From a virus, in the IMG/VR virus record IMGVR_UViG_3300005264_000039, positions 4,381-68,380 of that record: a DNA stretch of 64,000 bases, one strand, 5' to 3'. This document shows, in pieces, positions 1 to 64,000 of the stretch. A program made the position numbers and the translations under genes. Positions within the stretch are counted from its first letter, which is position 1; each line of letters begins with the position of its first letter. The notes below the pieces were generated by a model, which saw only the letters and a list, made by a program, of their open reading frames with translations, made no database searches and was not told the origin of the DNA.

Positions 1-104
1 TTATCGGTAATATTATTTGATTTCATTTTTACTACATCATATAATCCATTTGATTTGATGTGGTGGAAATAATAATCAGTATAATTTGTTATTAATTTAC
101 TCAT
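1..104 (-). CDS. hypothetical protein, runs off window start
   Basis: ATG at 104, open frame MSKLITNYTDYYFHH... to position 1; motif-2 promoter at 195-207. Confidence 0.4.
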   Translation of the reverse strand, partial: MSKLITNYTDYYFHHIKSNGLYDVVKMKSNNITD

Positions 105-295
105 ATATTGATTTTTGTGTGTAATATTTTACACATAATTATACATGTTGTGTATTATATTACACGTTTATTAAAATATAATAATTATATTATCATAAAT
201 AAAGTAAAATTTTATTTAATATTGGATATTTTTGAAAAAAAAAATCAATATATTAATATATTGATTTTTTACTTTGTCAATTATGGTAATCCCAC

Positions 296-508
296 TTAGT
301 TTATTTTAATATTAAACCATTTTTCAACTTCGCTGTGTGAACCGAATTCAACTTTACCTAACATTTGCTCATATGCATCTTCATATACAATCATGTATTT
401 ATCTTTGAATCCTGTCTTTGTGATATGTAATAATTCAGGAGAATCATCAAATTTAAATGTTTGACATGTTGTTTCTATTTCAGTTAAATTTATTTTTGTT
501 TTACTCAT
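296..508 (-). CDS. hypothetical protein
   Basis: 70 aa ORF overlapping the recA stop. Confidence 0.6.
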   Translation of the reverse strand: MSKTKINLTEIETTCQTFKFDDSPELLHITKTGFKDKYMIVYEDAYEQMLGKVEFGSHSEVEKWFNIKIN

Positions 509-2072
509 TTTCTTTTTTATTATTTTTTATTTTTTTACTTCTATCATATTCCAATATTAAGATATTAGCAATTATATCATATAATATATCTTTCAAATGT
601 GGATGTGTTATTGTAAATAGTTCTATGAAATCTTTTTGATAAAATTTATATTCTTCAATTTCACCTGTTTTTTCATCGGTAATTTCTAATTTACTCCATG
701 CACCAGCTACGGTTATAAATCCATTTTCTTTTAAAACATCATACCATCCACTAAATTCATCAATTCCTTTATTAAAAAGTATATCAAAATTACAACTTCT
801 AAGTGGCGGTGCAATTCTATTTTTAGAAACAATTACTTTTGTATTAATTCCAATTACATTTTTATTTTTATCTTTTAATTGACCATTCTGTTTTAATCTT
901 AATCGAACTGAACTGTGGTATGCAATTGATTTACCTCCCGATGTCGTGTATGGGTCGCCAAACATGGTATTATGTGATACTACATTATTAGACATATAAG
1001 TATTATCACCACCTAAATTAAAATCTACAATTGGTATTAATTCATCTGTTTTAACGATTGTAAAATTATACCATCTGACATTTTTATTCAGTTTATACTT
1101 ATCTTCATTACCATATAATTTCTTTATTTCTATAAATGATTCTTTTTGTGTTGCATTCTCTTTACATAAAATTTTATGCTCGCCACTTGTTTCTAATGTT
1201 TCAAAATCATATTCAATAATATATTTAATACTATCCTTTTTTCTTATAATATGTTTTATATCATTCCATTTATCATTATATCCTGCAACTTTATATTTAA
1301 ATGAAGAAACATCGATTGCTGTGTCTATTTCCATTTGATTATAATCGTGACCCATGTTTTTAAATAAGTCATTCATAGAAATAGTATATTTACCATTGTC
1401 CATTTGAACATGTATTTTTGTACTTGGGTGTACACATCCTAATTTAGTACGCAATTGATTTGTAAATATTAACAATACACGTTGTTTATTAATTAAATTA
1501 GTTATCTTCCGCATTGCCTTTGACAATATGATTGCTTTACTAGTTGCCCAACCATCTTTATTATAATCAGCACCTTGTTCAACTACAGTAGTTGCACCTG
1601 CAACACTATCAACAACAATTGTTATAAGCTTATCGATTGATTTGCCTCTCACTTCAAGAATAAGTTTTTCAATTGTTTCAAATATTTCCTCTAACGTTTC
1701 TAATTGAATATATAGTAGTTTATCAGTATCAATACCAATTGCATATAAAAATTCTTCAGTAACAGCACTTTCAGTATCAATGTATACACCGACACCATCA
1801 TTAGTTTGTGTGTTTTTTAATATAGTACTTGCCAATAAACTTTTACCACTTGCTTCCAACCCAGTTATTTCAATGATTTTACCAACTGGCAGTCCTCCAT
1901 CTTTTCGATTTGAAATAATTAAATCAGTTATTGCGTTTCCTGTCGATACATACTCTTTTATATCAGATGGGTTGTCTTCAGTTCCTAGAAAATATGCAAC
2001 TGTTTCATTTTTAAATAATTTATTAATTGAATCTTTCAGTGTTTCAATTTCAGTTTTTTCTTTTTTTGCCAT
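501..2072 (-). CDS. recA: RecA/UvsX-like recombinase containing an intein
   Basis: Walker A GLEASGKS, YIDTESA, Walker B IVVDSVA, FTNQLR, MFGDPYTTSGG, KNRIAPP. Confidence 0.96.
   Translation of the reverse strand: MAKKEKTEIETLKDSINKLFKNETVAYFLGTEDNPSDIKEYVSTGNAITDLIISNRKDGGLPVGKIIEITGLEASGKSLLASTILKNTQTNDGVGVYIDTESAVTEEFLYAIGIDTDKLLYIQLETLEEIFETIEKLILEVRGKSIDKLITIVVDSVAGATTVVEQGADYNKDGWATSKAIILSKAMRKITNLINKQRVLLIFTNQLRTKLGCVHPSTKIHVQMDNGKYTISMNDLFKNMGHDYNQMEIDTAIDVSSFKYKVAGYNDKWNDIKHIIRKKDSIKYIIEYDFETLETSGEHKILCKENATQKESFIEIKKLYGNEDKYKLNKNVRWYNFTIVKTDELIPIVDFNLGGDNTYMSNNVVSHNTMFGDPYTTSGGKSIAYHSSVRLRLKQNGQLKDKNKNVIGINTKVIVSKNRIAPPLRSCNFDILFNKGIDEFSGWYDVLKENGFITVAGAWSKLEITDEKTGEIEEYKFYQKDFIELFTITHPHLKDILYDIIANILILEYDRSKKIKNNKKENE
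969..1436 (-). mobile_element. 156-aa mini-intein in RecA, no endonuclease domain
   Basis: Begins CVHPSTKI, block B ETSGEHKIL, ends NVVSHN followed by Thr; removal restores NQLRTKLG/TMFGDP. Confidence 0.92.
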
Positions 2073-2134
2073 GTTATATTATTTTATATGAAAAATAGAG
2101 TAAGTAATAACTACTCACTCTATCATATTTTAAC

Positions 2135-2947
2135 TTAATCTTTTAATAAATTTTTAAATTTATCTAAGTAATTTTCTTTTCCAGTATCAGCAGTTGGTTC
2201 GTCTTTTTTAGATATAACTTGTTTTGACTCTTTAACCGTTTGTTCGTTAGTTGGTGTGCCTTCTTTTTTATAATCAATATATTTTTCTAGTGCTTCTCTA
2301 TATTTTTCTTCTGGTTGTTCTTTGAATAATGCTGTCGATTGTATGTCTACTACACTATCTACAATAGCTTTACATTCAGCATCACTATCGGCTAGCATTG
2401 ATGGTTTTCTTGCAAATCGAATTTTTGTATTACCATATTGATTTCCTGCTTCTTTTGGTGTTTGTTTGGTAATAATTATATCAGTACCAGTCTTTTCATC
2501 TGCAATGTCACCATATTCAGGGTCAGATGCATATACTAATATTTCTTTTAAAATTCTTTCACTGAAATTCCAGTATTTAACTTTCGGAGTTTTACCTTCA
2601 ACTTCTTCACTTCTTACAATTACAGGTACTAATATACGTTTAGTTGGTGATAGTCTTTTTGCAAGTTCAATATCATCAGAATCTTTTGAAGAATATAGTT
2701 CTTTTACAAATTTTAAAATTATGTCTTCTTTTTGAAATGTTTTTGCACTTATTAAACTTGGTTTTGTGAAGTAATAAATATATTGGCCAATGAACGGCCA
2801 ACCAGATTTACCATATTTATTTGGTACTATTCTTACTCGTGTGTCACCTGCTTCAAGTTTTAAAAATAAATCACCGAAATCGTTACTTCCTTGTTTTGAA
2901 TTAAGTTTTTCTAACTCTTGTTTTACTACATCTAAATCTAATGCCAT
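2135..2947 (-). CDS. single-stranded DNA-binding protein, gp32-like
   Basis: RVRIVP, PVIVR, DPEYGDIAD..TGTDIII, C-terminal LDKFKNLLKD; adjacent to recA. Confidence 0.8.
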   Translation of the reverse strand: MALDLDVVKQELEKLNSKQGSNDFGDLFLKLEAGDTRVRIVPNKYGKSGWPFIGQYIYYFTKPSLISAKTFQKEDIILKFVKELYSSKDSDDIELAKRLSPTKRILVPVIVRSEEVEGKTPKVKYWNFSERILKEILVYASDPEYGDIADEKTGTDIIITKQTPKEAGNQYGNTKIRFARKPSMLADSDAECKAIVDSVVDIQSTALFKEQPEEKYREALEKYIDYKKEGTPTNEQTVKESKQVISKKDEPTADTGKENYLDKFKNLLKD

Positions 2948-2966
2948 TTTTTTTGTTTTTGTTTTG

Positions 2967-3143
2967 TTAATTATTTGGGTTAATTTTGTTTGGGTTATTT
3001 TTTTCTAATAATTTTTCTAATGTTAATGTAATTTCATTTTTAAACCACATTGTTCCATCATTATAATATTCAATTATTTTTTCTAATAATTTTTCTTCAG
3101 TTATTTTATTATTGAATTTTTTTAAGTATTCTTCTATTTTCAT
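2967..3143 (-). CDS. small hypothetical protein (58 aa)
   Basis: Hand translation MKIEEYLKKF...; EKLLEK occurs twice. Confidence 0.4.
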   Translation of the reverse strand: MKIEEYLKKFNNKITEEKLLEKIIEYYNDGTMWFKNEITLTLEKLLEKNNPNKINPNN

Positions 3144-3306
3144 ATTTACAATTTTTGTTTTTTATAAACTAATAAAATTAAAAAAAAATTATAACACATA
3201 TCAAAATATTGGATTTAAGCCTTTCAAATTTTATAGTTACACTTACATATAACTTTTATAAAATAATGCAACAGATTTAATATTTCGATTGGTTGTGTTT
3301 ATTTTA

Positions 3307-4527
3307 TTAAGTATAATTACCATCATAAATTTTAATATCATAAAATAAATTCAATTCTTTTAACATATCGAAAATATTTTTTATTTGTGTATCATTATGA
3401 TGTTCTTCGTCAATATCAAATAAAAATGAATCATAATTATACATAACTAATTTAATATTCACGTTATCAATTATTTTTAAAATTTTATGTATTATCATCA
3501 TCGACATCTCCATTTCAAGTAATTGAATATAATAATTAAATATTTTTATTTTTGTTACATATTGTGAATTTGTTATATAATTTTTTATTTTATTAAATGG
3601 ACTTTCGATATAACCATGTAAATTATATTGTTCCCATAATTTTTCAATTAATATATCAGCTTTTTGAAATATTTCTATGTTATTTCTCTCATTATTTTGT
3701 TTATCATCATATAAAAATCTAAAATTTTTTATTTTTGATTGTCTATATTGTTCATTAGTTAACTGAGTAGTATTGAAATAATATCTTTCTCCTAAATAAG
3801 TATGCCAATTATTATATTCAGTCGGAATGTCTATATTGAAAATTTTGGATAGTAATAGTAAATGATAAGAATTAAAATCAATTTCTAAGAAAAACCCTTT
3901 TTCGAATTGTGTGGTTATCATTGACCTTTCGTTATTCTTTTTATTCAAACTCATAAAATTTAAATTATAAATATTATTAGTTGGTCGTAGTGTTTTTGAA
4001 AATAATGTGTAATTGCTATATATTTTATCAATTTTATTACTAGTTACAAATTTATATGTTTTAGCTTTATATAATTTTAATATATCAATATCAATATTTA
4101 TATTATTTTTTTCAATTTGTATCATGTTTGATATTATTGTATTATTGACAAAGGTGTTATATGATAAATTTATATCAATGCGTTTATAATCGAATAATTC
4201 TATTATTTTATGATTTGGAATTAAGTATAACTTACTATTATAAAAACTATTGAAAGAATCATATGTTTGAGTTGTATAATAGTCTATTTTTTTTGTTTTT
4301 ATAAAATTTTGGATGGTTACATCATATATATTATCTTTATTTTCTATAGATAATGATTGTAGTAATTCTTTTTTATTATTAGTATATATTTTATATGTGT
4401 TATATTTTGATATTTTCAGTTTATGTGTCACAATTACATTGCCATCATCTTCAATTATCAAATACCGATTGTTTGTACAATTATAAATATGTCTATTGCT
4501 AAATTCTTTTATTAAAAATATAAACAT
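3307..4527 (-). CDS. family A DNA polymerase-like protein (short, divergent)
   Basis: Motif A-like EIDFNSYHLLL, motif B-like SKIKNFRFLY, NYYIQ, motif C-like YNYDSFLFD. Confidence 0.7.
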   Translation of the reverse strand: MFIFLIKEFSNRHIYNCTNNRYLIIEDDGNVIVTHKLKISKYNTYKIYTNNKKELLQSLSIENKDNIYDVTIQNFIKTKKIDYYTTQTYDSFNSFYNSKLYLIPNHKIIELFDYKRIDINLSYNTFVNNTIISNMIQIEKNNINIDIDILKLYKAKTYKFVTSNKIDKIYSNYTLFSKTLRPTNNIYNLNFMSLNKKNNERSMITTQFEKGFFLEIDFNSYHLLLLSKIFNIDIPTEYNNWHTYLGERYYFNTTQLTNEQYRQSKIKNFRFLYDDKQNNERNNIEIFQKADILIEKLWEQYNLHGYIESPFNKIKNYITNSQYVTKIKIFNYYIQLLEMEMSMMIIHKILKIIDNVNIKLVMYNYDSFLFDIDEEHHNDTQIKNIFDMLKELNLFYDIKIYDGNYT

Positions 4528-4549
4528 TTTTTATTGAAAATGAAATAAA

Positions 4550-5122
4550 TTAATTATTCAATGAATATTCTATATATCTACCTGATAGTAATTTTTGTAA
4601 TCCTTTCATTTTTTTTTCATAATGTTGTATTGTTCTTTTATTTGTATCATAGATACCATTTTCTGTGATAATATCATTCTTTTTGACATCATATATTTTT
4701 CCTGTAATTTTCCATTCTAACGTTATACCATAATATAAATTACCATTAATTCCTTTTCTTTTATCTGTTAGTGTGTCATATTGTTTATTATCAATTTCTA
4801 TAACAACTGAATTATAATCATTACGTTTTTTTATAAAAAATCGTTTTATAAATCCATTCGTATAATCTCTTTCAGTTGGATTTATTTTTAATATTGCGAT
4901 TGGTTCTTCAAATCTAGTATAAATATATTGTCCTTTCAATTTTAAAAATTTTAAAAAAATATTATTGGTATTTAATTTCAACAGACGTTTATCGTCTGTT
5001 GAAAATAGAAAATTGTTTTTTTCATAATAATATCCAATATATTCAGTACCTGATAGTAACATATATTCTTTTCCTTTAGTATATAACATTTTTTTATCAG
5101 ATGTAATTGGTGTGTATTTCAT
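4550..5122 (-). CDS. hypothetical phage protein, possibly structural
   Basis: 190 aa ORF downstream of the hub gene. Confidence 0.6.
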   Translation of the reverse strand: MKYTPITSDKKMLYTKGKEYMLLSGTEYIGYYYEKNNFLFSTDDKRLLKLNTNNIFLKFLKLKGQYIYTRFEEPIAILKINPTERDYTNGFIKRFFIKKRNDYNSVVIEIDNKQYDTLTDKRKGINGNLYYGITLEWKITGKIYDVKKNDIITENGIYDTNKRTIQHYEKKMKGLQKLLSGRYIEYSLNN

Positions 5123-5262
5123 AATGGACTGACTTTCAATTACTTATAATTATTTTATGGGTTTATTAATATTATTAATTATATTAATTATATTAATTAT
5201 ATTAATAATTTCCTGCTTGATATTTTATATTAAGAATAAAGTAAATTAAATTTTTTAAAACA

Positions 5263-8175
5263 TTACTTCACCAATAATTTTTCAATTTTCATCATAGAAT
5301 CAATATGTGTTTGTGCAATTATTTTCTGTCCTCTATCAGATAACATAAAGGCACGTTCAACTGGGGTTGTATAAAACCCATTTTCAGTTAATATTGCTGG
5401 GCATTTTGTATAATTTACTATTCCTACATTATGACGTTTGTCAATACGATATTTGGATGATATGCGTTTATTATTAATTGTATTAATCCACATAGTATCC
5501 AACTCATCATAAAATATTTTAGCATATTCATATGATTTATCAGTAAAATTATTTTTATATGTTTTACCTTTTCGCTGATATGTAGGTGTTGAAATTATAG
5601 TCATTACACCACCTGCTGTACCTCTTTGACCAACATATTTAATTCTTTGTGCATTTCCATGTATTGATACTACTATTACTTGTTTATTAGGATTATTTTT
5701 TATGAATTTGTTTATAATTTGTGAACGTGTCCAAATAGAAACATCATTATTAGTAGTTATAGTTGGAATAGTTGTTAATCCACGTAAATTACCTAATTTA
5801 ATAATTTGTTTCATAACATCTCGATTGAATTTATATTCTAATAATTGTGGAACACCACTATTATCAGATACATCATTTGGTGGGTATCTTTTATATGATG
5901 GATTCGTATTAATACCATGTCCTGGGTCAATAAACCAAACAACATTTGATGGTTTATTTTCATTTAAAATATCTTGTTGTTGATTATTTATAATTTCTTC
6001 TGCATTATTATCTAAATCATCGGATATAACTGTATAATTATTTTTTGCAAATGATGGACTATCATAATTAACATTGTTAATGTCATCTTCATTATTAACA
6101 CGCATAATTGTTTCAATTGATGTGTCCCATCCAGACGGAGTTATTGTATGTGAGACATTTGTTATTTGGAATATTGCTTTGTTTTTATACCTATCAGGTA
6201 AATAATCAATACCAATTATATTGCCAAATTGAATACCTCCTATTCCATCTAATGTAGTAGACATTTTCAATGGTAAAAACATCATTTTTTTATTATTTTT
6301 CACATTTGTATCAGTTTTAACATCACGACCAAAATTATCAGCAATACATTTTGCCATAATTGTTTTTAATGTAACGACATTTTCATCAGTGCGACCATTC
6401 CAACCCCATCCATATACACGTTTTTTTGCTTCTAATAGTTTAGTATTGTATTCTGATTCGCTCCATTCTGTGACATTTTCATTTGAATCGCCATCACTTA
6501 AATCCGTTTCGGAATTAACACGTGGTAATCCTAAATCGACTGTTGCTAAGTTAGTTAAGTTTGCACCATAAAAATTATATTGTGATGTAGTACTATCCGA
6601 ATTACTTACATTCGTATTATTTGCATTAGTTCCATACATTATTTGTGCTTTTATTTCTTCATCTACATTAGTTGAAATATCTACATTTTTAACTATACTA
6701 TTTTTATTGTATACTTTTAAAATATATGGATTTAATTTATCACGTTCGACAAAGTTGTAATCGACAATTTGAATAACATCTGGTTCATTTTCATTGACAA
6801 AAGAACCTAAGTTCCAAGTATTTACATTAGCATCATTTATGGAATTTAAAATACTAGTTAACAACTCATTTAATGTTTTTGTTGAATTGACCGCATTTAA
6901 TATAAGTCGTAAGTTTAATAATATACCTTGTAGTTTGAAATATTGCCCATCGACAATATCAATGACTAATTCGTTTGGTATAGATGAAATTGATTTTGAA
7001 AGAAACTTGTTATCTTTAAAAGAAGTTTGTCCAAATGGTAATATGCAGATAAGTGGGTCTGCAGAAAAATGTATTCCATTGAATGATAATTTTGTGTTAT
7101 TGCTATTTAATTTAGGTAATAAATCCTGTTGAGACATTTCAATCGAACCACCTGTATCATTTTTTAGTTGGTTATTTAATATATGTGCTTGAAAGTTTTT
7201 ATTTGTTAATATAACATCATCACCACATTCAGTATTATTTTTAATCCGAAGTGATAAATTATTATTTATAATATATTTTTCAAAATATTCCCATGTCACA
7301 TAGTATTGGTGGTCTTCCTTTTTATCAATATCATTAAAATCGCCTTCTTCATACTTAGCAGATTCAATGTCAATTCTAATACCCATCATTTTATTTGCAA
7401 TAATAAGTTCCTTATCATCATTACCATTAATTCTATCAACTGTAGCACGAATTGTAGATTTTATATTCTCATCAACTACGTGTTCATTATCTACATTTGG
7501 TTTTGTTAATTTTTTAGATGTTGAATGGATATTCATATCTAAAAACATACCACCTACACTTTGTATAGTAGTTGTACAATCAAAACCACCATCAGGTCTA
7601 ATAGACCAGCTAAATGTAGAAATCGGACCTTGCATCCCATCATAATGTCCATTGTATTTATCAACTAATTCATATATTTTTTTAGTCATGCATCTGTCTG
7701 AAATTGGTGGTATTTTGTGTAAATCACTGTAAACATTTGTATTATTATCATCAGCCATAATATTCCAACCCCATTCTAATAATAAACTCATGCCAGGTGT
7801 CATATACAATTTTTCAAATGTATTTAATTGTTGAATACTCCATACAGTAAAATTAATTGTAGCTTCTCTTATTGAACCCATACTCCCTTTATTTGTTACT
7901 GATACATTTGTAATGCCTGGTAATGGTCTATCATATTCATCGTATAATTCTTTATATCCACTTGGTGTTTTTTTTGTTGATAATGATGTCGTGCCATTGT
8001 ATAAAATATTGTCATTTCTTATATTGTTATCACCATCTATTGAAACCATCGATGTTAATCTTGTCCATGTAGTTTTATTATTTAACCAGTTTTTACGTAA
8101 ATTAATATTATTTTGTTGTCTATAATCTAATGTTTTGCGAATGTTATTTCGTATGTCGCTTAAAAATAGTCCCAT
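5263..8175 (-). CDS. baseplate hub/tail protein with C-terminal N-acetylmuramoyl-L-alanine amidase (Amidase_3-like)
   Basis: N-terminal LEWGW and FQITNVSHTI..GWDTSI hub-like motifs; C-terminal IDPGHG, E, SIHGNA, PAILTENGF. Confidence 0.8.
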   Translation of the reverse strand: MGLFLSDIRNNIRKTLDYRQQNNINLRKNWLNNKTTWTRLTSMVSIDGDNNIRNDNILYNGTTSLSTKKTPSGYKELYDEYDRPLPGITNVSVTNKGSMGSIREATINFTVWSIQQLNTFEKLYMTPGMSLLLEWGWNIMADDNNTNVYSDLHKIPPISDRCMTKKIYELVDKYNGHYDGMQGPISTFSWSIRPDGGFDCTTTIQSVGGMFLDMNIHSTSKKLTKPNVDNEHVVDENIKSTIRATVDRINGNDDKELIIANKMMGIRIDIESAKYEEGDFNDIDKKEDHQYYVTWEYFEKYIINNNLSLRIKNNTECGDDVILTNKNFQAHILNNQLKNDTGGSIEMSQQDLLPKLNSNNTKLSFNGIHFSADPLICILPFGQTSFKDNKFLSKSISSIPNELVIDIVDGQYFKLQGILLNLRLILNAVNSTKTLNELLTSILNSINDANVNTWNLGSFVNENEPDVIQIVDYNFVERDKLNPYILKVYNKNSIVKNVDISTNVDEEIKAQIMYGTNANNTNVSNSDSTTSQYNFYGANLTNLATVDLGLPRVNSETDLSDGDSNENVTEWSESEYNTKLLEAKKRVYGWGWNGRTDENVVTLKTIMAKCIADNFGRDVKTDTNVKNNKKMMFLPLKMSTTLDGIGGIQFGNIIGIDYLPDRYKNKAIFQITNVSHTITPSGWDTSIETIMRVNNEDDINNVNYDSPSFAKNNYTVISDDLDNNAEEIINNQQQDILNENKPSNVVWFIDPGHGINTNPSYKRYPPNDVSDNSGVPQLLEYKFNRDVMKQIIKLGNLRGLTTIPTITTNNDVSIWTRSQIINKFIKNNPNKQVIVVSIHGNAQRIKYVGQRGTAGGVMTIISTPTYQRKGKTYKNNFTDKSYEYAKIFYDELDTMWINTINNKRISSKYRIDKRHNVGIVNYTKCPAILTENGFYTTPVERAFMLSDRGQKIIAQTHIDSMMKIEKLLVK

Positions 8176-8240
8176 GTTGTTTTTTATATAAATATGATAT
8201 TTTAATTTATATGTATATTTAAGTTTTTTTAAGAAACTAT

Positions 8241-8272
8241 TTTGTTTATTAATAATTTTTAGTGTATATTTG
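8241..8272 (+). promoter_or_regulatory. Bacteroidota-type housekeeping promoter upstream of the sigma factor
   Basis: TTTG (8241-8244), 20 nt spacer, TATATTTG (8265-8272). Confidence 0.7.
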
Positions 8273-8315
8273 CAAATATATATTATTAATCACTCTAAAA
8301 TAAAAAATAAAAAAA

Positions 8316-9110
8316 ATGGCATTCACAACATCGGATAGTTATGTAAAATACGTAGCTAGTATAAGGAATCTAAAACCATTGTCAAAGAAGGAAGAATCTT
8401 CTTTGACAATGCGTGCACATGGTGGTGACATAGGTGCTCGTAATGAATTGGTTAAGCACAATTTATTGTGGGCACTAAAATCAGCAAGAAAATTTCAGCA
8501 TACTGCTGAATTAGAAGATTTGATTCAGGAGGCAAATTTAGGATTATTGCTTAGTGTTGATAAATACTCCGATATTGGCAATAAGTTCTATACATTTGCC
8601 AAAAGTCACATTAATAAGGAGATTTTTGATTTTCTTGCAACCAAAAATTCTACTATTCGTATTCCGTGGAATCGTAGAAGAAATTTGGATAAAATACGGA
8701 AGTTCAAAGAAGATTTCGTAAAAAAACATAATCGCACACCAAGTATGTTTGAAATTCGTGATGTGTGTGGAGGAAGTGAACTTGATGAAACGATATCGGT
8801 TTCTCTGGACAGTCCTGTTACTGAAGATGGACTAACCATAATAGATACAATCGGTGTGAATGATGATGAAATAACCACATCTAAAAAAACAATCATGTCT
8901 GAATTGGAACGATTGTTAGATAAAAATGAAATTGTAATAATTTCATTGATGTTTGGGTTTGTAGATAATATCGAACGAGATATACCAACAATTTCAAATG
9001 TATTAGAACATGAATATAATATCTCATATTCTAATAAACAAATAAGTAGAATAATTGACGGTGCTTTGATAAAATTGAGGAAATCAACAATATTTAAAGA
9101 AATGTTATGA
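8316..9110 (+). CDS. RNA polymerase sigma-70 family factor
   Basis: [51 protein letters not shown]. Confidence 0.9.
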
Positions 9111-10081
9111 TGAATAAGAAAGATTATTATAAAATATTGGAAGTTTCACAGGAAGCATCTGGTGATGATATAAAAAAATCATATCGGAAATTAGCAAAGA
9201 AATACCATCCTGATACGAATCCCGGCAATGTAGAAGCAGAAGAAAGATTTAAAGAAATTGCAGAAGCATATGAAATTTTAGGAAATGTGGAAAAACGTTC
9301 ACAATATGATATGGGTAGACAATATTCACTGAAGGATATTTTAAACACGTATGAACAAGCGATATTCAGAACCAATGTCAATTATGGTATGGATATACGA
9401 GTTGAAGTTGTTGTTGAACCAACTCAATTATTAAAAGATAACACGATAATAATTGAATACCCACGTGTAATAAAATGTACTTCCTGTAATGGTGTTGGAG
9501 GTCACACTACAAAATCATGTGAAGTCTGTAATGGAAATGGTTATATTGATAATAATGGCATTAAAATAGAATGTCCGATATGTGGAGGTACAGGAAGCAT
9601 ACCAGATGATGTATGTGAATCATGTAATGGGAATAAGTTTATTAAAACGAACAAAAAGTTAAAAATAACATTGAATAAAGGAATATCATCAAAACAATTC
9701 AAACGAATTCATAATATGGGTAACGAAGGATTGAAGAAAAATGGTGATTTATATATCATCCAACGTATTAAAAATACGGATGAATTTAGAATATTACCAA
9801 ATGGGGATTTATTGGCGAATGTACATATTGATGTATTTGATTTAATGTTGAATGATGAACATGAAATAATATTATCAGATGATATTAAAGTCAAATATAA
9901 TACAAAAGACCGTGTTAACATGAAAATTGTATTAGATGGTGAAGGTATATTTGTAGAAGCAGTTGGTAAAACAACTAATTTAATAATAAACTTCATACCA
10001 AAAATACCAAAACAATCCGAATTTAATAATAATAATTTGAAAAAAATTAAAATGTTAATTAAAAGGATAAAAACAAAATAA
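9107..10081 (+). CDS. dnaJ: DnaJ chaperone
   Basis: J domain DYYKILEV...YHPD; four CxxCxGx(G/K) repeats; GDLY. Confidence 0.95.
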
Positions 10082-10093
10082 AACTAGCAACTG

Positions 10094-10122
10094 AATCTCA
10101 TCTTAATGGTGGGATTTTTTTT
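10094..10122 (+). terminator. intrinsic terminator after dnaJ
   Basis: AATCTCATC-TTAAT-GGTGGGATT followed by T run. Confidence 0.75.
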
Positions 10123-10185
10123 GTTATAATATTTAATATATTTTATTTATAATGACAATCTATTTATAATAAAATATATATCAAA

Positions 10186-11835
10186 ATGCCAAATAAAAAT
10201 CAAAATAATTTTTTTGATGATTTAAAGAAAATATTTTCCGCATCAATTGTTGTAAAAAACAAAAAGGGAAATCAAAAAATTGTAAATTTGTATAAGTTAA
10301 ATACTAATGCAAATTTACAAACAAACTTTACATATCAACAGCCTAATTCGGTGTATCGTCCAAATACTGGAATGACACCATCGAATACGACATCATTTCA
10401 AATATTGCGTTCTGAATTATATAGTGATTATGAAGTAATGGATAATGATGCTATTTTAGCAACTGCATTAGATATATATGCGGATGAAAGTACAACCAGA
10501 GATATAATGGGTGATATTATTACTATTATAACTGACGATGTTAAAATAAAAGATTCATTGAGTACATTGTTTAATAACGTGCTGAATATCGATTTTAATT
10601 TATGGGGATGGGTTCGTAATTTAGTTAAATATGGTGACTTTTTTTTGAAGTTAGATATTGTTGAGGAAGTTGGTATCGTCAATGCACATCCATTGTCTGT
10701 GTATGCTGTTGATAGGGAAGAAATTCCAGATTCACCAGATGAAATATCTTTTAACTATGATATGTCAGTTGGTGTTCGTGTCCCATTTAAAGATTTACGA
10801 TATAATAGTAATAGTAATGTTGCGACATTTCATAGTTATGAAGTATCACATTTTAGATTATTAAATGATACTAATTTTTTACCATATGGTAAATCGATAT
10901 TAGAGCCAGCTCGTAAAGTTTGGAAACAAATTGTACTGATGGAAGATGCAATGCTAATTCAACGTATAATGAGAGCACCCGAAAAGCGTATATTCAAAGT
11001 AGATGTGGGGTCAATACCACCTGCGGAAGTAGAATCTCACATTAATAATATAATGAATAATATTAAGAAGACTCCACTAATTGATAATAAAACAGGGGAT
11101 TATAATTTGGAGTTTAATATGCGTAATATGTTAGATGATTTCGTCATACCAGTACGTGGTGGTAATAGTGGTACTGAAATAGATACTTTACCTGGATTAG
11201 ATTATAGTGCAATTGATGATATTGAATATTTGCGTTTAAAATTATTATCATCATTAAAAATACCAAAGGCATTTATTGGATTTGATGAAAATGTTGGTGA
11301 TAGTGCATCATTAAGTACACAAGATGTTAGATTTTCAAGAACAATAGAACGTATTCAACGGATTATTGAAAGTGAATTGACTAAAATAGCAATCACACAT
11401 TTATTTGCACAGGGTTTTAGTGAAAGTAGTTTAGTTAATTTCGAATTGAGATTAACACCATCAAGTCAGCTTGCTAGATTAGAACATTTAGAAACTCTCG
11501 ACCAACAAATTAATGTTGCTAATAGTTTACGTGATTTGAAATTGTTTAGTGATGAATATATTTATGAAAATATATTCAATATTTCAAGTAAAGAAATGAA
11601 AATAGAACAAAATAGATTAGTTAATAATTACAAATTAGTGTATAGATTGGAAACGATTGAAAATGATGGTGAAGACCCATTTGATACAGTTGGTAAGACT
11701 GACGAAGATTATAACCTTGATGATGAATATGAAAAGAAAATACATAATGTACAGAATACTTATATCCATGATTCTTTTATTGGACACTTAAAAAATCAAT
11801 ATAACAAAAAAAAAGACACTAAAATAATAAAATAA
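10186..11835 (+). CDS. portal protein, T4 gp20-like
   Basis: ALDIYADE, MEDAMLIQRIMRAPEKRIFKVDVG, GTEIDTLPG, DVRFSRTIERIQ. Confidence 0.93.
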   Translation: MPNKNQNNFFDDLKKIFSASIVVKNKKGNQKIVNLYKLNTNANLQTNFTYQQPNSVYRPNTGMTPSNTTSFQILRSELYSDYEVMDNDAILATALDIYADESTTRDIMGDIITIITDDVKIKDSLSTLFNNVLNIDFNLWGWVRNLVKYGDFFLKLDIVEEVGIVNAHPLSVYAVDREEIPDSPDEISFNYDMSVGVRVPFKDLRYNSNSNVATFHSYEVSHFRLLNDTNFLPYGKSILEPARKVWKQIVLMEDAMLIQRIMRAPEKRIFKVDVGSIPPAEVESHINNIMNNIKKTPLIDNKTGDYNLEFNMRNMLDDFVIPVRGGNSGTEIDTLPGLDYSAIDDIEYLRLKLLSSLKIPKAFIGFDENVGDSASLSTQDVRFSRTIERIQRIIESELTKIAITHLFAQGFSESSLVNFELRLTPSSQLARLEHLETLDQQINVANSLRDLKLFSDEYIYENIFNISSKEMKIEQNRLVNNYKLVYRLETIENDGEDPFDTVGKTDEDYNLDDEYEKKIHNVQNTYIHDSFIGHLKNQYNKKKDTKIIK

Positions 11836-11945
11836 ATATTTATATATTGGTATTAAAACACCAATATCAAGAATAAATGATAATATATTAGCAATAAAAC
11901 CGAATTATTAAAATAAAATAATACTATTTATAAGAAATACTTACA

Positions 11946-12794
11946 ATGGGTAAAAAGCACAATAAATTAAAAAATACAGGCATATTATTTGAAGTCTTGA
12001 TTAATATGTTAACGAAGTCAATAATGTCACATGATATTAAAATAGAAAGTCGTATTAAAGGCATTATGAAGACAAATTTTAATGACAGTGAAATCTATAA
12101 AGAATATAATTTGTATAAGCGGATTAGTGAAGCAACGATACCGAAAAATGATTTTAATAATTTCATTTCGCAAATTATAAAAAGTAGAAAATTACTAGAT
12201 GAACATAAATTGAATAGTGAAAAGTATAATCTCATAAAAGAATTGAAAAATTATTATGATTTAGGTGATATATTGAAGAAGAGAATTTCAAATTATAAAT
12301 TATATGCATCCGTGTATAACTTATTTGAATATGTAGTGAATAATAATGTTAATAAGAAAATATTAATGAATTCAACGAACACAATCAAAGAACATGTCAC
12401 TGGTCATAAGACAGATAAAAATAAACTATTATCCGAATTTAAAGAATTGGATTCTAACACTCGTATTATTAGTTATGGTTTATTATTAAAAAAGTTCAAC
12501 ACAAAATATTCAAATATAAACGAAAATCAGAAAAAACTGTTATCATCATATATAAATTCAATATCAAATGATACATCATTAAAAGAATACATTGATACTG
12601 AAATTGCTAAATTCAAACGTATTGTAGAAAAACAACTTAAATTAAATAATATCGATAATAGATTGAAGATAAAGATTACTGAATTGTATAAACGTTTAAA
12701 TGATATGTTTATAGGGGATATTGCAACTGATAACCATGTACTGAATTTATTACGAATATACGAAATACAAAATGATTTTGATACTATAAAATGA
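11946..12794 (+). CDS. conserved hypothetical protein in the head-gene neighbourhood
   Basis: KHNKLKNTGILFE start, follows portal, TATTTATA at 11925. Confidence 0.7.
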   Translation: MGKKHNKLKNTGILFEVLINMLTKSIMSHDIKIESRIKGIMKTNFNDSEIYKEYNLYKRISEATIPKNDFNNFISQIIKSRKLLDEHKLNSEKYNLIKELKNYYDLGDILKKRISNYKLYASVYNLFEYVVNNNVNKKILMNSTNTIKEHVTGHKTDKNKLLSEFKELDSNTRIISYGLLLKKFNTKYSNINENQKKLLSSYINSISNDTSLKEYIDTEIAKFKRIVEKQLKLNNIDNRLKIKITELYKRLNDMFIGDIATDNHVLNLLRIYEIQNDFDTIK

Positions 12795-12810
12795 AATGGT
12801 ATTTAATATA

Positions 12811-12914
12811 TATAATAAATGCAATTATTATACAAAAATCTCGTCATTAAGACGAGATTTCTTGTTTATGGTTGTTTGATACCATTTAATATTATAATAG
12901 CTTAAATCGAATAT
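12811..12914. repeat. 104-bp dispersed element, copy 1, containing a bidirectional terminator hairpin
   Basis: Reverse complement matches 21058-21161 at 103/104 nt; stem AAATCTCGTC-ATTAA-GACGAGATTT. Confidence 0.95.
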
Positions 12915-13396
12915 TATATAGTGTAATTGAAGTTTAGTGCATTACGATTGATTTGCAATTTTATTGACTTTTCCACATTTTCTTGTTTTATTTCATTTTC
13001 TTCATTAAAATAATATGATTTAGTTTGTGAATAGTTTTTTACAACATCATTATTTAAAAATCGTTCTAATTCATATTTGTTAACAAATACACTACAATAA
13101 TCATTTTGAATTAAGTTTTTATCATATGTAAGACCATATAAGTTTAATTTAGTTATAAATATGATATTTGGTTCTTTTTTAATTAATTCATATTCATTTG
13201 ATTCTATCTTTTTTATAAGTCGTTCGATATTACTTTTTTCGGTTGATATATTTATATCACCACGTTTATGTGATTTGGGTTTTGTTTTTTGTTTACTTCT
13301 TTTTTTTGTATTTGTATCTCTTTTTTCTGTATTAGTATTATCTTCACTTGTTAATTTATCATATAAATTATCATTTTTTAAATTTACGGTTATCAT
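12914..13396 (-). CDS. hypothetical protein
   Basis: 160 aa ORF in a minus-strand operon. Confidence 0.6.
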   Translation of the reverse strand: MITVNLKNDNLYDKLTSEDNTNTEKRDTNTKKRSKQKTKPKSHKRGDINISTEKSNIERLIKKIESNEYELIKKEPNIIFITKLNLYGLTYDKNLIQNDYCSVFVNKYELERFLNNDVVKNYSQTKSYYFNEENEIKQENVEKSIKLQINRNALNFNYTI

Positions 13397-13400
13397 GTTA

Positions 13401-13952
13401 TTATTTTTTTAATTGTTTCTCGAATTTATCATATTCTGCATATAATTTTGTTTTTATTTCTTCCTTAGACAACCCAATATCCCAATCTTCAATATCTCCC
13501 ATATCGGTTATATAAGTAGAACTATCAAATGTATTGATATATTCATCTATTTGAGCCTTGAAGTCTCTCAAATATGCATCGATATTTTTATTGATTTTTT
13601 CTTGGTGTCTTTCTTTTAATGTACCATCTATTATATACTGTGTATCTTCTTCTGTCACACAATTTAAGCACATATTTCGATGTTTATACATTTCTCTATT
13701 AGCAAATCCTTTTAATGATTTGTTGCATTTTGGACATGTCAATGGTATTTTGTATTTATCACGTGCAGTTTGTAATTTACTCTTGGATATTTTAATTCCA
13801 TTTTTAATTGTCCACTCCTTATTATTATCAATCCATACATCGCCTTCTACATATTTTTTGGTTTTATCTGATTTTGTAACTAATATTTTAGTAGTTTCTG
13901 TGAAATTTCCTTTTAATATATCCTTTACACGTTTAATATTTTCATCTTTCAT
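13401..13952 (-). CDS. zinc-finger-containing hypothetical protein
   Basis: CPKC...CLNC. Confidence 0.7.
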   Translation of the reverse strand: MKDENIKRVKDILKGNFTETTKILVTKSDKTKKYVEGDVWIDNNKEWTIKNGIKISKSKLQTARDKYKIPLTCPKCNKSLKGFANREMYKHRNMCLNCVTEEDTQYIIDGTLKERHQEKINKNIDAYLRDFKAQIDEYINTFDSSTYITDMGDIEDWDIGLSKEEIKTKLYAEYDKFEKQLKK

Positions 13953-14476
13953 AACTGAGAAGTTTCAATTTGTTTTAATTTAATTGTTAATGTACCATTT
14001 GAATATACATTATTATGTATTTTTTGTAATGTATTAATATTTATGTGATTCCACGGTTCTATTTTTCGTTTTGTCATTGATTTATTATATAATATTTTAT
14101 TATGTTCTAATATCACATTTTCGAATCTACTTTTAGCAAAATTATGTTCATGCAGAATCTCATATTTCAATATACCACCATCATTAACCGAAGTTTCAAT
14201 TATGTACAAATAATTTTTTAATTTTGTATTATTTGTTTTATAAAATATATATATTTCTTCATTGAAGAATTGTTTTACTATTTCATAATCAAACTCATCA
14301 AATTTCAATTGTTTTAATATATATCGAAAAAATGTTTTGAACATATTAAAACGTGCTTTCGGGCTTTTGTGATATAATTTATAATTGTCAGTATCACCAT
14401 AAAATAAATTATAAAATGTAACATCTTTAAATGCTTTTTGTAATTTATTTAATAAAAATAATTTTATTTTTTTCAT
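13949..14476 (-). CDS. hypothetical protein
   Basis: 175 aa ORF, ATGA overlap with next gene. Confidence 0.6.
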   Translation of the reverse strand: MKKIKLFLLNKLQKAFKDVTFYNLFYGDTDNYKLYHKSPKARFNMFKTFFRYILKQLKFDEFDYEIVKQFFNEEIYIFYKTNNTKLKNYLYIIETSVNDGGILKYEILHEHNFAKSRFENVILEHNKILYNKSMTKRKIEPWNHININTLQKIHNNVYSNGTLTIKLKQIETSQL

Positions 14477-14500
14477 GTGTTTTATTATAAAAAATATAAA

Positions 14501-15460
14501 TTAAATATTTTGTATGAATCCTTCTTTTCGGAGAACATAATCAATTGCATTATTTGCAACATTAAATCCAAGAACTTCGCTAATTCCTTTTACTCCTGGA
14601 CTACCATTTATTTCTAAACAATGTGTGTTATCATTACTATCCTTAATAAAATCAAATCCAATTGTAAAAATCGAATCCCCAAATTTAGTTTGTAATGAAG
14701 TTATCATCGATTGTATGTATATTAGTTCTTTTTTTGTTGGGTCGTATCGTTCAACAGCCGCACCTTTGCTCACATTAGTTCGAAAATCAATACCTGCTCT
14801 ATTTCTACGCTCACCGCCAATAACCTCATCGCCAACTGTAAATATTCTAACATCGTAATTTGAATCTATATTTTCTTGCATAATAAATGGTCCTGTTTTT
14901 CGATATAGAATTTCTGCAATTGATTTTAATTGTTCATCGTTAAATACTTTTAAAACATCATTGCCTAAACTACCAGTTAAAGATTTTAATATCAATGGGT
15001 ATTTAATTTGTTCGGCAAAATGCAATAATCTACTATCTGTGGTTGCAAGATTTACTTTTGGAATGTATATTGTTTTGGGTGTAGGTATATTTAATTCTTT
15101 AAAAAACATATAGTTTTGATATTTGTCATTTGTGAAGCCAAGTAAATCAATTGGATTGTAAAATGATAAATTTAATATATTTTTAATGTTATTTATATAT
15201 CGAGATACATGTTTAGCATTATTTGTAGATAATGCTGGTCGTCTAATTATAAAAACATCATTTTCATTAATATAAACAAATTTTTCCAATGGACTGGAAT
15301 ACACTTTGTATCCGATTTTATCTTTGTATATAGTAGTAAACGATTTGTCAATTAAAATTACATTTATTCCTAACTGCTTTACATACATATACATAGTGTA
15401 TTCTGCACTTTGGTTGTTTGGATTTGTTGGTGTTTTACTGAATATGAATATTTGTTTCAT
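14501..15460 (-). CDS. rimK: RimK-family ATP-grasp ligase
   Basis: NDKY, IPTPKT, YPLILK..GSLG..V, MQENI, DVRIF, FRTNVSKG, GFDF, LEINGSPG. Confidence 0.88.
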   Translation of the reverse strand: MKQIFIFSKTPTNPNNQSAEYTMYMYVKQLGINVILIDKSFTTIYKDKIGYKVYSSPLEKFVYINENDVFIIRRPALSTNNAKHVSRYINNIKNILNLSFYNPIDLLGFTNDKYQNYMFFKELNIPTPKTIYIPKVNLATTDSRLLHFAEQIKYPLILKSLTGSLGNDVLKVFNDEQLKSIAEILYRKTGPFIMQENIDSNYDVRIFTVGDEVIGGERRNRAGIDFRTNVSKGAAVERYDPTKKELIYIQSMITSLQTKFGDSIFTIGFDFIKDSNDNTHCLEINGSPGVKGISEVLGFNVANNAIDYVLRKEGFIQNI

Positions 15461-15544
15461 GTATTATTTTTAAATAAATAGTAATTTTATTTGGTTTTGT
15501 TAAATAAAATTATTTTATTTGTACGGAATTATTAAAAACAAGTT

Positions 15545-16108
15545 ATGAAATTTTTTTATTTATATATAATGCTATTGTCTTTTATTAATACACATACCAA
15601 TAAAAGCACAAATACAATTGTATTAGTTCCAATGAAAACACAAAATACAATTGTATTATCACATAAAAAAAACTTATATGTGATAATTAAAAAATACGAA
15701 GGTGTTAGATTGCATAAATATTACGATGGTAATGGAAAAGATAACAGGGGTACAATTGGGTATGGTCACCTAATTAAATCCAATGAAAACATACCAAATG
15801 TAATATCAGAAGATTATGCTATGGACTTATTGTATAATGATGTTAAATATATTTACAACTATATTTCAAATAGATTCCCTGACTTACATGAAAACCAGAA
15901 GTGTGCATTAGTTGATTTCGCATTTAATTTAGGAATTGGTACTTTAAGTCGGAGTACGATACCAAACCTAATTAAAACTGGTGAATACGACAAAGTACCC
16001 AATGAAATTATACAATATTGTTATTATAATGGAAAAGTACATCGGGGGTTGAAAGAACGTAGAATGGTGGAGATTAAAATGTGGAATCAATGTCAGATTC
16101 ATCAATAA
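15545..16108 (+). CDS. GH24 phage lysozyme with hydrophobic N-terminus
   Basis: YEGVRLHKYYD...TIGYGH, ALVDFAFNLG, GLKERR. Confidence 0.9.
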   Translation: MKFFYLYIMLLSFINTHTNKSTNTIVLVPMKTQNTIVLSHKKNLYVIIKKYEGVRLHKYYDGNGKDNRGTIGYGHLIKSNENIPNVISEDYAMDLLYNDVKYIYNYISNRFPDLHENQKCALVDFAFNLGIGTLSRSTIPNLIKTGEYDKVPNEIIQYCYYNGKVHRGLKERRMVEIKMWNQCQIHQ

Positions 16109-16595
16109 ATTGCCATTTTTTAATTTCACATATTTTATCTAATAAATTAAATAATATTATTCTTTCATCGTAAGTTATATTTTGTATATCTGGGATGTTA
16201 GATACGTAATTTATAATATCATTTCTACCATATAGAAATGATATTTTTTTTAATGGTATAAGGTCACCCTTTAATTTTTTATTTGTAAACTTTGAAAGAA
16301 TCGCATCAATACTTTTATTATTTAATATATTTTCATTGTATAGTTGGTGTTTCCCATCGAGTATATATTTAATTTTAGTTTCGAGCATGGTTAATGCTGG
16401 TATGTCATTTGTTGAATTTTCCATTAAATATAATTGTTGTAATAATGGAATTGCATTTAATAATCTATTAATTGATGTAATATCTAATTGTAATTTGTTA
16501 TTAGTATTATTCATAATAAAATGTAATAGTGTATCATCGCTAGTATCAAGTAATTTTGATATTGCAATTTTCTTTTCATGTGTATTGAATGTCAT
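16074..16595 (-). CDS. hypothetical protein
   Basis: 173 aa ORF. Confidence 0.55.
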   Translation of the reverse strand: MTFNTHEKKIAISKLLDTSDDTLLHFIMNNTNNKLQLDITSINRLLNAIPLLQQLYLMENSTNDIPALTMLETKIKYILDGKHQLYNENILNNKSIDAILSKFTNKKLKGDLIPLKKISFLYGRNDIINYVSNIPDIQNITYDERIILFNLLDKICEIKKWQFIDESDIDSTF

Positions 16596-16671
16596 TGTGA
16601 GTAGTTTGTTTATTAAATATATAGTTATCTTTTTTTTTAATTTCTTTTATTTAAATTAAAAAAATTAAATT

Positions 16672-17433
16672 ATGGATGCATTAACAAAAACAACACTACA
16701 AACATTTGTTCAAAAATATTATATGGGTGGAATCGTAACCGATAGTATATGGAGTTTTCACGAAGAACAAAATGAATTGAAAGTAATGTTTAGAACAGAA
16801 GGAAAATCAATCATCGGAACGGGGTCAATTTCCAATATAAGTGATTTACCCAATTTTAGAATAGGTATTAACTCAGCGAAATCAATACTGACTGCAATTA
16901 GTAATTTGGATGATGATATGGAAATTGAAATGATTAAAGATGATGGATTTGATATGTTCACCTATATGAAGTTTAAAGATAATGATGTTACTAAAAAATG
17001 TAAATTGAGTGACCCAGATATGATTTTAAATCGTTATAGAGATACTAAAATTACTGATGATATATTTGATACTGTAATTGTTATTGATGATGATTTTATA
17101 AAAAAATTCAATAAAATCGAAAATACTGAAGATGCAGATAATATTTCAATGAAAGTTAATGTAGATGGAAGTATACAGTTTGTAGTGAATTACAATGAAA
17201 ATCGAATTGTAGACAACAGTCAATTTACATTCAATACGTCTGAGTTTAAAACTGAGTGGGATGAATATATAAGATTTGACATAGATGCTTTCAGACGAAT
17301 ATTTAAGTATAATAAAGATATTGTAATGGGTGTTATGAAAATAAGTGACAAAGCTAAACTTGCCAAATTTGAATTTAAGTTAAAAGGTAATATGACATAT
17401 ACATATTATACACCTGCATTTGAAGTAGTATAA
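16672..17433 (+). CDS. DNA polymerase sliding clamp, gp45-like
   Basis: 253 aa acidic protein, LSDPDMI linker, C-terminal YTYY, upstream of polB. Confidence 0.65.
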   Translation: MDALTKTTLQTFVQKYYMGGIVTDSIWSFHEEQNELKVMFRTEGKSIIGTGSISNISDLPNFRIGINSAKSILTAISNLDDDMEIEMIKDDGFDMFTYMKFKDNDVTKKCKLSDPDMILNRYRDTKITDDIFDTVIVIDDDFIKKFNKIENTEDADNISMKVNVDGSIQFVVNYNENRIVDNSQFTFNTSEFKTEWDEYIRFDIDAFRRIFKYNKDIVMGVMKISDKAKLAKFEFKLKGNMTYTYYTPAFEVV

Positions 17434-17438
17434 TATTC

Positions 17439-17466
17439 AAATGGTAACATATAGTTACCATTTTTC
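17439..17466 (+). terminator. hairpin terminator
   Basis: AAATGGTAAC-ATATA-GTTACCATTT followed by T run. Confidence 0.7.
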
Positions 17467-17492
17467 TTTTATATAGAAAACATTGAAATAAT

Positions 17493-17937
17493 ATGATTTT
17501 TAATATGATTAGATTTAACAAAGAAATACAAGGCACTAGGGATAGCGACCATTATGCAACACCAAAAAGTTTTATCAAAAATTACATAGTGAATTTGCAT
17601 TTGACCATGTCCTTTAAGAAGTACTAAAGATGGTCTTTTACTTGATTGGAATGGTGTAATTTATATAAACCCACCATATTCTAATATAACACCATTTTTA
17701 ATAAAAGGTGTTGAAGAAATAAAAAAAAATGTAATGCAATTAAATTGGTTTATTTGATACCGATAAGGAGTGATACAAAATATTGGCATAATGCAATATG
17801 CAACTGAAATACGTTTTATAAAAGGTAGATTAAACTTTAATGAAAGTAAGAGTCTTGCTCCATTTCCATGTGTTTTAGTAATTTTTGATAAAACATTGAG
17901 TGGGAATAGTAATTGTGTTACATATGAACAAAAATAA
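17493..17937 (+). pseudogene. frameshifted phage N6-adenine DNA methyltransferase (Dam-like)
   Basis: Motifs in order across frames: DHYATP, CPL..DGLLLDW, YINPPYS, IPIRSDTKYW, EIRFIKGRLNF, APFP; about 4 frameshifts. Confidence 0.85.
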
Positions 17938-17950
17938 AAGGATAAGATAA

Positions 17951-20692
17951 ATGTATAAAACAATATATTACAATAAGACTAAAAATGTTATTCATTTATG
18001 GGATGATGTAACAGGATATAAAAAATTTAAATATGAAGATTATGCGTATACATTAACAAATGAAAAAACGCAATATAAATCTCTATTCGGTGAAAATGTT
18101 AAAAAAGTAACAGATATAACTAAATATAATAATGATGAATTATTAGAGAGTGATATAAGACCCGAATTTAAAGTATTATCGGATTTGTATTTGGATAGTG
18201 ATGAAGTATCTACTGATAATAATATTTTATTTTTTGATATTGAGGTTGAAGTTACAGATGGATTTCCAAATTCACATTTGGTTAATAACAAAGTCACTGC
18301 AATATCATTATATTTTTCAAAAACTAAAAAATATAGTGTTCTATTATTAAATGATGAATCATCGATAGATGATAATGATTTAACTGAAATCCCATCTGAT
18401 TATAATATTAAATTATTTGATAGTGAGAAAGATTTATTATTATATTTCATAAAACTATTACAAAATAATAAACCTAATATTGTAACTGGTTGGAATATTG
18501 AGACGTTTGATATTCCATATATTTATAATAGAATTAAAAAACAGTTAGGTTATAAATATGCAAATCGTCTATCACCTATTAATATAGTAAAATATCAACA
18601 TGACAATGCAAATGCAATCAGAACTACAATAGCAGGTATTGATATTTTAGATTATATATCACTCTACAAACAATTTACGCAAAATGAACAATCTAGTTAT
18701 TCACTAGAAAACATATCTCAAAAAGAATTAAAGCGTGGTAAAACTAAATTCGATGGTTCATTAAATAATTTATTACGAACAAATCCTTTGAAATTCATTG
18801 AGTATAGTATAACTGATACTGAATTGGTTGTTGCACTTGATACTAAATTGAATTTTATTGAGTTGGCTCGGTCGATTTGTCATAGAGGACATGTTACATA
18901 TGAAAATATAAAATATAGTTCAATATGGTTAGAAGGTGCTTCTCTTGTATATTTACATCGTAAAAACATCATAGCACCAAATAAAAAAAGTAAACAAATA
19001 TTTGAATTGGTGCAAGACCATTTAAGTGATGATAATATTATTAAATTTAAGCATAATATTGATATAACAACTGTTCCTTTCAATGGAGTATTACGGTTTA
19101 AAAAATCAGAAACAAATTATTTCGATGTACCATATACTGAAATTAAAGATAATACTATAACATTAAAAACTAAATTACATAAATTCATAAAAAAATCATA
19201 TACTGTGTTAGTTGCATTATTGGGTGCATATGTGAAAGAACCAATAGCAGGATTATTTAAATGGATATATGATTTAGATTTAGTATCATTATACCCATCT
19301 ATTATTAGGTCATTAAATATAAGTTATGAAACTAAAATAGGGAGAATATTACAATGGGATAAAGATTATTTGAAGAATAAAACAAAGAAGAATTATATTA
19401 TAGTATACCGAGATGGAACAAAACAAAATATAACTCACGAAAAGCTATTTAAAATACTTAGTACTAATAATATAGCAGTAGCAACAAATGGTGTAATGTA
19501 CGATACATCTACAATTGGATTTATTCCATCTATTTTAACCGATTGGTTTGGTGAGCGTGTTAAAATGAAAGATTTGATGAAGTATCATAAAAAAAAGAAA
19601 GATGTATATTTGTCAGATTATTATAATACACGACAATGGACAATGAAGATTATGTTAAATTCATTTTATGGAGTAATGGCACTACCAAGTTTCAGATTTT
19701 ATGACATGGACAATGCAGAGGCAACAACATCAACTGGTCAAAGTATTATAAAATATACAGCAAGAAAAGCAAATGAATTTTATAATAATCAAACTAACAG
19801 TACGCAACTACCTGATAATGTGATATATACAGATACGGATAGTATTTTTTTATCATCTTTACCACTTATACCTGATAAAAAACTATCAGATGACGAAATG
19901 ATTGAAAAAACAATTGATGTGGCATTACAAACTCAGACATATATAAATGATGCGTATGATGTATATGTGAAAGAATATCATAATCTTAAAGGAACTCATT
20001 TCCTAAAAATTAAACAGGAATTAGTTGCTAAAAGTGGATTGTGGATTGCAAAGAAGCGATATGCATTAGATGTTATAAATGAGGAAGGAATTACAGTTGA
20101 TAGTAATTTACAGGTAACTGGTTTAGATGTAATTAGAAGTGATTTTCCACCTGCATTTAAAGGTGTATTAACTGAGATATTATTATCAGTTATGAATGAT
20201 AAATCCGAAAAAGAAACTACTCAAATAATAAAAGATTTCAAGCATTCATTTAAAAAGTTAAAAGAAACAGATATATTATCAATTATGATGAGTACAGGTA
20301 TAAGAGGATTAACTAAATATGATTATGATGACAGACAAAAATTTACATTTGGTAAGGGTACTCCTATTCATGTTAAAGCAGGTTTATTCCACAATGACTT
20401 CTTACAAAAGAATAAACAATTTAATTACGATATGATAAGAAACGATGATAAAATCAAATGGACAAAATTATTGCCGAATGAATATAATATTAACGTAATT
20501 GCATTAAAAGAACAAGATAACGGATATTATGAAGGATTGATGGATTTTGTTAAAAATAATATTGATATCGAAGAAAATTTCAATGGGAAATTATTGAAAA
20601 AGTTAGAACAGATTTATAAGGCTATGAGATGGGATGTGAATGCAATAACACAAAATTATAATGAATCTATTGATAAATTATTTAATTTTTAA
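17951..20692 (+). CDS. family B DNA polymerase, T4 gp43-like
   Basis: Exo FDIEV, GWNIETFD, YSITD; polymerase DLVSLYPSII, KIMLNSFYG, YTDTDS, KKRYA. Confidence 0.97.
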   Translation: MYKTIYYNKTKNVIHLWDDVTGYKKFKYEDYAYTLTNEKTQYKSLFGENVKKVTDITKYNNDELLESDIRPEFKVLSDLYLDSDEVSTDNNILFFDIEVEVTDGFPNSHLVNNKVTAISLYFSKTKKYSVLLLNDESSIDDNDLTEIPSDYNIKLFDSEKDLLLYFIKLLQNNKPNIVTGWNIETFDIPYIYNRIKKQLGYKYANRLSPINIVKYQHDNANAIRTTIAGIDILDYISLYKQFTQNEQSSYSLENISQKELKRGKTKFDGSLNNLLRTNPLKFIEYSITDTELVVALDTKLNFIELARSICHRGHVTYENIKYSSIWLEGASLVYLHRKNIIAPNKKSKQIFELVQDHLSDDNIIKFKHNIDITTVPFNGVLRFKKSETNYFDVPYTEIKDNTITLKTKLHKFIKKSYTVLVALLGAYVKEPIAGLFKWIYDLDLVSLYPSIIRSLNISYETKIGRILQWDKDYLKNKTKKNYIIVYRDGTKQNITHEKLFKILSTNNIAVATNGVMYDTSTIGFIPSILTDWFGERVKMKDLMKYHKKKKDVYLSDYYNTRQWTMKIMLNSFYGVMALPSFRFYDMDNAEATTSTGQSIIKYTARKANEFYNNQTNSTQLPDNVIYTDTDSIFLSSLPLIPDKKLSDDEMIEKTIDVALQTQTYINDAYDVYVKEYHNLKGTHFLKIKQELVAKSGLWIAKKRYALDVINEEGITVDSNLQVTGLDVIRSDFPPAFKGVLTEILLSVMNDKSEKETTQIIKDFKHSFKKLKETDILSIMMSTGIRGLTKYDYDDRQKFTFGKGTPIHVKAGLFHNDFLQKNKQFNYDMIRNDDKIKWTKLLPNEYNINVIALKEQDNGYYEGLMDFVKNNIDIEENFNGKLLKKLEQIYKAMRWDVNAITQNYNESIDKLFNF

Positions 20693-20730
20693 TAATGGTT
20701 TGGAATGATTTTAAAATAACTGAATAATAC

Positions 20731-21028
20731 ATGGGGATTGTTTAGTAGAAATAAAAAAAATATGTTACAAAATAGAGTTGAAGAATTGAAAATTGATGGT
20801 GAAAATATAATATAAAAAAGAATCATTATCGAAGTTCCATTACCATATGAAGCAATTCAAGATTGTTTTATGTATAATGCAATGGATGCACCAACCGAAA
20901 TTAAAAGACTGTTAACGGAACTTCTTGTAGAAACGATTGACGAATTAATTTTAACAGAACGACCAAGTTATGTTGACGAAAATTGGTTGAAAGGTAAATT
21001 AAAACAGGTAAATAATGAAAATAAATGA
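20731..21028 (+). pseudogene. decayed hypothetical gene
   Basis: ATG out of frame with GLFSRNKK..., in-frame TAA at 20813, frame continues RIIIEVPLPYE... to TGA 21028. Confidence 0.5.
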
Positions 21029-21057
21029 AATATAAAAGGTGTGATAATATACATGTT

Positions 21058-21161
21058 ATATTCGATTTAAGCTATTATAATATTAAATGGTATCAAACAA
21101 CCATAAACAAAAAATCTCGTCTTAATGACGAGATTTTTGTATAATAATTGCATTTATTATA
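21058..21161. repeat. 104-bp dispersed element, copy 2 (inverted relative to copy 1)
   Basis: Reverse complement of 12811-12914 with one mismatch at 21111. Confidence 0.95.
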
Positions 21162-21166
21162 CAGTA

Positions 21167-21616
21167 TCAACATGTTTTTTTATATTTTATGTTATGTGAT
21201 ATTTTATTTTCATAAAACAAATAAACAATACCAATATTATTAAAATATATGTGAGTATGACATTTTTTCAGACTAAACAAATCAACCCATCCTGAATTGT
21301 TAAATTCCAAGTTTGCATCTAATTGTATAAGTTTATATAAATAAACGTATCCTGCGTTTTTGAAATTCATATCTATTGTTATTTGAACAACACTTTCTAA
21401 ATTAACATGTCCATTATTATTGAACATGATATTTGACGAAATGCAAATCAAGTCAGGAAGTTCAACACAACCATTATTCTCGAATGTAATATTGGCTGTG
21501 ATTTCTTTTACATTTGGTAGATATACATCACCATTATCAGAAGTAATTATTATCACTCCATTGTTAATATGGTAATTTATATTTCTACCTTTTAAATATA
21601 ACACTATATTTTCCAT
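21167..21616 (-). CDS. 22-aa repeat, LRR-like solenoid protein
   Basis: Repeats GxVxLxxLxxIxxxxxFxN about 5 times. Confidence 0.7.
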   Translation of the reverse strand: MENIVLYLKGRNINYHINNGVIIITSDNGDVYLPNVKEITANITFENNGCVELPDLICISSNIMFNNNGHVNLESVVQITIDMNFKNAGYVYLYKLIQLDANLEFNNSGWVDLFSLKKCHTHIYFNNIGIVYLFYENKISHNIKYKKTC

Positions 21617-21618
21617 GT

Positions 21619-21780
21619 TTATATTGGTACTTTAATAAAATGAGTACCGTTGTCTACTAACTTAGTAGACCCTTTAAACTCACACCCATCAATTATCAGT
21701 TTTTTAACTGGTTTATTGATTTTGTTGGTTTTGTTTTTTTTTGATACTAGTTTTTTTAGCAATTCAATTATTTTTTTCAT
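21619..21780 (-). CDS. small basic hypothetical protein (53 aa)
   Basis: MKKIIELLKKL...; TATATTTG on minus strand at 21807-21814. Confidence 0.5.
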   Translation of the reverse strand: MKKIIELLKKLVSKKNKTNKINKPVKKLIIDGCEFKGSTKLVDNGTHFIKVPI

Positions 21781-21912
21781 AATATTTTGTTTTAATTATT
21801 ATACTGCAAATATAGAATATATAACTTTAATATGAAAATTAATTATGTTAAAAAATGTTAATTATTTGAAAATAGTTGAAATATAAAGGTGTACCAAGTG
21901 ATACGTTAGCAA

Positions 21913-22185
21913 CTATGATAATACACAAGCTCATCAAAAAGCATCCCAAATAGCATCGTTCATTGTATGAAAGTCGTCATATGCATTTACATCAAGCATG
22001 TCCGTCTGTATGTCCTTACCATCGATGTCATATCTTTTTAGATGTGTGTATTTTGGCTCTCCATGTCCATGATTTGATTTGTGGTTATATTAATAGACTT
22101 TACCTTTGTAAGTTGCTGAAAAAACATCTTCGGTACTCTCTTCTATTTTCCTGTTTTGGATGATGCAATCTGTTGTTATCTTCAT
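21913..22185 (-). pseudogene. decayed hypothetical gene
   Basis: Higher-GC coding-like sequence MKITTDCIIQ... broken by frameshifts and stops. Confidence 0.4.
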
Positions 22186-22220
22186 TTTGACAATATATTT
22201 TAATAAAATTAATATTAAAT

Positions 22221-22418
22221 TCATTTGATATGAATAGACACATCAATATTACAATCATGCCATCTATTCGGGTTTGAAACTCTCCCGAATTTATCCCAAG
22301 TTATAAGCTGATTTTGCTCTATCTCACCATCATAATTTGGTATATCAACAATTCCTTCATAGATGTGTGGTTCTAATATACCCTTTTTAATTTCTTTTTC
22401 TAATTTTTTAAAATTCAT
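22221..22418 (-). CDS. hypothetical protein
   Basis: 65 aa ORF; motif-2 promoter at 22497-22509. Confidence 0.5.
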   Translation of the reverse strand: MNFKKLEKEIKKGILEPHIYEGIVDIPNYDGEIEQNQLITWDKFGRVSNPNRWHDCNIDVSIHIK

Positions 22419-22593
22419 AACTTCATATCATCCGTTTGTTCGTATCATTTTCATAATTTGTTTTTAATTTAAATGTTATGTTTTGTATTCATTTTTATAA
22501 ATAAAGTAAATTTTTATTAGATGGTAGGTATATTTGAATAAAAAAATTAATAATTATTTTAAAATACTATTTATATTAAACATAATAAATTCA

Positions 22594-24408
22594 ATGGAAC
22601 GACAAATAAATTATCTAAATAAAGATTTTAATCAATTTAAAACTAATTTACTCGATTTTGTAAAAGTATATTTTCGAGATACGATAACAAATATAAGTCC
22701 AACTGACCCTGCTATGATGTTTGTTGAGTTGGCGAGTTATGTTGGCGATGTATTATCATTCTACACAGACTATCAATTCAAAGAGAATCAATTATTATTT
22801 GCAACTGAACAGAGTAATATAATTCAATTAGCACAAATGCGAGGTTATAAACCTAGAATTATATCACCAGCAAAAGTTGAGATAAGTGTTTATCAAATAA
22901 TACCATCTATATTAAATGGTAGTGATTATGAACCTGACTGGAATTATGCATTACAAATTAAAGCAGGTATGAAAATAACATCAAACACAAACAATTCAAT
23001 TACTTTTAGAACATTGAAAGATATTGATTTTGGGTTCTCAAATTCAACTGATGTGACCGATGTAACTATTTATGAATTAGATGATAGTGACAATCCGATA
23101 TTTTATTTATTGAAGAAAAATGTGATTGCGGAAGCAAGTGATGTGAGAGAATATAGTTACCAAGTAACTGATTCAAAGCGATATTTGACAATTGAAATTC
23201 CGAATGCAAATGTAATAGGAATCGAATCGGTGTATGATGGAACTGGTAATCGGTGGTATGAAACTGAATACTTAGCACAAGATACTATATTTGAACAACT
23301 TGATAATACAAATGAAGCAACTCAAAGTGAAACACCATATGTATTACGATTTAAGTATGTACCTAAACGATTTATTACGAGATATAATACTGATAATAAA
23401 TTAGAATTACGTTTTGGTAGTGGAAATGTTAATAATTTAGATGAAACAGTAATACCACATCCAGCTAATATAGGTTTAACAACACCTATGCAAAGAAATG
23501 TGTCACAGTATGACTATGATGTTTCAAATTTTTTATTTACAGATAGTTATGGTCAATTACCTTTTAATACGACATTGACAATTAAATATATTATAGGTAA
23601 TGGTATTGAAAGTAATGTTATATCAAACGTATTACAAGTTGTTACTGAAGTTGAATTTAGTAATGATACATCATCACTTGACATGTCATTATACAATCAA
23701 GTTACACAATCATTGTCAGTTAATAATGATGATAGTGCAGTTGGAGGTCGTGGACAAGAAGATGTTGATAGTATTCGTGAAAATGCATTATCATACTTCT
23801 CAGCACAAGATAGAGCAGTTACACGAGAAGATTATATTTTACGAGCATTATCATTGCCACATAAATTTGGAACTGTTTCAAAAGCAGATGTTGAACGGTC
23901 ACATGTCAATAAAAATGAAATAGATTTAAGTATATTGTGCTATGATGATAATAAAAATTTAGTATTAGCGAATGATACTATAAAAGAAAACCTAACTGTA
24001 TATCTTGATAGATATAGAATGATGACAGATATTATAAATATAATCGATGCTTATATTGTAAATATATCAGTGAAATTTAACATAACAACATATCCAAATT
24101 TTAATAATAAGGAAGTATTGTTAAAAAGTATAGTTGCACTACAAGAATTTTTCAACATTGATAAATGGGCAATTAATCAACCAATAATATATGCAGATAT
24201 AATGAAGGAATTGTCAATAATTGAAGGTGTGAAAACAGTACAAAGTATAGAAATAGAAAACAAATTTGATTATCTGAGTGGTTATGCTTCTAATTATTAT
24301 GATATATTATCTGCAACTAGAAATGGAGTTATATACCCAAGTAAAGATGCAATGATTTTTGAAGTTAAATTTAAAAACAAGGACATTACAGGTAGAGTTG
24401 TAAATTAA
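22594..24408 (+). CDS. baseplate wedge protein, T4 gp6-like
   Basis: YLNKDF, ELASYVGDVLSFY, FGSG, GG...E, QDRAVTREDY; start moved to the ATG after TATTTATA 22568. Confidence 0.88.
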   Translation: MERQINYLNKDFNQFKTNLLDFVKVYFRDTITNISPTDPAMMFVELASYVGDVLSFYTDYQFKENQLLFATEQSNIIQLAQMRGYKPRIISPAKVEISVYQIIPSILNGSDYEPDWNYALQIKAGMKITSNTNNSITFRTLKDIDFGFSNSTDVTDVTIYELDDSDNPIFYLLKKNVIAEASDVREYSYQVTDSKRYLTIEIPNANVIGIESVYDGTGNRWYETEYLAQDTIFEQLDNTNEATQSETPYVLRFKYVPKRFITRYNTDNKLELRFGSGNVNNLDETVIPHPANIGLTTPMQRNVSQYDYDVSNFLFTDSYGQLPFNTTLTIKYIIGNGIESNVISNVLQVVTEVEFSNDTSSLDMSLYNQVTQSLSVNNDDSAVGGRGQEDVDSIRENALSYFSAQDRAVTREDYILRALSLPHKFGTVSKADVERSHVNKNEIDLSILCYDDNKNLVLANDTIKENLTVYLDRYRMMTDIINIIDAYIVNISVKFNITTYPNFNNKEVLLKSIVALQEFFNIDKWAINQPIIYADIMKELSIIEGVKTVQSIEIENKFDYLSGYASNYYDILSATRNGVIYPSKDAMIFEVKFKNKDITGRVVN

Positions 24409-24419
24409 GAAAATAAATT

Positions 24420-25343
24420 ATGATAAACATATATAAGATAAAAGAAGATAGTGTTATATTTAAAGATAGTAACCAAAATGTAGGAACTGACCCGATTTTA
24501 GAATTTGATGAAACTTCACGTGTGTTATTTAAATTGGATACACAATTGAATGTTAATAATAACTATTTGATTAATTTCACAATAGCATCATCAACAGACA
24601 TGGTTAATGACACTTTCAGTGTATACCCAATCACATCCGATTGGACAAGTGGTTATGGGAAAATAGATATTGATAATTCAGATAATGTCACATGGTTCAA
24701 TCGTCAAACTGATATAAACTGGACAGTTTCGGGTGGGGATTATGATGACACTAATGTGATATATTATAATGATATGTATAATTCTTTGAAAACTAATAAA
24801 GTGATATTTTCGATTGATGATTTTAGGTCTATTAATATAGATTTGGGATTATTATTAAAATGGGATAACACGATTTTATCAGATAAGGTATTAATGTTGT
24901 ATTCAAAAGAAACTCATACAATATATTATCCTAAATTAATAGAAGTGACACCTCAAATATATAATAGTTACCGACAAATCATTATGAATGAAATGTTTAT
25001 TGTGTATGGAATAAATAATATATTAAAACGCAATGCAACAACACAGCGATTTAGATTTAGTGCAAAAGATTCATATATTATGAAAGATTATTCAGAAACA
25101 AATGATTATATTAATCAATATGATTTACCAAGTGAAACATATATTTCATTAACAGATTTATCTACCAATGATGTAATCGTGCCATTTGACGATAATATTC
25201 AATTAGATTGCGATAAAATTAGTAACTATATTGATATAAATTTATCAGAATTGAATATCAATCGATATTATAATATTTCAATAAAAGTTGTAATGGGTAA
25301 CATTGAACGTGTCTTTAATAATTTTACATTTTATTTACAATGA
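24420..25343 (+). CDS. putative virion/baseplate protein
   Basis: W..G.G, W...GGDY, YSKETHTIY.PKL; within structural operon. Confidence 0.65.
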   Translation: MINIYKIKEDSVIFKDSNQNVGTDPILEFDETSRVLFKLDTQLNVNNNYLINFTIASSTDMVNDTFSVYPITSDWTSGYGKIDIDNSDNVTWFNRQTDINWTVSGGDYDDTNVIYYNDMYNSLKTNKVIFSIDDFRSINIDLGLLLKWDNTILSDKVLMLYSKETHTIYYPKLIEVTPQIYNSYRQIIMNEMFIVYGINNILKRNATTQRFRFSAKDSYIMKDYSETNDYINQYDLPSETYISLTDLSTNDVIVPFDDNIQLDCDKISNYIDINLSELNINRYYNISIKVVMGNIERVFNNFTFYLQ

Positions 25344-25720
25344 AAAAAGAAATAATACGACAAAGTAATATAACAGGTAGATGGGAACATAAACTACCAA
25401 ATTCAGATAAATGGGCACATGATATTACCAATAACGATAATATACTTACAATTACAGATTCAAATAATATCGATTATGATAATGGTGATATTATAACTAT
25501 TTATGATGGAATTAAATATCATTCGGAAATACTAGATGTTTCACAATTAGTACTAATGGATTTTGATATGATTGATGATAATGTGATAACTGAACTAACT
25601 GAGATGCAAGATAATCCTGAGATAATTGCCATAGATGAATCATCAATTGATTGGGATATTGATATTGATGATGAAATTGACCCAATGCACACAGCATATT
25701 CAAATAGTACTATAAAATAA
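25340..25720 (+). CDS. acidic hypothetical protein in structural operon
   Basis: 126 aa ORF with ATGA overlap. Confidence 0.6.
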   Translation: MKKEIIRQSNITGRWEHKLPNSDKWAHDITNNDNILTITDSNNIDYDNGDIITIYDGIKYHSEILDVSQLVLMDFDMIDDNVITELTEMQDNPEIIAIDESSIDWDIDIDDEIDPMHTAYSNSTIK

Positions 25721-25725
25721 GATAA

Positions 25726-28700
25726 ATGAAACTAAACATACAAATACTCTCAACAACAAACAATTCAATTGTTAAAAAGTATTATGAATATACTGATTTT
25801 GATTTTATAAATTATAAATTAAATTTGAATATTAAAAATGTATATGGTAATTTGAGAAATGGAAACTATATTACCAATATTGAAATCATTAATTCTATTT
25901 TAGGTACACATTCAAATTATAGATTGAAAGTTAATGCAATATCAGCATCACGAAAAGAAATTGAACTGAAAATGCCGATTGGTAATATATTGAATGTATC
26001 ATATAATTCATTATTAACATCATTTAATGGAATAATGAAGCAATATGCACCAAACTTTTTAAAAACTAATGATTATAAGTTAAGATATGTTTATTTGGAT
26101 TTTTTAGACGATGATAAATATCAGATTATAAATTTCATTGGAACAAAAAATAATACAATTGTATTTAAACTAAACACACCAATTGGCGATGATATTATTG
26201 TTGGTGATGATGTCATTATTTATGAAAAACTATACAATGACATAGTTCAAAAGGTTAAATTAGTACCATTGAATAATGATTCAGTGTATGACAGAATTAG
26301 CAATTTTAAATATAAATTGCAAATGATTGAAAATTATGATGGGAAGATTAATATATTACCTCCTAGTAGTGTGGATATAGTTAAATATACGAATATTATA
26401 GAAAGTATAATTAAATCATTTGATATATATGAATATTATTTGTACTATAAAAATGAACCAAACAACACGTACCCAAAGGATATTAATGGTAATAATTTAC
26501 CATTGTCAGATGAATTGGTAGAATCGTGGTTTGTTGACATATTGTCTTCCGCTGAATTATATGATAAAAGTAATGTAAACTTATTATTGAAAATTGTTCC
26601 TGATTATATATTTACAAATGAATATAATGTCCAATATTTGAAATTTGTGTCATTGATGGGACAACATTTTGATATATTATGGTTGTATATATTACACAGT
26701 GGTGATTTGAAAATAGGTAATAGTGATATAAATAAAGGTTTAAGTGAAAAACTTATATATCAAGTACTAAGGGATTTCAATTGGAAGCCTATTAGTAATT
26801 TTGAAGATAGTGATTTGACTGACTATTTGTATAAACAGGAGCATGATGATTCTTCATTGGTATATGCATCTGATGAATTAGTTAGTAAAAAACAAATTGA
26901 TTTGGAATTTTGGAAACGTTTATTGGATAATGTAGTTTTCTTATATAAAACAAAAGGAACTAAAGAAGGAGTACGTGCATTGTTAAATATATATGGAATA
27001 CCATCTACCACATTATTAATACAAGAATTTGGTGGTAATCACCCATACTATGTTAATAATTATTTTGATTATGATAAATTTATATATGCATTAGACAAAA
27101 CAACCAATAATTCTGCAAATATTACATTTGAAGATTTGAAGTTTCGTGGGTTCGAAGTTCGTGTTAAAATAACAAACGAAAGTGATAATATTATATTAAC
27201 AAGTAGCGATGATACTATACAAATATACACGAGATTTTCAGATAAAAGTTTAGTATTTAATGTAAATGGTAATTTAACTGAAATAAATAATACTGATATT
27301 TATAATGGTGAATGGTGGAATATTAATGTGAGTTATAATGCATTAGCATCTGAAAATGTAGATGGAGTGCATGATTTTGATTATACTGAACGAGTCGTGT
27401 ATACAATGACATTGACTAGTCATGTTGATAATATTATTTATTCACGAAATTATAAATCAATACCAATTACAAGTGTAGTTAATATCATTGATGAATTGAA
27501 TGATAGTAAGACATTTGTAGTTGGAAGTTCATTTTCAGGGTATATTCAAGAAGTAAGATTCTGGAATCAGTTTATTGGGTATAATAATGTGATATATCAC
27601 ACTCTAGCACCAACTACAATTAGTAATTGTGATGCTACTGTGTTATACGATGATTTGCTAGTACGATTAGCATTGGGTACTGATTTGAATACTTATAATC
27701 ACGCGACAACTACAACTATACCAAACCAAGCACCAAGTAGAGATGATAGTATAACAATAACATTTAATGGATTTGACAATGAAAATAATTATATGTCATT
27801 AGTTGAAAAATACTATCATGTTGTACCTGATATTAGTAATAATCATGCTATAAGTCGAAAGATACGATATAACCGTGATGATACTACTACTTGTAGTGCC
27901 TTTGGAGATACATTTACTACTAATAAGAATGGTAGTTTCGATTCATCATTTGATTCATCATTTGATATTGGTGGAAGTGTTGATGATGGTGGTGGTACAG
28001 TGACAAGCCTACAATTATCAATGAAAACTAATACGGAAAATAAAAATGTTAGTAATAATAAGATAGGAGTATATTTTTCAACGGCAAATGAAACAAATAA
28101 TAGTATTTATGATTTTTTTGGTGGTAATAATATTGATAATTACATTGGAGATTCAGAGTCAGAGTTTAGCAATTCATATAAATTATTAGACCCACTAGTC
28201 AATTATTATCAACAACAATATGATGGTAAATATGATGTGTGGGCGTATTTTAGAATGATGAAACAGTATAATAAAAGTATTTTCTATCATTTATATCAAA
28301 TATTGCCATTGCGAACAACTAATATTTTGGGTGCAACTGTTGAAAATGATATTTTACATAGGAAAAAGGTAACATATTTACAAACAGACCCAAATATAAC
28401 TGATGTGAAATTGGAATCTGAACTTGATATGATGGAGCATGGAGTTGATTTTGTTATAGATGATTATTTAATTGATTTAGGTTTATATAATAATAAGCTA
28501 TCGTTTGATTATGAATTACGTGAAACTGGTATAGGTGTTAATATTTTACATCCTAAATTAAAGCAATATTATTACATAAATGGTGAACTTATCTATAGTA
28601 ATCGTTCGAAAAATTATATCGAAGATTATACTGAAATGATAATTGATAATGGGTTTCGTAGTAAATTAAACTATATAACAACAATGGATTCAATAGGTAT

Positions 28701-28773
28701 AGGAGGGGCATCAACATTAACTGACTCAAATCAACCAATTGTAACAATTACACATGTTAATACTGAAAATTGA
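25726..28773 (+). CDS. large baseplate/tail structural protein with LamG-like region
   Basis: LYKTKGTKEGVRALLNIYGIP, EFGG, FSGYIQEVRFW. Confidence 0.75.
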   Translation: MKLNIQILSTTNNSIVKKYYEYTDFDFINYKLNLNIKNVYGNLRNGNYITNIEIINSILGTHSNYRLKVNAISASRKEIELKMPIGNILNVSYNSLLTSFNGIMKQYAPNFLKTNDYKLRYVYLDFLDDDKYQIINFIGTKNNTIVFKLNTPIGDDIIVGDDVIIYEKLYNDIVQKVKLVPLNNDSVYDRISNFKYKLQMIENYDGKINILPPSSVDIVKYTNIIESIIKSFDIYEYYLYYKNEPNNTYPKDINGNNLPLSDELVESWFVDILSSAELYDKSNVNLLLKIVPDYIFTNEYNVQYLKFVSLMGQHFDILWLYILHSGDLKIGNSDINKGLSEKLIYQVLRDFNWKPISNFEDSDLTDYLYKQEHDDSSLVYASDELVSKKQIDLEFWKRLLDNVVFLYKTKGTKEGVRALLNIYGIPSTTLLIQEFGGNHPYYVNNYFDYDKFIYALDKTTNNSANITFEDLKFRGFEVRVKITNESDNIILTSSDDTIQIYTRFSDKSLVFNVNGNLTEINNTDIYNGEWWNINVSYNALASENVDGVHDFDYTERVVYTMTLTSHVDNIIYSRNYKSIPITSVVNIIDELNDSKTFVVGSSFSGYIQEVRFWNQFIGYNNVIYHTLAPTTISNCDATVLYDDLLVRLALGTDLNTYNHATTTTIPNQAPSRDDSITITFNGFDNENNYMSLVEKYYHVVPDISNNHAISRKIRYNRDDTTTCSAFGDTFTTNKNGSFDSSFDSSFDIGGSVDDGGGTVTSLQLSMKTNTENKNVSNNKIGVYFSTANETNNSIYDFFGGNNIDNYIGDSESEFSNSYKLLDPLVNYYQQQYDGKYDVWAYFRMMKQYNKSIFYHLYQILPLRTTNILGATVENDILHRKKVTYLQTDPNITDVKLESELDMMEHGVDFVIDDYLIDLGLYNNKLSFDYELRETGIGVNILHPKLKQYYYINGELIYSNRSKNYIEDYTEMIIDNGFRSKLNYITTMDSIGIGGASTLTDSNQPIVTITHVNTEN

Positions 28774-28822
28774 TATTAACGGATTTTAAAAAATAATAAT
28801 GATATTTATATAAAAATAAATT

Positions 28823-29455
28823 ATGGGATATTTAGATAATGAAATAATTCAGATAGAAGCAATTTTAACACGAAAGGGAAAAGAATTGCTATCTAAAAAT
28901 AATGGTACATTTTTAATTTCAAAATTCGCATTGTCTGATGATGGTGTAGATTATAATTTGTATAATGAAAATACAACAGATGAATTAAAAGGATTACTAA
29001 TTGAAAATTCACCAGTACTTGAACCAGTTGCTGATGAAACGGAAGTAATGAAAAATAAATTAATAACACTGCCAATTGGTACAACTCGTATGCCGATGTT
29101 GTCAATAGGGCAAACATCGATTGTATTAAATGCTAGTCAACATCATATTATAACACCAACTATTGTTAATTTCTCAAATGCAAATGATGTATTTGGTTAT
29201 ACTGCAACTATTGATGATAATAGTGTTGCTGAATTAATACCATATTCATCATTAACAATTGGTACAACAAATATATCAACTGATACAAATTCGTATTATT
29301 CATCTGAAAGTAAGACTGTAATTGGACAGCAATTTGAAATAATTGGTCGAAATTTATTGGAAGATAAAAATACAAAAATAATAATACAAGGAAACGAAAC
29401 AGGTGGTCAAGTAGAAATTGCACTAACTGTGAAGAAAATTACACAAAATATATAA
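28823..29455 (+). CDS. putative virion structural protein
   Basis: MGYLDN...AILTRKGKELL...FALSDDGVDY; TATTTATA at 28803. Confidence 0.7.
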   Translation: MGYLDNEIIQIEAILTRKGKELLSKNNGTFLISKFALSDDGVDYNLYNENTTDELKGLLIENSPVLEPVADETEVMKNKLITLPIGTTRMPMLSIGQTSIVLNASQHHIITPTIVNFSNANDVFGYTATIDDNSVAELIPYSSLTIGTTNISTDTNSYYSSESKTVIGQQFEIIGRNLLEDKNTKIIIQGNETGGQVEIALTVKKITQNI

Positions 29456-29465
29456 AATATAAATA

Positions 29466-30716
29466 ATGGCAAGAATATACCAAGATAGTACAGGAGCTTA
29501 TTATACAAATGAAATAAATCCATATGGATACGAATACCCAAATGGGAATCAGTTTGTATACCCAACACCTGTACCAACACCTGTACCAACTCCGACACCA
29601 ATACCTGTACCAACACCAACACCAACACCTGTACCAACTCCGACACCAACACCACCAATACCAGATGATGTTGTAAATGATTTGGTGAGTAATGTGTATA
29701 CACCATTTAATCTTGTTAATGATAAAGATGTTGTATTTAGCAGTAAAGAAAGCATATCACTTGCAACATGGACAGATAATAATACAGAATTGACTAGTTT
29801 CTTTTATGATGATAGTAAAAATAATAGAGATTATTTTTTAAATTCTTATGATGTTGACCCTGTTACGAATGAAGAAGCAAATATTCAATTTAGTATAAGT
29901 TTTGGAAATGTACATGGATGTGGAGCACCAAGTGTTGATGCATCTTTCACAGATGATAATAGTCCTACAAAAGCAATTTATTATAATATTAAACATGTTA
30001 TTGGTCAAGAAGCAAACGATAAAATAATAATAAATGATGTTGAATTGGATAGAATTTTTGCTATTAGTATTCGACAAGAACAGTTACAGGATAAAATAAA
30101 ACCAAGTGCATGGAATTTACACGTAAATTTCAATTCAACAGATGTGTATTTTATAGATAATCAATCCACATCAGTTGATACGACTTTAGACAAATATTCA
30201 ATTATAGCTGTTAATAGTGATGGAACACCATTTGGTGGAAGTACAACTATTGTAGGCACTGTCTTTCTTGATAAGGGTCTTATTATACTTGATGTTGATG
30301 TTATTGAGACACTTGTTGGTGCAACAGTATTTTCTAATTGCGGACTCGATTCAATTAATTGTAGTGGTTCGGCTTGTGATACAGTTGCAACTGGATTTGC
30401 AGATACAAATAACAATGCAGTATTTTTAGATGGCATTCAGAGCTTTGTAATGATAAGTGAGATAGCAACTTCTTCAATTATATATTTTGTACGAATTAAA
30501 CATGATAGGTATAACCATTCAAATAATACGACATATGTTCAAAATGATAATGGTGATTTAATATATTCTAGTATGGTTGACAATCCATTCACATACATCA
30601 CTACAATTGGGTTGTATAATGACACAAATGAATTATTAGCAGTTGCGAAAACAAGTAGACCAATATTAAAAACATATGAACGTGAAGCACTAGTTCGTGT
30701 TAAGTTGACATTTTAG
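29466..30716 (+). CDS. putative baseplate/tail structural protein with Pro-Thr linker
   Basis: C-terminal YITTIGLYNDTNELLAVAKTSRP..K. Confidence 0.75.
   Translation: MARIYQDSTGAYYTNEINPYGYEYPNGNQFVYPTPVPTPVPTPTPIPVPTPTPTPVPTPTPTPPIPDDVVNDLVSNVYTPFNLVNDKDVVFSSKESISLATWTDNNTELTSFFYDDSKNNRDYFLNSYDVDPVTNEEANIQFSISFGNVHGCGAPSVDASFTDDNSPTKAIYYNIKHVIGQEANDKIIINDVELDRIFAISIRQEQLQDKIKPSAWNLHVNFNSTDVYFIDNQSTSVDTTLDKYSIIAVNSDGTPFGGSTTIVGTVFLDKGLIILDVDVIETLVGATVFSNCGLDSINCSGSACDTVATGFADTNNNAVFLDGIQSFVMISEIATSSIIYFVRIKHDRYNHSNNTTYVQNDNGDLIYSSMVDNPFTYITTIGLYNDTNELLAVAKTSRPILKTYEREALVRVKLTF
29562..29663 (+). repeat. coding Pro-Thr tandem repeat (PTPVPT/PTPT)
   Basis: Repeated CCAACACCTGTA and CCAACA units. 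Confidence 0.9.
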
Positions 30717-30719
30717 AAA

Positions 30720-32174
30720 ATGATATATAAAACAATAAATAATGAAAATATAAATGAATTTGAATTTACTGTTAATAAACAATATGTATTTGAAAATGCT
30801 GATTTAAATATACATAAATGCGAATTCAATAATTCATTTCCAATTGATGAATCTTATGATAAAAAGTATATAGATTATGTTTGGTTGGATAGTAGTTTTT
30901 ATAAAAATTTTTATATTGATAAACTAAAAACATATGGTAAACATAACACACACCAATACAGGCGTTTAGGATTATACAGCAACTTCATCAAAATTGATAA
31001 TAGTATATATAACACATGGATACATCCATCTTCAATTGAAATTAGTGTTGGGAGTCATAATCTAAAAGACGATTCAAATGGTAATATTATAAATGCCGAT
31101 ATTGTAAATCATTCTCTATATGATGATTTTAACAATACTTTGCAGGAACAATTGAAATATAGTATATTAGTATATGATTTTAGTAATTTAAAATATTATA
31201 CTGAAAATAGATTGAATGGAATCGTTCCAACTATAGAATATATTGATAATGATATTACATATGATAACAATATAACTGATATAACTGGGTTTAATAATAA
31301 TTTGACATTTGTAGCTGATGATGTGACAACTGAGATATATAATGATGATGTATATATTCATTTGAATAATTCCGATGAATATTCTATATTAGAAAGTGAT
31401 ACACTGAAAGATACATTTAAGAATGATTTTACAATAGTATTAGAATTAAATTATATAAATGGTGTAAATGGTGAAATAAGTTTATTAAAACGAGGTAATG
31501 ATACTAATATATTATTCGAAATATTATTCAATTCGACTACTAATAAAGTAATATTCCGTCATACTGTAAAAAATAATATAATCGAAATTGATGTTGATTT
31601 AGATTTGTCAGTGAACATAACTAATCCAAGTATTATATTACAGCGTATTGAAGATACATTTACACTGCAAGTAATGACACCAACATCAAACGAAAGTAAT
31701 TCAGTTGATATTAGTATTAATGCTAATAGTGCTATGTATAATAATATGAATGTGGATTTTAAAATCACAACACCACAATTACCAGCGTATTTTAATGCAT
31801 CAATTAAACGACTATCAATATATGACCAGGTATTTAATATTACTAAATTTCACAAATATAAATATACATATGATTGGTTTGATAATTATTTCTTTGGTAA
31901 TGTGTTCTATGAATACGGTATCATATCAATAACTAAATCAAATGTTGCAAAAGATTTGAATGATGAATCAATTATAATTACAGAATTATTGTTAAAAAAT
32001 ACACGTGTAATTTATGAGCATGAATATATCTGCACTGTTAATATAAATGATTTTAATTATACTCGTAATGAAACTACATTAAAAATAAATACAGATGAAT
32101 ATGTTGATAATAAAATTGAATACAATATTCCAAACTATATAACGAAGACGATTACAACAATATGTGCGAGATAA
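30720..32174 (+). CDS. structural protein related to the upstream gene, apparently C-terminally truncated
   Basis: DDSNGNI, GNVFYEYG, IYEHEYIC, FNYTRNET, then NYIT stops short of the TIGLY..LAVAK motif. Confidence 0.7.
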   Translation: MIYKTINNENINEFEFTVNKQYVFENADLNIHKCEFNNSFPIDESYDKKYIDYVWLDSSFYKNFYIDKLKTYGKHNTHQYRRLGLYSNFIKIDNSIYNTWIHPSSIEISVGSHNLKDDSNGNIINADIVNHSLYDDFNNTLQEQLKYSILVYDFSNLKYYTENRLNGIVPTIEYIDNDITYDNNITDITGFNNNLTFVADDVTTEIYNDDVYIHLNNSDEYSILESDTLKDTFKNDFTIVLELNYINGVNGEISLLKRGNDTNILFEILFNSTTNKVIFRHTVKNNIIEIDVDLDLSVNITNPSIILQRIEDTFTLQVMTPTSNESNSVDISINANSAMYNNMNVDFKITTPQLPAYFNASIKRLSIYDQVFNITKFHKYKYTYDWFDNYFFGNVFYEYGIISITKSNVAKDLNDESIIITELLLKNTRVIYEHEYICTVNINDFNYTRNETTLKINTDEYVDNKIEYNIPNYITKTITTICAR

Positions 32175-32505
32175 ATTATTACAGTATAGTAATTTCTTAT
32201 TTGAAAACAAAAAGGTAACTAATTTATTAACAGAAGACGACATACGTTCAACTGGAATGGGTCAGTCAGGGGAAGATATACAATTATCTAGCACAGCAAG
32301 GAAACAAATTCCATATAATTTTGAATGTAAAAATGTTGAAAAATTGAACATTTGGTCTGCAATATCGCAAGCAGAAGATGAGAGTAAAAAACACAAAACC
32401 ACACCAATTGTAGTTTTTAAGCGAAATAGAACAAAGACATATGTGACAATGGAATTTGATGCGTTTATTGAGCTACTAAAACAATCACAACCATATCAAA
32501 TATAA
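32144..32505 (+). CDS. Holliday junction resolvase-like PD-(D/E)xK nuclease, N-terminus apparently missing
   Basis: RRLQQYVRDKL, GMGQSGEDI, FECKNVE, AISQA, PIVVFKRNR; frame closed by TAA just upstream. Confidence 0.7.
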
Positions 32506-32550
32506 CTGCTAAGACACTATTGAATAATAATGGTGTCAAGATATAACAAC

Positions 32551-32580
32551 AAAAAACCCTGTCTTAAACAGGGTTTTTTG
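32551..32580. terminator. bidirectional terminator
   Basis: A7-CCCTGT-CTTAA-ACAGGG-T6 between convergent genes. Confidence 0.85.
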
Positions 32581-32778
32581 TTACATTTAATTAACTAATT
32601 TCACGCCATTGTACATGTAAAACAACATCATTAATTTGGTATTTTTTCCCATCGAAATATGTTTTTTGATTTAATCTCGATATGGATTCTTTCGTCAGTG
32701 GTATTGTTTCATTTAATTGAATTTTGAATATATTTTCCATTTTTTTGTTTATTTTTAATTGTTATTTATATTTTTTAA

Positions 32779-33120
32779 TTATTCGGGACTAAAACAACTA
32801 TTCAGCTGAAGTAAGTCAATAGCTCTTTTTATAACTTTGCCCATATCATCGTTTTCACCATTGCTAAAATCAAAAGTTCCAATTATTTTAGGTGTTGAAT
32901 TTTTACTTCGCTGTGTTCCGATTATAATATTTACATAATCACATTTATTATTGTCAATCGCTGTTAATATTGCTACTTTGTGGATATATGATGATTTGTT
33001 TTCTAACCATGTACCATTATCCACATCTTTATTAATATTTTCTGAATAATTATAGTGTACACACCCATCTTCAATATCGGAATATGTTTTTTTTAATTCT
33101 TCTTTTAAAAATTGTTCCAT
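32779..33120 (-). CDS. hypothetical protein
   Basis: 113 aa ORF; motif-2 promoter at 33156-33168. Confidence 0.6.
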   Translation of the reverse strand: MEQFLKEELKKTYSDIEDGCVHYNYSENINKDVDNGTWLENKSSYIHKVAILTAIDNNKCDYVNIIIGTQRSKNSTPKIIGTFDFSNGENDDMGKVIKRAIDLLQLNSCFSPE

Positions 33121-33199
33121 TTTAATTATATTTTAGAGTTTAATGACTATATAGTATAAATAAACGAACTTTTTTTTAATATTAGCTATTTATATAAAA

Positions 33200-33730
33200 A
33201 TGAATCCAGATAAAATTACATTAAAACGTATTAAATATTTACACCCATATTTACAACTTGATGCGTATTTGATATATCAAGATTTATATAATAGAGGTAT
33301 TAAAATTCGATATACATCTACATATAGAAGTTTCAACGAACAAAATACACTATATGCACAAGGTAGGATGAATTTAAAGGAATTAAATATATTACGGAAG
33401 AAAAATAATCTATACCAGCTGTCAGAAAAAGAAAATCGAGTAGTGACAAATGCAAAGGGCGGTCAGAGTTGGCATAATTATAGACTTGCATTGGATTTTT
33501 GTTTACTTGATAGACATAATGCTTATAATATGAATTATGATATAAACAATGACAACGAAAAAGATTGGATGCAAGTTGTTGAAATATTTAAATCATATAA
33601 TTGGGAATGGGGTAGTGAAGTTAATTTTAGAGGAGACACACCACATTTTCAAAAGACATTTGGGCATAGTATCGTAGATATACGTAAAAAATATGAAAAT
33701 AACGAATTTTTAGAATATGTAAAGTTATGA
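33200..33730 (+). CDS. M15 family L-Ala-D-Glu peptidase (endolysin)
   Basis: YRSFNEQNTLYAQGR, VTNAKGGQSWHNY.LALDF, WEWG, DTPHFQ. Confidence 0.92.
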   Translation: MNPDKITLKRIKYLHPYLQLDAYLIYQDLYNRGIKIRYTSTYRSFNEQNTLYAQGRMNLKELNILRKKNNLYQLSEKENRVVTNAKGGQSWHNYRLALDFCLLDRHNAYNMNYDINNDNEKDWMQVVEIFKSYNWEWGSEVNFRGDTPHFQKTFGHSIVDIRKKYENNEFLEYVKL

Positions 33731-33773
33731 AAAAAGTAATATATGTTATAATATTTATTATTTTACTGAAAGG

Positions 33774-34043
33774 TTAATTCAATATTTCAAAGTAAGTAAA
33801 AGGAAAAAAACTAGCTAAAGTATTATAGTATCGTAATTCTTCATATTTTAATTTATCATTTTCAAAGCAATTCTCATTTATAAAATAAATATCACCATAT
33901 TCATTAAGTTCAATCCTACCAATATAAAGACTATTACTTCCATGCCATTTAAACTTAACTTTAGTTCCTTGTTTAAGTAATGCTTTCTTTTTGTATGTTA
34001 ATTGATTTTCACGCTGTATCTTGAATCCTTTTATTTTCATCAT
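33774..34043 (-). CDS. hypothetical protein
   Basis: 89 aa ORF. Confidence 0.55.
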   Translation of the reverse strand: MMKIKGFKIQRENQLTYKKKALLKQGTKVKFKWHGSNSLYIGRIELNEYGDIYFINENCFENDKLKYEELRYYNTLASFFPFTYFEILN

Positions 34044-34046
34044 ATA

Positions 34047-34550
34047 TTATGATTTATTATATTTAATTGATAATTCATTCATTGCAATATTAATATCACC
34101 AATTGCACCAATCTTTTCCCAAAATAACTTAAATCCTTCTGATATGTCATGTAACCATATATGTTGTGCATTTGGCACTAATTGAGTAATTAACATATTT
34201 GTATTCTCATAGTAGTATTCAGCTAAATTTAATATTTTATGTTGTGTACTACCTAGATGAAACGAACCAAATTTCAATAAACTTTGTCGTTTTGCTAAAC
34301 TATGAATACATGACGTTCTTTCACGTTGTAAATGTACCCAATATGCATTTGGATATGATGTTTTTAATATCGGAATGAAATAACTCATACGATGGTCAAT
34401 TTCAATGTGATTATCGGGATATTTGAGATTATTATTTGTTAATCCAGATGTATTTGTTTCATGTCCACTTGTATAATTTTTTATGTGTGTGGTTGCTTTT
34501 GAAAATGTCACAGTACCACACCGACCAGTACCAACTACAAATATTCTCAT
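34047..34550 (-). CDS. sulfotransferase-like P-loop protein
   Basis: IFVVGTGRCGT, HE, YPNAYWVHLQR....IHS (PAPS-binding-like motifs). Confidence 0.65.
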   Translation of the reverse strand: MRIFVVGTGRCGTVTFSKATTHIKNYTSGHETNTSGLTNNNLKYPDNHIEIDHRMSYFIPILKTSYPNAYWVHLQRERTSCIHSLAKRQSLLKFGSFHLGSTQHKILNLAEYYYENTNMLITQLVPNAQHIWLHDISEGFKLFWEKIGAIGDINIAMNELSIKYNKS

Positions 34551-34580
34551 GTTATATATTTTGAAATATGGGTTTCATTT

Positions 34581-34853
34581 TTAATATAGTATTTGATTTA
34601 TCCGAATTGATAATTTATTTGATAATTTTCTAAATTTGGGTTTTTTATTTAGATAAATAAAATTACTATTCCATCCTGAAAATGGTAGAACGAAATACAT
34701 TATTGAATATTAATATGATTTATCTTGATATGTGGGTCTTTGTGATTTTTCTTTCCCACTTATAATATCCACTTTTTGTTTTTCCATATGTTTCGTCAAT
34801 CTAATAAATAAAAATTGGAAAAATATCCTGTTTGATAGTCCTAATTTGCTCAT
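34581..34853 (-). pseudogene. hypothetical gene with internal stop
   Basis: MSKLGLSNRIFFQF...KSY*YSIMYFVLPFSGW...; TAA at 34710-34712. Confidence 0.5.
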
Positions 34854-34855
34854 TG

Positions 34856-35140
34856 TTAATTGTTTTTATTACGTGAATTAATCCACGTTGTTATTTCACT
34901 TCGTGTTGGTGCTGAGTAAATACATTCATCGTATTTATTATGATTCATTCGTCTTGTATTCATCTTAACACGTTTTAATCCTTTTTTAACATATGGAATA
35001 TCTATATCCAACCAATACCAATGGGTTGGTTTATTAAATCCTTGTTTTTTTATATATTGTGCGGTTTTTAAATCTACAACATCAACATTATCAATTCCTA
35101 CTCCACATATGAAATTTAGTATTATATTATTTTCTTCCAT
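34856..35140 (-). CDS. hypothetical protein
   Basis: 94 aa; TAQYIKKQGF...YSAPT resembles 53938-54459. Confidence 0.6.
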   Translation of the reverse strand: MEENNIILNFICGVGIDNVDVVDLKTAQYIKKQGFNKPTHWYWLDIDIPYVKKGLKRVKMNTRRMNHNKYDECIYSAPTRSEITTWINSRNKNN

Positions 35141-35209
35141 TATTTCATTCTTTTTATAAATAAAGTAATTTTTTTAAATATATTGTTATATTTATATAAA
35201 AATTATATA

Positions 35210-35554
35210 ATGAATAAAAAAGAATTAATTAAACTAATTGAAATTGTTGTTAAACGTAAATTAAGTGAAAATAGTAAAATTGAACAATATGCTATCAATA
35301 CAAGAGATATGCATACTGCTATTCATAATTTATATGTGGTGAATAAGAAATCAGATGTAATAAGATTAGATAATCTATTTAAAGCATTGCGAAAAGCAAA
35401 AACTGAAGATAAAATAAATAATATATGGTATGTTATAAATAATAAATTTCCTGATTTAGAAGTGTTTGAAATTAATTATCGTGAAATTGATGATGATGAC
35501 ATGTATGGTAATATTCTTATATGGAATGATAATTCATATGATATTTACATGTAA
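35210..35554 (+). CDS. leader-bearing protein, putative internal head protein
   Basis: MNKKELIKLIEIVVKRKLSE leader; TATTTATA at 35189. Confidence 0.65.
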   Translation: MNKKELIKLIEIVVKRKLSENSKIEQYAINTRDMHTAIHNLYVVNKKSDVIRLDNLFKALRKAKTEDKINNIWYVINNKFPDLEVFEINYREIDDDDMYGNILIWNDNSYDIYM

Positions 35555-35556
35555 AC

Positions 35557-35592
35557 AAAAAAAAACGATATTATTCAATATCGTTTTTTTTA
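35557..35592. terminator. bidirectional terminator
   Basis: A-run CGATATT-ATTC-AATATCG T-run. Confidence 0.75.
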
Positions 35593-35703
35593 ATATATGT
35601 TTTGATTAACTTTTTGATATAATACCAATTAGTCATTCTCGATTTTACAGTAGCATTTTCATCAAGAATTTTATCAGTTGAAATTTTTATTTCACGAACA
35701 ACT

Positions 35704-36306
35704 TCAATTGGTACGTCCTCGTTGTCTTTTCGGTTCTTTCCCATTTTTTTTATTTTTTTGTGTGTTAATAGGTATTTCAAATGAATCATCAAAGAATGGA
35801 ATTATGAATTTGCGACCCTTTACAATTGTAAAGAAATCTTTAGCATCATTGTCATTTATAAAGACATTTCGTTCTGAAATAACTTTTCCAAATCGTTCAT
35901 CTGTATAAATCATTTGCATTTTCATACCATTATATGATTTATTATCTTTAGTTGTTTTTACTTTACTACCATATAATATACTTTCTTGGTCGAACATTTC
36001 TCCAAGTGTTAATATATCTTTTTTGGTTATATTTGGAATGAAGAATGATTGTTCTTTATTACCATAATAACCAATTACTGTTTGATAACCATAACCAAGT
36101 TGTCTGATTACTTTTTTAAGGTTATCGTTTTGTTGATTGTTTTCTTTCGATGATTGGTTTTTACCATTTTTATTCATGGCAGTGACCACACCAAACGTAT
36201 TTATACTTTTAACCAATCCTTTCATAATTAATGCTATTCTTGCATAACCAGACTCGTTTAATTGTTTTTTTACAATTGTTTCTATTAACTGTACTAATCT
36301 TTTCAT
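35704..36306 (-). CDS. leader-bearing DUF3293-like protein
   Basis: MKRLVQLIETIVKKQLNE leader; VTA.N..G, EN, G.Y...EQSF, LG..FDQESI. Confidence 0.65.
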   Translation of the reverse strand: MKRLVQLIETIVKKQLNESGYARIALIMKGLVKSINTFGVVTAMNKNGKNQSSKENNQQNDNLKKVIRQLGYGYQTVIGYYGNKEQSFFIPNITKKDILTLGEMFDQESILYGSKVKTTKDNKSYNGMKMQMIYTDERFGKVISERNVFINDNDAKDFFTIVKGRKFIIPFFDDSFEIPINTQKNKKNGKEPKRQRGRTN

Positions 36307-36615
36307 GTTATTTTTATATAAATATAAAACCAATGCAATTAAAAGTCCAAAAATGATTTTAATATACCAATTAATTATATTAAAAAATGTTAAAATTTAA
36401 TTTTATTTTGTACCAATCATACCCTAATTAATACATCAGTGGTCATAACCACGTGTTTTAGTAAGCAACTCAATATTCTTCCCATCTATAATATCCATTG
36501 TATGCCAATTGTTTCCGAGTTGGCTGTTTACTCGTTCACTTCCTATTTCTAAATTCATTTTAATGTAATTGGATTACTTCTTGTGTAAATAGTGTTTGTA
36601 CATGGATTTATAATA

Positions 36616-37287
36616 TCATTCATTTGGTAAATCATCTCTTTTTCCCATTCCATTTGCAGATGTTCTTTGTAAAGTAGTTAATGAATCATTAATAAATAGT
36701 TTAATCATGGAAATTTCATATAACTTAGTTGCAACACGAAAATCGCCAAATGAATAGGGAGTCCATTCAATTGAATCATTGTATATTGTCGAATGACAAA
36801 ATCCTAATATAGATACTTGTGCAGATATGGGTGGGTGACCATGTTTATATTTTAAAAAGTTTACATCATTTGGTATTTTAATATTATTTGGAAATAATAC
36901 CTGCCACATAACAAAATTATTAACAGATGTTATTAAAGTGTTTAATTTTAATAAACTATTGTCCAAATTAAACATATCATCATCATCAATATACAAAACA
37001 TATCCATTTTTGGTATATTTTAATAATTCATTTAAATATAGATTCCACGGTGCTGGTCTTCTTTTTGGTGGTACATTTATTATATCAGTTGGATGAATGT
37101 ATTTAACTCGAACTATTGTTATATCATCATATTCTTTGACATAATTCCATGTGAAATCATCATCGACACTTACTATTATATTATAATTCTTATATGTTTG
37201 ACGACGAATAGATTCAATACACTTTTTAAAGTAATTTGGTCTATTACTTGTACGAATTAGTATGTTAAATAGTGTGTCGTTTTTCAT
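36616..37287 (-). CDS. glycosyltransferase family 2
   Basis: ILIRTSNRP, CIESIRRQTY, VSVDD, LYIDDDD. Confidence 0.88.
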   Translation of the reverse strand: MKNDTLFNILIRTSNRPNYFKKCIESIRRQTYKNYNIIVSVDDDFTWNYVKEYDDITIVRVKYIHPTDIINVPPKRRPAPWNLYLNELLKYTKNGYVLYIDDDDMFNLDNSLLKLNTLITSVNNFVMWQVLFPNNIKIPNDVNFLKYKHGHPPISAQVSILGFCHSTIYNDSIEWTPYSFGDFRVATKLYEISMIKLFINDSLTTLQRTSANGMGKRDDLPNE

Positions 37288-37739
37288 TTGAAATTATTTA
37301 ATATTTTTTATATAGCTTCTGTTCTTAGAAATTTTGATTTTGTAACAGGTTTTATACCAATACCAAGCAAAATTCAGAATATTTTTTATATGTAAAATCT
37401 ATAAATTGGTCGAGTGTAACTGTATTCATAAAAACACTACTCCGCTTTTTATTTATAATATCGTTGCCTTTATAATATGTGTTTTTAAATTGTTTGCGTA
37501 ATTCATGTTATTATTTTTATATAAATAGATTGAGATTTGAGTTTTATTTTTCATTTTTTTTACTAATTTAGTATATTTAACTATATTATCCACATCATTA
37601 AATAGTTCATCATGCATACCATGTCTCATTCGTGCACCACGATTTTCAGTTTTTATGAATGGAAACTATTACTTTGTATATATAATTGTTTATAAGTGAA
37701 ATTACGGTGTACTATATCGGTATTTGATAGTATAGTTTA

Positions 37740-38057
37740 CTAAAAATAATTATATTTAATATTAACAACATATATTACCGATAATATAAATAAGAATATT
37801 TTTATTGTATGTGGTTTGTTAATATTATCATATGGAACAAAAGTATTAACATATAATAAAAATAATACATTACATAAAAATAAATAAATACGTATTAATA
37901 CATTAGTATCAGTGATATTACTAAATAAGTATAATAAAAGTAACATAGTAAATACAGTAGGAAGGATAATTATGTCAGATACTTTCTCATATGGTATTGA
38001 TGATATCATTATGAAAAATATATATATAAATATTAGTATCATTATTAAATTACTCAT
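37740..38057 (-). CDS. small multi-pass membrane protein
   Basis: Four hydrophobic segments in 105 aa. Confidence 0.55.
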   Translation of the reverse strand: MSNLIMILIFIYIFFIMISSIPYEKVSDIIILPTVFTMLLLLYLFSNITDTNVLIRIYLFLCNVLFLLYVNTFVPYDNINKPHTIKIFLFILSVIYVVNIKYNYF

Positions 38058-38097
38058 GTGTTTATTTTTTAATATGTATTTTTTATTTTTTAATAAG

Positions 38098-38340
38098 TTA
38101 AAATTTACAATGATAAATATTTATAATTCTATAATTATTTTCACTTACGAATATAACAGATGTATTATCATGTGAGAAGCTATATTCAAACATTGGAAAT
38201 GCAATTTGTAAACGTTTGAAGCATTCTTCAAATGTCATTGATATATCATCATTGAATTTTGTTATTTCTACGATTAGACGTGTAATAGTGTCAGTTATTA
38301 TAACATCACTAGACTCGAATTCAACTGCGAATATTTTCAT
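38098..38340 (-). CDS. hypothetical protein
   Basis: 80 aa; motif-2 promoter at 38355-38367. Confidence 0.55.
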   Translation of the reverse strand: MKIFAVEFESSDVIITDTITRLIVEITKFNDDISMTFEECFKRLQIAFPMFEYSFSHDNTSVIFVSENNYRIINIYHCKF

Positions 38341-38394
38341 AATTTATATTTTATACAAATAAAGTAATTTTTTTTGAATAATATATATTTACAT

Positions 38395-38428
38395 AAAAAA
38401 ACAAGTAAATATTTTACTTGTTTTTTTA
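38395..38428. terminator. terminator hairpin
   Basis: A-run CAAGTAAA-TAT-TTTACTTG T-run. Confidence 0.75.
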
Positions 38429-38538
38429 TTATATATAATGTTACTTAGAACATTCCGATTGTATATTCTTTATCTAATTTATTATACTTGTTAATTGTTG
38501 GTTTGTATATTTTATTCTTTTGTTATTTTGTTATTTTG

Positions 38539-39093
38539 TTATTTGAATTCATATGTTGGTATGAACTCTTTAGCATATTTTTTAAGTAATTTTACTAAAT
38601 ATATCGCCTGTTGTTTAGGAGTCAAAACCATATTCAAATCACCATTAATTGTATGTTTAATGTTAGTTTCATCTCGAATCATGAAAGTATGTAGAGTTCT
38701 ACTATGTAACGAGATATGGGTTGACAATTTAAAAAAGTTATTGTTTTTATCTTGAAAGAAGAATTCCATTAAATTATTATTCCCATTTTTAACAGGTACA
38801 CGAGCGTTATCAGGTGTTACCAACTTTAGTATTTCTTTACGTAATTCTTCGATGTAAGCATCTTTAACTGATTCCCATGTTTTGTTTAGTTTCCATTTTT
38901 TGGAATTGTTTTCACGTTTAAACTCTTCAAGCTCATCGTCCAGCTTTTTATACGCTGGTTTGATATTATCACGTAGTTTAATAATATCTTTTATTGTTGT
39001 TTTTTTGTTAAATTTAATTTTATCACTTTCATTCAATGTTTTACTAACTATTGATTCGATTAAACTTGTTAATTGTTGGTTTACATTTTTCAT
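38539..39093 (-). CDS. leader-bearing protein, putative internal head protein
   Basis: MKNVNQQLTSLIESIVSKTLNE leader; TATTTATA on minus strand at 39107-39114. Confidence 0.65.
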   Translation of the reverse strand: MKNVNQQLTSLIESIVSKTLNESDKIKFNKKTTIKDIIKLRDNIKPAYKKLDDELEEFKRENNSKKWKLNKTWESVKDAYIEELRKEILKLVTPDNARVPVKNGNNNLMEFFFQDKNNNFFKLSTHISLHSRTLHTFMIRDETNIKHTINGDLNMVLTPKQQAIYLVKLLKKYAKEFIPTYEFK

Positions 39094-39152
39094 ATTAATA
39101 TTTTTATATAAATATAACTAAATAGTTATTAAATACTATTTATAATAAAATA

Positions 39153-39518
39153 ATGAAAATAAGAAGACTACCAAATTTCTTACAGAATATGAAAATGTTG
39201 CCTTTTATAATAAATGGTATTACACTGATGCCATTTGGCATATTCATTAGAAAAGGACAAGAAAACAATAAAAGACTTATTAATCACGAATCAATTCATG
39301 CTCAACAACAAAAAGAATTATTATTTATATTCTTTTATATATTATATGGCATTGATTTTATATTGAAATTTCTTAAGTATGGAAACTTAGTTGATACGCA
39401 TCGTGAAATTATGTTTGAACGTGAAGCATACACAAATCAATATGATTTTTCATATTTAAACAAACGTAAATATTGGTCATTTATTAAATATATGTTTAAA
39501 AATAATAAAAAAAACTAA
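39153..39518 (+). CDS. HExxH-motif small membrane-associated protein
   Basis: GITLMPFGIF, LINHESIHAQQQKEL, FEREAY. Confidence 0.7.
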   Translation: MKIRRLPNFLQNMKMLPFIINGITLMPFGIFIRKGQENNKRLINHESIHAQQQKELLFIFFYILYGIDFILKFLKYGNLVDTHREIMFEREAYTNQYDFSYLNKRKYWSFIKYMFKNNKKN

Positions 39519-39530
39519 ATAATAAATAAT

Positions 39531-40244
39531 ATGATAACACTCAACTCTGTCAATGAATTATATTCATCGTATTTAAGTAAACCTAAATATAAAGATGTAT
39601 CATTATATTGGAGGACATATTTAAAATCATATCCATTTAATATACAATTATGGTTAATTAAAAATTCAACAACAAGTAGTATGCCGAGTGTACGAACTAT
39701 GATTCAAGCAAATGATTCAAATGTAATATACATAGGTGAAAATATGGATTCTACTTGGGAACTATTTGCAAGTAATTCTGATAGTTTTAATAAGTTCCGT
39801 TCAGGATTTATATATCAAGGACAAATTTCAAGCTATATATTATTCAATAATGAATTAACATTCATTCAAAAAAATATATTTCAAACTGAACCATATATTA
39901 AAATTATATTTGGTGATATAATTGTCCAACCTAAAATAATTAATAAATATGCATATGAACATTTTAATACTTATTATGATTATTATTCAAATGTAACAGA
40001 ACTATATCAAAGTGGAACTGGTAATATTTTAATGACTCCACTAACATCACCAATGTATTATGGTGAGCATGTTTCTACGTTTATTGCTAAATACGACAAT
40101 GTTGAAAAGATTGTTAATACATTTAAACGAATTATGTTTAATGATATTGAAACTCGTCAGACATATGTATTACCATCATCATATAAACAAAGTGAGTTAT
40201 ATGAAGTTACGAAAACGACACCCAAAACATCTTTGATTAGATAA
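39531..40244 (+). CDS. hypothetical protein
   Basis: 237 aa ORF. Confidence 0.65.
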   Translation: MITLNSVNELYSSYLSKPKYKDVSLYWRTYLKSYPFNIQLWLIKNSTTSSMPSVRTMIQANDSNVIYIGENMDSTWELFASNSDSFNKFRSGFIYQGQISSYILFNNELTFIQKNIFQTEPYIKIIFGDIIVQPKIINKYAYEHFNTYYDYYSNVTELYQSGTGNILMTPLTSPMYYGEHVSTFIAKYDNVEKIVNTFKRIMFNDIETRQTYVLPSSYKQSELYEVTKTTPKTSLIR

Positions 40245-40273
40245 AAAAATCCCATGTAATATGGGATTTTTTT
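40244..40273. terminator. bidirectional terminator
   Basis: AAAAAATCCCAT-GTAAT-ATGGGATTTTTT. Confidence 0.85.
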
Positions 40274-40349
40274 GCTTTGGTGATGTTTATATTAGAACCC
40301 ATACGACATAAACACATTATCAATTACCCATTTATCATCGTTATTTACT

Positions 40350-40670
40350 TCATCCGAAGTATATGTTATTTTTAATTGTATTTTTATTTAACAATGGTTT
40401 AATGTGGATTGGGTTTACACTCAAAACTTCAAAACTACCTTCATGTGTATGTCCAGTTCCATCTACAAATTGGTAGTTGGCTTTTATTTTAACTATAAAA
40501 TATCTATAATCATCATTAAATTTATTCAATTCGTAACTATTGAGATTATCTTGTAAAATTGTTCCATCGAATATTTTTTTTTCTAAGAAACTCAATGGGG
40601 CTTCACACACAAATAAATTATTTTCAACATCTTTGGTAACTGCTATATTAAAAATTTCACTATTATTCAT
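40350..40670 (-). CDS. hypothetical protein
   Basis: 106 aa ORF in minus-strand operon. Confidence 0.6.
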   Translation of the reverse strand: MNNSEIFNIAVTKDVENNLFVCEAPLSFLEKKIFDGTILQDNLNSYELNKFNDDYRYFIVKIKANYQFVDGTGHTHEGSFEVLSVNPIHIKPLLNKNTIKNNIYFG

Positions 40671-41145
40671 CTTTTTGTTTTTTAATATGAGTACATTTTA
40701 TTAATGGTAAATTACTAAATTTTATTGGGTTATCATAATTAACCGATATATATTGTGATGTATGAACCCACCTATCAATTGGTTGATGTTCTGCATTTTC
40801 CCAGCTACGAGTATATCGTAGTACTTGATATATATCGAATGCTTGTTTCGATTGGATTGGTATTTCATCACATGTAATTCCACGAAATGCATTATTTAAT
40901 GTTAACGATTCATCATCAGTAGTGTTACCAACAACATGTGATTTTAATTGTTTGGTAAATAAATCGATAAAATCATTTGATATGACATTTTTTTTATTAA
41001 CACCATATTCAATTGAATTGATGTATCTAAATATTTCTTTATACTGTAATAATCCTATTCTACCGATTAATTCCATTGCACTTTCAATTAAAACTAATTG
41101 TTGTTCATTTAATATAATTTCGTATTTTTTATTTGTATCTTCCAT
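40663..41145 (-). CDS. hypothetical phage protein
   Basis: 160 aa ORF in operon. Confidence 0.65.
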   Translation of the reverse strand: MEDTNKKYEIILNEQQLVLIESAMELIGRIGLLQYKEIFRYINSIEYGVNKKNVISNDFIDLFTKQLKSHVVGNTTDDESLTLNNAFRGITCDEIPIQSKQAFDIYQVLRYTRSWENAEHQPIDRWVHTSQYISVNYDNPIKFSNLPLIKCTHIKKQKDE

Positions 41146-41476
41146 GCTGGGCTGTGTTAATATTTGATATTGCGTTTAGCATTATTAATATGATTCGATT
41201 ATCTTTATATTTATGAGCAATTTCATACAACCAATAATAATTGAATTCTGAGTTTTTTAATATGTTTATTATATTTGGTGAGAATGTGTTTTTTAATTGT
41301 ATAATTAATCTAGTATCCGCCAAATCATTGAGTTGTTTAAATAGACTCCCCTTCCTATCATTAAAATATCGGATTGAATATAATTTTTGTTCAAATGGAT
41401 TCATTTTTAAAATTTCGGGTGAAAATTTAGACTCCAATTTTTCGATTGCTTTTTTTGTTTTTTCGTATAATTTCAT
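41129..41476 (-). CDS. hypothetical protein
   Basis: 115 aa ORF in operon. Confidence 0.55.
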   Translation of the reverse strand: MKLYEKTKKAIEKLESKFSPEILKMNPFEQKLYSIRYFNDRKGSLFKQLNDLADTRLIIQLKNTFSPNIINILKNSEFNYYWLYEIAHKYKDNRIILIMLNAISNINTAQHGRYK

Positions 41477-41482
41477 GTTATT

Positions 41483-42469
41483 TTATTTTATTAGCATTAG
41501 TTGACCAAATATACCTATATTGATATTATTTGTGTTTATATATTGATATATTTTATTTGTCAATTTACTTCCAATAAATCCATTTAAAATGAATTTATCA
41601 TACTCATGTATCGGAATATGTGATAATAATTGATATTTCGTTAGATTGAACATCGAGTATTTTTCTTTGATAATATCATTATTGTTATGATATGATTTTA
41701 TATGTGAGAAATTAGTTTCAAGTGCGAGTAACGCATCAATGCCAATTACAAGTGGATTTGTGTGATGTATTTCATTTAATGACTCCGCATTATTAATTTC
41801 ATAATATGAAATAGGATAATCAAAAAAATCCAAGTCGTTTGTAATTCTCAGTACATTTCGCTTGAATATATCTGAATAATTATATACATTGTGTTTCACA
41901 ATATCATCGACATATAATTCAATTCGTTGAAGATTAAATGCATTTTTGTCGAAGTCTGGATAAGTCGATGCATTTGGTTTAAATGTTGTGTTATATGTTG
42001 ATGATTTAATTATAAAATCTTTATCTGTTTTATTTAGATATGACGGTAAATGCTCTTGTAAAGAATCGTCAATATTAGTAATCTCAAGTACTCTAAATTT
42101 ACCAATCGTATCAAGAACTGTTATTGTTGTTTTACCACGTCTGATAATAGTTCCATTTGACAACGGTGCTATTTTATTAGTATTTGTATTTATAAAAATG
42201 CCATTGTACACATTGTTATGTATATGATTTCTAATATATAAATTAAGTACCCCCTTCGATTTTTGTTTTATATTGGGAATGAGTGTTTTATTTATATTTG
42301 CATTATTTACTATTATATTTTTATGTATGACACTGTTTAAATTACTATATTTAATTGTTGATATTGTTTCAGACGTTTTATCAACTAATAATAATTCATT
42401 GTATATTTTGGGTTCTAGTGCTAAATTATTTATACGTGCAGGTTGATTGATGTATACTGATGATTTCAT
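41483..42469 (-). CDS. highly diverged QueA-like protein (tRNA ribosyltransferase-isomerase fold)
   Basis: Colinear remnants LLLVDK, YSNL..IVNN, LPSYL, YYEI..AE.LN, LVIG...LALET, NGFIG...IY, FGQLMLIK; 328 aa. Confidence 0.55.
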   Translation of the reverse strand: MKSSVYINQPARINNLALEPKIYNELLLVDKTSETISTIKYSNLNSVIHKNIIVNNANINKTLIPNIKQKSKGVLNLYIRNHIHNNVYNGIFINTNTNKIAPLSNGTIIRRGKTTITVLDTIGKFRVLEITNIDDSLQEHLPSYLNKTDKDFIIKSSTYNTTFKPNASTYPDFDKNAFNLQRIELYVDDIVKHNVYNYSDIFKRNVLRITNDLDFFDYPISYYEINNAESLNEIHHTNPLVIGIDALLALETNFSHIKSYHNNNDIIKEKYSMFNLTKYQLLSHIPIHEYDKFILNGFIGSKLTNKIYQYINTNNINIGIFGQLMLIK

Positions 42470-42482
42470 TCTATTTATTTTT

Positions 42483-42719
42483 TTAAATTTGTTTTTGTAT
42501 CATATATATTTGTTTGTATGTGTATTTTTCATTTACATATTTTGTAATTTGCGATTCAATATACTTAATTATAACACCTGCTGACACTTTATAATGTAAT
42601 TCATTTTCACAAACATGGCATTTCAAATTATCATGCCAATTTATATTACCACATATATCACATAGTTTATAATTATGTGGATTGTTGTTGATTTCTCCTA
42701 GTGTGTGAATATTATTCAT
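42483..42719 (-). CDS. small zinc-ribbon protein
   Basis: CDICG...CHVC. Confidence 0.65.
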   Translation of the reverse strand: MNNIHTLGEINNNPHNYKLCDICGNINWHDNLKCHVCENELHYKVSAGVIIKYIESQITKYVNEKYTYKQIYMIQKQI

Positions 42720-43506
42720 TTATTATTTTTTTTATGTTATTTACCAATGTATTTGTTATATTCAGTGTACCTGTGTTTTCACTTCGTACATGGAACAGAT
42801 TATCAAATGTATCTGAGTCATTCTTCCAACCAGCCATAGCAAAATACACTAATCGATTACTAGGTAAAAACATATTAGCAATCTCTGATTTAATGCCTTT
42901 ACGTTTAAGCCATAAACTTAATTGATATAATTTTTTACTTGTAAATTTAATTAACGATTGCTGTGTGATAGATAGTTCGGTTGGAATGTAGAATGTTGGT
43001 TTGTATCGTTTATCACGAGAAGTTTCAATTTCAAATGAAAATTTACGATGTCGTACTAAATGAGAAATGAATTTATATGGAACATGTCCCCATATAATTT
43101 TAAAATTGTCAAACAAAGACATATCAATATTTTCGTTTTTAATGTCATTTAAAATTGATTCATTTATATTAGCTCGTAATAATGTTCGTAAATTTGTAAA
43201 ATATGTTGGTTCATTGTTTTCATTCAATGTAACATACGAATATCGAGTAATTTTATTTACAAATGATGCATAGTCAGTATTAAATTTTGATTGTATTTTA
43301 TTTAATAATGTTTGATTTAATATTATTGGCACAAATTCAAATACACTTGATGCCTTTCCTCCGCTTTCTGTTAATAACCGATTCCACAATAATTGTTTCT
43401 GTGCATCTGTTCGTGTTTGTGATATTCTACCTTTTGTTATACCTGCAGAGAAATCTACAATGTCACTATTTGATAATTCTATGTGGTGTTGTTTTCGTAT
43501 AAACAT
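42712..43506 (-). CDS. ThyX-like flavin-dependent thymidylate synthase (divergent)
   Basis: SSVFEF, HLVRHRKFSFEIETSR, GIKSEIANMFLP, NLFHVR. Confidence 0.7.
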   Translation of the reverse strand: MFIRKQHHIELSNSDIVDFSAGITKGRISQTRTDAQKQLLWNRLLTESGGKASSVFEFVPIILNQTLLNKIQSKFNTDYASFVNKITRYSYVTLNENNEPTYFTNLRTLLRANINESILNDIKNENIDMSLFDNFKIIWGHVPYKFISHLVRHRKFSFEIETSRDKRYKPTFYIPTELSITQQSLIKFTSKKLYQLSLWLKRKGIKSEIANMFLPSNRLVYFAMAGWKNDSDTFDNLFHVRSENTGTLNITNTLVNNIKKIINE

Positions 43507-43578
43507 GTTTATTATTTTAGTTTTTTATAAATAAAACAATTTTTTTTGTTATTATCACAATATTTATATAAAAATATT

Positions 43579-44007
43579 ATGGAATTAACAAATTTATTTA
43601 CAGCAATAGAATCAATATTCACTTATTATAATGATGATGAGCAAAGTATATATCATTTTTTACGAATAAGTTCTAATCCAAATGTAATTGACTTTGATGA
43701 GCGTATTGCATTAGTATTGTATAAAACAATAATCGATGGACATTTAACATCAAATGATATTGAAACATTGTATAATGAGAATGTATCGAATTATATACAG
43801 CAAATAAATCAATATACAGGAGAAAGTGATTACAATTATATTGATAGAATAAATAGTAGTGAAGTATTATCACGATTACGATTTTGTATTCTTGATGATG
43901 AATACTTTATATCAACATACAATTCAAAATTGTCATTAAATAGTACAAATGATATTAAATCGTCATTGCGAATGAATAATTATAATGGTTATGGATGTCA
44001 TATTTAA
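43579..44007 (+). CDS. hypothetical protein
   Basis: ATG after TATTTATA at 43561. Confidence 0.6.
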   Translation: MELTNLFTAIESIFTYYNDDEQSIYHFLRISSNPNVIDFDERIALVLYKTIIDGHLTSNDIETLYNENVSNYIQQINQYTGESDYNYIDRINSSEVLSRLRFCILDDEYFISTYNSKLSLNSTNDIKSSLRMNNYNGYGCHI

Positions 44008-44170
44008 TTTTAATTATTTTTTTATACTATATATAATAAAGAATAAGATTCTTACCTAATACTCTATTATAATATAGAGTCAAATAATTATATTATTAAT
44101 AATTTTTACTAATAAAAATTGATAATTAACCCATATTTTTGTAATATAATACAAAATTAAAAAAAGAATT

Positions 44171-45154
44171 ATGAAAAAGAACAAGAAAATCAATGATTTA
44201 TTGCAAGAAGCAATAGACGAAGCAAAATTAGTACGTGAAACTGCTAGACAAACAACAAAGTCTTTTATGTCAGATTCATATAATCCTAAATTAAAATTTG
44301 AGATTAATGATGATGAAGATGAAGATGAGTTAATTGGCAATGATGAAAATGAAATCTTAGAAAGTTTTATTACATTAGAAGATTTAGAACTTGATGATGA
44401 GTTGGAACTTGATGATGAGTTAGAACTTGGAGATGAATTAGAACTTGAAGACGAGTTAGAACTTGAAGACGAGTTAGATTTAGAACTTGATGATGAGTTA
44501 GAACTTGATGATGAGTTAGATTTAGAACTTGATGACCTTGAAGACGAGTTAGAACTTGAAGACGAGTTAGATTTAGAACTTGATGACCTTGAAGAAGAGG
44601 ATTTATCAATTGATAATGAACTTGAATTGGAACTTGGAGATGAATTAGAACTTGAAGACGAGTTAGAACTTGATGAAGATTTAGATTTGGAATCATTATT
44701 CAATGAAGTAAGTTCGCAAATTAAAGAAGAAGACGAAGCAGAATTACAAATGAAACAATTAATGGAACAATTGCAAGATGCAAAAGTACAATTAAAACGT
44801 TCACTAAAAATAATCAATTTTCAACAAAAACAAATTAAAGAAGTGAATTTAATAAATGCAAAGTTATTATACACTAATAAAATTTGGAAAGCTGATAATT
44901 TACAAGAAAATACTAAACAAAAAGTATTTGAAACAATTGATAAGGCATCGTCAATTAAAGAAGCAAAACTTATTTATGAAACATTAAAATCTTCTTTAAA
45001 AGTGAATTCGCATAAACGAACTAAAACAAAACAAAAAAAATTAACTGAGAGCGTGTCTTCAAAGAGAACAACGTCAACTAAACCAATTATAAGTAATGAA
45101 TTGAATTCACAAGCAAAACGTTTTCAACAATTGGCAGGTATCTTAGAAAATTAA
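44171..45154 (+). CDS. prohead core/scaffolding protein
   Basis: Very acidic centre, EVNLINAKLLYTNK, C-terminal RFQQLAGI, directly upstream of major capsid. Confidence 0.85.
   Translation: MKKNKKINDLLQEAIDEAKLVRETARQTTKSFMSDSYNPKLKFEINDDEDEDELIGNDENEILESFITLEDLELDDELELDDELELGDELELEDELELEDELDLELDDELELDDELDLELDDLEDELELEDELDLELDDLEEEDLSIDNELELELGDELELEDELELDEDLDLESLFNEVSSQIKEEDEAELQMKQLMEQLQDAKVQLKRSLKIINFQQKQIKEVNLINAKLLYTNKIWKADNLQENTKQKVFETIDKASSIKEAKLIYETLKSSLKVNSHKRTKTKQKKLTESVSSKRTTSTKPIISNELNSQAKRFQQLAGILEN
44375..44690 (+). repeat. coding tandem repeats encoding (LE/LD)-rich acidic tract
   Basis: Recurring TTAGAACTTGATGATGAG and TTAGAACTTGAAGACGAG units. Confidence 0.92.
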
Positions 45155-45179
45155 AAAAAAACTTAAAAAATAAAAAATA

Positions 45180-46874
45180 ATGAATTTATTTAACGACATT
45201 ATGGCACAAGGTGGAACAAAAGCGTTACACCGTAGACAATTCGAAGAAACTAAGAAATTAGTAAACCGTTGGGATAAAACTGGTCTATTAGAAGGACTTG
45301 GTGATGGATATGATAAACATGGTATGGCAATTATGCTTGATAACCAAGCTCGTCAACTTATTGATGAGGTTAGTAAAACAGGCGGACCTTCTGCAGAAGA
45401 ATGGTCAGGTGTTGCACTTCCATTAGTACGTAGAATTTTTGGTGAAATTGCATCGAAAGACTTCGTTTCAATTCAACCAATGAATTTACCATCAGGATTA
45501 GTATTCTTTATTGATTTTAAATATGGAAGTAATCAACCTGGTTTCACAACTGCTGACGGACCAACACATCAAGAAAATACTATTTATGGTGTAACTTCTG
45601 CGGAAGGTGAACCAACAGGTGGTTTATATGGTGCAGGTAGATTTGGATATTCTATTAATGATAATAGTGTTTCTATTACTCCATTTGCAGTAAACGATTC
45701 AACTTGGGAAGATGTTAATTTTAACGAATCTTTAAAAGCAGGTGTTACAGCAAAAACTATTAGAAAAGTTACTTTTAACTTAGAAAACTTAGAATCTGAT
45801 TATAATGGTGTGAAAGCATTTACAGTTGAAAACGCTGATGGTGTTACAACTATGAATAATTTTTACCCAGCATACACAAAACCAATTGATGAAACTGGTG
45901 CTTTTAGTAAAACAAAAGTAACATTCTTTATGACTGCAACTGATGAATACGCTGACCCAATTGATACAGATTCAACATTAGTTATCAAATATCATAAACA
46001 ACCAGTTGATTATAATAGAGGTGATTTTGAATCTGTTGGTGACCCATCATGGGCAGACGGAACAACTTCTCCAGAAAAATATAGTCCAACTACAGTTGGT
46101 GCTAATGCACTTGATATTCCTGAAATAGATGTTGCATTAAGAAGCGAACCTATTGTTGCTAAAACAAGAAAGTTAAAAGCGGTATGGACACCAGAATTTG
46201 CACAAGATTTAAATGCATATCATTCAATTGATGCAGAAGCTGAATTAACAGCAATCTTATCAGAATACATATCAATGGAAATTGATTTAGAAATTTTAGA
46301 AATGTTACTTACTAACGCTGTAACTTCTGACGTTTGGTCTGCTAAAATTGGTAATGTTTATTTAGGGTCTGATACATTTGGAACACAAGATGCAGAAGAA
46401 GGTAGAACACTATCTTATACACAACCAGAATGGTTTAAAACACTTGGAACAAAAATCCAAAAAGTTTCAAACTTAATTCACCAAAAAACTATGCGTGGTG
46501 GAGCAAACTTCATAGTTCTTTCTCCGAAAGTAGCAACAGTTTTAGAATCAATTCCAGGATTCCAAGTAGCTACAGACGGTAATCAAATGAGCTTTGCAAT
46601 GGGTGTTCAAAAAGTAGGTAGTTTTAATAACAGATATACTGTTTATAAAAACCCTTACATGCTTGAAGATACAGTATTAATGGGATATAGAGGTACAGCA
46701 TTCTTGGAAACAGGAGCAGTATATGCACCTTACATTCCTTTAGTAATGACTCCAATCATTTATGACCCAACTAACTTATCTCCAAGAAAAGGCGTTATGA
46801 CACGTTACGCTAAGAAAATGGTTCGTAAGGAGTTTTACGCTTCATTAAAAATTTCTGACTTACAGTACATATAG
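45180..46874 (+). CDS. major capsid protein, T4 gp23-like
   Basis: LPLVRR, VSIQPMNLPSGLVF, AKTRKLKAVWTPEFAQDLNAYH..DAEAEL, YAPYIPL, GVMTRYA. Confidence 0.97.
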   Translation: MNLFNDIMAQGGTKALHRRQFEETKKLVNRWDKTGLLEGLGDGYDKHGMAIMLDNQARQLIDEVSKTGGPSAEEWSGVALPLVRRIFGEIASKDFVSIQPMNLPSGLVFFIDFKYGSNQPGFTTADGPTHQENTIYGVTSAEGEPTGGLYGAGRFGYSINDNSVSITPFAVNDSTWEDVNFNESLKAGVTAKTIRKVTFNLENLESDYNGVKAFTVENADGVTTMNNFYPAYTKPIDETGAFSKTKVTFFMTATDEYADPIDTDSTLVIKYHKQPVDYNRGDFESVGDPSWADGTTSPEKYSPTTVGANALDIPEIDVALRSEPIVAKTRKLKAVWTPEFAQDLNAYHSIDAEAELTAILSEYISMEIDLEILEMLLTNAVTSDVWSAKIGNVYLGSDTFGTQDAEEGRTLSYTQPEWFKTLGTKIQKVSNLIHQKTMRGGANFIVLSPKVATVLESIPGFQVATDGNQMSFAMGVQKVGSFNNRYTVYKNPYMLEDTVLMGYRGTAFLETGAVYAPYIPLVMTPIIYDPTNLSPRKGVMTRYAKKMVRKEFYASLKISDLQYI

Positions 46875-46926
46875 ACAGTTACTTACAAGCGTTATTTTGA
46901 GTGATGCTTTAAGTAAAACAACAATA

Positions 46927-46957
46927 AAATCCTGATAGAAATATCAGGATTTTTTTT
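46927..46957 (+). terminator. terminator after major capsid gene
   Basis: AAAATCCTGATA-GAAA-TATCAGGATTTT followed by T run. Confidence 0.88.
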
Positions 46958-46981
46958 ATTTTATTTATATTAAAATTATAA

Positions 46982-48489
46982 ATGAAGCTAATGCAATGTA
47001 AATATTGTGATAAACAATATACAGACTTAATTAATAAAAGTGGTGGATTAACTAAGCATTTAAAATCTAAGCATGGTATAGTTGATAAAAATGCACTTGG
47101 TCATTTTGATGTCATTACAGTAGACGACAAACCAACTATTAAATGTCCGTATTGTGATTGGACAACAATTGATGTAAATAATTTAAGTGGGCAATTTTCC
47201 GTACATATATTAAATACACATAATAAATCTGAATTTGAATGTGTATCTGAATTTCCAGATTTCAAAACATATTTTAATTTAGATAAAAAAATAGATACTA
47301 GATATAAAGAAAATTATGTTATATGCAAAATTTGCGGTAAATACATGAAGCGTATCAATAATACGCATCTGAAAAAACATGATACAACACTAATAGAATA
47401 TAAACAAAAATATGGTTTGGATGATATAGTATCAGTAATGTCATCCCAATTACAGTCAGGTATAACAACACAACGAAATATCACATCCGATTATTCATTA
47501 AATAATAGTGAAATAATAGTACCTAAAAGCTATTTTAGTGATTATATAACTGCAAATGGAAAACTCAATTTAATAAAACATATCCCATCGTTATTAACAG
47601 AAATTAGAACATCACAATCATTATTTCCATATCCTGTAAATACTAATAATGATATACGTGAAATAATTAGTAAAATATATAAATATAATACATCAACAAT
47701 ATTACAAGATAATGTATTTAATAACAACACATCAATAATAGGTGTATACTTTTTAAAAACAATATTTAAATCTTATTGGAATAGTAAGTTTAAAGATAAA
47801 AAATCTATTGTTGATGCTTGGTTCGATGATGATATTATGGGAAGAGTAATCAGATATATAATTGGAATAAATTTTTCAACTAAAATATCGGACTTTACTA
47901 TTCATAATGTATTAAAAGGATTAACCGAACATAGATTATCAATTAGTTTCTTTAAACCGATTGTCGCTGTTGCAATATATGAAAAGCTATTAACTAACAA
48001 AACTAATCCAACTGTAATCGACCCTTGTGTTGGATTTGGGGTAGATTGTTAGGATTCAGTAGCAAGTATCCACTTGGAACATATATTGGCTGTGAGCCAA
48101 ATAAAACAACCTTTAATGAGCTATTAGAATTACGAGATATTATTATTAGTAATTCGGATGTGAAAAAGGAACAAATTAAATTATACAATTGTAAATGGGA
48201 AGATTTTAAATATAACGGTGATTATGATTTAGTATTTACATCTATTCCATATTATGATACTGAGATATATTATAATCAATCTGAATATTTTACATATAAT
48301 GATATTGACGATTGGAAAAATACTTTTATATCTACATTTTATAATTATAAAAATGTGTTTATTAATATGGATATGAATACATATGATAAGTTAAATTTAG
48401 ATAGTGATATATTATATAAATTGTCGAATAACACATCACATTTCAATAAAAATACAAAAACTAAATGTGAACTAATTGTTAAAATCTGA
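46982..48489 (+). pseudogene. zinc-finger/DNA amino-methyltransferase fusion split by one frameshift
   Basis: Three CxxC...H fingers; VIDPCVGFG continues as GRLLG..YIGCEPN..FTSIPYY in another frame at the G4 run 48038-48041. Confidence 0.8.
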
Positions 48490-48914
48490 AAAATAATTAT
48501 ATGTATAATAAATTAAGTTTTAATTATAATAATTTATAATAAATATCATGTACACTACTTATACATAGCATTACAAACATATGAAACCTTTCAATATTAA
48601 AATAGTGTATTATATGCTGTTATGTAAGTGTATGTGAAATTATAATATAAATCTCATACTTTTCAAGTGTCAAAAAACGTGAAAATCTTATATATATTTA
48701 TATTAAAGTAATATAAAGTGCTGATGTGTTGGTTGTTATGTTTATATTGAATGTCTTAATTAAAAAGTTACTTTATTTGTAAATAAAAAAATAAAATTCT
48801 TTTTTATAATCATTTCTTTTAAAATATCTCACCGCAATTTTAAGAAAAGAGAAACTCGCAATTTCATATAAAAAAGAATTTTTAAATATTAAACCTTTAA
48901 AAACAATTTGTATT

Positions 48915-49322
48915 ATGAAAAAATCAGTTTTATTGGTAATTTTATTATTATCATTAATTAGTATTACTTTTGGGCAATCATTTGAACAAAATCAGTTAAA
49001 AAATGAAAATTTAGTTGCATCATATGATACACTTGGAATAGTTGTTGCATCATACTTTAATACTATAAGTGTTGGTAATGATATAGTATTTAGAAAAGAA
49101 TTAAATCCAAATTATACATGCACATTAGTAATACATGGAAAAAATGTACTTTTTCTTTATAATAATGTTGAAATATATTGCTATAATGATGAGATTTTAA
49201 TTCTTGAAGTTAATACTACAGATATAAATAATATATTAACTATGACATTCTCGGCATCTTATGAAGATACTAGAAAACTCACAGGTTATTATAATATGGT
49301 AATATTTATGGAATCTAATTAA
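48915..49322 (+). CDS. secreted protein with Sec signal peptide
   Basis: MKKSVLLVILLLSLISITFG/Q. Confidence 0.7.
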   Translation: MKKSVLLVILLLSLISITFGQSFEQNQLKNENLVASYDTLGIVVASYFNTISVGNDIVFRKELNPNYTCTLVIHGKNVLFLYNNVEIYCYNDEILILEVNTTDINNILTMTFSASYEDTRKLTGYYNMVIFMESN

Positions 49323-49456
49323 TTAAATTAACTATAAAAAATATAATTACAACAATTAAAATCCAAAACTATAATTCTTTTAGTAACTTTAGAAATTTTT
49401 TAAACACTAAACTTAATTTTAAAACAAATTAAAAGAGTTAAGACATTTTATATTAA

Positions 49457-49738
49457 ATGATTATGGGTAAAATAATGAATATTAAAAATAGACAAAATGA
49501 CGAACCTAATGAACAAATGAAATACAAGACTCTATTAAAAAATACAATATTAAAAAGGACTAGCTACAAATTGTTATTAGTATTGGATAAATTACTTGAT
49601 AAACTACTTGCTATAACTGTAAAACAACGAATTTTAATTCTAATTCTAATAGCGATGGTTGTAACAATACATAGTATCGAACTTAGTTTTATCGTATTTT
49701 TAAGAATAGTCTATATTTATATTGATAATAAAGACTAA
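49457..49738 (+). CDS. small membrane protein
   Basis: C-terminal hydrophobic segments. Confidence 0.5.
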   Translation: MIMGKIMNIKNRQNDEPNEQMKYKTLLKNTILKRTSYKLLLVLDKLLDKLLAITVKQRILILILIAMVVTIHSIELSFIVFLRIVYIYIDNKD

Positions 49739-49797
49739 TAAATGTGTGTGTGTAACAATATAAAAATTAATTACATTTATTTAAAATAAACTGAATT

Positions 49798-51114
49798 ATG
49801 AAACTAAACAAACCAACTAACCCTAATTATTGTTTTACTGTTGTAAAACTTGGGGATGACATTAAGTTACCAAATATGGACAATATTGTTCATAAAAATG
49901 TATTTGGTAACCTTGTGATAACAGGAAAAAGTATATTTAAAAAAGGTGATTTAGCACTATATATACCAGTTGAAACTCAGCTTTCATCTGAATACTGTAA
50001 ATTCAATGATTTATTCGATAAAAAGGAATTTAACAATGATACTACAAAAAAAGGGTATATCAGTTATAAAAAAAGACGAATTAAAGCTATTAAATTTTAT
50101 AAAGGGACTTATGAATCAAATGGGTTATTAATGCCGTTAGATAGCTTATCATATATCAATGATGACATTGCAAAATCATTAACATTAGGAGATGAATTTG
50201 ATACAATTGGTGGTGTTGCTGTGTGTAATAAATATGAATTACCAATTAAACGTCAAAAAGGACAATCAAATAATAACAAACCAACTGGATTTAATCAAGT
50301 AATAGATAATCAATTTAAATTTCATGTAGACACATTACAATTGGGTAAATTTATCGATAGATTTAATCCGCATGACCTTATTTCTATTACATATAAATTA
50401 CATGGTACTAGTGCTATAAGTAGTAATGTATTAGTCAAAAGAAAACTCAATTTAATTGAAAAATTATTGTTGAAATTAAATGTTAATATTAACACGTCTT
50501 ATTATAGTAACACTGGATTATATTCTAGTCGGAAAGTAATTAAAAACAAATGGATACGAAAGGAAAATCAATATCATCAAAAAGCAGATTTACGTAGAAC
50601 AGCACACGAATTAATATCACCACTATTACCCAAAGGAATGACTGCTTATTATGAATTAGTAGGATATGAGCCAAATGGAACAATGATACAAAAGCCATTT
50701 GACTATGGATACACCAATCCAAACGATGATGATAATGAATATACTGAAGGTGTTCATTTTGGTATATATGTGTATAGACTGACATATACAAATGAATCTG
50801 GTATAGTATTTGAATTTTCAGCAAAACAAGTTCAAGATTGGTGTAAGGTTTTTAATGTAAAACCAGTACCTGAATTATATTATGGTTCAGCAAATGAATT
50901 ATTTGGATATAATGATGTTGATTTACATGATTGGAGACAAAAATTATTAATAGTATTAAAAGATAAATATTGGTTAACACAATGTAATATGTGTAATAAT
51001 AAAGTACCAAGTGAAGGTATCGTTGTTAGACGTGAAGGATATTCATTGGATATATTGAAATATAAGAATTTTGATTTCTTATTACTTGAAACAAAATCAT
51101 TAGATAAATCATGA
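49798..51114 (+). CDS. ATP-dependent RNA ligase (Rnl2/DRB0094-like) with N-terminal OB-like domain
   Basis: Motif I YKLHGTS, SSRK, YYELVG, VPELYYG, SEGIVVR, KYKNFDF. Confidence 0.85.
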   Translation: MKLNKPTNPNYCFTVVKLGDDIKLPNMDNIVHKNVFGNLVITGKSIFKKGDLALYIPVETQLSSEYCKFNDLFDKKEFNNDTTKKGYISYKKRRIKAIKFYKGTYESNGLLMPLDSLSYINDDIAKSLTLGDEFDTIGGVAVCNKYELPIKRQKGQSNNNKPTGFNQVIDNQFKFHVDTLQLGKFIDRFNPHDLISITYKLHGTSAISSNVLVKRKLNLIEKLLLKLNVNINTSYYSNTGLYSSRKVIKNKWIRKENQYHQKADLRRTAHELISPLLPKGMTAYYELVGYEPNGTMIQKPFDYGYTNPNDDDNEYTEGVHFGIYVYRLTYTNESGIVFEFSAKQVQDWCKVFNVKPVPELYYGSANELFGYNDVDLHDWRQKLLIVLKDKYWLTQCNMCNNKVPSEGIVVRREGYSLDILKYKNFDFLLLETKSLDKS

Positions 51115-51192
51115 TGTAAATAACAAACTTAACTATACATAAACTTGGTGATAGTTTTGTTTGTTATAATATAATGAAAATAAGTAAAACAA

Positions 51193-51525
51193 ATGGATAT
51201 AACAATGTGTAAAGGAGACGAATGTAAACTCAAAGATACATGTCTCAGATTTAAAGGAAAAACAAACGAATTATATCAATCATATTTTACGGAAATGTTA
51301 TATGATGGTAATACTAATACATGTGATTATTATATAGAATATATACCAAAAAAAGTATTAGTAAAAGTATACACAAAAGAAAGATTACCTGATAAAATAG
51401 GGTATTATTATTGCAAAGAATTTGATAGTGTGGTTAAAAGTATAATTGAATTTATACCACATAATCAAGATTACATTAATAAATTTAAAAATGTTGCATA
51501 TTGGTATGAAGAGGTTGAGAATTGA
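51193..51525 (+). CDS. Cys-containing hypothetical phage protein
   Basis: MDITMC....C....C.RF. Confidence 0.65.
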   Translation: MDITMCKGDECKLKDTCLRFKGKTNELYQSYFTEMLYDGNTNTCDYYIEYIPKKVLVKVYTKERLPDKIGYYYCKEFDSVVKSIIEFIPHNQDYINKFKNVAYWYEEVEN

Positions 51526-51628
51526 AATTTCTAAATGATTCCAACTGACAATGGTTGTGTTTGGAGAAAATTGGAGACTTGGTATATGAGAAGAATGGTT
51601 CACCGAAAACCATAAAACAAGTGTTTAA
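51506..51628 (+). pseudogene. gene remnant with two internal TGA codons
   Basis: MKRLRIEISK*FQLTMVVFGENWRLGI*EEWF... Confidence 0.35.
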
Positions 51629-51744
51629 TGAGTTAGGTGTAATTCTATAAACATGACGTATTTGAAGTGATTTTAAATTATATACTCAAACGTAACACAT
51701 CCAAAAGCCCCTTTGATATAATGTAATTGTCTGTTATAAAAACA

Positions 51745-51782
51745 AAAAAACCACATGTAAATATCTACATATGGTTTTTTTG
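51745..51782. terminator. bidirectional terminator
   Basis: A-run CCACATGTA...TACATATGG T-run between convergent genes. Confidence 0.75.
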
Positions 51783-51792
51783 TTTTATCATT

Positions 51793-52008
51793 TTATTTGA
51801 AGGTACAACCTATATCATCAGCTATTTTATGGTGGTTTCTAACATGTAACCATTCCATTATATCGTTTACTATTTCTACGTTTGTTTCCATCTCTTCTTC
51901 TATCATTATATCATCAATAAGTACAAGTAATTCATCACATTTGGTATTTCCTGTACTTTCTGCTGATATTATTACGCTAATTTTTTGTTTTAATTCTTCT
52001 TTTGTCAT
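51793..52008 (-). CDS. hypothetical protein
   Basis: 71 aa ORF with ATGA overlap. Confidence 0.55.
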   Translation of the reverse strand: MTKEELKQKISVIISAESTGNTKCDELLVLIDDIMIEEEMETNVEIVNDIMEWLHVRNHHKIADDIGCTFK

Positions 52009-52952
52009 TTAATTTCATTTAATTGGTGTTTTAAAAATGTATATAACTTCTTATTCCAAACAGCATCATCAATTGATTTATGTTCATTGTATTGCGTTGG
52101 GTAGTTTGGCGATGATTTTATTTCATATAAGACACTATCAAATGTTTGTTTACTTGGAACACTGTCAGACTGTTTATCAATTGCATTTGCTTTATATTGG
52201 ACAATCATGTCCAAATCTTGTTTCAAATCAAAACAAGTCCAATTAATATTAGGTGGTAAATTCAACAATTTAGTATCAAATAATCTATAAAATAACATCC
52301 AATCAGTCGTATTATAATATCCATAAAATTGAGCCCTCTCATTTGGATATTTTTTCTCAATTGTACCAAATTTTGTTTCAACATTTTCAGTACCTAAAAA
52401 AGATTCAATTTCAGTAGATATTTGATTTGATGATTTACCATATTTGTTAATAAGCTGTTTTAAATCTTTATAATATATTTTAGGAAATTCAGTCCAGTCA
52501 TTAAAATCTATATGTAATGTTTCTTTTCCTATATCACTATTACGAATATCATTTAATTTCAGTCCTTGATATATTGAAATTAGTACATTATTACGTAACC
52601 ATAAATCTTCCCATGCATCTTTTAAATTAAATTCATTACATATTGCATAATACGTTGTAAAATAATTTAATTTAACTTGATTATCTTTTATTGATGTAAT
52701 TGAATATTCTCCAATTGGGAGTGCATATTCCCAAGTATTCCAATTACATGAATCATTTGTGTCAGCGGTTAATTTTGAATTGGTTACGCCAATGTTCGTA
52801 TATTCATTTGGAACACTTATTGTTCGTGTTCGTGTTTCACTCACAATACCAATACTTATCAATTCTAATGTTGGTGTTTGTTTTATTTGCTTACCAAATA
52901 ACTTAATATTTTTATTATACTCGTGAAATTTAGTATCTAAGAAGTACTTCAT
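52005..52952 (-). CDS. DEDD 3'-5' exo(ribo)nuclease-like protein
   Basis: YFLDTKF (normally DTEF), LISIGIV, DW..F, FDLKQ, EHKSIDDA.W. Confidence 0.7.
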   Translation of the reverse strand: MKYFLDTKFHEYNKNIKLFGKQIKQTPTLELISIGIVSETRTRTISVPNEYTNIGVTNSKLTADTNDSCNWNTWEYALPIGEYSITSIKDNQVKLNYFTTYYAICNEFNLKDAWEDLWLRNNVLISIYQGLKLNDIRNSDIGKETLHIDFNDWTEFPKIYYKDLKQLINKYGKSSNQISTEIESFLGTENVETKFGTIEKKYPNERAQFYGYYNTTDWMLFYRLFDTKLLNLPPNINWTCFDLKQDLDMIVQYKANAIDKQSDSVPSKQTFDSVLYEIKSSPNYPTQYNEHKSIDDAVWNKKLYTFLKHQLNEIK

Positions 52953-53047
52953 AATTATCTATGGGGTTCTATTTTTTTTCTATTTTTATAAACAACTTCA
53001 AGTTCCCAATCGTGTTTTGATTTTTTGTTTTTTTCATTCATTTTATT

Positions 53048-53314
53048 TTAACGTAATTCTAGTATTTTAACATAACATTCTTTTACATCTTTCAAACAAT
53101 ACCATCTATCAAAGTACTTTTCTACATATTCATCTTTAATCCATCCATCGGGGTTTTCATATTGTTTATAATAATGTTTCCACCTTTTTAATATTTCATT
53201 GAATTTAATCGTGTAGTCTATAGCAACATATTTATGCATTGTTGCAAATATTTCTACATTATAGCGTTCATCAATTTCACCAGAAGAATATTTTACAATA
53301 TATAAATTTTCCAT
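53048..53314 (-). CDS. hypothetical protein
   Basis: 88 aa ORF. Confidence 0.55.
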   Translation of the reverse strand: MENLYIVKYSSGEIDERYNVEIFATMHKYVAIDYTIKFNEILKRWKHYYKQYENPDGWIKDEYVEKYFDRWYCLKDVKECYVKILELR

Positions 53315-53402
53315 TTGGGTTTTGTTTTTTTATTTAATTCGAATACTTTTTATAAATTACACGTCACAATTAAAACTTTTTATAAAATATTATTTTTATT
53401 AT

Positions 53403-53759
53403 TTATAATGCTTCTGATTTTAAGAGTTTATTTAGTTGATGATAATTTATTATACCATAATGTTCATTTAATTCTTCTGTCATTGTAAATATTTGTTGTG
53501 CACCATTATGTCTAAACTTAATAATAAGATTATTTGTATTGTCGGTACTTTGCTGTATATAATCAATACTAATATTTCGTGTATTAATATACTCACTTTC
53601 AAGAGAAGGATTGTCAGTATATTTTAAAATTAGTTTATAACAGTATTTATTGATAATAGTATTGAGACTGAATCTACTTGTGTTATCGAATAATGATAAA
53701 ATAACCATTATAGAAAAAAATATACCAATTATTATTAAAAATATGTTTATTAAATCCAT
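53403..53759 (-). CDS. membrane-anchored hypothetical protein
   Basis: N-terminal transmembrane segment. Confidence 0.55.
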   Translation of the reverse strand: MDLINIFLIIIGIFFSIMVILSLFDNTSRFSLNTIINKYCYKLILKYTDNPSLESEYINTRNISIDYIQQSTDNTNNLIIKFRHNGAQQIFTMTEELNEHYGIINYHQLNKLLKSEAL

Positions 53760-53771
53760 TTTATATAATAT

Positions 53772-53948
53772 TTAATGATTCCAATTGGAATCATTTTGTA
53801 ATGAAAGATAATCTTCACAATATATTCCATGTATACCATTGATTTGATAATACATTCGAGTATCACCCATCACTTGTTTATAATTAGGTTCTCTACCTAA
53901 TCATTTGGCAATGATTATGTTATTTTCTATTACTTGTTTATTGCTCAT
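53772..53948 (-). pseudogene. gene remnant with internal TGA
   Basis: MSNKQVIENNIIIAK*LGREPNY...; TGA at 53901-53903. Confidence 0.45.
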
Positions 53949-54459
53949 TTTTAATTATCTTAAATATTTTTTGTATGCCATCATGTTCTGCTTCTTCATA
54001 TGACATAGTTTCGATAAACCTATCTTCATTATCATCTATATGTCTTGTATGATAAATACAAAGTCCACTACAAAGAAGTTTTAAATCTGAAGATGTAGTA
54101 TTCACTCTAAACCACCTAAATAATTTCCGAATAAAACTATCAGACCCTTCGGTATCTTTTAAAAGAATATACCATGTCTCTAACCAACTTGCATCTGATA
54201 TTCGTTGAGTAATATCATAATCAGGTAAGTTTGGATTTGGTAATTGACTAAATATCCAATCAATTAATCGGTAGTATGTTGGTGCTGGAATATAACTATT
54301 ATGTTTATACCCATCTATATTTACATTATCTTTAAATAATTCATATCTTTTTTTTAAAATATGATTTATATCATAGTAATCATTAGTATCATTATTAAAT
54401 CCTTTCTCTTTAGCAATTTTAGCCAATTTAAATGTGATTATTTCTTTATTTAATTCCAT
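53938..54459 (-). CDS. hypothetical phage protein
   Basis: ITFKLAKIAKEKGF, PAPT, RWFR, SYEEA; motif-2 promoter at 54503-54515. Confidence 0.65.
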   Translation of the reverse strand: MELNKEIITFKLAKIAKEKGFNNDTNDYYDINHILKKRYELFKDNVNIDGYKHNSYIPAPTYYRLIDWIFSQLPNPNLPDYDITQRISDASWLETWYILLKDTEGSDSFIRKLFRWFRVNTTSSDLKLLCSGLCIYHTRHIDDNEDRFIETMSYEEAEHDGIQKIFKIIKNEQ

Positions 54460-54570
54460 ATATTTGACATCTCCAAACTTATTTGTATAATAATTAGTTT
54501 GTATAAATAAACGAATTTATTTTTTAATAATGTAAAATTTAATTGTTTTTATTTAATATAAAAAATAATT

Positions 54571-54804
54571 ATGAAAATAGTAGAAGGATTATACACTAAA
54601 ACAGATAAAACATCTCGTGATATAAAAGTATTTGTTTTAGAAGAAAATAATACCCATATAAAAGGGATTGACTTATCATTATTAAACGAACAAGACACAC
54701 AAGAATTTAATAGTGCATTAAATATATTAAATGATGTAATAACAAAAACAATAAAAACATCATTTAGAAATTTTAAAAAAGACCAACTAACAATAAAAAA
54801 ATAA
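54571..54804 (+). CDS. hypothetical protein
   Basis: 77 aa ORF. Confidence 0.6.
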   Translation: MKIVEGLYTKTDKTSRDIKVFVLEENNTHIKGIDLSLLNEQDTQEFNSALNILNDVITKTIKTSFRNFKKDQLTIKK

Positions 54805-54808
54805 AAAC

Positions 54809-56128
54809 ATGAAAATTTTATTATTGAGCAATGATTTAAGATTAGAAGACGAACATTCGATTTCGTTATTTAATTTGATAGTTAAAACATCTACTGATAA
54901 TGTCGAATGGGTTAATTTTTCTCATTATTATGATATGAAACACCCTGATTTTGGTAATATATTGAAAATTGATTTAAATAATATTGCTGGTAATGGTGTT
55001 ATGACTATCTATCCATTTAATCTATTAGATGTAGTAAATTCACCCAAATTATTCAATGAAGTATACGAAGAAGAATTACCTGATTTAATAATGGTTTCAA
55101 CTAATGATTTAACTAAATATGATTGGATTTTTTCTGATGATAAAAATATTAACATCTTAAACAATACACCAGTAATTGTATATAATAGTTGGATTGATTT
55201 ACCGTTGGTATATGGGTTTAAACCATATTACGAATTTGCCGATAAAATATTAACTATGAATTATATGGCACACACTAATGCTAAATTAATATTGGGAAAG
55301 CGTGCTTTCAATAAAAAAGTAAACTATTTACCGCCAAATATCAATACAAATGTTTTCAATGGCAACATCATTAACAATGATTTGAACAAGATTTTTAAAA
55401 ACACATCTAAATTCAATATAATTGCAGAAAATCACCCACGTAATATTGAAGTGTTTACTCAATTTATTCAAACAATTGGTCATAGTATTCGTAAACAAAT
55501 TAGATTAATAATAATAGATGGGAATGATACAATTGTAAATTACTTGCGAAACAATTTATTAGATAAGTTAAATATAATACCAATTACAAAGCAATTATCA
55601 GATAATGATTTAAATTATCTATTTAGTATGTCTGATTTGTATATCGACAATAAACCATTAAATGATTTATCTTATAATACATTAAAGGCTATTAGTTGTA
55701 GTACACCGATTGTAGTTAATAATACTGGTGCTAACATTGATTATTCGACTGATTATAATTTACTAAACAGATTATCAAAAGAAAAACCATATCCTACAAC
55801 AGTAAAAACAACAAGTAATTCAATATTAGTTGAAAAGGGTTTGAAGGTATTACAAACGATGTATAAAAACCAAATGGTGTATTCAACGATAAGTGACGAT
55901 AATGAGTTTATTAAAAAGATGAATTCAATTTATAAAAATAAACATAAAACAGGTGAATTACGAGCAAAAGCAATACAATACTTTGATACGGATGTTATTA
56001 GTTCAAAATTGATAGCTATAATAAATGATACTGTAGATAATTTTGAACCCAAAAGTATCAAACTACCATTGGTGGTGAAAAATAGTTACAAAGGAATAAA
56101 AAATAATATGAGTGGTAAATATATTTAG
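54809..56128 (+). CDS. GT-B fold (GT4-like) glycosyltransferase, divergent
   Basis: MKILLLSNDLR, PDLI, LNYLFSMSDLYI, KAISCSTPIVVNNTGA. Confidence 0.7.
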   Translation: MKILLLSNDLRLEDEHSISLFNLIVKTSTDNVEWVNFSHYYDMKHPDFGNILKIDLNNIAGNGVMTIYPFNLLDVVNSPKLFNEVYEEELPDLIMVSTNDLTKYDWIFSDDKNINILNNTPVIVYNSWIDLPLVYGFKPYYEFADKILTMNYMAHTNAKLILGKRAFNKKVNYLPPNINTNVFNGNIINNDLNKIFKNTSKFNIIAENHPRNIEVFTQFIQTIGHSIRKQIRLIIIDGNDTIVNYLRNNLLDKLNIIPITKQLSDNDLNYLFSMSDLYIDNKPLNDLSYNTLKAISCSTPIVVNNTGANIDYSTDYNLLNRLSKEKPYPTTVKTTSNSILVEKGLKVLQTMYKNQMVYSTISDDNEFIKKMNSIYKNKHKTGELRAKAIQYFDTDVISSKLIAIINDTVDNFEPKSIKLPLVVKNSYKGIKNNMSGKYI

Positions 56129-56163
56129 TTTACTTAATTTTATTAAAATCTATTTATAATAAA

Positions 56164-56676
56164 ATGCCACTAATAAAACGTTCTGTATTTAAACCTAGTG
56201 AAAGTAAATACTACACTTATTATAATACACGAATCAAAAAAACAGCAAATACTACACCATCTAAATTAAAAACAGGATATGTATGTAGATTATTTTATAC
56301 TAAATTAGATGAAGTTAAAAAGGTTGGTCAATATGGTAAACGGATTGTATTGACAAAACCTTTGCAATATATAATACTGGTGTTACATCCAAATTTTCAT
56401 GGATATATGCATGCACTGAAAATATCAAATATTCGACCAACTTATTTTAAAAAATGGGTGAATAAAATTGGAATTGGTAGTGACAAGCAACGTAAATTCA
56501 TAATACTAAAATTGAAATTTCCTCGTTTAAAAATGACACAACAACAAGCAAAACAATTTTATAATAAAAACATAAAACCACACACAAAAACTTCATTTGA
56601 AAATACTTATCGTACATTCCGAACTGATAGAATGAAAAGTGTGAAAGTTGCTGATTTTGAATTTGATAAATTATGA
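56164..56676 (+). CDS. basic hypothetical protein
   Basis: 170 aa, Lys/Arg-rich; TATTTATA at 56151. Confidence 0.6.
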   Translation: MPLIKRSVFKPSESKYYTYYNTRIKKTANTTPSKLKTGYVCRLFYTKLDEVKKVGQYGKRIVLTKPLQYIILVLHPNFHGYMHALKISNIRPTYFKKWVNKIGIGSDKQRKFIILKLKFPRLKMTQQQAKQFYNKNIKPHTKTSFENTYRTFRTDRMKSVKVADFEFDKL

Positions 56677-56930
56677 TTGATTACTATTTAATACTACCTG
56701 GAATGGATGAAACTGATATGATTTTTGATGAAATGACATTGGGTACTAATAATAAAATGGGTACATTTTTTGCATCAGGTGGATTTAATATTTTACAACA
56801 AATTGTGAATGATAATAATGAGAAATTATTAGCACAAATTAAAATAAAAGATAATAAAAACAAAGAATGGACAATAATGTCATTTCTTGACTTAATTAGC
56901 CAAATTGAAATACGCCTCCCAAATGAATAA
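56673..56930 (+). CDS. hypothetical protein
   Basis: 85 aa ORF with ATGA overlap. Confidence 0.6.
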   Translation: MIDYYLILPGMDETDMIFDEMTLGTNNKMGTFFASGGFNILQQIVNDNNEKLLAQIKIKDNKNKEWTIMSFLDLISQIEIRLPNE

Positions 56931-57498
56931 GATTTATAATAAAATTATAGTTTTAATAGTACGAGTTAAATTATTATTCCATCCACTATTCAGATTATCA
57001 ATAAATAAAATACCAAATCGTTTTGGGAATAATATATCAGATGAAATTATTCGCCAATTATATTATATTATATTATATGAAAAACTAAAATCTATAATAA
57101 AAATATCAAAATTCATCATAATTGATTATAATGTGCTTTCTAAATTAACACGAATTGAACTGTTGTCGTATATAACTAATAAAATCAATATGATTATTAA
57201 ACGTTATGAATCAAATATATACACTAAATTTATAACATTGACAAATAATGTTATAGGACGTAAATATTATGATATTATATATACACAATCATTTAAACCA
57301 TATCACAATCAAAATATAACATTCATTCAAAATGTAATATGGATATTTTATAATGATTATGTAAAGTTATATCAAAAATTGTATATGTTATTTGATATAT
57401 TTACGTTATCATATAAAATAGCTTCAGTGGAATTGTATGAAAATTTGTATAATTATAAGCACCAAGAAATAATACAAAAACATAAAATAAACAACTAG
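56923..57498 (+). CDS. hypothetical protein
   Basis: ORF overlapping upstream stop; ATG at 56923. Confidence 0.5.
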   Translation: MNKIYNKIIVLIVRVKLLFHPLFRLSINKIPNRFGNNISDEIIRQLYYIILYEKLKSIIKISKFIIIDYNVLSKLTRIELLSYITNKINMIIKRYESNIYTKFITLTNNVIGRKYYDIIYTQSFKPYHNQNITFIQNVIWIFYNDYVKLYQKLYMLFDIFTLSYKIASVELYENLYNYKHQEIIQKHKINN

Positions 57499-57513
57499 AT
57501 ATTATTTAACAAC

Positions 57514-57545
57514 AAAAACATCAACTATATTCAGTTGATGTTTTT
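57514..57545 (+). terminator. terminator hairpin
   Basis: AAAAACATCAACT-ATATTC-AGTTGATGTTTTT. Confidence 0.8.
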
Positions 57546-57580
57546 ATTTATATATTACTATTTATATAAAAGACCACACT

Positions 57581-58012
57581 ATGAATAAAAAAGAATTAGT
57601 ACGATTGATTGAAAATATCATTTCTGAGAATATAAATTTCGATAAACTTAAAACATCAATAACTAAATTACAAAATGATAAAATAGATATACAGCAAACA
57701 TTTCAACCTGAAATAGAAAAATTGCAGACCGAAATCAATTGGTTACAAGATATGATACAGCCAATTATCAAATTCGAATCATCAGTTCAACAAGTCATAA
57801 AAATAAAAAAAGTAAATATAGATTTTAAACCAATTGACTACAATGCCAAATTATGTACAATTAATTTAACAATGCATATTAAAGGTTTTGATGATGTTGT
57901 TAATGCAATGAAAACTGAAATCGATGTTATTGCAAAAAACATTTTTAGTAAACTTAGTAAAATTAAAATTTCATTAAAAGGTAATAAAATCAATGTAGTA
58001 TTACGCAAATAA
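57581..58012 (+). CDS. leader-bearing coiled-coil protein, putative internal head protein
   Basis: MNKKELVRLIENIISE leader; TATTTATA at 57559. Confidence 0.65.
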   Translation: MNKKELVRLIENIISENINFDKLKTSITKLQNDKIDIQQTFQPEIEKLQTEINWLQDMIQPIIKFESSVQQVIKIKKVNIDFKPIDYNAKLCTINLTMHIKGFDDVVNAMKTEIDVIAKNIFSKLSKIKISLKGNKINVVLRK

Positions 58013-58094
58013 TATAACGAAATCTTAGTTCTAATGATGTATAATATACTTATAATATCAAACAATCACTAGAAATAATAACGTCTTATAACAC

Positions 58095-58122
58095 AAAAAA
58101 AAGCCATTTAAAATGGCTTTTT
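58095..58122. terminator. bidirectional terminator
   Basis: A8-GCCATTT-A-AAATGGC-T5. Confidence 0.75.
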
Positions 58123-58140
58123 AATTATTAGTATATTTGT

Positions 58141-58398
58141 CTATTTATTACTTTCAATAAAACTGACAATTTCTTTCAATGAATCGTAGTTATCTTTCGT
58201 TACAACTATACTCGCCCACGCTCCATCTACAGATTTGTAACCAAGTATATATCGGATTGCTACAAGTATTCTTTTAAATAAACTTCGATTAGTTAAATGT
58301 GGAAATAGATATACCATATTACGAACATCTTCAACTGTTTTTTCGATTATTATTTGGTGTTCGTTCGCACCACACGCACATTTTAATACTTTAATCAT
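58141..58398 (-). CDS. hypothetical phage protein
   Basis: CAC...EH, FKRI..AIRYI.GYKS..G.W; motif-2 promoter at 58484-58496. Confidence 0.65.
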   Translation of the reverse strand: MIKVLKCACGANEHQIIIEKTVEDVRNMVYLFPHLTNRSLFKRILVAIRYILGYKSVDGAWASIVVTKDNYDSLKEIVSFIESNK

Positions 58399-58523
58399 AC
58401 TATTTGTTTTATTTGAGTATAATTTTATAGTCAGTTGGTTTATTTATTGTAATTATTTTGGAATTTATTTTCACTCACCTTTAACAAATAAACGAATTTA
58501 ATTTTAATTATCCCCATTATAAT

Positions 58524-58796
58524 TTATTCATTAGTGACATCTTCAAACATCACAGTATTAAATTTTAATTCAGGGAATTCCTGAAATTCGACTTTAGAAC
58601 TATATGCTTCAACATATATTTCTTCGATTGTTAAAATATCTCCAATTACAAATGGTAAATTCTCATGTTCAATTGGATATCCGTTTGTGCCTGTATATCT
58701 TACTTGTCTATTTTTAGGAATATGTGTTCTTGTCGAGTTACTGTTTACAAATGACATCACTATCAATCCATCTGATATATTCATTGGTATGTTCAT
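58524..58796 (-). CDS. hypothetical phage protein
   Basis: NGY, FNTVMFE. Confidence 0.6.
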   Translation of the reverse strand: MNIPMNISDGLIVMSFVNSNSTRTHIPKNRQVRYTGTNGYPIEHENLPFVIGDILTIEEIYVEAYSSKVEFQEFPELKFNTVMFEDVTNE

Positions 58797-59065
58797 TGTT
58801 TTTCGTATTTTTGTTGCTGGAATAACATATTATCTTTACGCTTACATTTTAAATAATTTCGCATTGGTATTGTGAATATGCCGATTGAAGAATGTTTTGT
58901 TGTTCTATACATTAAAGTGATACTGTATGGTATCTTATACCAAAATGTACGGTTTATATTAAAATAAATAGGAGATTTTAATGTTATATTAAGTGTTTTT
59001 AACATATATAATCCTATAATGAATAATATAATACTTGATACTGTGTTTATGTATAGTATAATCAT
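58793..59065 (-). CDS. membrane-anchored hypothetical protein
   Basis: N-terminal TM; motif-2 promoter at 59082-59094. Confidence 0.55.
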   Translation of the reverse strand: MIILYINTVSSIILFIIGLYMLKTLNITLKSPIYFNINRTFWYKIPYSITLMYRTTKHSSIGIFTIPMRNYLKCKRKDNMLFQQQKYEKQ

Positions 59066-59134
59066 ATTTTTAATTTTTATTATAAATAAACGAACTTTTT
59101 AACTAATAATTCAATTTTTATAATAAAAAATAAA

Positions 59135-59165
59135 TCTGGTAGTATTAAAATTATTACTATCTTTG
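59135..59165 (+). promoter_or_regulatory. Bacteroidota-type promoter
   Basis: TCTG, 19 nt spacer, TATCTTTG (59158-59165), 15 nt before ATG. Confidence 0.6.
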
Positions 59166-59180
59166 CATTAAAAAATTATT

Positions 59181-59801
59181 ATGAATAAAGTATTATATGG
59201 TCATGTTGACATTAAATCAGCATATGTAATTGATGACTATCCGTATAGTAGACTCAGAACAAAAATGAACGTTTGGGTTGAAACACATCCCAAACGAGGT
59301 GACAGAGTTTATAGACAAACTCAGAATCCAAAAACAGGCAGATGGAATAAACCAAAAGTATCTACATATTTTATGATTACATTTTTATTTTTAGATGAAA
59401 AAAATCATGTAGTTGTTAAAGGGTTAAATGAATATGCTGATGAGAAAGAGGTTCAATTGTATATAAAAACAATTGGTATCAAGAATTTAAACAAATATCA
59501 ATTAGAACAATATAAAAAACTAACAGGAGAGGCAGTCGTCAACTATAAATTAAAATGGGAAAGACGACCAAACGACAAGAAGTTATATCAAGTACGATTG
59601 CGAATTGATAGAGGTAGTTCATTAACAAGAGACAGATTAACTGAAATGTTTATTGAAATATTTTCCGATAGTAAATATAAAAAGAATATAGATGAATTAA
59701 TTGACAATAATGGTTCAATCATAGTATATTCAGGTACAACACCATTAACATCACCATTTAATATCGAATCAATTATCAAACAATTGAAAATTAAACGTTA
59801 G
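59181..59801 (+). CDS. hypothetical phage protein, probably early
   Basis: DDYPY.RLRT, QTQNPKTGRWNKPK.STY. Confidence 0.7.
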   Translation: MNKVLYGHVDIKSAYVIDDYPYSRLRTKMNVWVETHPKRGDRVYRQTQNPKTGRWNKPKVSTYFMITFLFLDEKNHVVVKGLNEYADEKEVQLYIKTIGIKNLNKYQLEQYKKLTGEAVVNYKLKWERRPNDKKLYQVRLRIDRGSSLTRDRLTEMFIEIFSDSKYKKNIDELIDNNGSIIVYSGTTPLTSPFNIESIIKQLKIKR

Positions 59802-59813
59802 GGATAACACAAT

Positions 59814-59853
59814 AAAATACCCATATAAAACTAATTTGTATGGGTATTTTTTT
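59814..59853 (+). terminator. terminator hairpin overlapping the convergent gene end
   Basis: AAAATACCCATATAAA...TTTGTATGGGTATTTT followed by T run. Confidence 0.7.
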
Positions 59854-60217
59854 TGTGAATTTGTTTTAACTCTCGTAATAATTTATTAATATGAATTTTA
59901 AAAGTGTTATAGTTATCACATCTGAGATTTATTATTAAATGTGTCAATTTCATAATTTCATCAGATAATAACCAATTACTTTTAATATAATCATACATAT
60001 TATGAATTTGTGCATTTTGATTAAATGATTTATTATTATATTCATGTAAATAAATATCACATAAACTAATACTTTTTTGAATATCTGATTTATAATCCCC
60101 CTTTTTTCGCCATAATCGTTTCAATAAATCAAATTCATATGCATTTAATGATGACATTTCACAAAATTGGTATAAACTTTTACCATCTTTGGTTTTATAA
60201 TATTCTTTGACATTCAT
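59831..60217 (-). CDS. DUF3310-like protein
   Basis: YY....SLY, EFDLLKR..RKKG....DIQK....DIYL. Confidence 0.5.
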   Translation of the reverse strand: MNVKEYYKTKDGKSLYQFCEMSSLNAYEFDLLKRLWRKKGDYKSDIQKSISLCDIYLHEYNNKSFNQNAQIHNMYDYIKSNWLLSDEIMKLTHLIINLRCDNYNTFKIHINKLLRELKQIHKKNTHTN

Positions 60218-60221
60218 TTTA

Positions 60222-60557
60222 TTAACATTTATTAGTTTCTAAATATGGTATTATATTAGCAGTATTTAGTAATTCTATTACATTGCTATATGACCTGTTT
60301 TCTAATAATATTGCATATAATGACTGTTCATCAATAATCATGTCTAAAATAGCTTGTTTTACTGTTTCATATTGATTTTTGAATACGAATGGTTTGCCGA
60401 TTGACATCCATTGGTAGTTTCCTTCGTTTAGTCGGAGTAATTGTAAAACTACGTATGATTTGTGACTATATTCATATATAATATAAAAAGAAAAATTAAA
60501 ATCTACAAATATAGATTGATTTACTTTGTCTAATTGGTCTTTATTTTTTATTATCAT
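60222..60557 (-). CDS. hypothetical protein
   Basis: 111 aa ORF. Confidence 0.55.
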   Translation of the reverse strand: MIIKNKDQLDKVNQSIFVDFNFSFYIIYEYSHKSYVVLQLLRLNEGNYQWMSIGKPFVFKNQYETVKQAILDMIIDEQSLYAILLENRSYSNVIELLNTANIIPYLETNKC

Positions 60558-60579
60558 AATAATAATTAAGTAATTTAAA

Positions 60580-61341
60580 TTAATTTAATAGATATGATGT
60601 TAATTTATTATTTAATAAGTTGGATACCCATTTTTCATTTATTATTTCTTCTAAATCATCATAATAAATTTTAATAATATATACTACATATGTTTGTTTA
60701 TCATAATATATGAAATTTTTAACATTTTCATTATGTACATATACTATTTTAATCATCATAATAGCAACTACATCACTTGGTAAATATGTTTGTTTATATA
60801 ACAATGATTTAGAAACATTTGCAACAAATTCTACAAAACCATCTCGATTGAATGTTACTTTGTTTGTGATGTCGCCTTTAACTTCAGAATGCAATGCTAT
60901 TTTATTTGTCGCACTTAACCATATATGTTTTTCTTTATATTTTACAGTTATAGGCAGACATCTATAATATAATATACACTCACCATCTTCATCAATAATA
61001 TCATAACCAAATGGTTCAGGTGTTATGTCATGTACTGTTTCTAATAGTGTATTTGATATTTCTTTGTTATTATTATTGTGACTATTATTAATCATATTAT
61101 TTATTGATTCAACATCCATTAAATTAACATAATTAGATTGATTTATATCTTCATCAGTTGGTAATTTAGGAGGGACATATACAGATGGTTTTTTATTTGG
61201 ATTTACGTGTGTATTTGGGTGTGTTTTGTCGTGTTTTATTTTTTTAATATTATATGCTGAAAATAATACTATTATTATTGTTATTAAAATTATTGGTATG
61301 ATTATAATACCGTTTCTGTTTTGATTAGAAATTAGTTCCAT
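60580..61341 (-). CDS. membrane-anchored hypothetical protein
   Basis: Ile-rich TM then Pro-rich linker; motif-2 promoter at 61367-61379. Confidence 0.65.
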   Translation of the reverse strand: MELISNQNRNGIIIIPIILITIIIVLFSAYNIKKIKHDKTHPNTHVNPNKKPSVYVPPKLPTDEDINQSNYVNLMDVESINNMINNSHNNNNKEISNTLLETVHDITPEPFGYDIIDEDGECILYYRCLPITVKYKEKHIWLSATNKIALHSEVKGDITNKVTFNRDGFVEFVANVSKSLLYKQTYLPSDVVAIMMIKIVYVHNENVKNFIYYDKQTYVVYIIKIYYDDLEEIINEKWVSNLLNNKLTSYLLN

Positions 61342-61571
61342 TATAATTGGTTTTTATTATTATAATATAAATAAAGTAAATATTTAATAAAAACTTACTT
61401 TATTTATAAATAAAATACAATAATTGATAAATCGAAACAAATTACTGATTATGAACTTTATTATCAATACATATTATTTAGTAAAATAATTATAAATATT
61501 TTTGGTTATTAAATAAAAGATATTATACTTTAAATGTTCAATTAAATTATTAATCATAAAAAATAAATACA

Positions 61572-61919
61572 ATGAATTGGAAATACACAATAAACATCAA
61601 AGATAATTTTGAAGAAAATACATCTAAAAAATTAGTTGTTAATTTAAGTAACAAAATAATATACCAATTAAAACGGATTATCATTAAAATTAATAGAAAT
61701 CTATCAGAAGATGACAAATATTATCAAAATAACTTGATTGAAGAGTTAATTGAAAAGTTTGAGTTTATCATTGAATTAACTAATATCAAACCTGAAAATT
61801 ATTATAAATATGATTTCAATGGTAATTTTGAAAATATTTTTAATGAAGGTATTACTGAATTGTATGATGTGGGTGACACACTCATAGAAAAAAACACTAA
61901 ATTCATATGGATAAAATAA
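61572..61919 (+). CDS. hypothetical phage protein
   Basis: MNWKYTINIK...ELYDVGD...IWI. Confidence 0.65.
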   Translation: MNWKYTINIKDNFEENTSKKLVVNLSNKIIYQLKRIIIKINRNLSEDDKYYQNNLIEELIEKFEFIIELTNIKPENYYKYDFNGNFENIFNEGITELYDVGDTLIEKNTKFIWIK

Positions 61920-62068
61920 AAAAAGCAGATATTATTAAAGCTGGATTAAATGGTTTCCACAATGGTCTGAAAAAGATTGGACGTATAAAATGTGGATTCC
62001 ATAAAAATAAACAAAAACAGTATAATTCATCCGACCGAAAACGCAAACATAAAATTAAACGTTATTAG
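61907..62068 (+). CDS. small basic protein (53 aa), not in ORF track
   Basis: MDKIKKADIIKAG...GFHKNKQKQYNSSDRKRKHKIKRY. Confidence 0.55.
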   Translation: MDKIKKADIIKAGLNGFHNGLKKIGRIKCGFHKNKQKQYNSSDRKRKHKIKRY

Positions 62069-62712
62069 ACGGTACGTAAGAACGTTTCAACAACCTTACA
62101 ATGTTGTTTAATAATATTATTGTCTATATTTCCAATTACATTTAATGATGTACAATATTTTTGTCGCTGTTTAGTAGTTGGATTGTCTTCTAAATTACTA
62201 ATAATATCAGCCATTTTAACAATACTAAGTGTTTTATCTTGTAATATTGAATATATTGAATTAACATATCCTAGTATTTTTAGTAATAATTTATCATCAT
62301 ATTTACAATTCATTCGTTTAGATATATTCACAACGTCTTCCAATGAAAACTTATTATCAGATGAAGTTTTCAAATTCAGTCTTTCAACTCCATTTACAAC
62401 TGTATTACCAAATTCAGTTTTTATTAATGATTTTAATTCAGTATATTTTAACCCACTATTATTAGTATCAACATCTTCTAATGTATCATGTAATATTGCA
62501 ATTATTTGTTGAGTCAAACTTCCTTTTAATTTTTTAACAATATTCATTACTGCAAATGGATGTACGATATATTTTTTTCCAGACCTTCGCTTTTGATTCC
62601 TATGTACATATGTAGCTATTGTAATGGCTCGCTCCAATTTATCCGTACTTGTTTTTTGTAATAACCCTGTACTCATCAATGTCTCTAAGATATAATTACT
62701 TAATTCTTCCAT
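62065..62712 (-). CDS. HD-domain RelA/SpoT-type (Mesh1/SAH-like) hydrolase
   Basis: H.NQKRRSG..YIVHP..V, AILHDTLED, FG..V...V..L, VKMADIISNL. Confidence 0.88.
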   Translation of the reverse strand: MEELSNYILETLMSTGLLQKTSTDKLERAITIATYVHRNQKRRSGKKYIVHPFAVMNIVKKLKGSLTQQIIAILHDTLEDVDTNNSGLKYTELKSLIKTEFGNTVVNGVERLNLKTSSDNKFSLEDVVNISKRMNCKYDDKLLLKILGYVNSIYSILQDKTLSIVKMADIISNLEDNPTTKQRQKYCTSLNVIGNIDNNIIKQHCKVVETFLRTV

Positions 62713-64000
62713 TATTTATTATTAAATTATTTTGTAACTGGTCATATGTCCCTTTAATATCAAAAGTAACTATATCACCCTGCCTTGAGTACCTTGCAAC
62801 AACTACTGAAGATGATGAACAGTTAGTTGAATAGGTTGTAGTTGCTGTCCATGTACCGCTAGTACTTACATTATCGTCTACATATTTTTTTGTTGCTGGC
62901 TCATAGTCGCTATCTGGTGTGAATGATGTAGTATTATCAAGTTCTAACACATTATTTTTATTAGCTTTGTCGTCTACAACGTCATCAAGTGTCTCTAACG
63001 CTTTTTGTACATTATCGTCATCGCTAGACAATGCACCATCAAAATTAGTTGTATCTGTTGGAATATCAGATGCATAACTGGTTGATGAACTTGCTCCACC
63101 ACTAGCACCTTTTATTTTTCTTAAGTCGTAGAATAATGAACCATCTGCGAGTTTTTGTAATTTCCCATTTCTATTTACAATCACAGCATATAAAAATATA
63201 AACTCTGGGTTTGGTAAACCATCTGTTACAATATTATCAATTTCTTTTTCAATTGCATTTCTGGCATTATATCTACTTGCATATGCATTTTGACCTAATA
63301 ATTTAACAATGTTATTTCCAGATATACTCGGCATTGCAACAAAAAATAATATCCAATAGTCGGTTGATGTTGTACCTTGTGTTAATTTCCACGTAGAACC
63401 TGTCCATTCATTCCACGCATAGTAAGTATCTCCACTATCATTTTTAATAGCAAGTCTATTGTCTGCTGAAACAGTTGTCCATTCTCCGCTTGCACCTAGT
63501 CGATATAAATATGGGTGGGTATTTTCAGTATAAACGTGATGCCTAATGTCTTCGTCCCAGAAATGACCAGATGTTATTTGTGAATATGTATAATCGTTGT
63601 TTGTCAAGCCTTCAATATCCATTAAACCGTCATTACCGTCATATCTTGCACCATAAGTAAGATGATTATAAGCATGTGTGCTTGCACTCATTCTTATTCC
63701 GTGTTGCTCATTACCTACACGACTCTCCCCTTGAGTTGCATTCCAATATACTAATGCTACTAACGCATATTGATATATAGTTTCAACAGACATCGAATCT
63801 TCTGCTACTTGTTGTAATACTCCAGAATTATCGAAATATATATAATAAGCACCAGTAGTATCAGGAATAGTTACTGACTGTGTTGTAGTTTTTATTATTT
63901 TTTTACCATTAGCCCAAAAATAAAAATTAGGTTGTCCGCTTTTAACTGCAATACTTATTGTTCTAGTTGCAATAGAAATGTCACCAAGACTATTAGGTGT
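62696..64000 (-). CDS. tail fibre-like protein, 5' end outside window
   Basis: Frame open from 64000; G/S/T/W-rich; NVQKALETL, PATKKYVDD, YSRQGDIV; higher GC than flanks. Confidence 0.7.
   Translation of the reverse strand, partial: TPNSLGDISIATRTISIAVKSGQPNFYFWANGKKIIKTTTQSVTIPDTTGAYYIYFDNSGVLQQVAEDSMSVETIYQYALVALVYWNATQGESRVGNEQHGIRMSASTHAYNHLTYGARYDGNDGLMDIEGLTNNDYTYSQITSGHFWDEDIRHHVYTENTHPYLYRLGASGEWTTVSADNRLAIKNDSGDTYYAWNEWTGSTWKLTQGTTSTDYWILFFVAMPSISGNNIVKLLGQNAYASRYNARNAIEKEIDNIVTDGLPNPEFIFLYAVIVNRNGKLQKLADGSLFYDLRKIKGASGGASSSTSYASDIPTDTTNFDGALSSDDDNVQKALETLDDVVDDKANKNNVLELDNTTSFTPDSDYEPATKKYVDDNVSTSGTWTATTTYSTNCSSSSVVVARYSRQGDIVTFDIKGTYDQLQNNLIINNGRIK

Follow-up and report, generated by a model that had tools for sequence, protein, structure and literature searches.

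Does a phage carry a descendant of QueA, the bacterial S-adenosylmethionine:tRNA ribosyltransferase-isomerase? The question is raised by a 328-aa open reading frame (P0001) in the window, which is the whole 64,000-nucleotide stretch of DNA analysed, from a T4-like and very AT-rich phage (about 25% GC). A first-pass annotation had described the frame as a full-length, catalytically eroded QueA-like protein. The frame itself was borne out: the ORF list has it on the minus strand with an ATG start (Table 1).

Stop codons are abundant in AT-rich DNA, and long chance frames are therefore rare. The idea that P0001 is such a frame, and no gene at all, is refuted by a 340-aa protein from a different contig (P0002), which aligns to residues 2-327 of P0001 with 39% identity (E 4.6e-48). 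The tight packing of P0001 within a same-strand gene string also speaks against a chance frame, to which we assign a negligible probability. The start codon is supported as well, because the alignment with P0002 begins at residue 2. Judged by these sequences, P0001 is a genuine, expressed-type phage gene.

Table 1. Features of the P0001 locus, in window coordinates
Feature	Coordinates	Strand	Basis or remark
Three small downstream ORFs (115, 160, 106 aa)	40350..41476	-	Overlapping or 6 nt apart
QueA-like ORF P0001	41483..42469	-	P0002 homologue; end-to-end colinear profile alignment to QueA
NGFIG..IY..GIFGQLMLI, residues 296-327, equivalent to QueA C-terminal AFAG..aY..fGDAmLI	41489..41584	-	HMM, hhalign
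GIDALLALET, residues 243-252, equivalent to QueA VGTTxxRxLES	41714..41743	-	hhalign, column table
N-terminal strands and beta-barrel-equivalent region, residues 18-155	42005..42418	-	Carries the HMMER signal
LPSYL, residues 141-145, equivalent to QueA PLPPYI	42035..42049	-	BLASTP against E. coli QueA
Zinc-ribbon-like protein, 78 aa	42483..42719	-	Pfam Zn_ribbon_DZR_6, E 0.0023, below cut-off
ThyX-like protein, divergent; first gene of the leftward string	42712..43506	-	Pfam Thy1, 26.9 bits (cut-off 24.8)

The translation of the ThyX-like gene that heads the string has a visible RHR...S motif. The zinc-ribbon-like ORF, likewise on the minus strand, lies directly upstream of P0001 across a gap of 13 nt. 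The three small downstream ORFs, which are probably co-transcribed, had no notable match in Pfam, PHROG, NCBIfam or PADLOC. No relatives of the ThyX-like protein or of the 160-aa neighbour were found in IMG/VR, and none of 14 queried proteins from 33.2-44.0 kb had a tblastn hit in 80 MCP-anchored related phage loci. P0001 sits in a lineage-specific accessory region. A scan for promoters and terminators told us little in DNA so rich in A and T: it gave 59 sites where 48±8 were expected. A SAM-lyase-like gene is located 5 kb from P0001.

P0002 was the single full-length homologue among 1.84 billion representative proteins. Word-indexed searches of 5.8 billion proteins with P0001 and with P0002 returned only the queries themselves, P0001 on a contig of 235,805 bases and P0002 on one of 26,130 bases. 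No further family members were found by tblastn in phage GenBank, in IMG/VR with the protein or with the two-protein alignment A1, in GTDB genomes with A1, or in metagenomes with P0002. A family HMM found no member in the 80 related phage loci (best E 0.45). The family thus has two known members. Their best conserved part is the C-terminal third, with 50% identity in residues 216-328 compared with 26% in the barrel-equivalent region. Many acidic and polar residues are conserved in this third, which also contains polar motifs new to the pair: YPISYY, ALETN, NDIIxEKY, IPIxEYDK and GIFGQ.

Six blocks in QueA order had been named in the first-pass annotation, and all are present in the translation, each aligning to its named QueA counterpart. 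LLLVDK (residues 26-31) and IVNN (52-55) align to the QueA HMM columns "rLLvvdk" and "llVlNdt". LPSYL aligns to LPPYI of E. coli QueA (residues 149-153) within a BLASTP match of P0001 residues 141-171 to E. coli residues 149-179 (E 0.022), and both its proline and its tyrosine are invariant in P0002. LVIG..LALET (240-252) falls on AVGTT..RxLES, with the glycine and glutamate kept and the TT and arginine lost. At the C-terminus, NGFIG..IY (296-308) and FGQLMLI (321-327) align to AFAG..aY and fGDAmLI, HMM positions 312-342 being aligned to P0001 residues 297-327.

Searching proteins with E. coli QueA gave only relatives of at least 81% identity, so we assembled a diverse QueA set drawn from plasmid records, phage records and 151 Bacteroidota genomes. 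Five HMMs were compared (core-12, all-17, 57-sequence, Bacteroidota-only and paralogue-only). The 17-sequence HMM scored P0001 at 12.8 bits for the whole protein and 11.9 bits for the domain, aligning HMM positions 20-156 to residues 18-155. The associated P of 2.7e-6 becomes an E of about 0.07 after correction for about 25,000 families. None of 2000 composition-preserving shuffles reached the P0001 score. P0002 scored 5.0 bits at the same place, and one of its 2000 shuffles did as well. With the core-12 and all-17 HMMs, P0001 ranked first of 2755 phage frames, and the runner-up among 90 frames of the window had 2.9 bits. The HMMER domain hits of both proteins, with three different HMMs, all lie on the diagonal.

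Profile-profile comparison extended the similarity over the remainder of the protein. Local hhalign produced end-to-end alignments of 300 and 294 columns, with shuffled templates giving at most 96, and the C-terminal part on its own scored 22.1 (0/115 shuffles as high). Global scores were 14.4 against 2.2±1.6 for column-shuffled templates (none of 66 reached it) and, in a second comparison, 17.3 against 2.8±2.1 (none of 75), corresponding to z values of 6.8-7.7. P0001 alone scored 17.2 over 292 columns in global mode. The maxima among natural controls were 7.6 for 18 window proteins, and 15.8 and 139 columns for 364 related-phage frames; none of the 382 matched P0001 in either score or aligned length. 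P0002 provides a cross-check, since it was not used in aligning P0001 to QueA: 15 of the 19 positions at which P0001 is identical to a QueA near-invariant are kept in P0002, compared with a background of 115/285 (binomial P 7e-4; Fisher P 0.011 against mismatched positions). At the level of sequence, the custom QueA profiles thus show a weak but end-to-end colinear similarity.

These results have to be set against the possibility that P0001 is a phage orphan with no relation to QueA, a protein of similar length whose short hydrophobic, beta-strand-like blocks arise by chance in low-complexity sequence rich in N, I, K and Y. The four residues make up 42-48% of the phage proteins and 16-20% of QueA. 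No curated model supports the relation: Pfam has no family for P0001 at E<=1 or for P0002 at E<=10, both proteins being below the 25-bit gathering threshold of PF02547 (Queuosine_synth), and NCBIfam has none for either at E<=1. P0001 likewise had no match in PHROGs, PADLOC or PDB sequences, and a six-frame search of the record with PF02547 gave no matches at E<=10, the control being detected in 9 of 14 genomes. HH-suite probabilities for QueA were in the region of 4-5% (5.5% and 3.9%, P about 0.01). The signal also varied with the profile. The 57-sequence HMM gave P0001 only 6.6 bits, with one control frame scoring higher, and the Bacteroidota-only HMM gave 0.5 bits, a score equalled by 159 of 2000 shuffles. 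The paralogue-only HMM placed P0001 at rank 115 of 2755. A chance "LPLPIYI" motif brought unrelated phage frames to 7.4-10.5 bits, and with two of the five HMMs such frames ranked above P0001. In the reverse direction, an HMM of the two-protein family gave P <0.01 for three of 17 QueA sequences and left four unreported, and it had no match at E<=1 in three QueA-holding Bacteroidota genomes. P0002 alone failed in global mode (score 3.0). Furthermore, QueA had been picked beforehand from the same sequence, so that P values for this single family carry a selection effect.

The chance hits among the controls, however, were short and off the diagonal, whereas P0001 aligns to QueA on the diagonal over 285-300 columns. 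The N-terminal and C-terminal signals are independent of one another and both colinear, and the conservation of QueA-invariant matches in P0002 is well above the 40% background. We consider an unrelated orphan unlikely, though it retains a substantial share of the probability. The first-pass annotation had named a lack of profile or structural similarity as grounds for abandoning the relation to QueA. As to profiles, the curated ones show nothing and the custom ones show the weak colinear signal; with the conservation in P0002, the latter lends the relationship moderate support. The HMMs point to no single donor lineage, the Bacteroidota-only one favouring P0002 and the core one P0001.

Structure prediction contributed little. 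QueA consists of two domains, an alpha/beta semi-barrel and an inserted beta-barrel (1VKY; PMC1282579). AlphaFold2 models had mean pLDDT values of 30.2 (single-sequence) and 31.7 (two-sequence), too low for fold comparison, and Foldseek found no match at E<=0.001 for the two-sequence model. The structural neighbour of P0001 in the ESM Atlas was a QueA cluster, with TM scores of 0.30/0.34, under our bar, and a model pLDDT of 0.28; this neighbour was not reproduced with P0002, which favours the unrelated orphan. DUF6414, a feature neighbour in the same atlas (score 0.85), was dropped when a six-frame PF19952 search gave no support.

The motifs of the QueA active site are mostly missing. P0001 is identical to QueA in 16 of 76 near-invariant columns and changed in the other 60, the changed motifs including AAPTAGLHF, TLHVGxGTF, HxMHxE, GTTxxR, TNFHxPxST and GD. 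The alignment shows a deletion at the AAPTAG segment. TNFHxP has a faint remnant, SHIP in P0001 and TNIP in P0002; otherwise the earlier reading that AAPTAGLHF, TLHVGxGTF and TNFHxP are absent as such holds. Retained equivalents (E. coli numbering) are N59, G104, P150, Y152, Y165, F185, G254, L261, E262, Y324 and G338. Of the fourteen columns that never vary among QueA and the plasmid paralogues, four (N, G, E, G) are kept in both phage proteins. These counts support the catalytic erosion proposed from the sequence at the outset.

Could P0001 nevertheless be a very divergent QueA-type enzyme that is still active, with SAM as the ribosyl donor? Its target could be host tRNA, giving more oQ/Q for NAU-rich phage genes, or some novel acceptor, for example preQ1 within phage DNA. 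The C-terminal third, where the QueA motifs are situated, is the best conserved part of the family and has conserved acidic and polar residues, and the equivalents of E262 (in the LES motif), G254, N59 and G338 are kept in both proteins. In 10 genes comprising 5834 codons, those for Asn, Asp, His and Tyr, which the queuosine-family tRNAs read, account for 23.7%, and U is the third base in 84% of these. Phages are also known to place 7-deazaguanines in DNA (PMC6884629); the same paper reports no dQ in any phage DNA tested. Of five residues that are invariant even in distant plasmid paralogues, R23, E235, R266, H306 and D344 (Phocaeicola QueA numbering), none is kept in both phage proteins, and the deletion of the AAPTAG segment also argues against activity. 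Searches of the 68,380-base record, estimated to be 35% complete, for TGT/DpdA, QueC and PTPS/QueD gave nothing at E<=1. An active enzyme seems quite improbable to us.

The best explanation appears to be that P0001 derives from QueA and lacks the canonical active site, a reading to which we assign a probability of roughly 0.6-0.7 from sequence comparison. The weight of the claim of descent is limited by there being two known family members and no usable structural model. The history we would propose, which as a whole we hold to be somewhat better than even, begins with a bacterial QueA as the ancestor of P0001. The length and block order of QueA would have been kept, from the N-terminal strands through a beta-rich middle (the inserted barrel) and the LPPY linker to a C-terminal alpha/beta part extending to the terminal GDAMLI strand. 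Nearly all of the invariant polar, glycine and proline residues of the active-site motifs would have been replaced. SAM-dependent ribosyl transfer to preQ1-tRNA was presumably lost with them, and because nearly all of the QueA invariant residues are gone, P0001 probably does something else. The conserved C-terminal third and its new polar motifs suggest a retained ligand-binding site or an altered catalytic site and not a decaying gene.

Our preferred guess for a role during infection is the binding of a QueA ligand, either SAM or the anticodon arm of GUN-anticodon tRNAs (Asn, Asp, His and Tyr). The rationale for the tRNA link is the codon usage described above. The roles suggested in the first-pass annotation were a tRNA-binding or shielding protein, a decoy and an enzyme with a new substrate, and the locus favours none of them over the others. 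That P0001 is a captured QueA acting as a non-canonical factor on the four queuosine-family tRNAs or on SAM is speculative, and we regard it as unlikely. In one version, P0001 would be a catalytically dead anticodon-loop binder that controls Q34 status, or shields tRNAs from anticodon nucleases, in a phage in which the four tRNAs read about 24% of all codons. In the other, it would be a counter-defence protein derived from QueA that consumes or sequesters SAM, alongside the SAM-lyase-like gene.

To our knowledge, QueA has been described as a bacteria-only family with a single function. P0001 and P0002 resemble bacterial QueA (PF02547) in the order of their blocks from N- to C-terminus and in length (328 and 340 aa, compared with 341-356 aa for most QueA used here). 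Unlike bacterial QueA, P0001 is phage-encoded, does not adjoin tgt, falls under every curated threshold and has most of the near-invariant columns changed. Divergent QueA paralogues also occur on mobile DNA, in plasmids of Rhizobium, Sinorhizobium, Salmonella (IncHI2), Geobacillus and Streptococcus. These are annotated as "S-adenosylmethionine:tRNA ribosyltransferase-isomerase" and are 27-32% identical to E. coli QueA (tblastn E 7e-55 to 4e-11). Among the reverse-HMM scores, that of the Salmonella paralogue was in the top two, with two colinear domains. The plasmid paralogues retain the 14 invariant columns and match E. coli QueA by tblastn, whereas P0001 does neither, and an HMM built from the paralogues alone misses it.

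Queuosine-pathway proteins are used by phages in the 7-deazaguanine systems, which combine DpdA with FolE, QueC, QueD and QueE (PMC6884629). In contrast to the lineage proposed for P0001, those systems end at preQ0, preQ1 or G+, and PMC6884629 and PMC8265664 report QueA, QueG and QueH in no virus analysed. We came upon 22 "phage" records with a normal QueA; most resemble bacterial contigs and were not counted as viral QueA. Our search of the literature on QueA pseudoenzymes and on QueA-like, homologous or paralogous proteins found no repurposed QueA and none concerning phages.

If P0001 is a captured QueA that acts on tRNA or SAM, the QueA lineage would gain its first viral member as well as its first pseudo-enzyme. 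Descent from QueA, if true, would mean that phages go beyond the preQ0/preQ1 portion of the queuosine pathway and that SAM-ribosyl chemistry is not needed for the unusual fold of QueA to be put to new use. Such descent would further provide an entry point for studying how a phage of extreme AT content manages the tRNAs serving a quarter of its codons.

The P0001 open reading frame is a real gene. The first-pass annotation had described it as a 328-aa ORF resembling QueA, the bacterial S-adenosylmethionine:tRNA ribosyltransferase-isomerase (Pfam PF02547, Queuosine_synth), and this observation was confirmed. The gene has one full-length homologue, P0002. When 1.84 billion representatives were scanned exhaustively with phmmer, two proteins passed E<=0.001: P0001 and P0002, a 340-aa protein with 39% identity (E 4.6e-48) whose residues 2-339 align with P0001 residues 2-327. 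No other member was found by any of the other search routes used, and the family is therefore extremely rare. In a MAFFT alignment the two sequences are 41% identical overall, with the highest identity over P0001 residues 216-328 (50%), followed by residues 1-60 (43%), 141-215 (37%), and 61-140 (26%).

P0001 lies within a tight same-strand string that also contains a ThyX-like protein, a zinc-ribbon-like protein, and three small ORFs. No Shine-Dalgarno-like purine run occurs in the 30 bases before its ATG, a type of start that would fit a Bacteroidota-type host. The ThyX-like protein is very divergent; an RHR...S motif is present, but its spacing looks atypical, and NCBIfam gave no match. Fourteen proteins queried from 33.2-44.0 kb had no tblastn hits in 80 related phage loci anchored on capsid genes, and the P0001 gene therefore appears to belong to an accessory region specific to this lineage. 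What these loci share with the window is limited to the scaffold, the capsid, and two genes downstream.

Features of the window, with coordinates and strand
Feature	Coordinates	Strand	Remarks
Sigma-70 region 2 protein, then directly full DnaJ	8316-10081	+	264 aa and 324 aa; DnaJ has J domain, CXXCXGXG region, C-terminal domain
RimK-like ATP-grasp ligase	14501-15460	-	E 5e-26
Stretch resembling a lineage-specific accessory region	33200-44007		also carries family 2 glycosyltransferase and M15 peptidase
SAM-lyase-like protein	35704-36333	-	209 aa; DUF3293 E 2.4e-10; S-adenosylmethionine lyase family E 6.4e-7; weak EndoU match
Three small ORFs	40350-41476	-	115, 160, and 106 aa; overlapping or 6 nt apart
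P0001, QueA-like ORF	41483-42469	-	328 aa; ATG start
Zinc-ribbon-like protein	42483-42719	-	78 aa; 13 nt upstream of P0001 ORF
ThyX-like protein	42712-43506	-	Pfam Thy1 26.9 bits vs 24.8 cut-off, match limited to residues 138-221
Serine-repeat ORF, probably not a gene	44080-44817	-	mirror image of the acidic (D/E)ELEL ORF opposite
Highly acidic protein, probably scaffold	44171-45154	+	long (D/E)ELEL repeats; just upstream of capsid gene
Zinc-finger protein	46982-48052	+	BED/C2H2-type zinc fingers and ROS/MucR domain; directly after major capsid gene
RNA ligase	49798-51114	+	PHA02142-type OB fold

The IMG/VR virus record, of which the window is the greater part, has 68,380 bases (CheckV completeness 35%), GC is 21-31% across the whole window, and no tRNA genes occur in its 64 kb. 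The major capsid protein is T4-type (Pfam Gp23, E 4e-75), and the record also codes for a T4-type portal, a gp32-like protein, a RecA/UvsX-like protein, and a family B DNA polymerase. The closest capsid proteins among GenBank phages, 51-53% identical, belong to an uncultured 484-kb phage, Microcystis phage Mel-JY01, and Flavobacterium "immuto" phages. The acidic protein has a homologue in 78 of the 80 related loci; the zinc-finger protein is shared only with L129, the closest relative.

The relationship to QueA was evaluated with HMMs built from 17 sequences (E. coli queA together with 11 chromosomal-type sequences and five from divergent plasmid paralogues, the latter two groups taken from plasmid and phage records), later enlarged to 57 with 40 Bacteroidota sequences, and all HMMER filters were off. 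The 17-sequence HMM gave P0001 12.8 bits (P 2.7e-6 for one comparison), aligning HMM positions 20-156 with residues 18-155. None of 2000 composition-preserving shuffles reached this score, the reversed sequence had 0.8 bits, and the runner-up among the window's 90 stop-to-stop frames of at least 100 aa had 2.9 bits. P0002 scored 5.0 bits in the same place (1/2000 shuffles as high). The C-terminal ends are in register but weak (HMM 312-342 with P0001 297-327, P 0.03); an HMM restricted to the C-terminal columns of QueA gave P 0.009, with 34 of 2000 shuffles as high.

In profile-profile comparison hhalign aligned 300 columns, placing family positions 10-328 (P0001 plus P0002) on QueA 12-344, and a second tool aligned 294. 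The local scores were modest (27.1 and 26.1; P 0.007-0.011; probability 5.5% and 3.9%); one of 94 column-shuffled and one of 73 block-shuffled templates matched the local score, never with more than 96 columns aligned. The C-terminal parts alone scored 22.1 on the diagonal, against a shuffle maximum of 19.1 (0/115 as high). Global hhalign gave 14.4 versus 2.2±1.6 for shuffles (maximum 7.3, 0/66), and 17.3 versus 2.8±2.1 (maximum 10.1, 0/75) with 57 QueA sequences. P0001 alone scored 17.2 over 292 columns in global mode, while 18 other window proteins scored at most 7.6 and none of 364 natural control frames of 260-420 aa from the 80 related loci reached that value (at most 15.8, over at most 139 columns). 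As a cross-check, P0001 alone was aligned to QueA with P0002 kept out: 19 of the 62 aligned near-invariant QueA columns were identical, and 15 of these 19 positions are also conserved in P0002, compared with 115/285 of all aligned positions and 19/43 mismatched invariant columns (binomial P 7e-4, Fisher P 0.011). The QueA-like residues are thus those that the phage family keeps.

Against this, the HMMER signal varies with the QueA model used. Among 2755 phage frames P0001 ranked first with the core-12 (12.1 bits) and all-17 HMMs, third with core-12 plus 10 Bacteroidota sequences (8.9 bits), and second with the 57-sequence HMM (6.6 bits); the Bacteroidota-only HMM gave 0.5 bits (159/2000 shuffles as high), as did the paralogues-only HMM (rank 115). 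The frames ranked above P0001 come from a structural protein whose C-terminus happens to read GKLPLPIYI. This motif matches QueA PLPPYI off the diagonal at 8-10 bits, and in a database of this size natural sequences therefore reach 9-10 bits by chance. The bearers are a protein of about 390 aa after the capsid gene (L192:4028-5197, +) and a close copy with the same ending (L193:7843-9018, +). In the reverse search the two-sequence family HMM gave P<0.01 for three of the 17 QueA sequences and did not report four, and three QueA-containing Bacteroidota genomes had no match at E<=1. P0002 alone failed against QueA in global mode. The AlphaFold2 models were unusable (pLDDT 30.2 and 31.7 in two runs, no residue above 50), and Foldseek found nothing at E<=0.001. 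The first ESM Atlas structural neighbour of P0001 was a QueA cluster, with TM only 0.30/0.34 and an underlying model pLDDT of 0.28; P0002 had no such neighbour. Because the first-pass annotation chose QueA after seeing this sequence, single-family P values need correction for up to about 25,000 families. Weighing these results, we put the probability that P0001 truly descends from QueA at about 0.65-0.7.

Standard annotation returned no Pfam family for P0001 (E<=1) or P0002 (E<=10), none from NCBIfam or PADLOC, no PDB sequence hit, and a single unrelated PDB profile hit ("Protein B2", E 0.14). The only PHROGs matches (E 0.018 and 0.063) are function-unknown families, and a six-frame PF02547 search of the record found nothing at E<=10. 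The curated profiles are silent, and the similarity to QueA is a weak, colinear signal from custom profiles.

The AAPTAGLHF, TLHVG, and TNFH motifs had been called unrecognisable, and the family-to-QueA alignment agrees: P0001 has the same residue in only 16 of the 76 columns that are near-invariant in 12 core QueA sequences. The AAPTAG segment is opposite a gap, with ..DF. left for ..HF.; TLHVGxGTF has lost G/T/F, HxMHxE its His and Glu, and VGTTxxRxLES its TT and R. The GDAMLI Asp is Gln in both phage proteins, and TNFHxP leaves a degenerate trace, SHIP in P0001 and TNIP in P0002. Over 14 columns invariant across QueA and the distant plasmid paralogues, both keep only N, G, E, and G. PMC1282579 notes that a SAM complex was not available; "catalytically eroded" as read from the alignment means loss of the QueA family's invariant polar residues, not of proven catalytic residues.

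Two studies state that none of the viruses they analysed has QueA, QueG, or QueH (PMC6884629; PMC8265664), and one of them that dQ was not found in phage DNA (PMC6884629). Searches of the literature on QueA pseudoenzymes and QueA-like proteins, homologs, or paralogs turned up no earlier report, and none of the papers retrieved concerned phages. Normal QueA occurs in 22 GenBank "phage" records (H1-H22), mostly unverified or metagenomic fragments. The hits in the 254-kb Acinetobacter phage MD-2021a (H1/H2) have the same query range and identity as those in Acinetobacter baumannii records of the plasmid collection (H29/H30), which suggests that they are bacterial DNA. About half of 151 sampled Bacteroidota genomes have two or three PF02547 matches, and a second QueA copy therefore seems common in the phylum.

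Of 5834 codons in ten genes, 23.7% specify Asn, Asp, His, or Tyr and are decoded by the four Q34 tRNAs, which gives the phage a stake in these tRNAs; 84% of the codons for these four amino acids end in U. The RNA ligase may serve tRNA repair, which would bear on tRNA-based explanations of the QueA-like gene, and the SAM-lyase-like protein, about 5 kb from P0001, is likely a SAM-degrading counter-defence gene. Canonical QueA chemistry by P0001 is unlikely. New polar motifs in the conserved C-terminal third of both proteins argue for a selected function, and the pseudo-enzyme reading is plausible but unproven. We favour a putative ligand binder, of a GUN-anticodon tRNA or of SAM, and P0001 is probably a degenerate branch of the QueA family, the first one in a virus.
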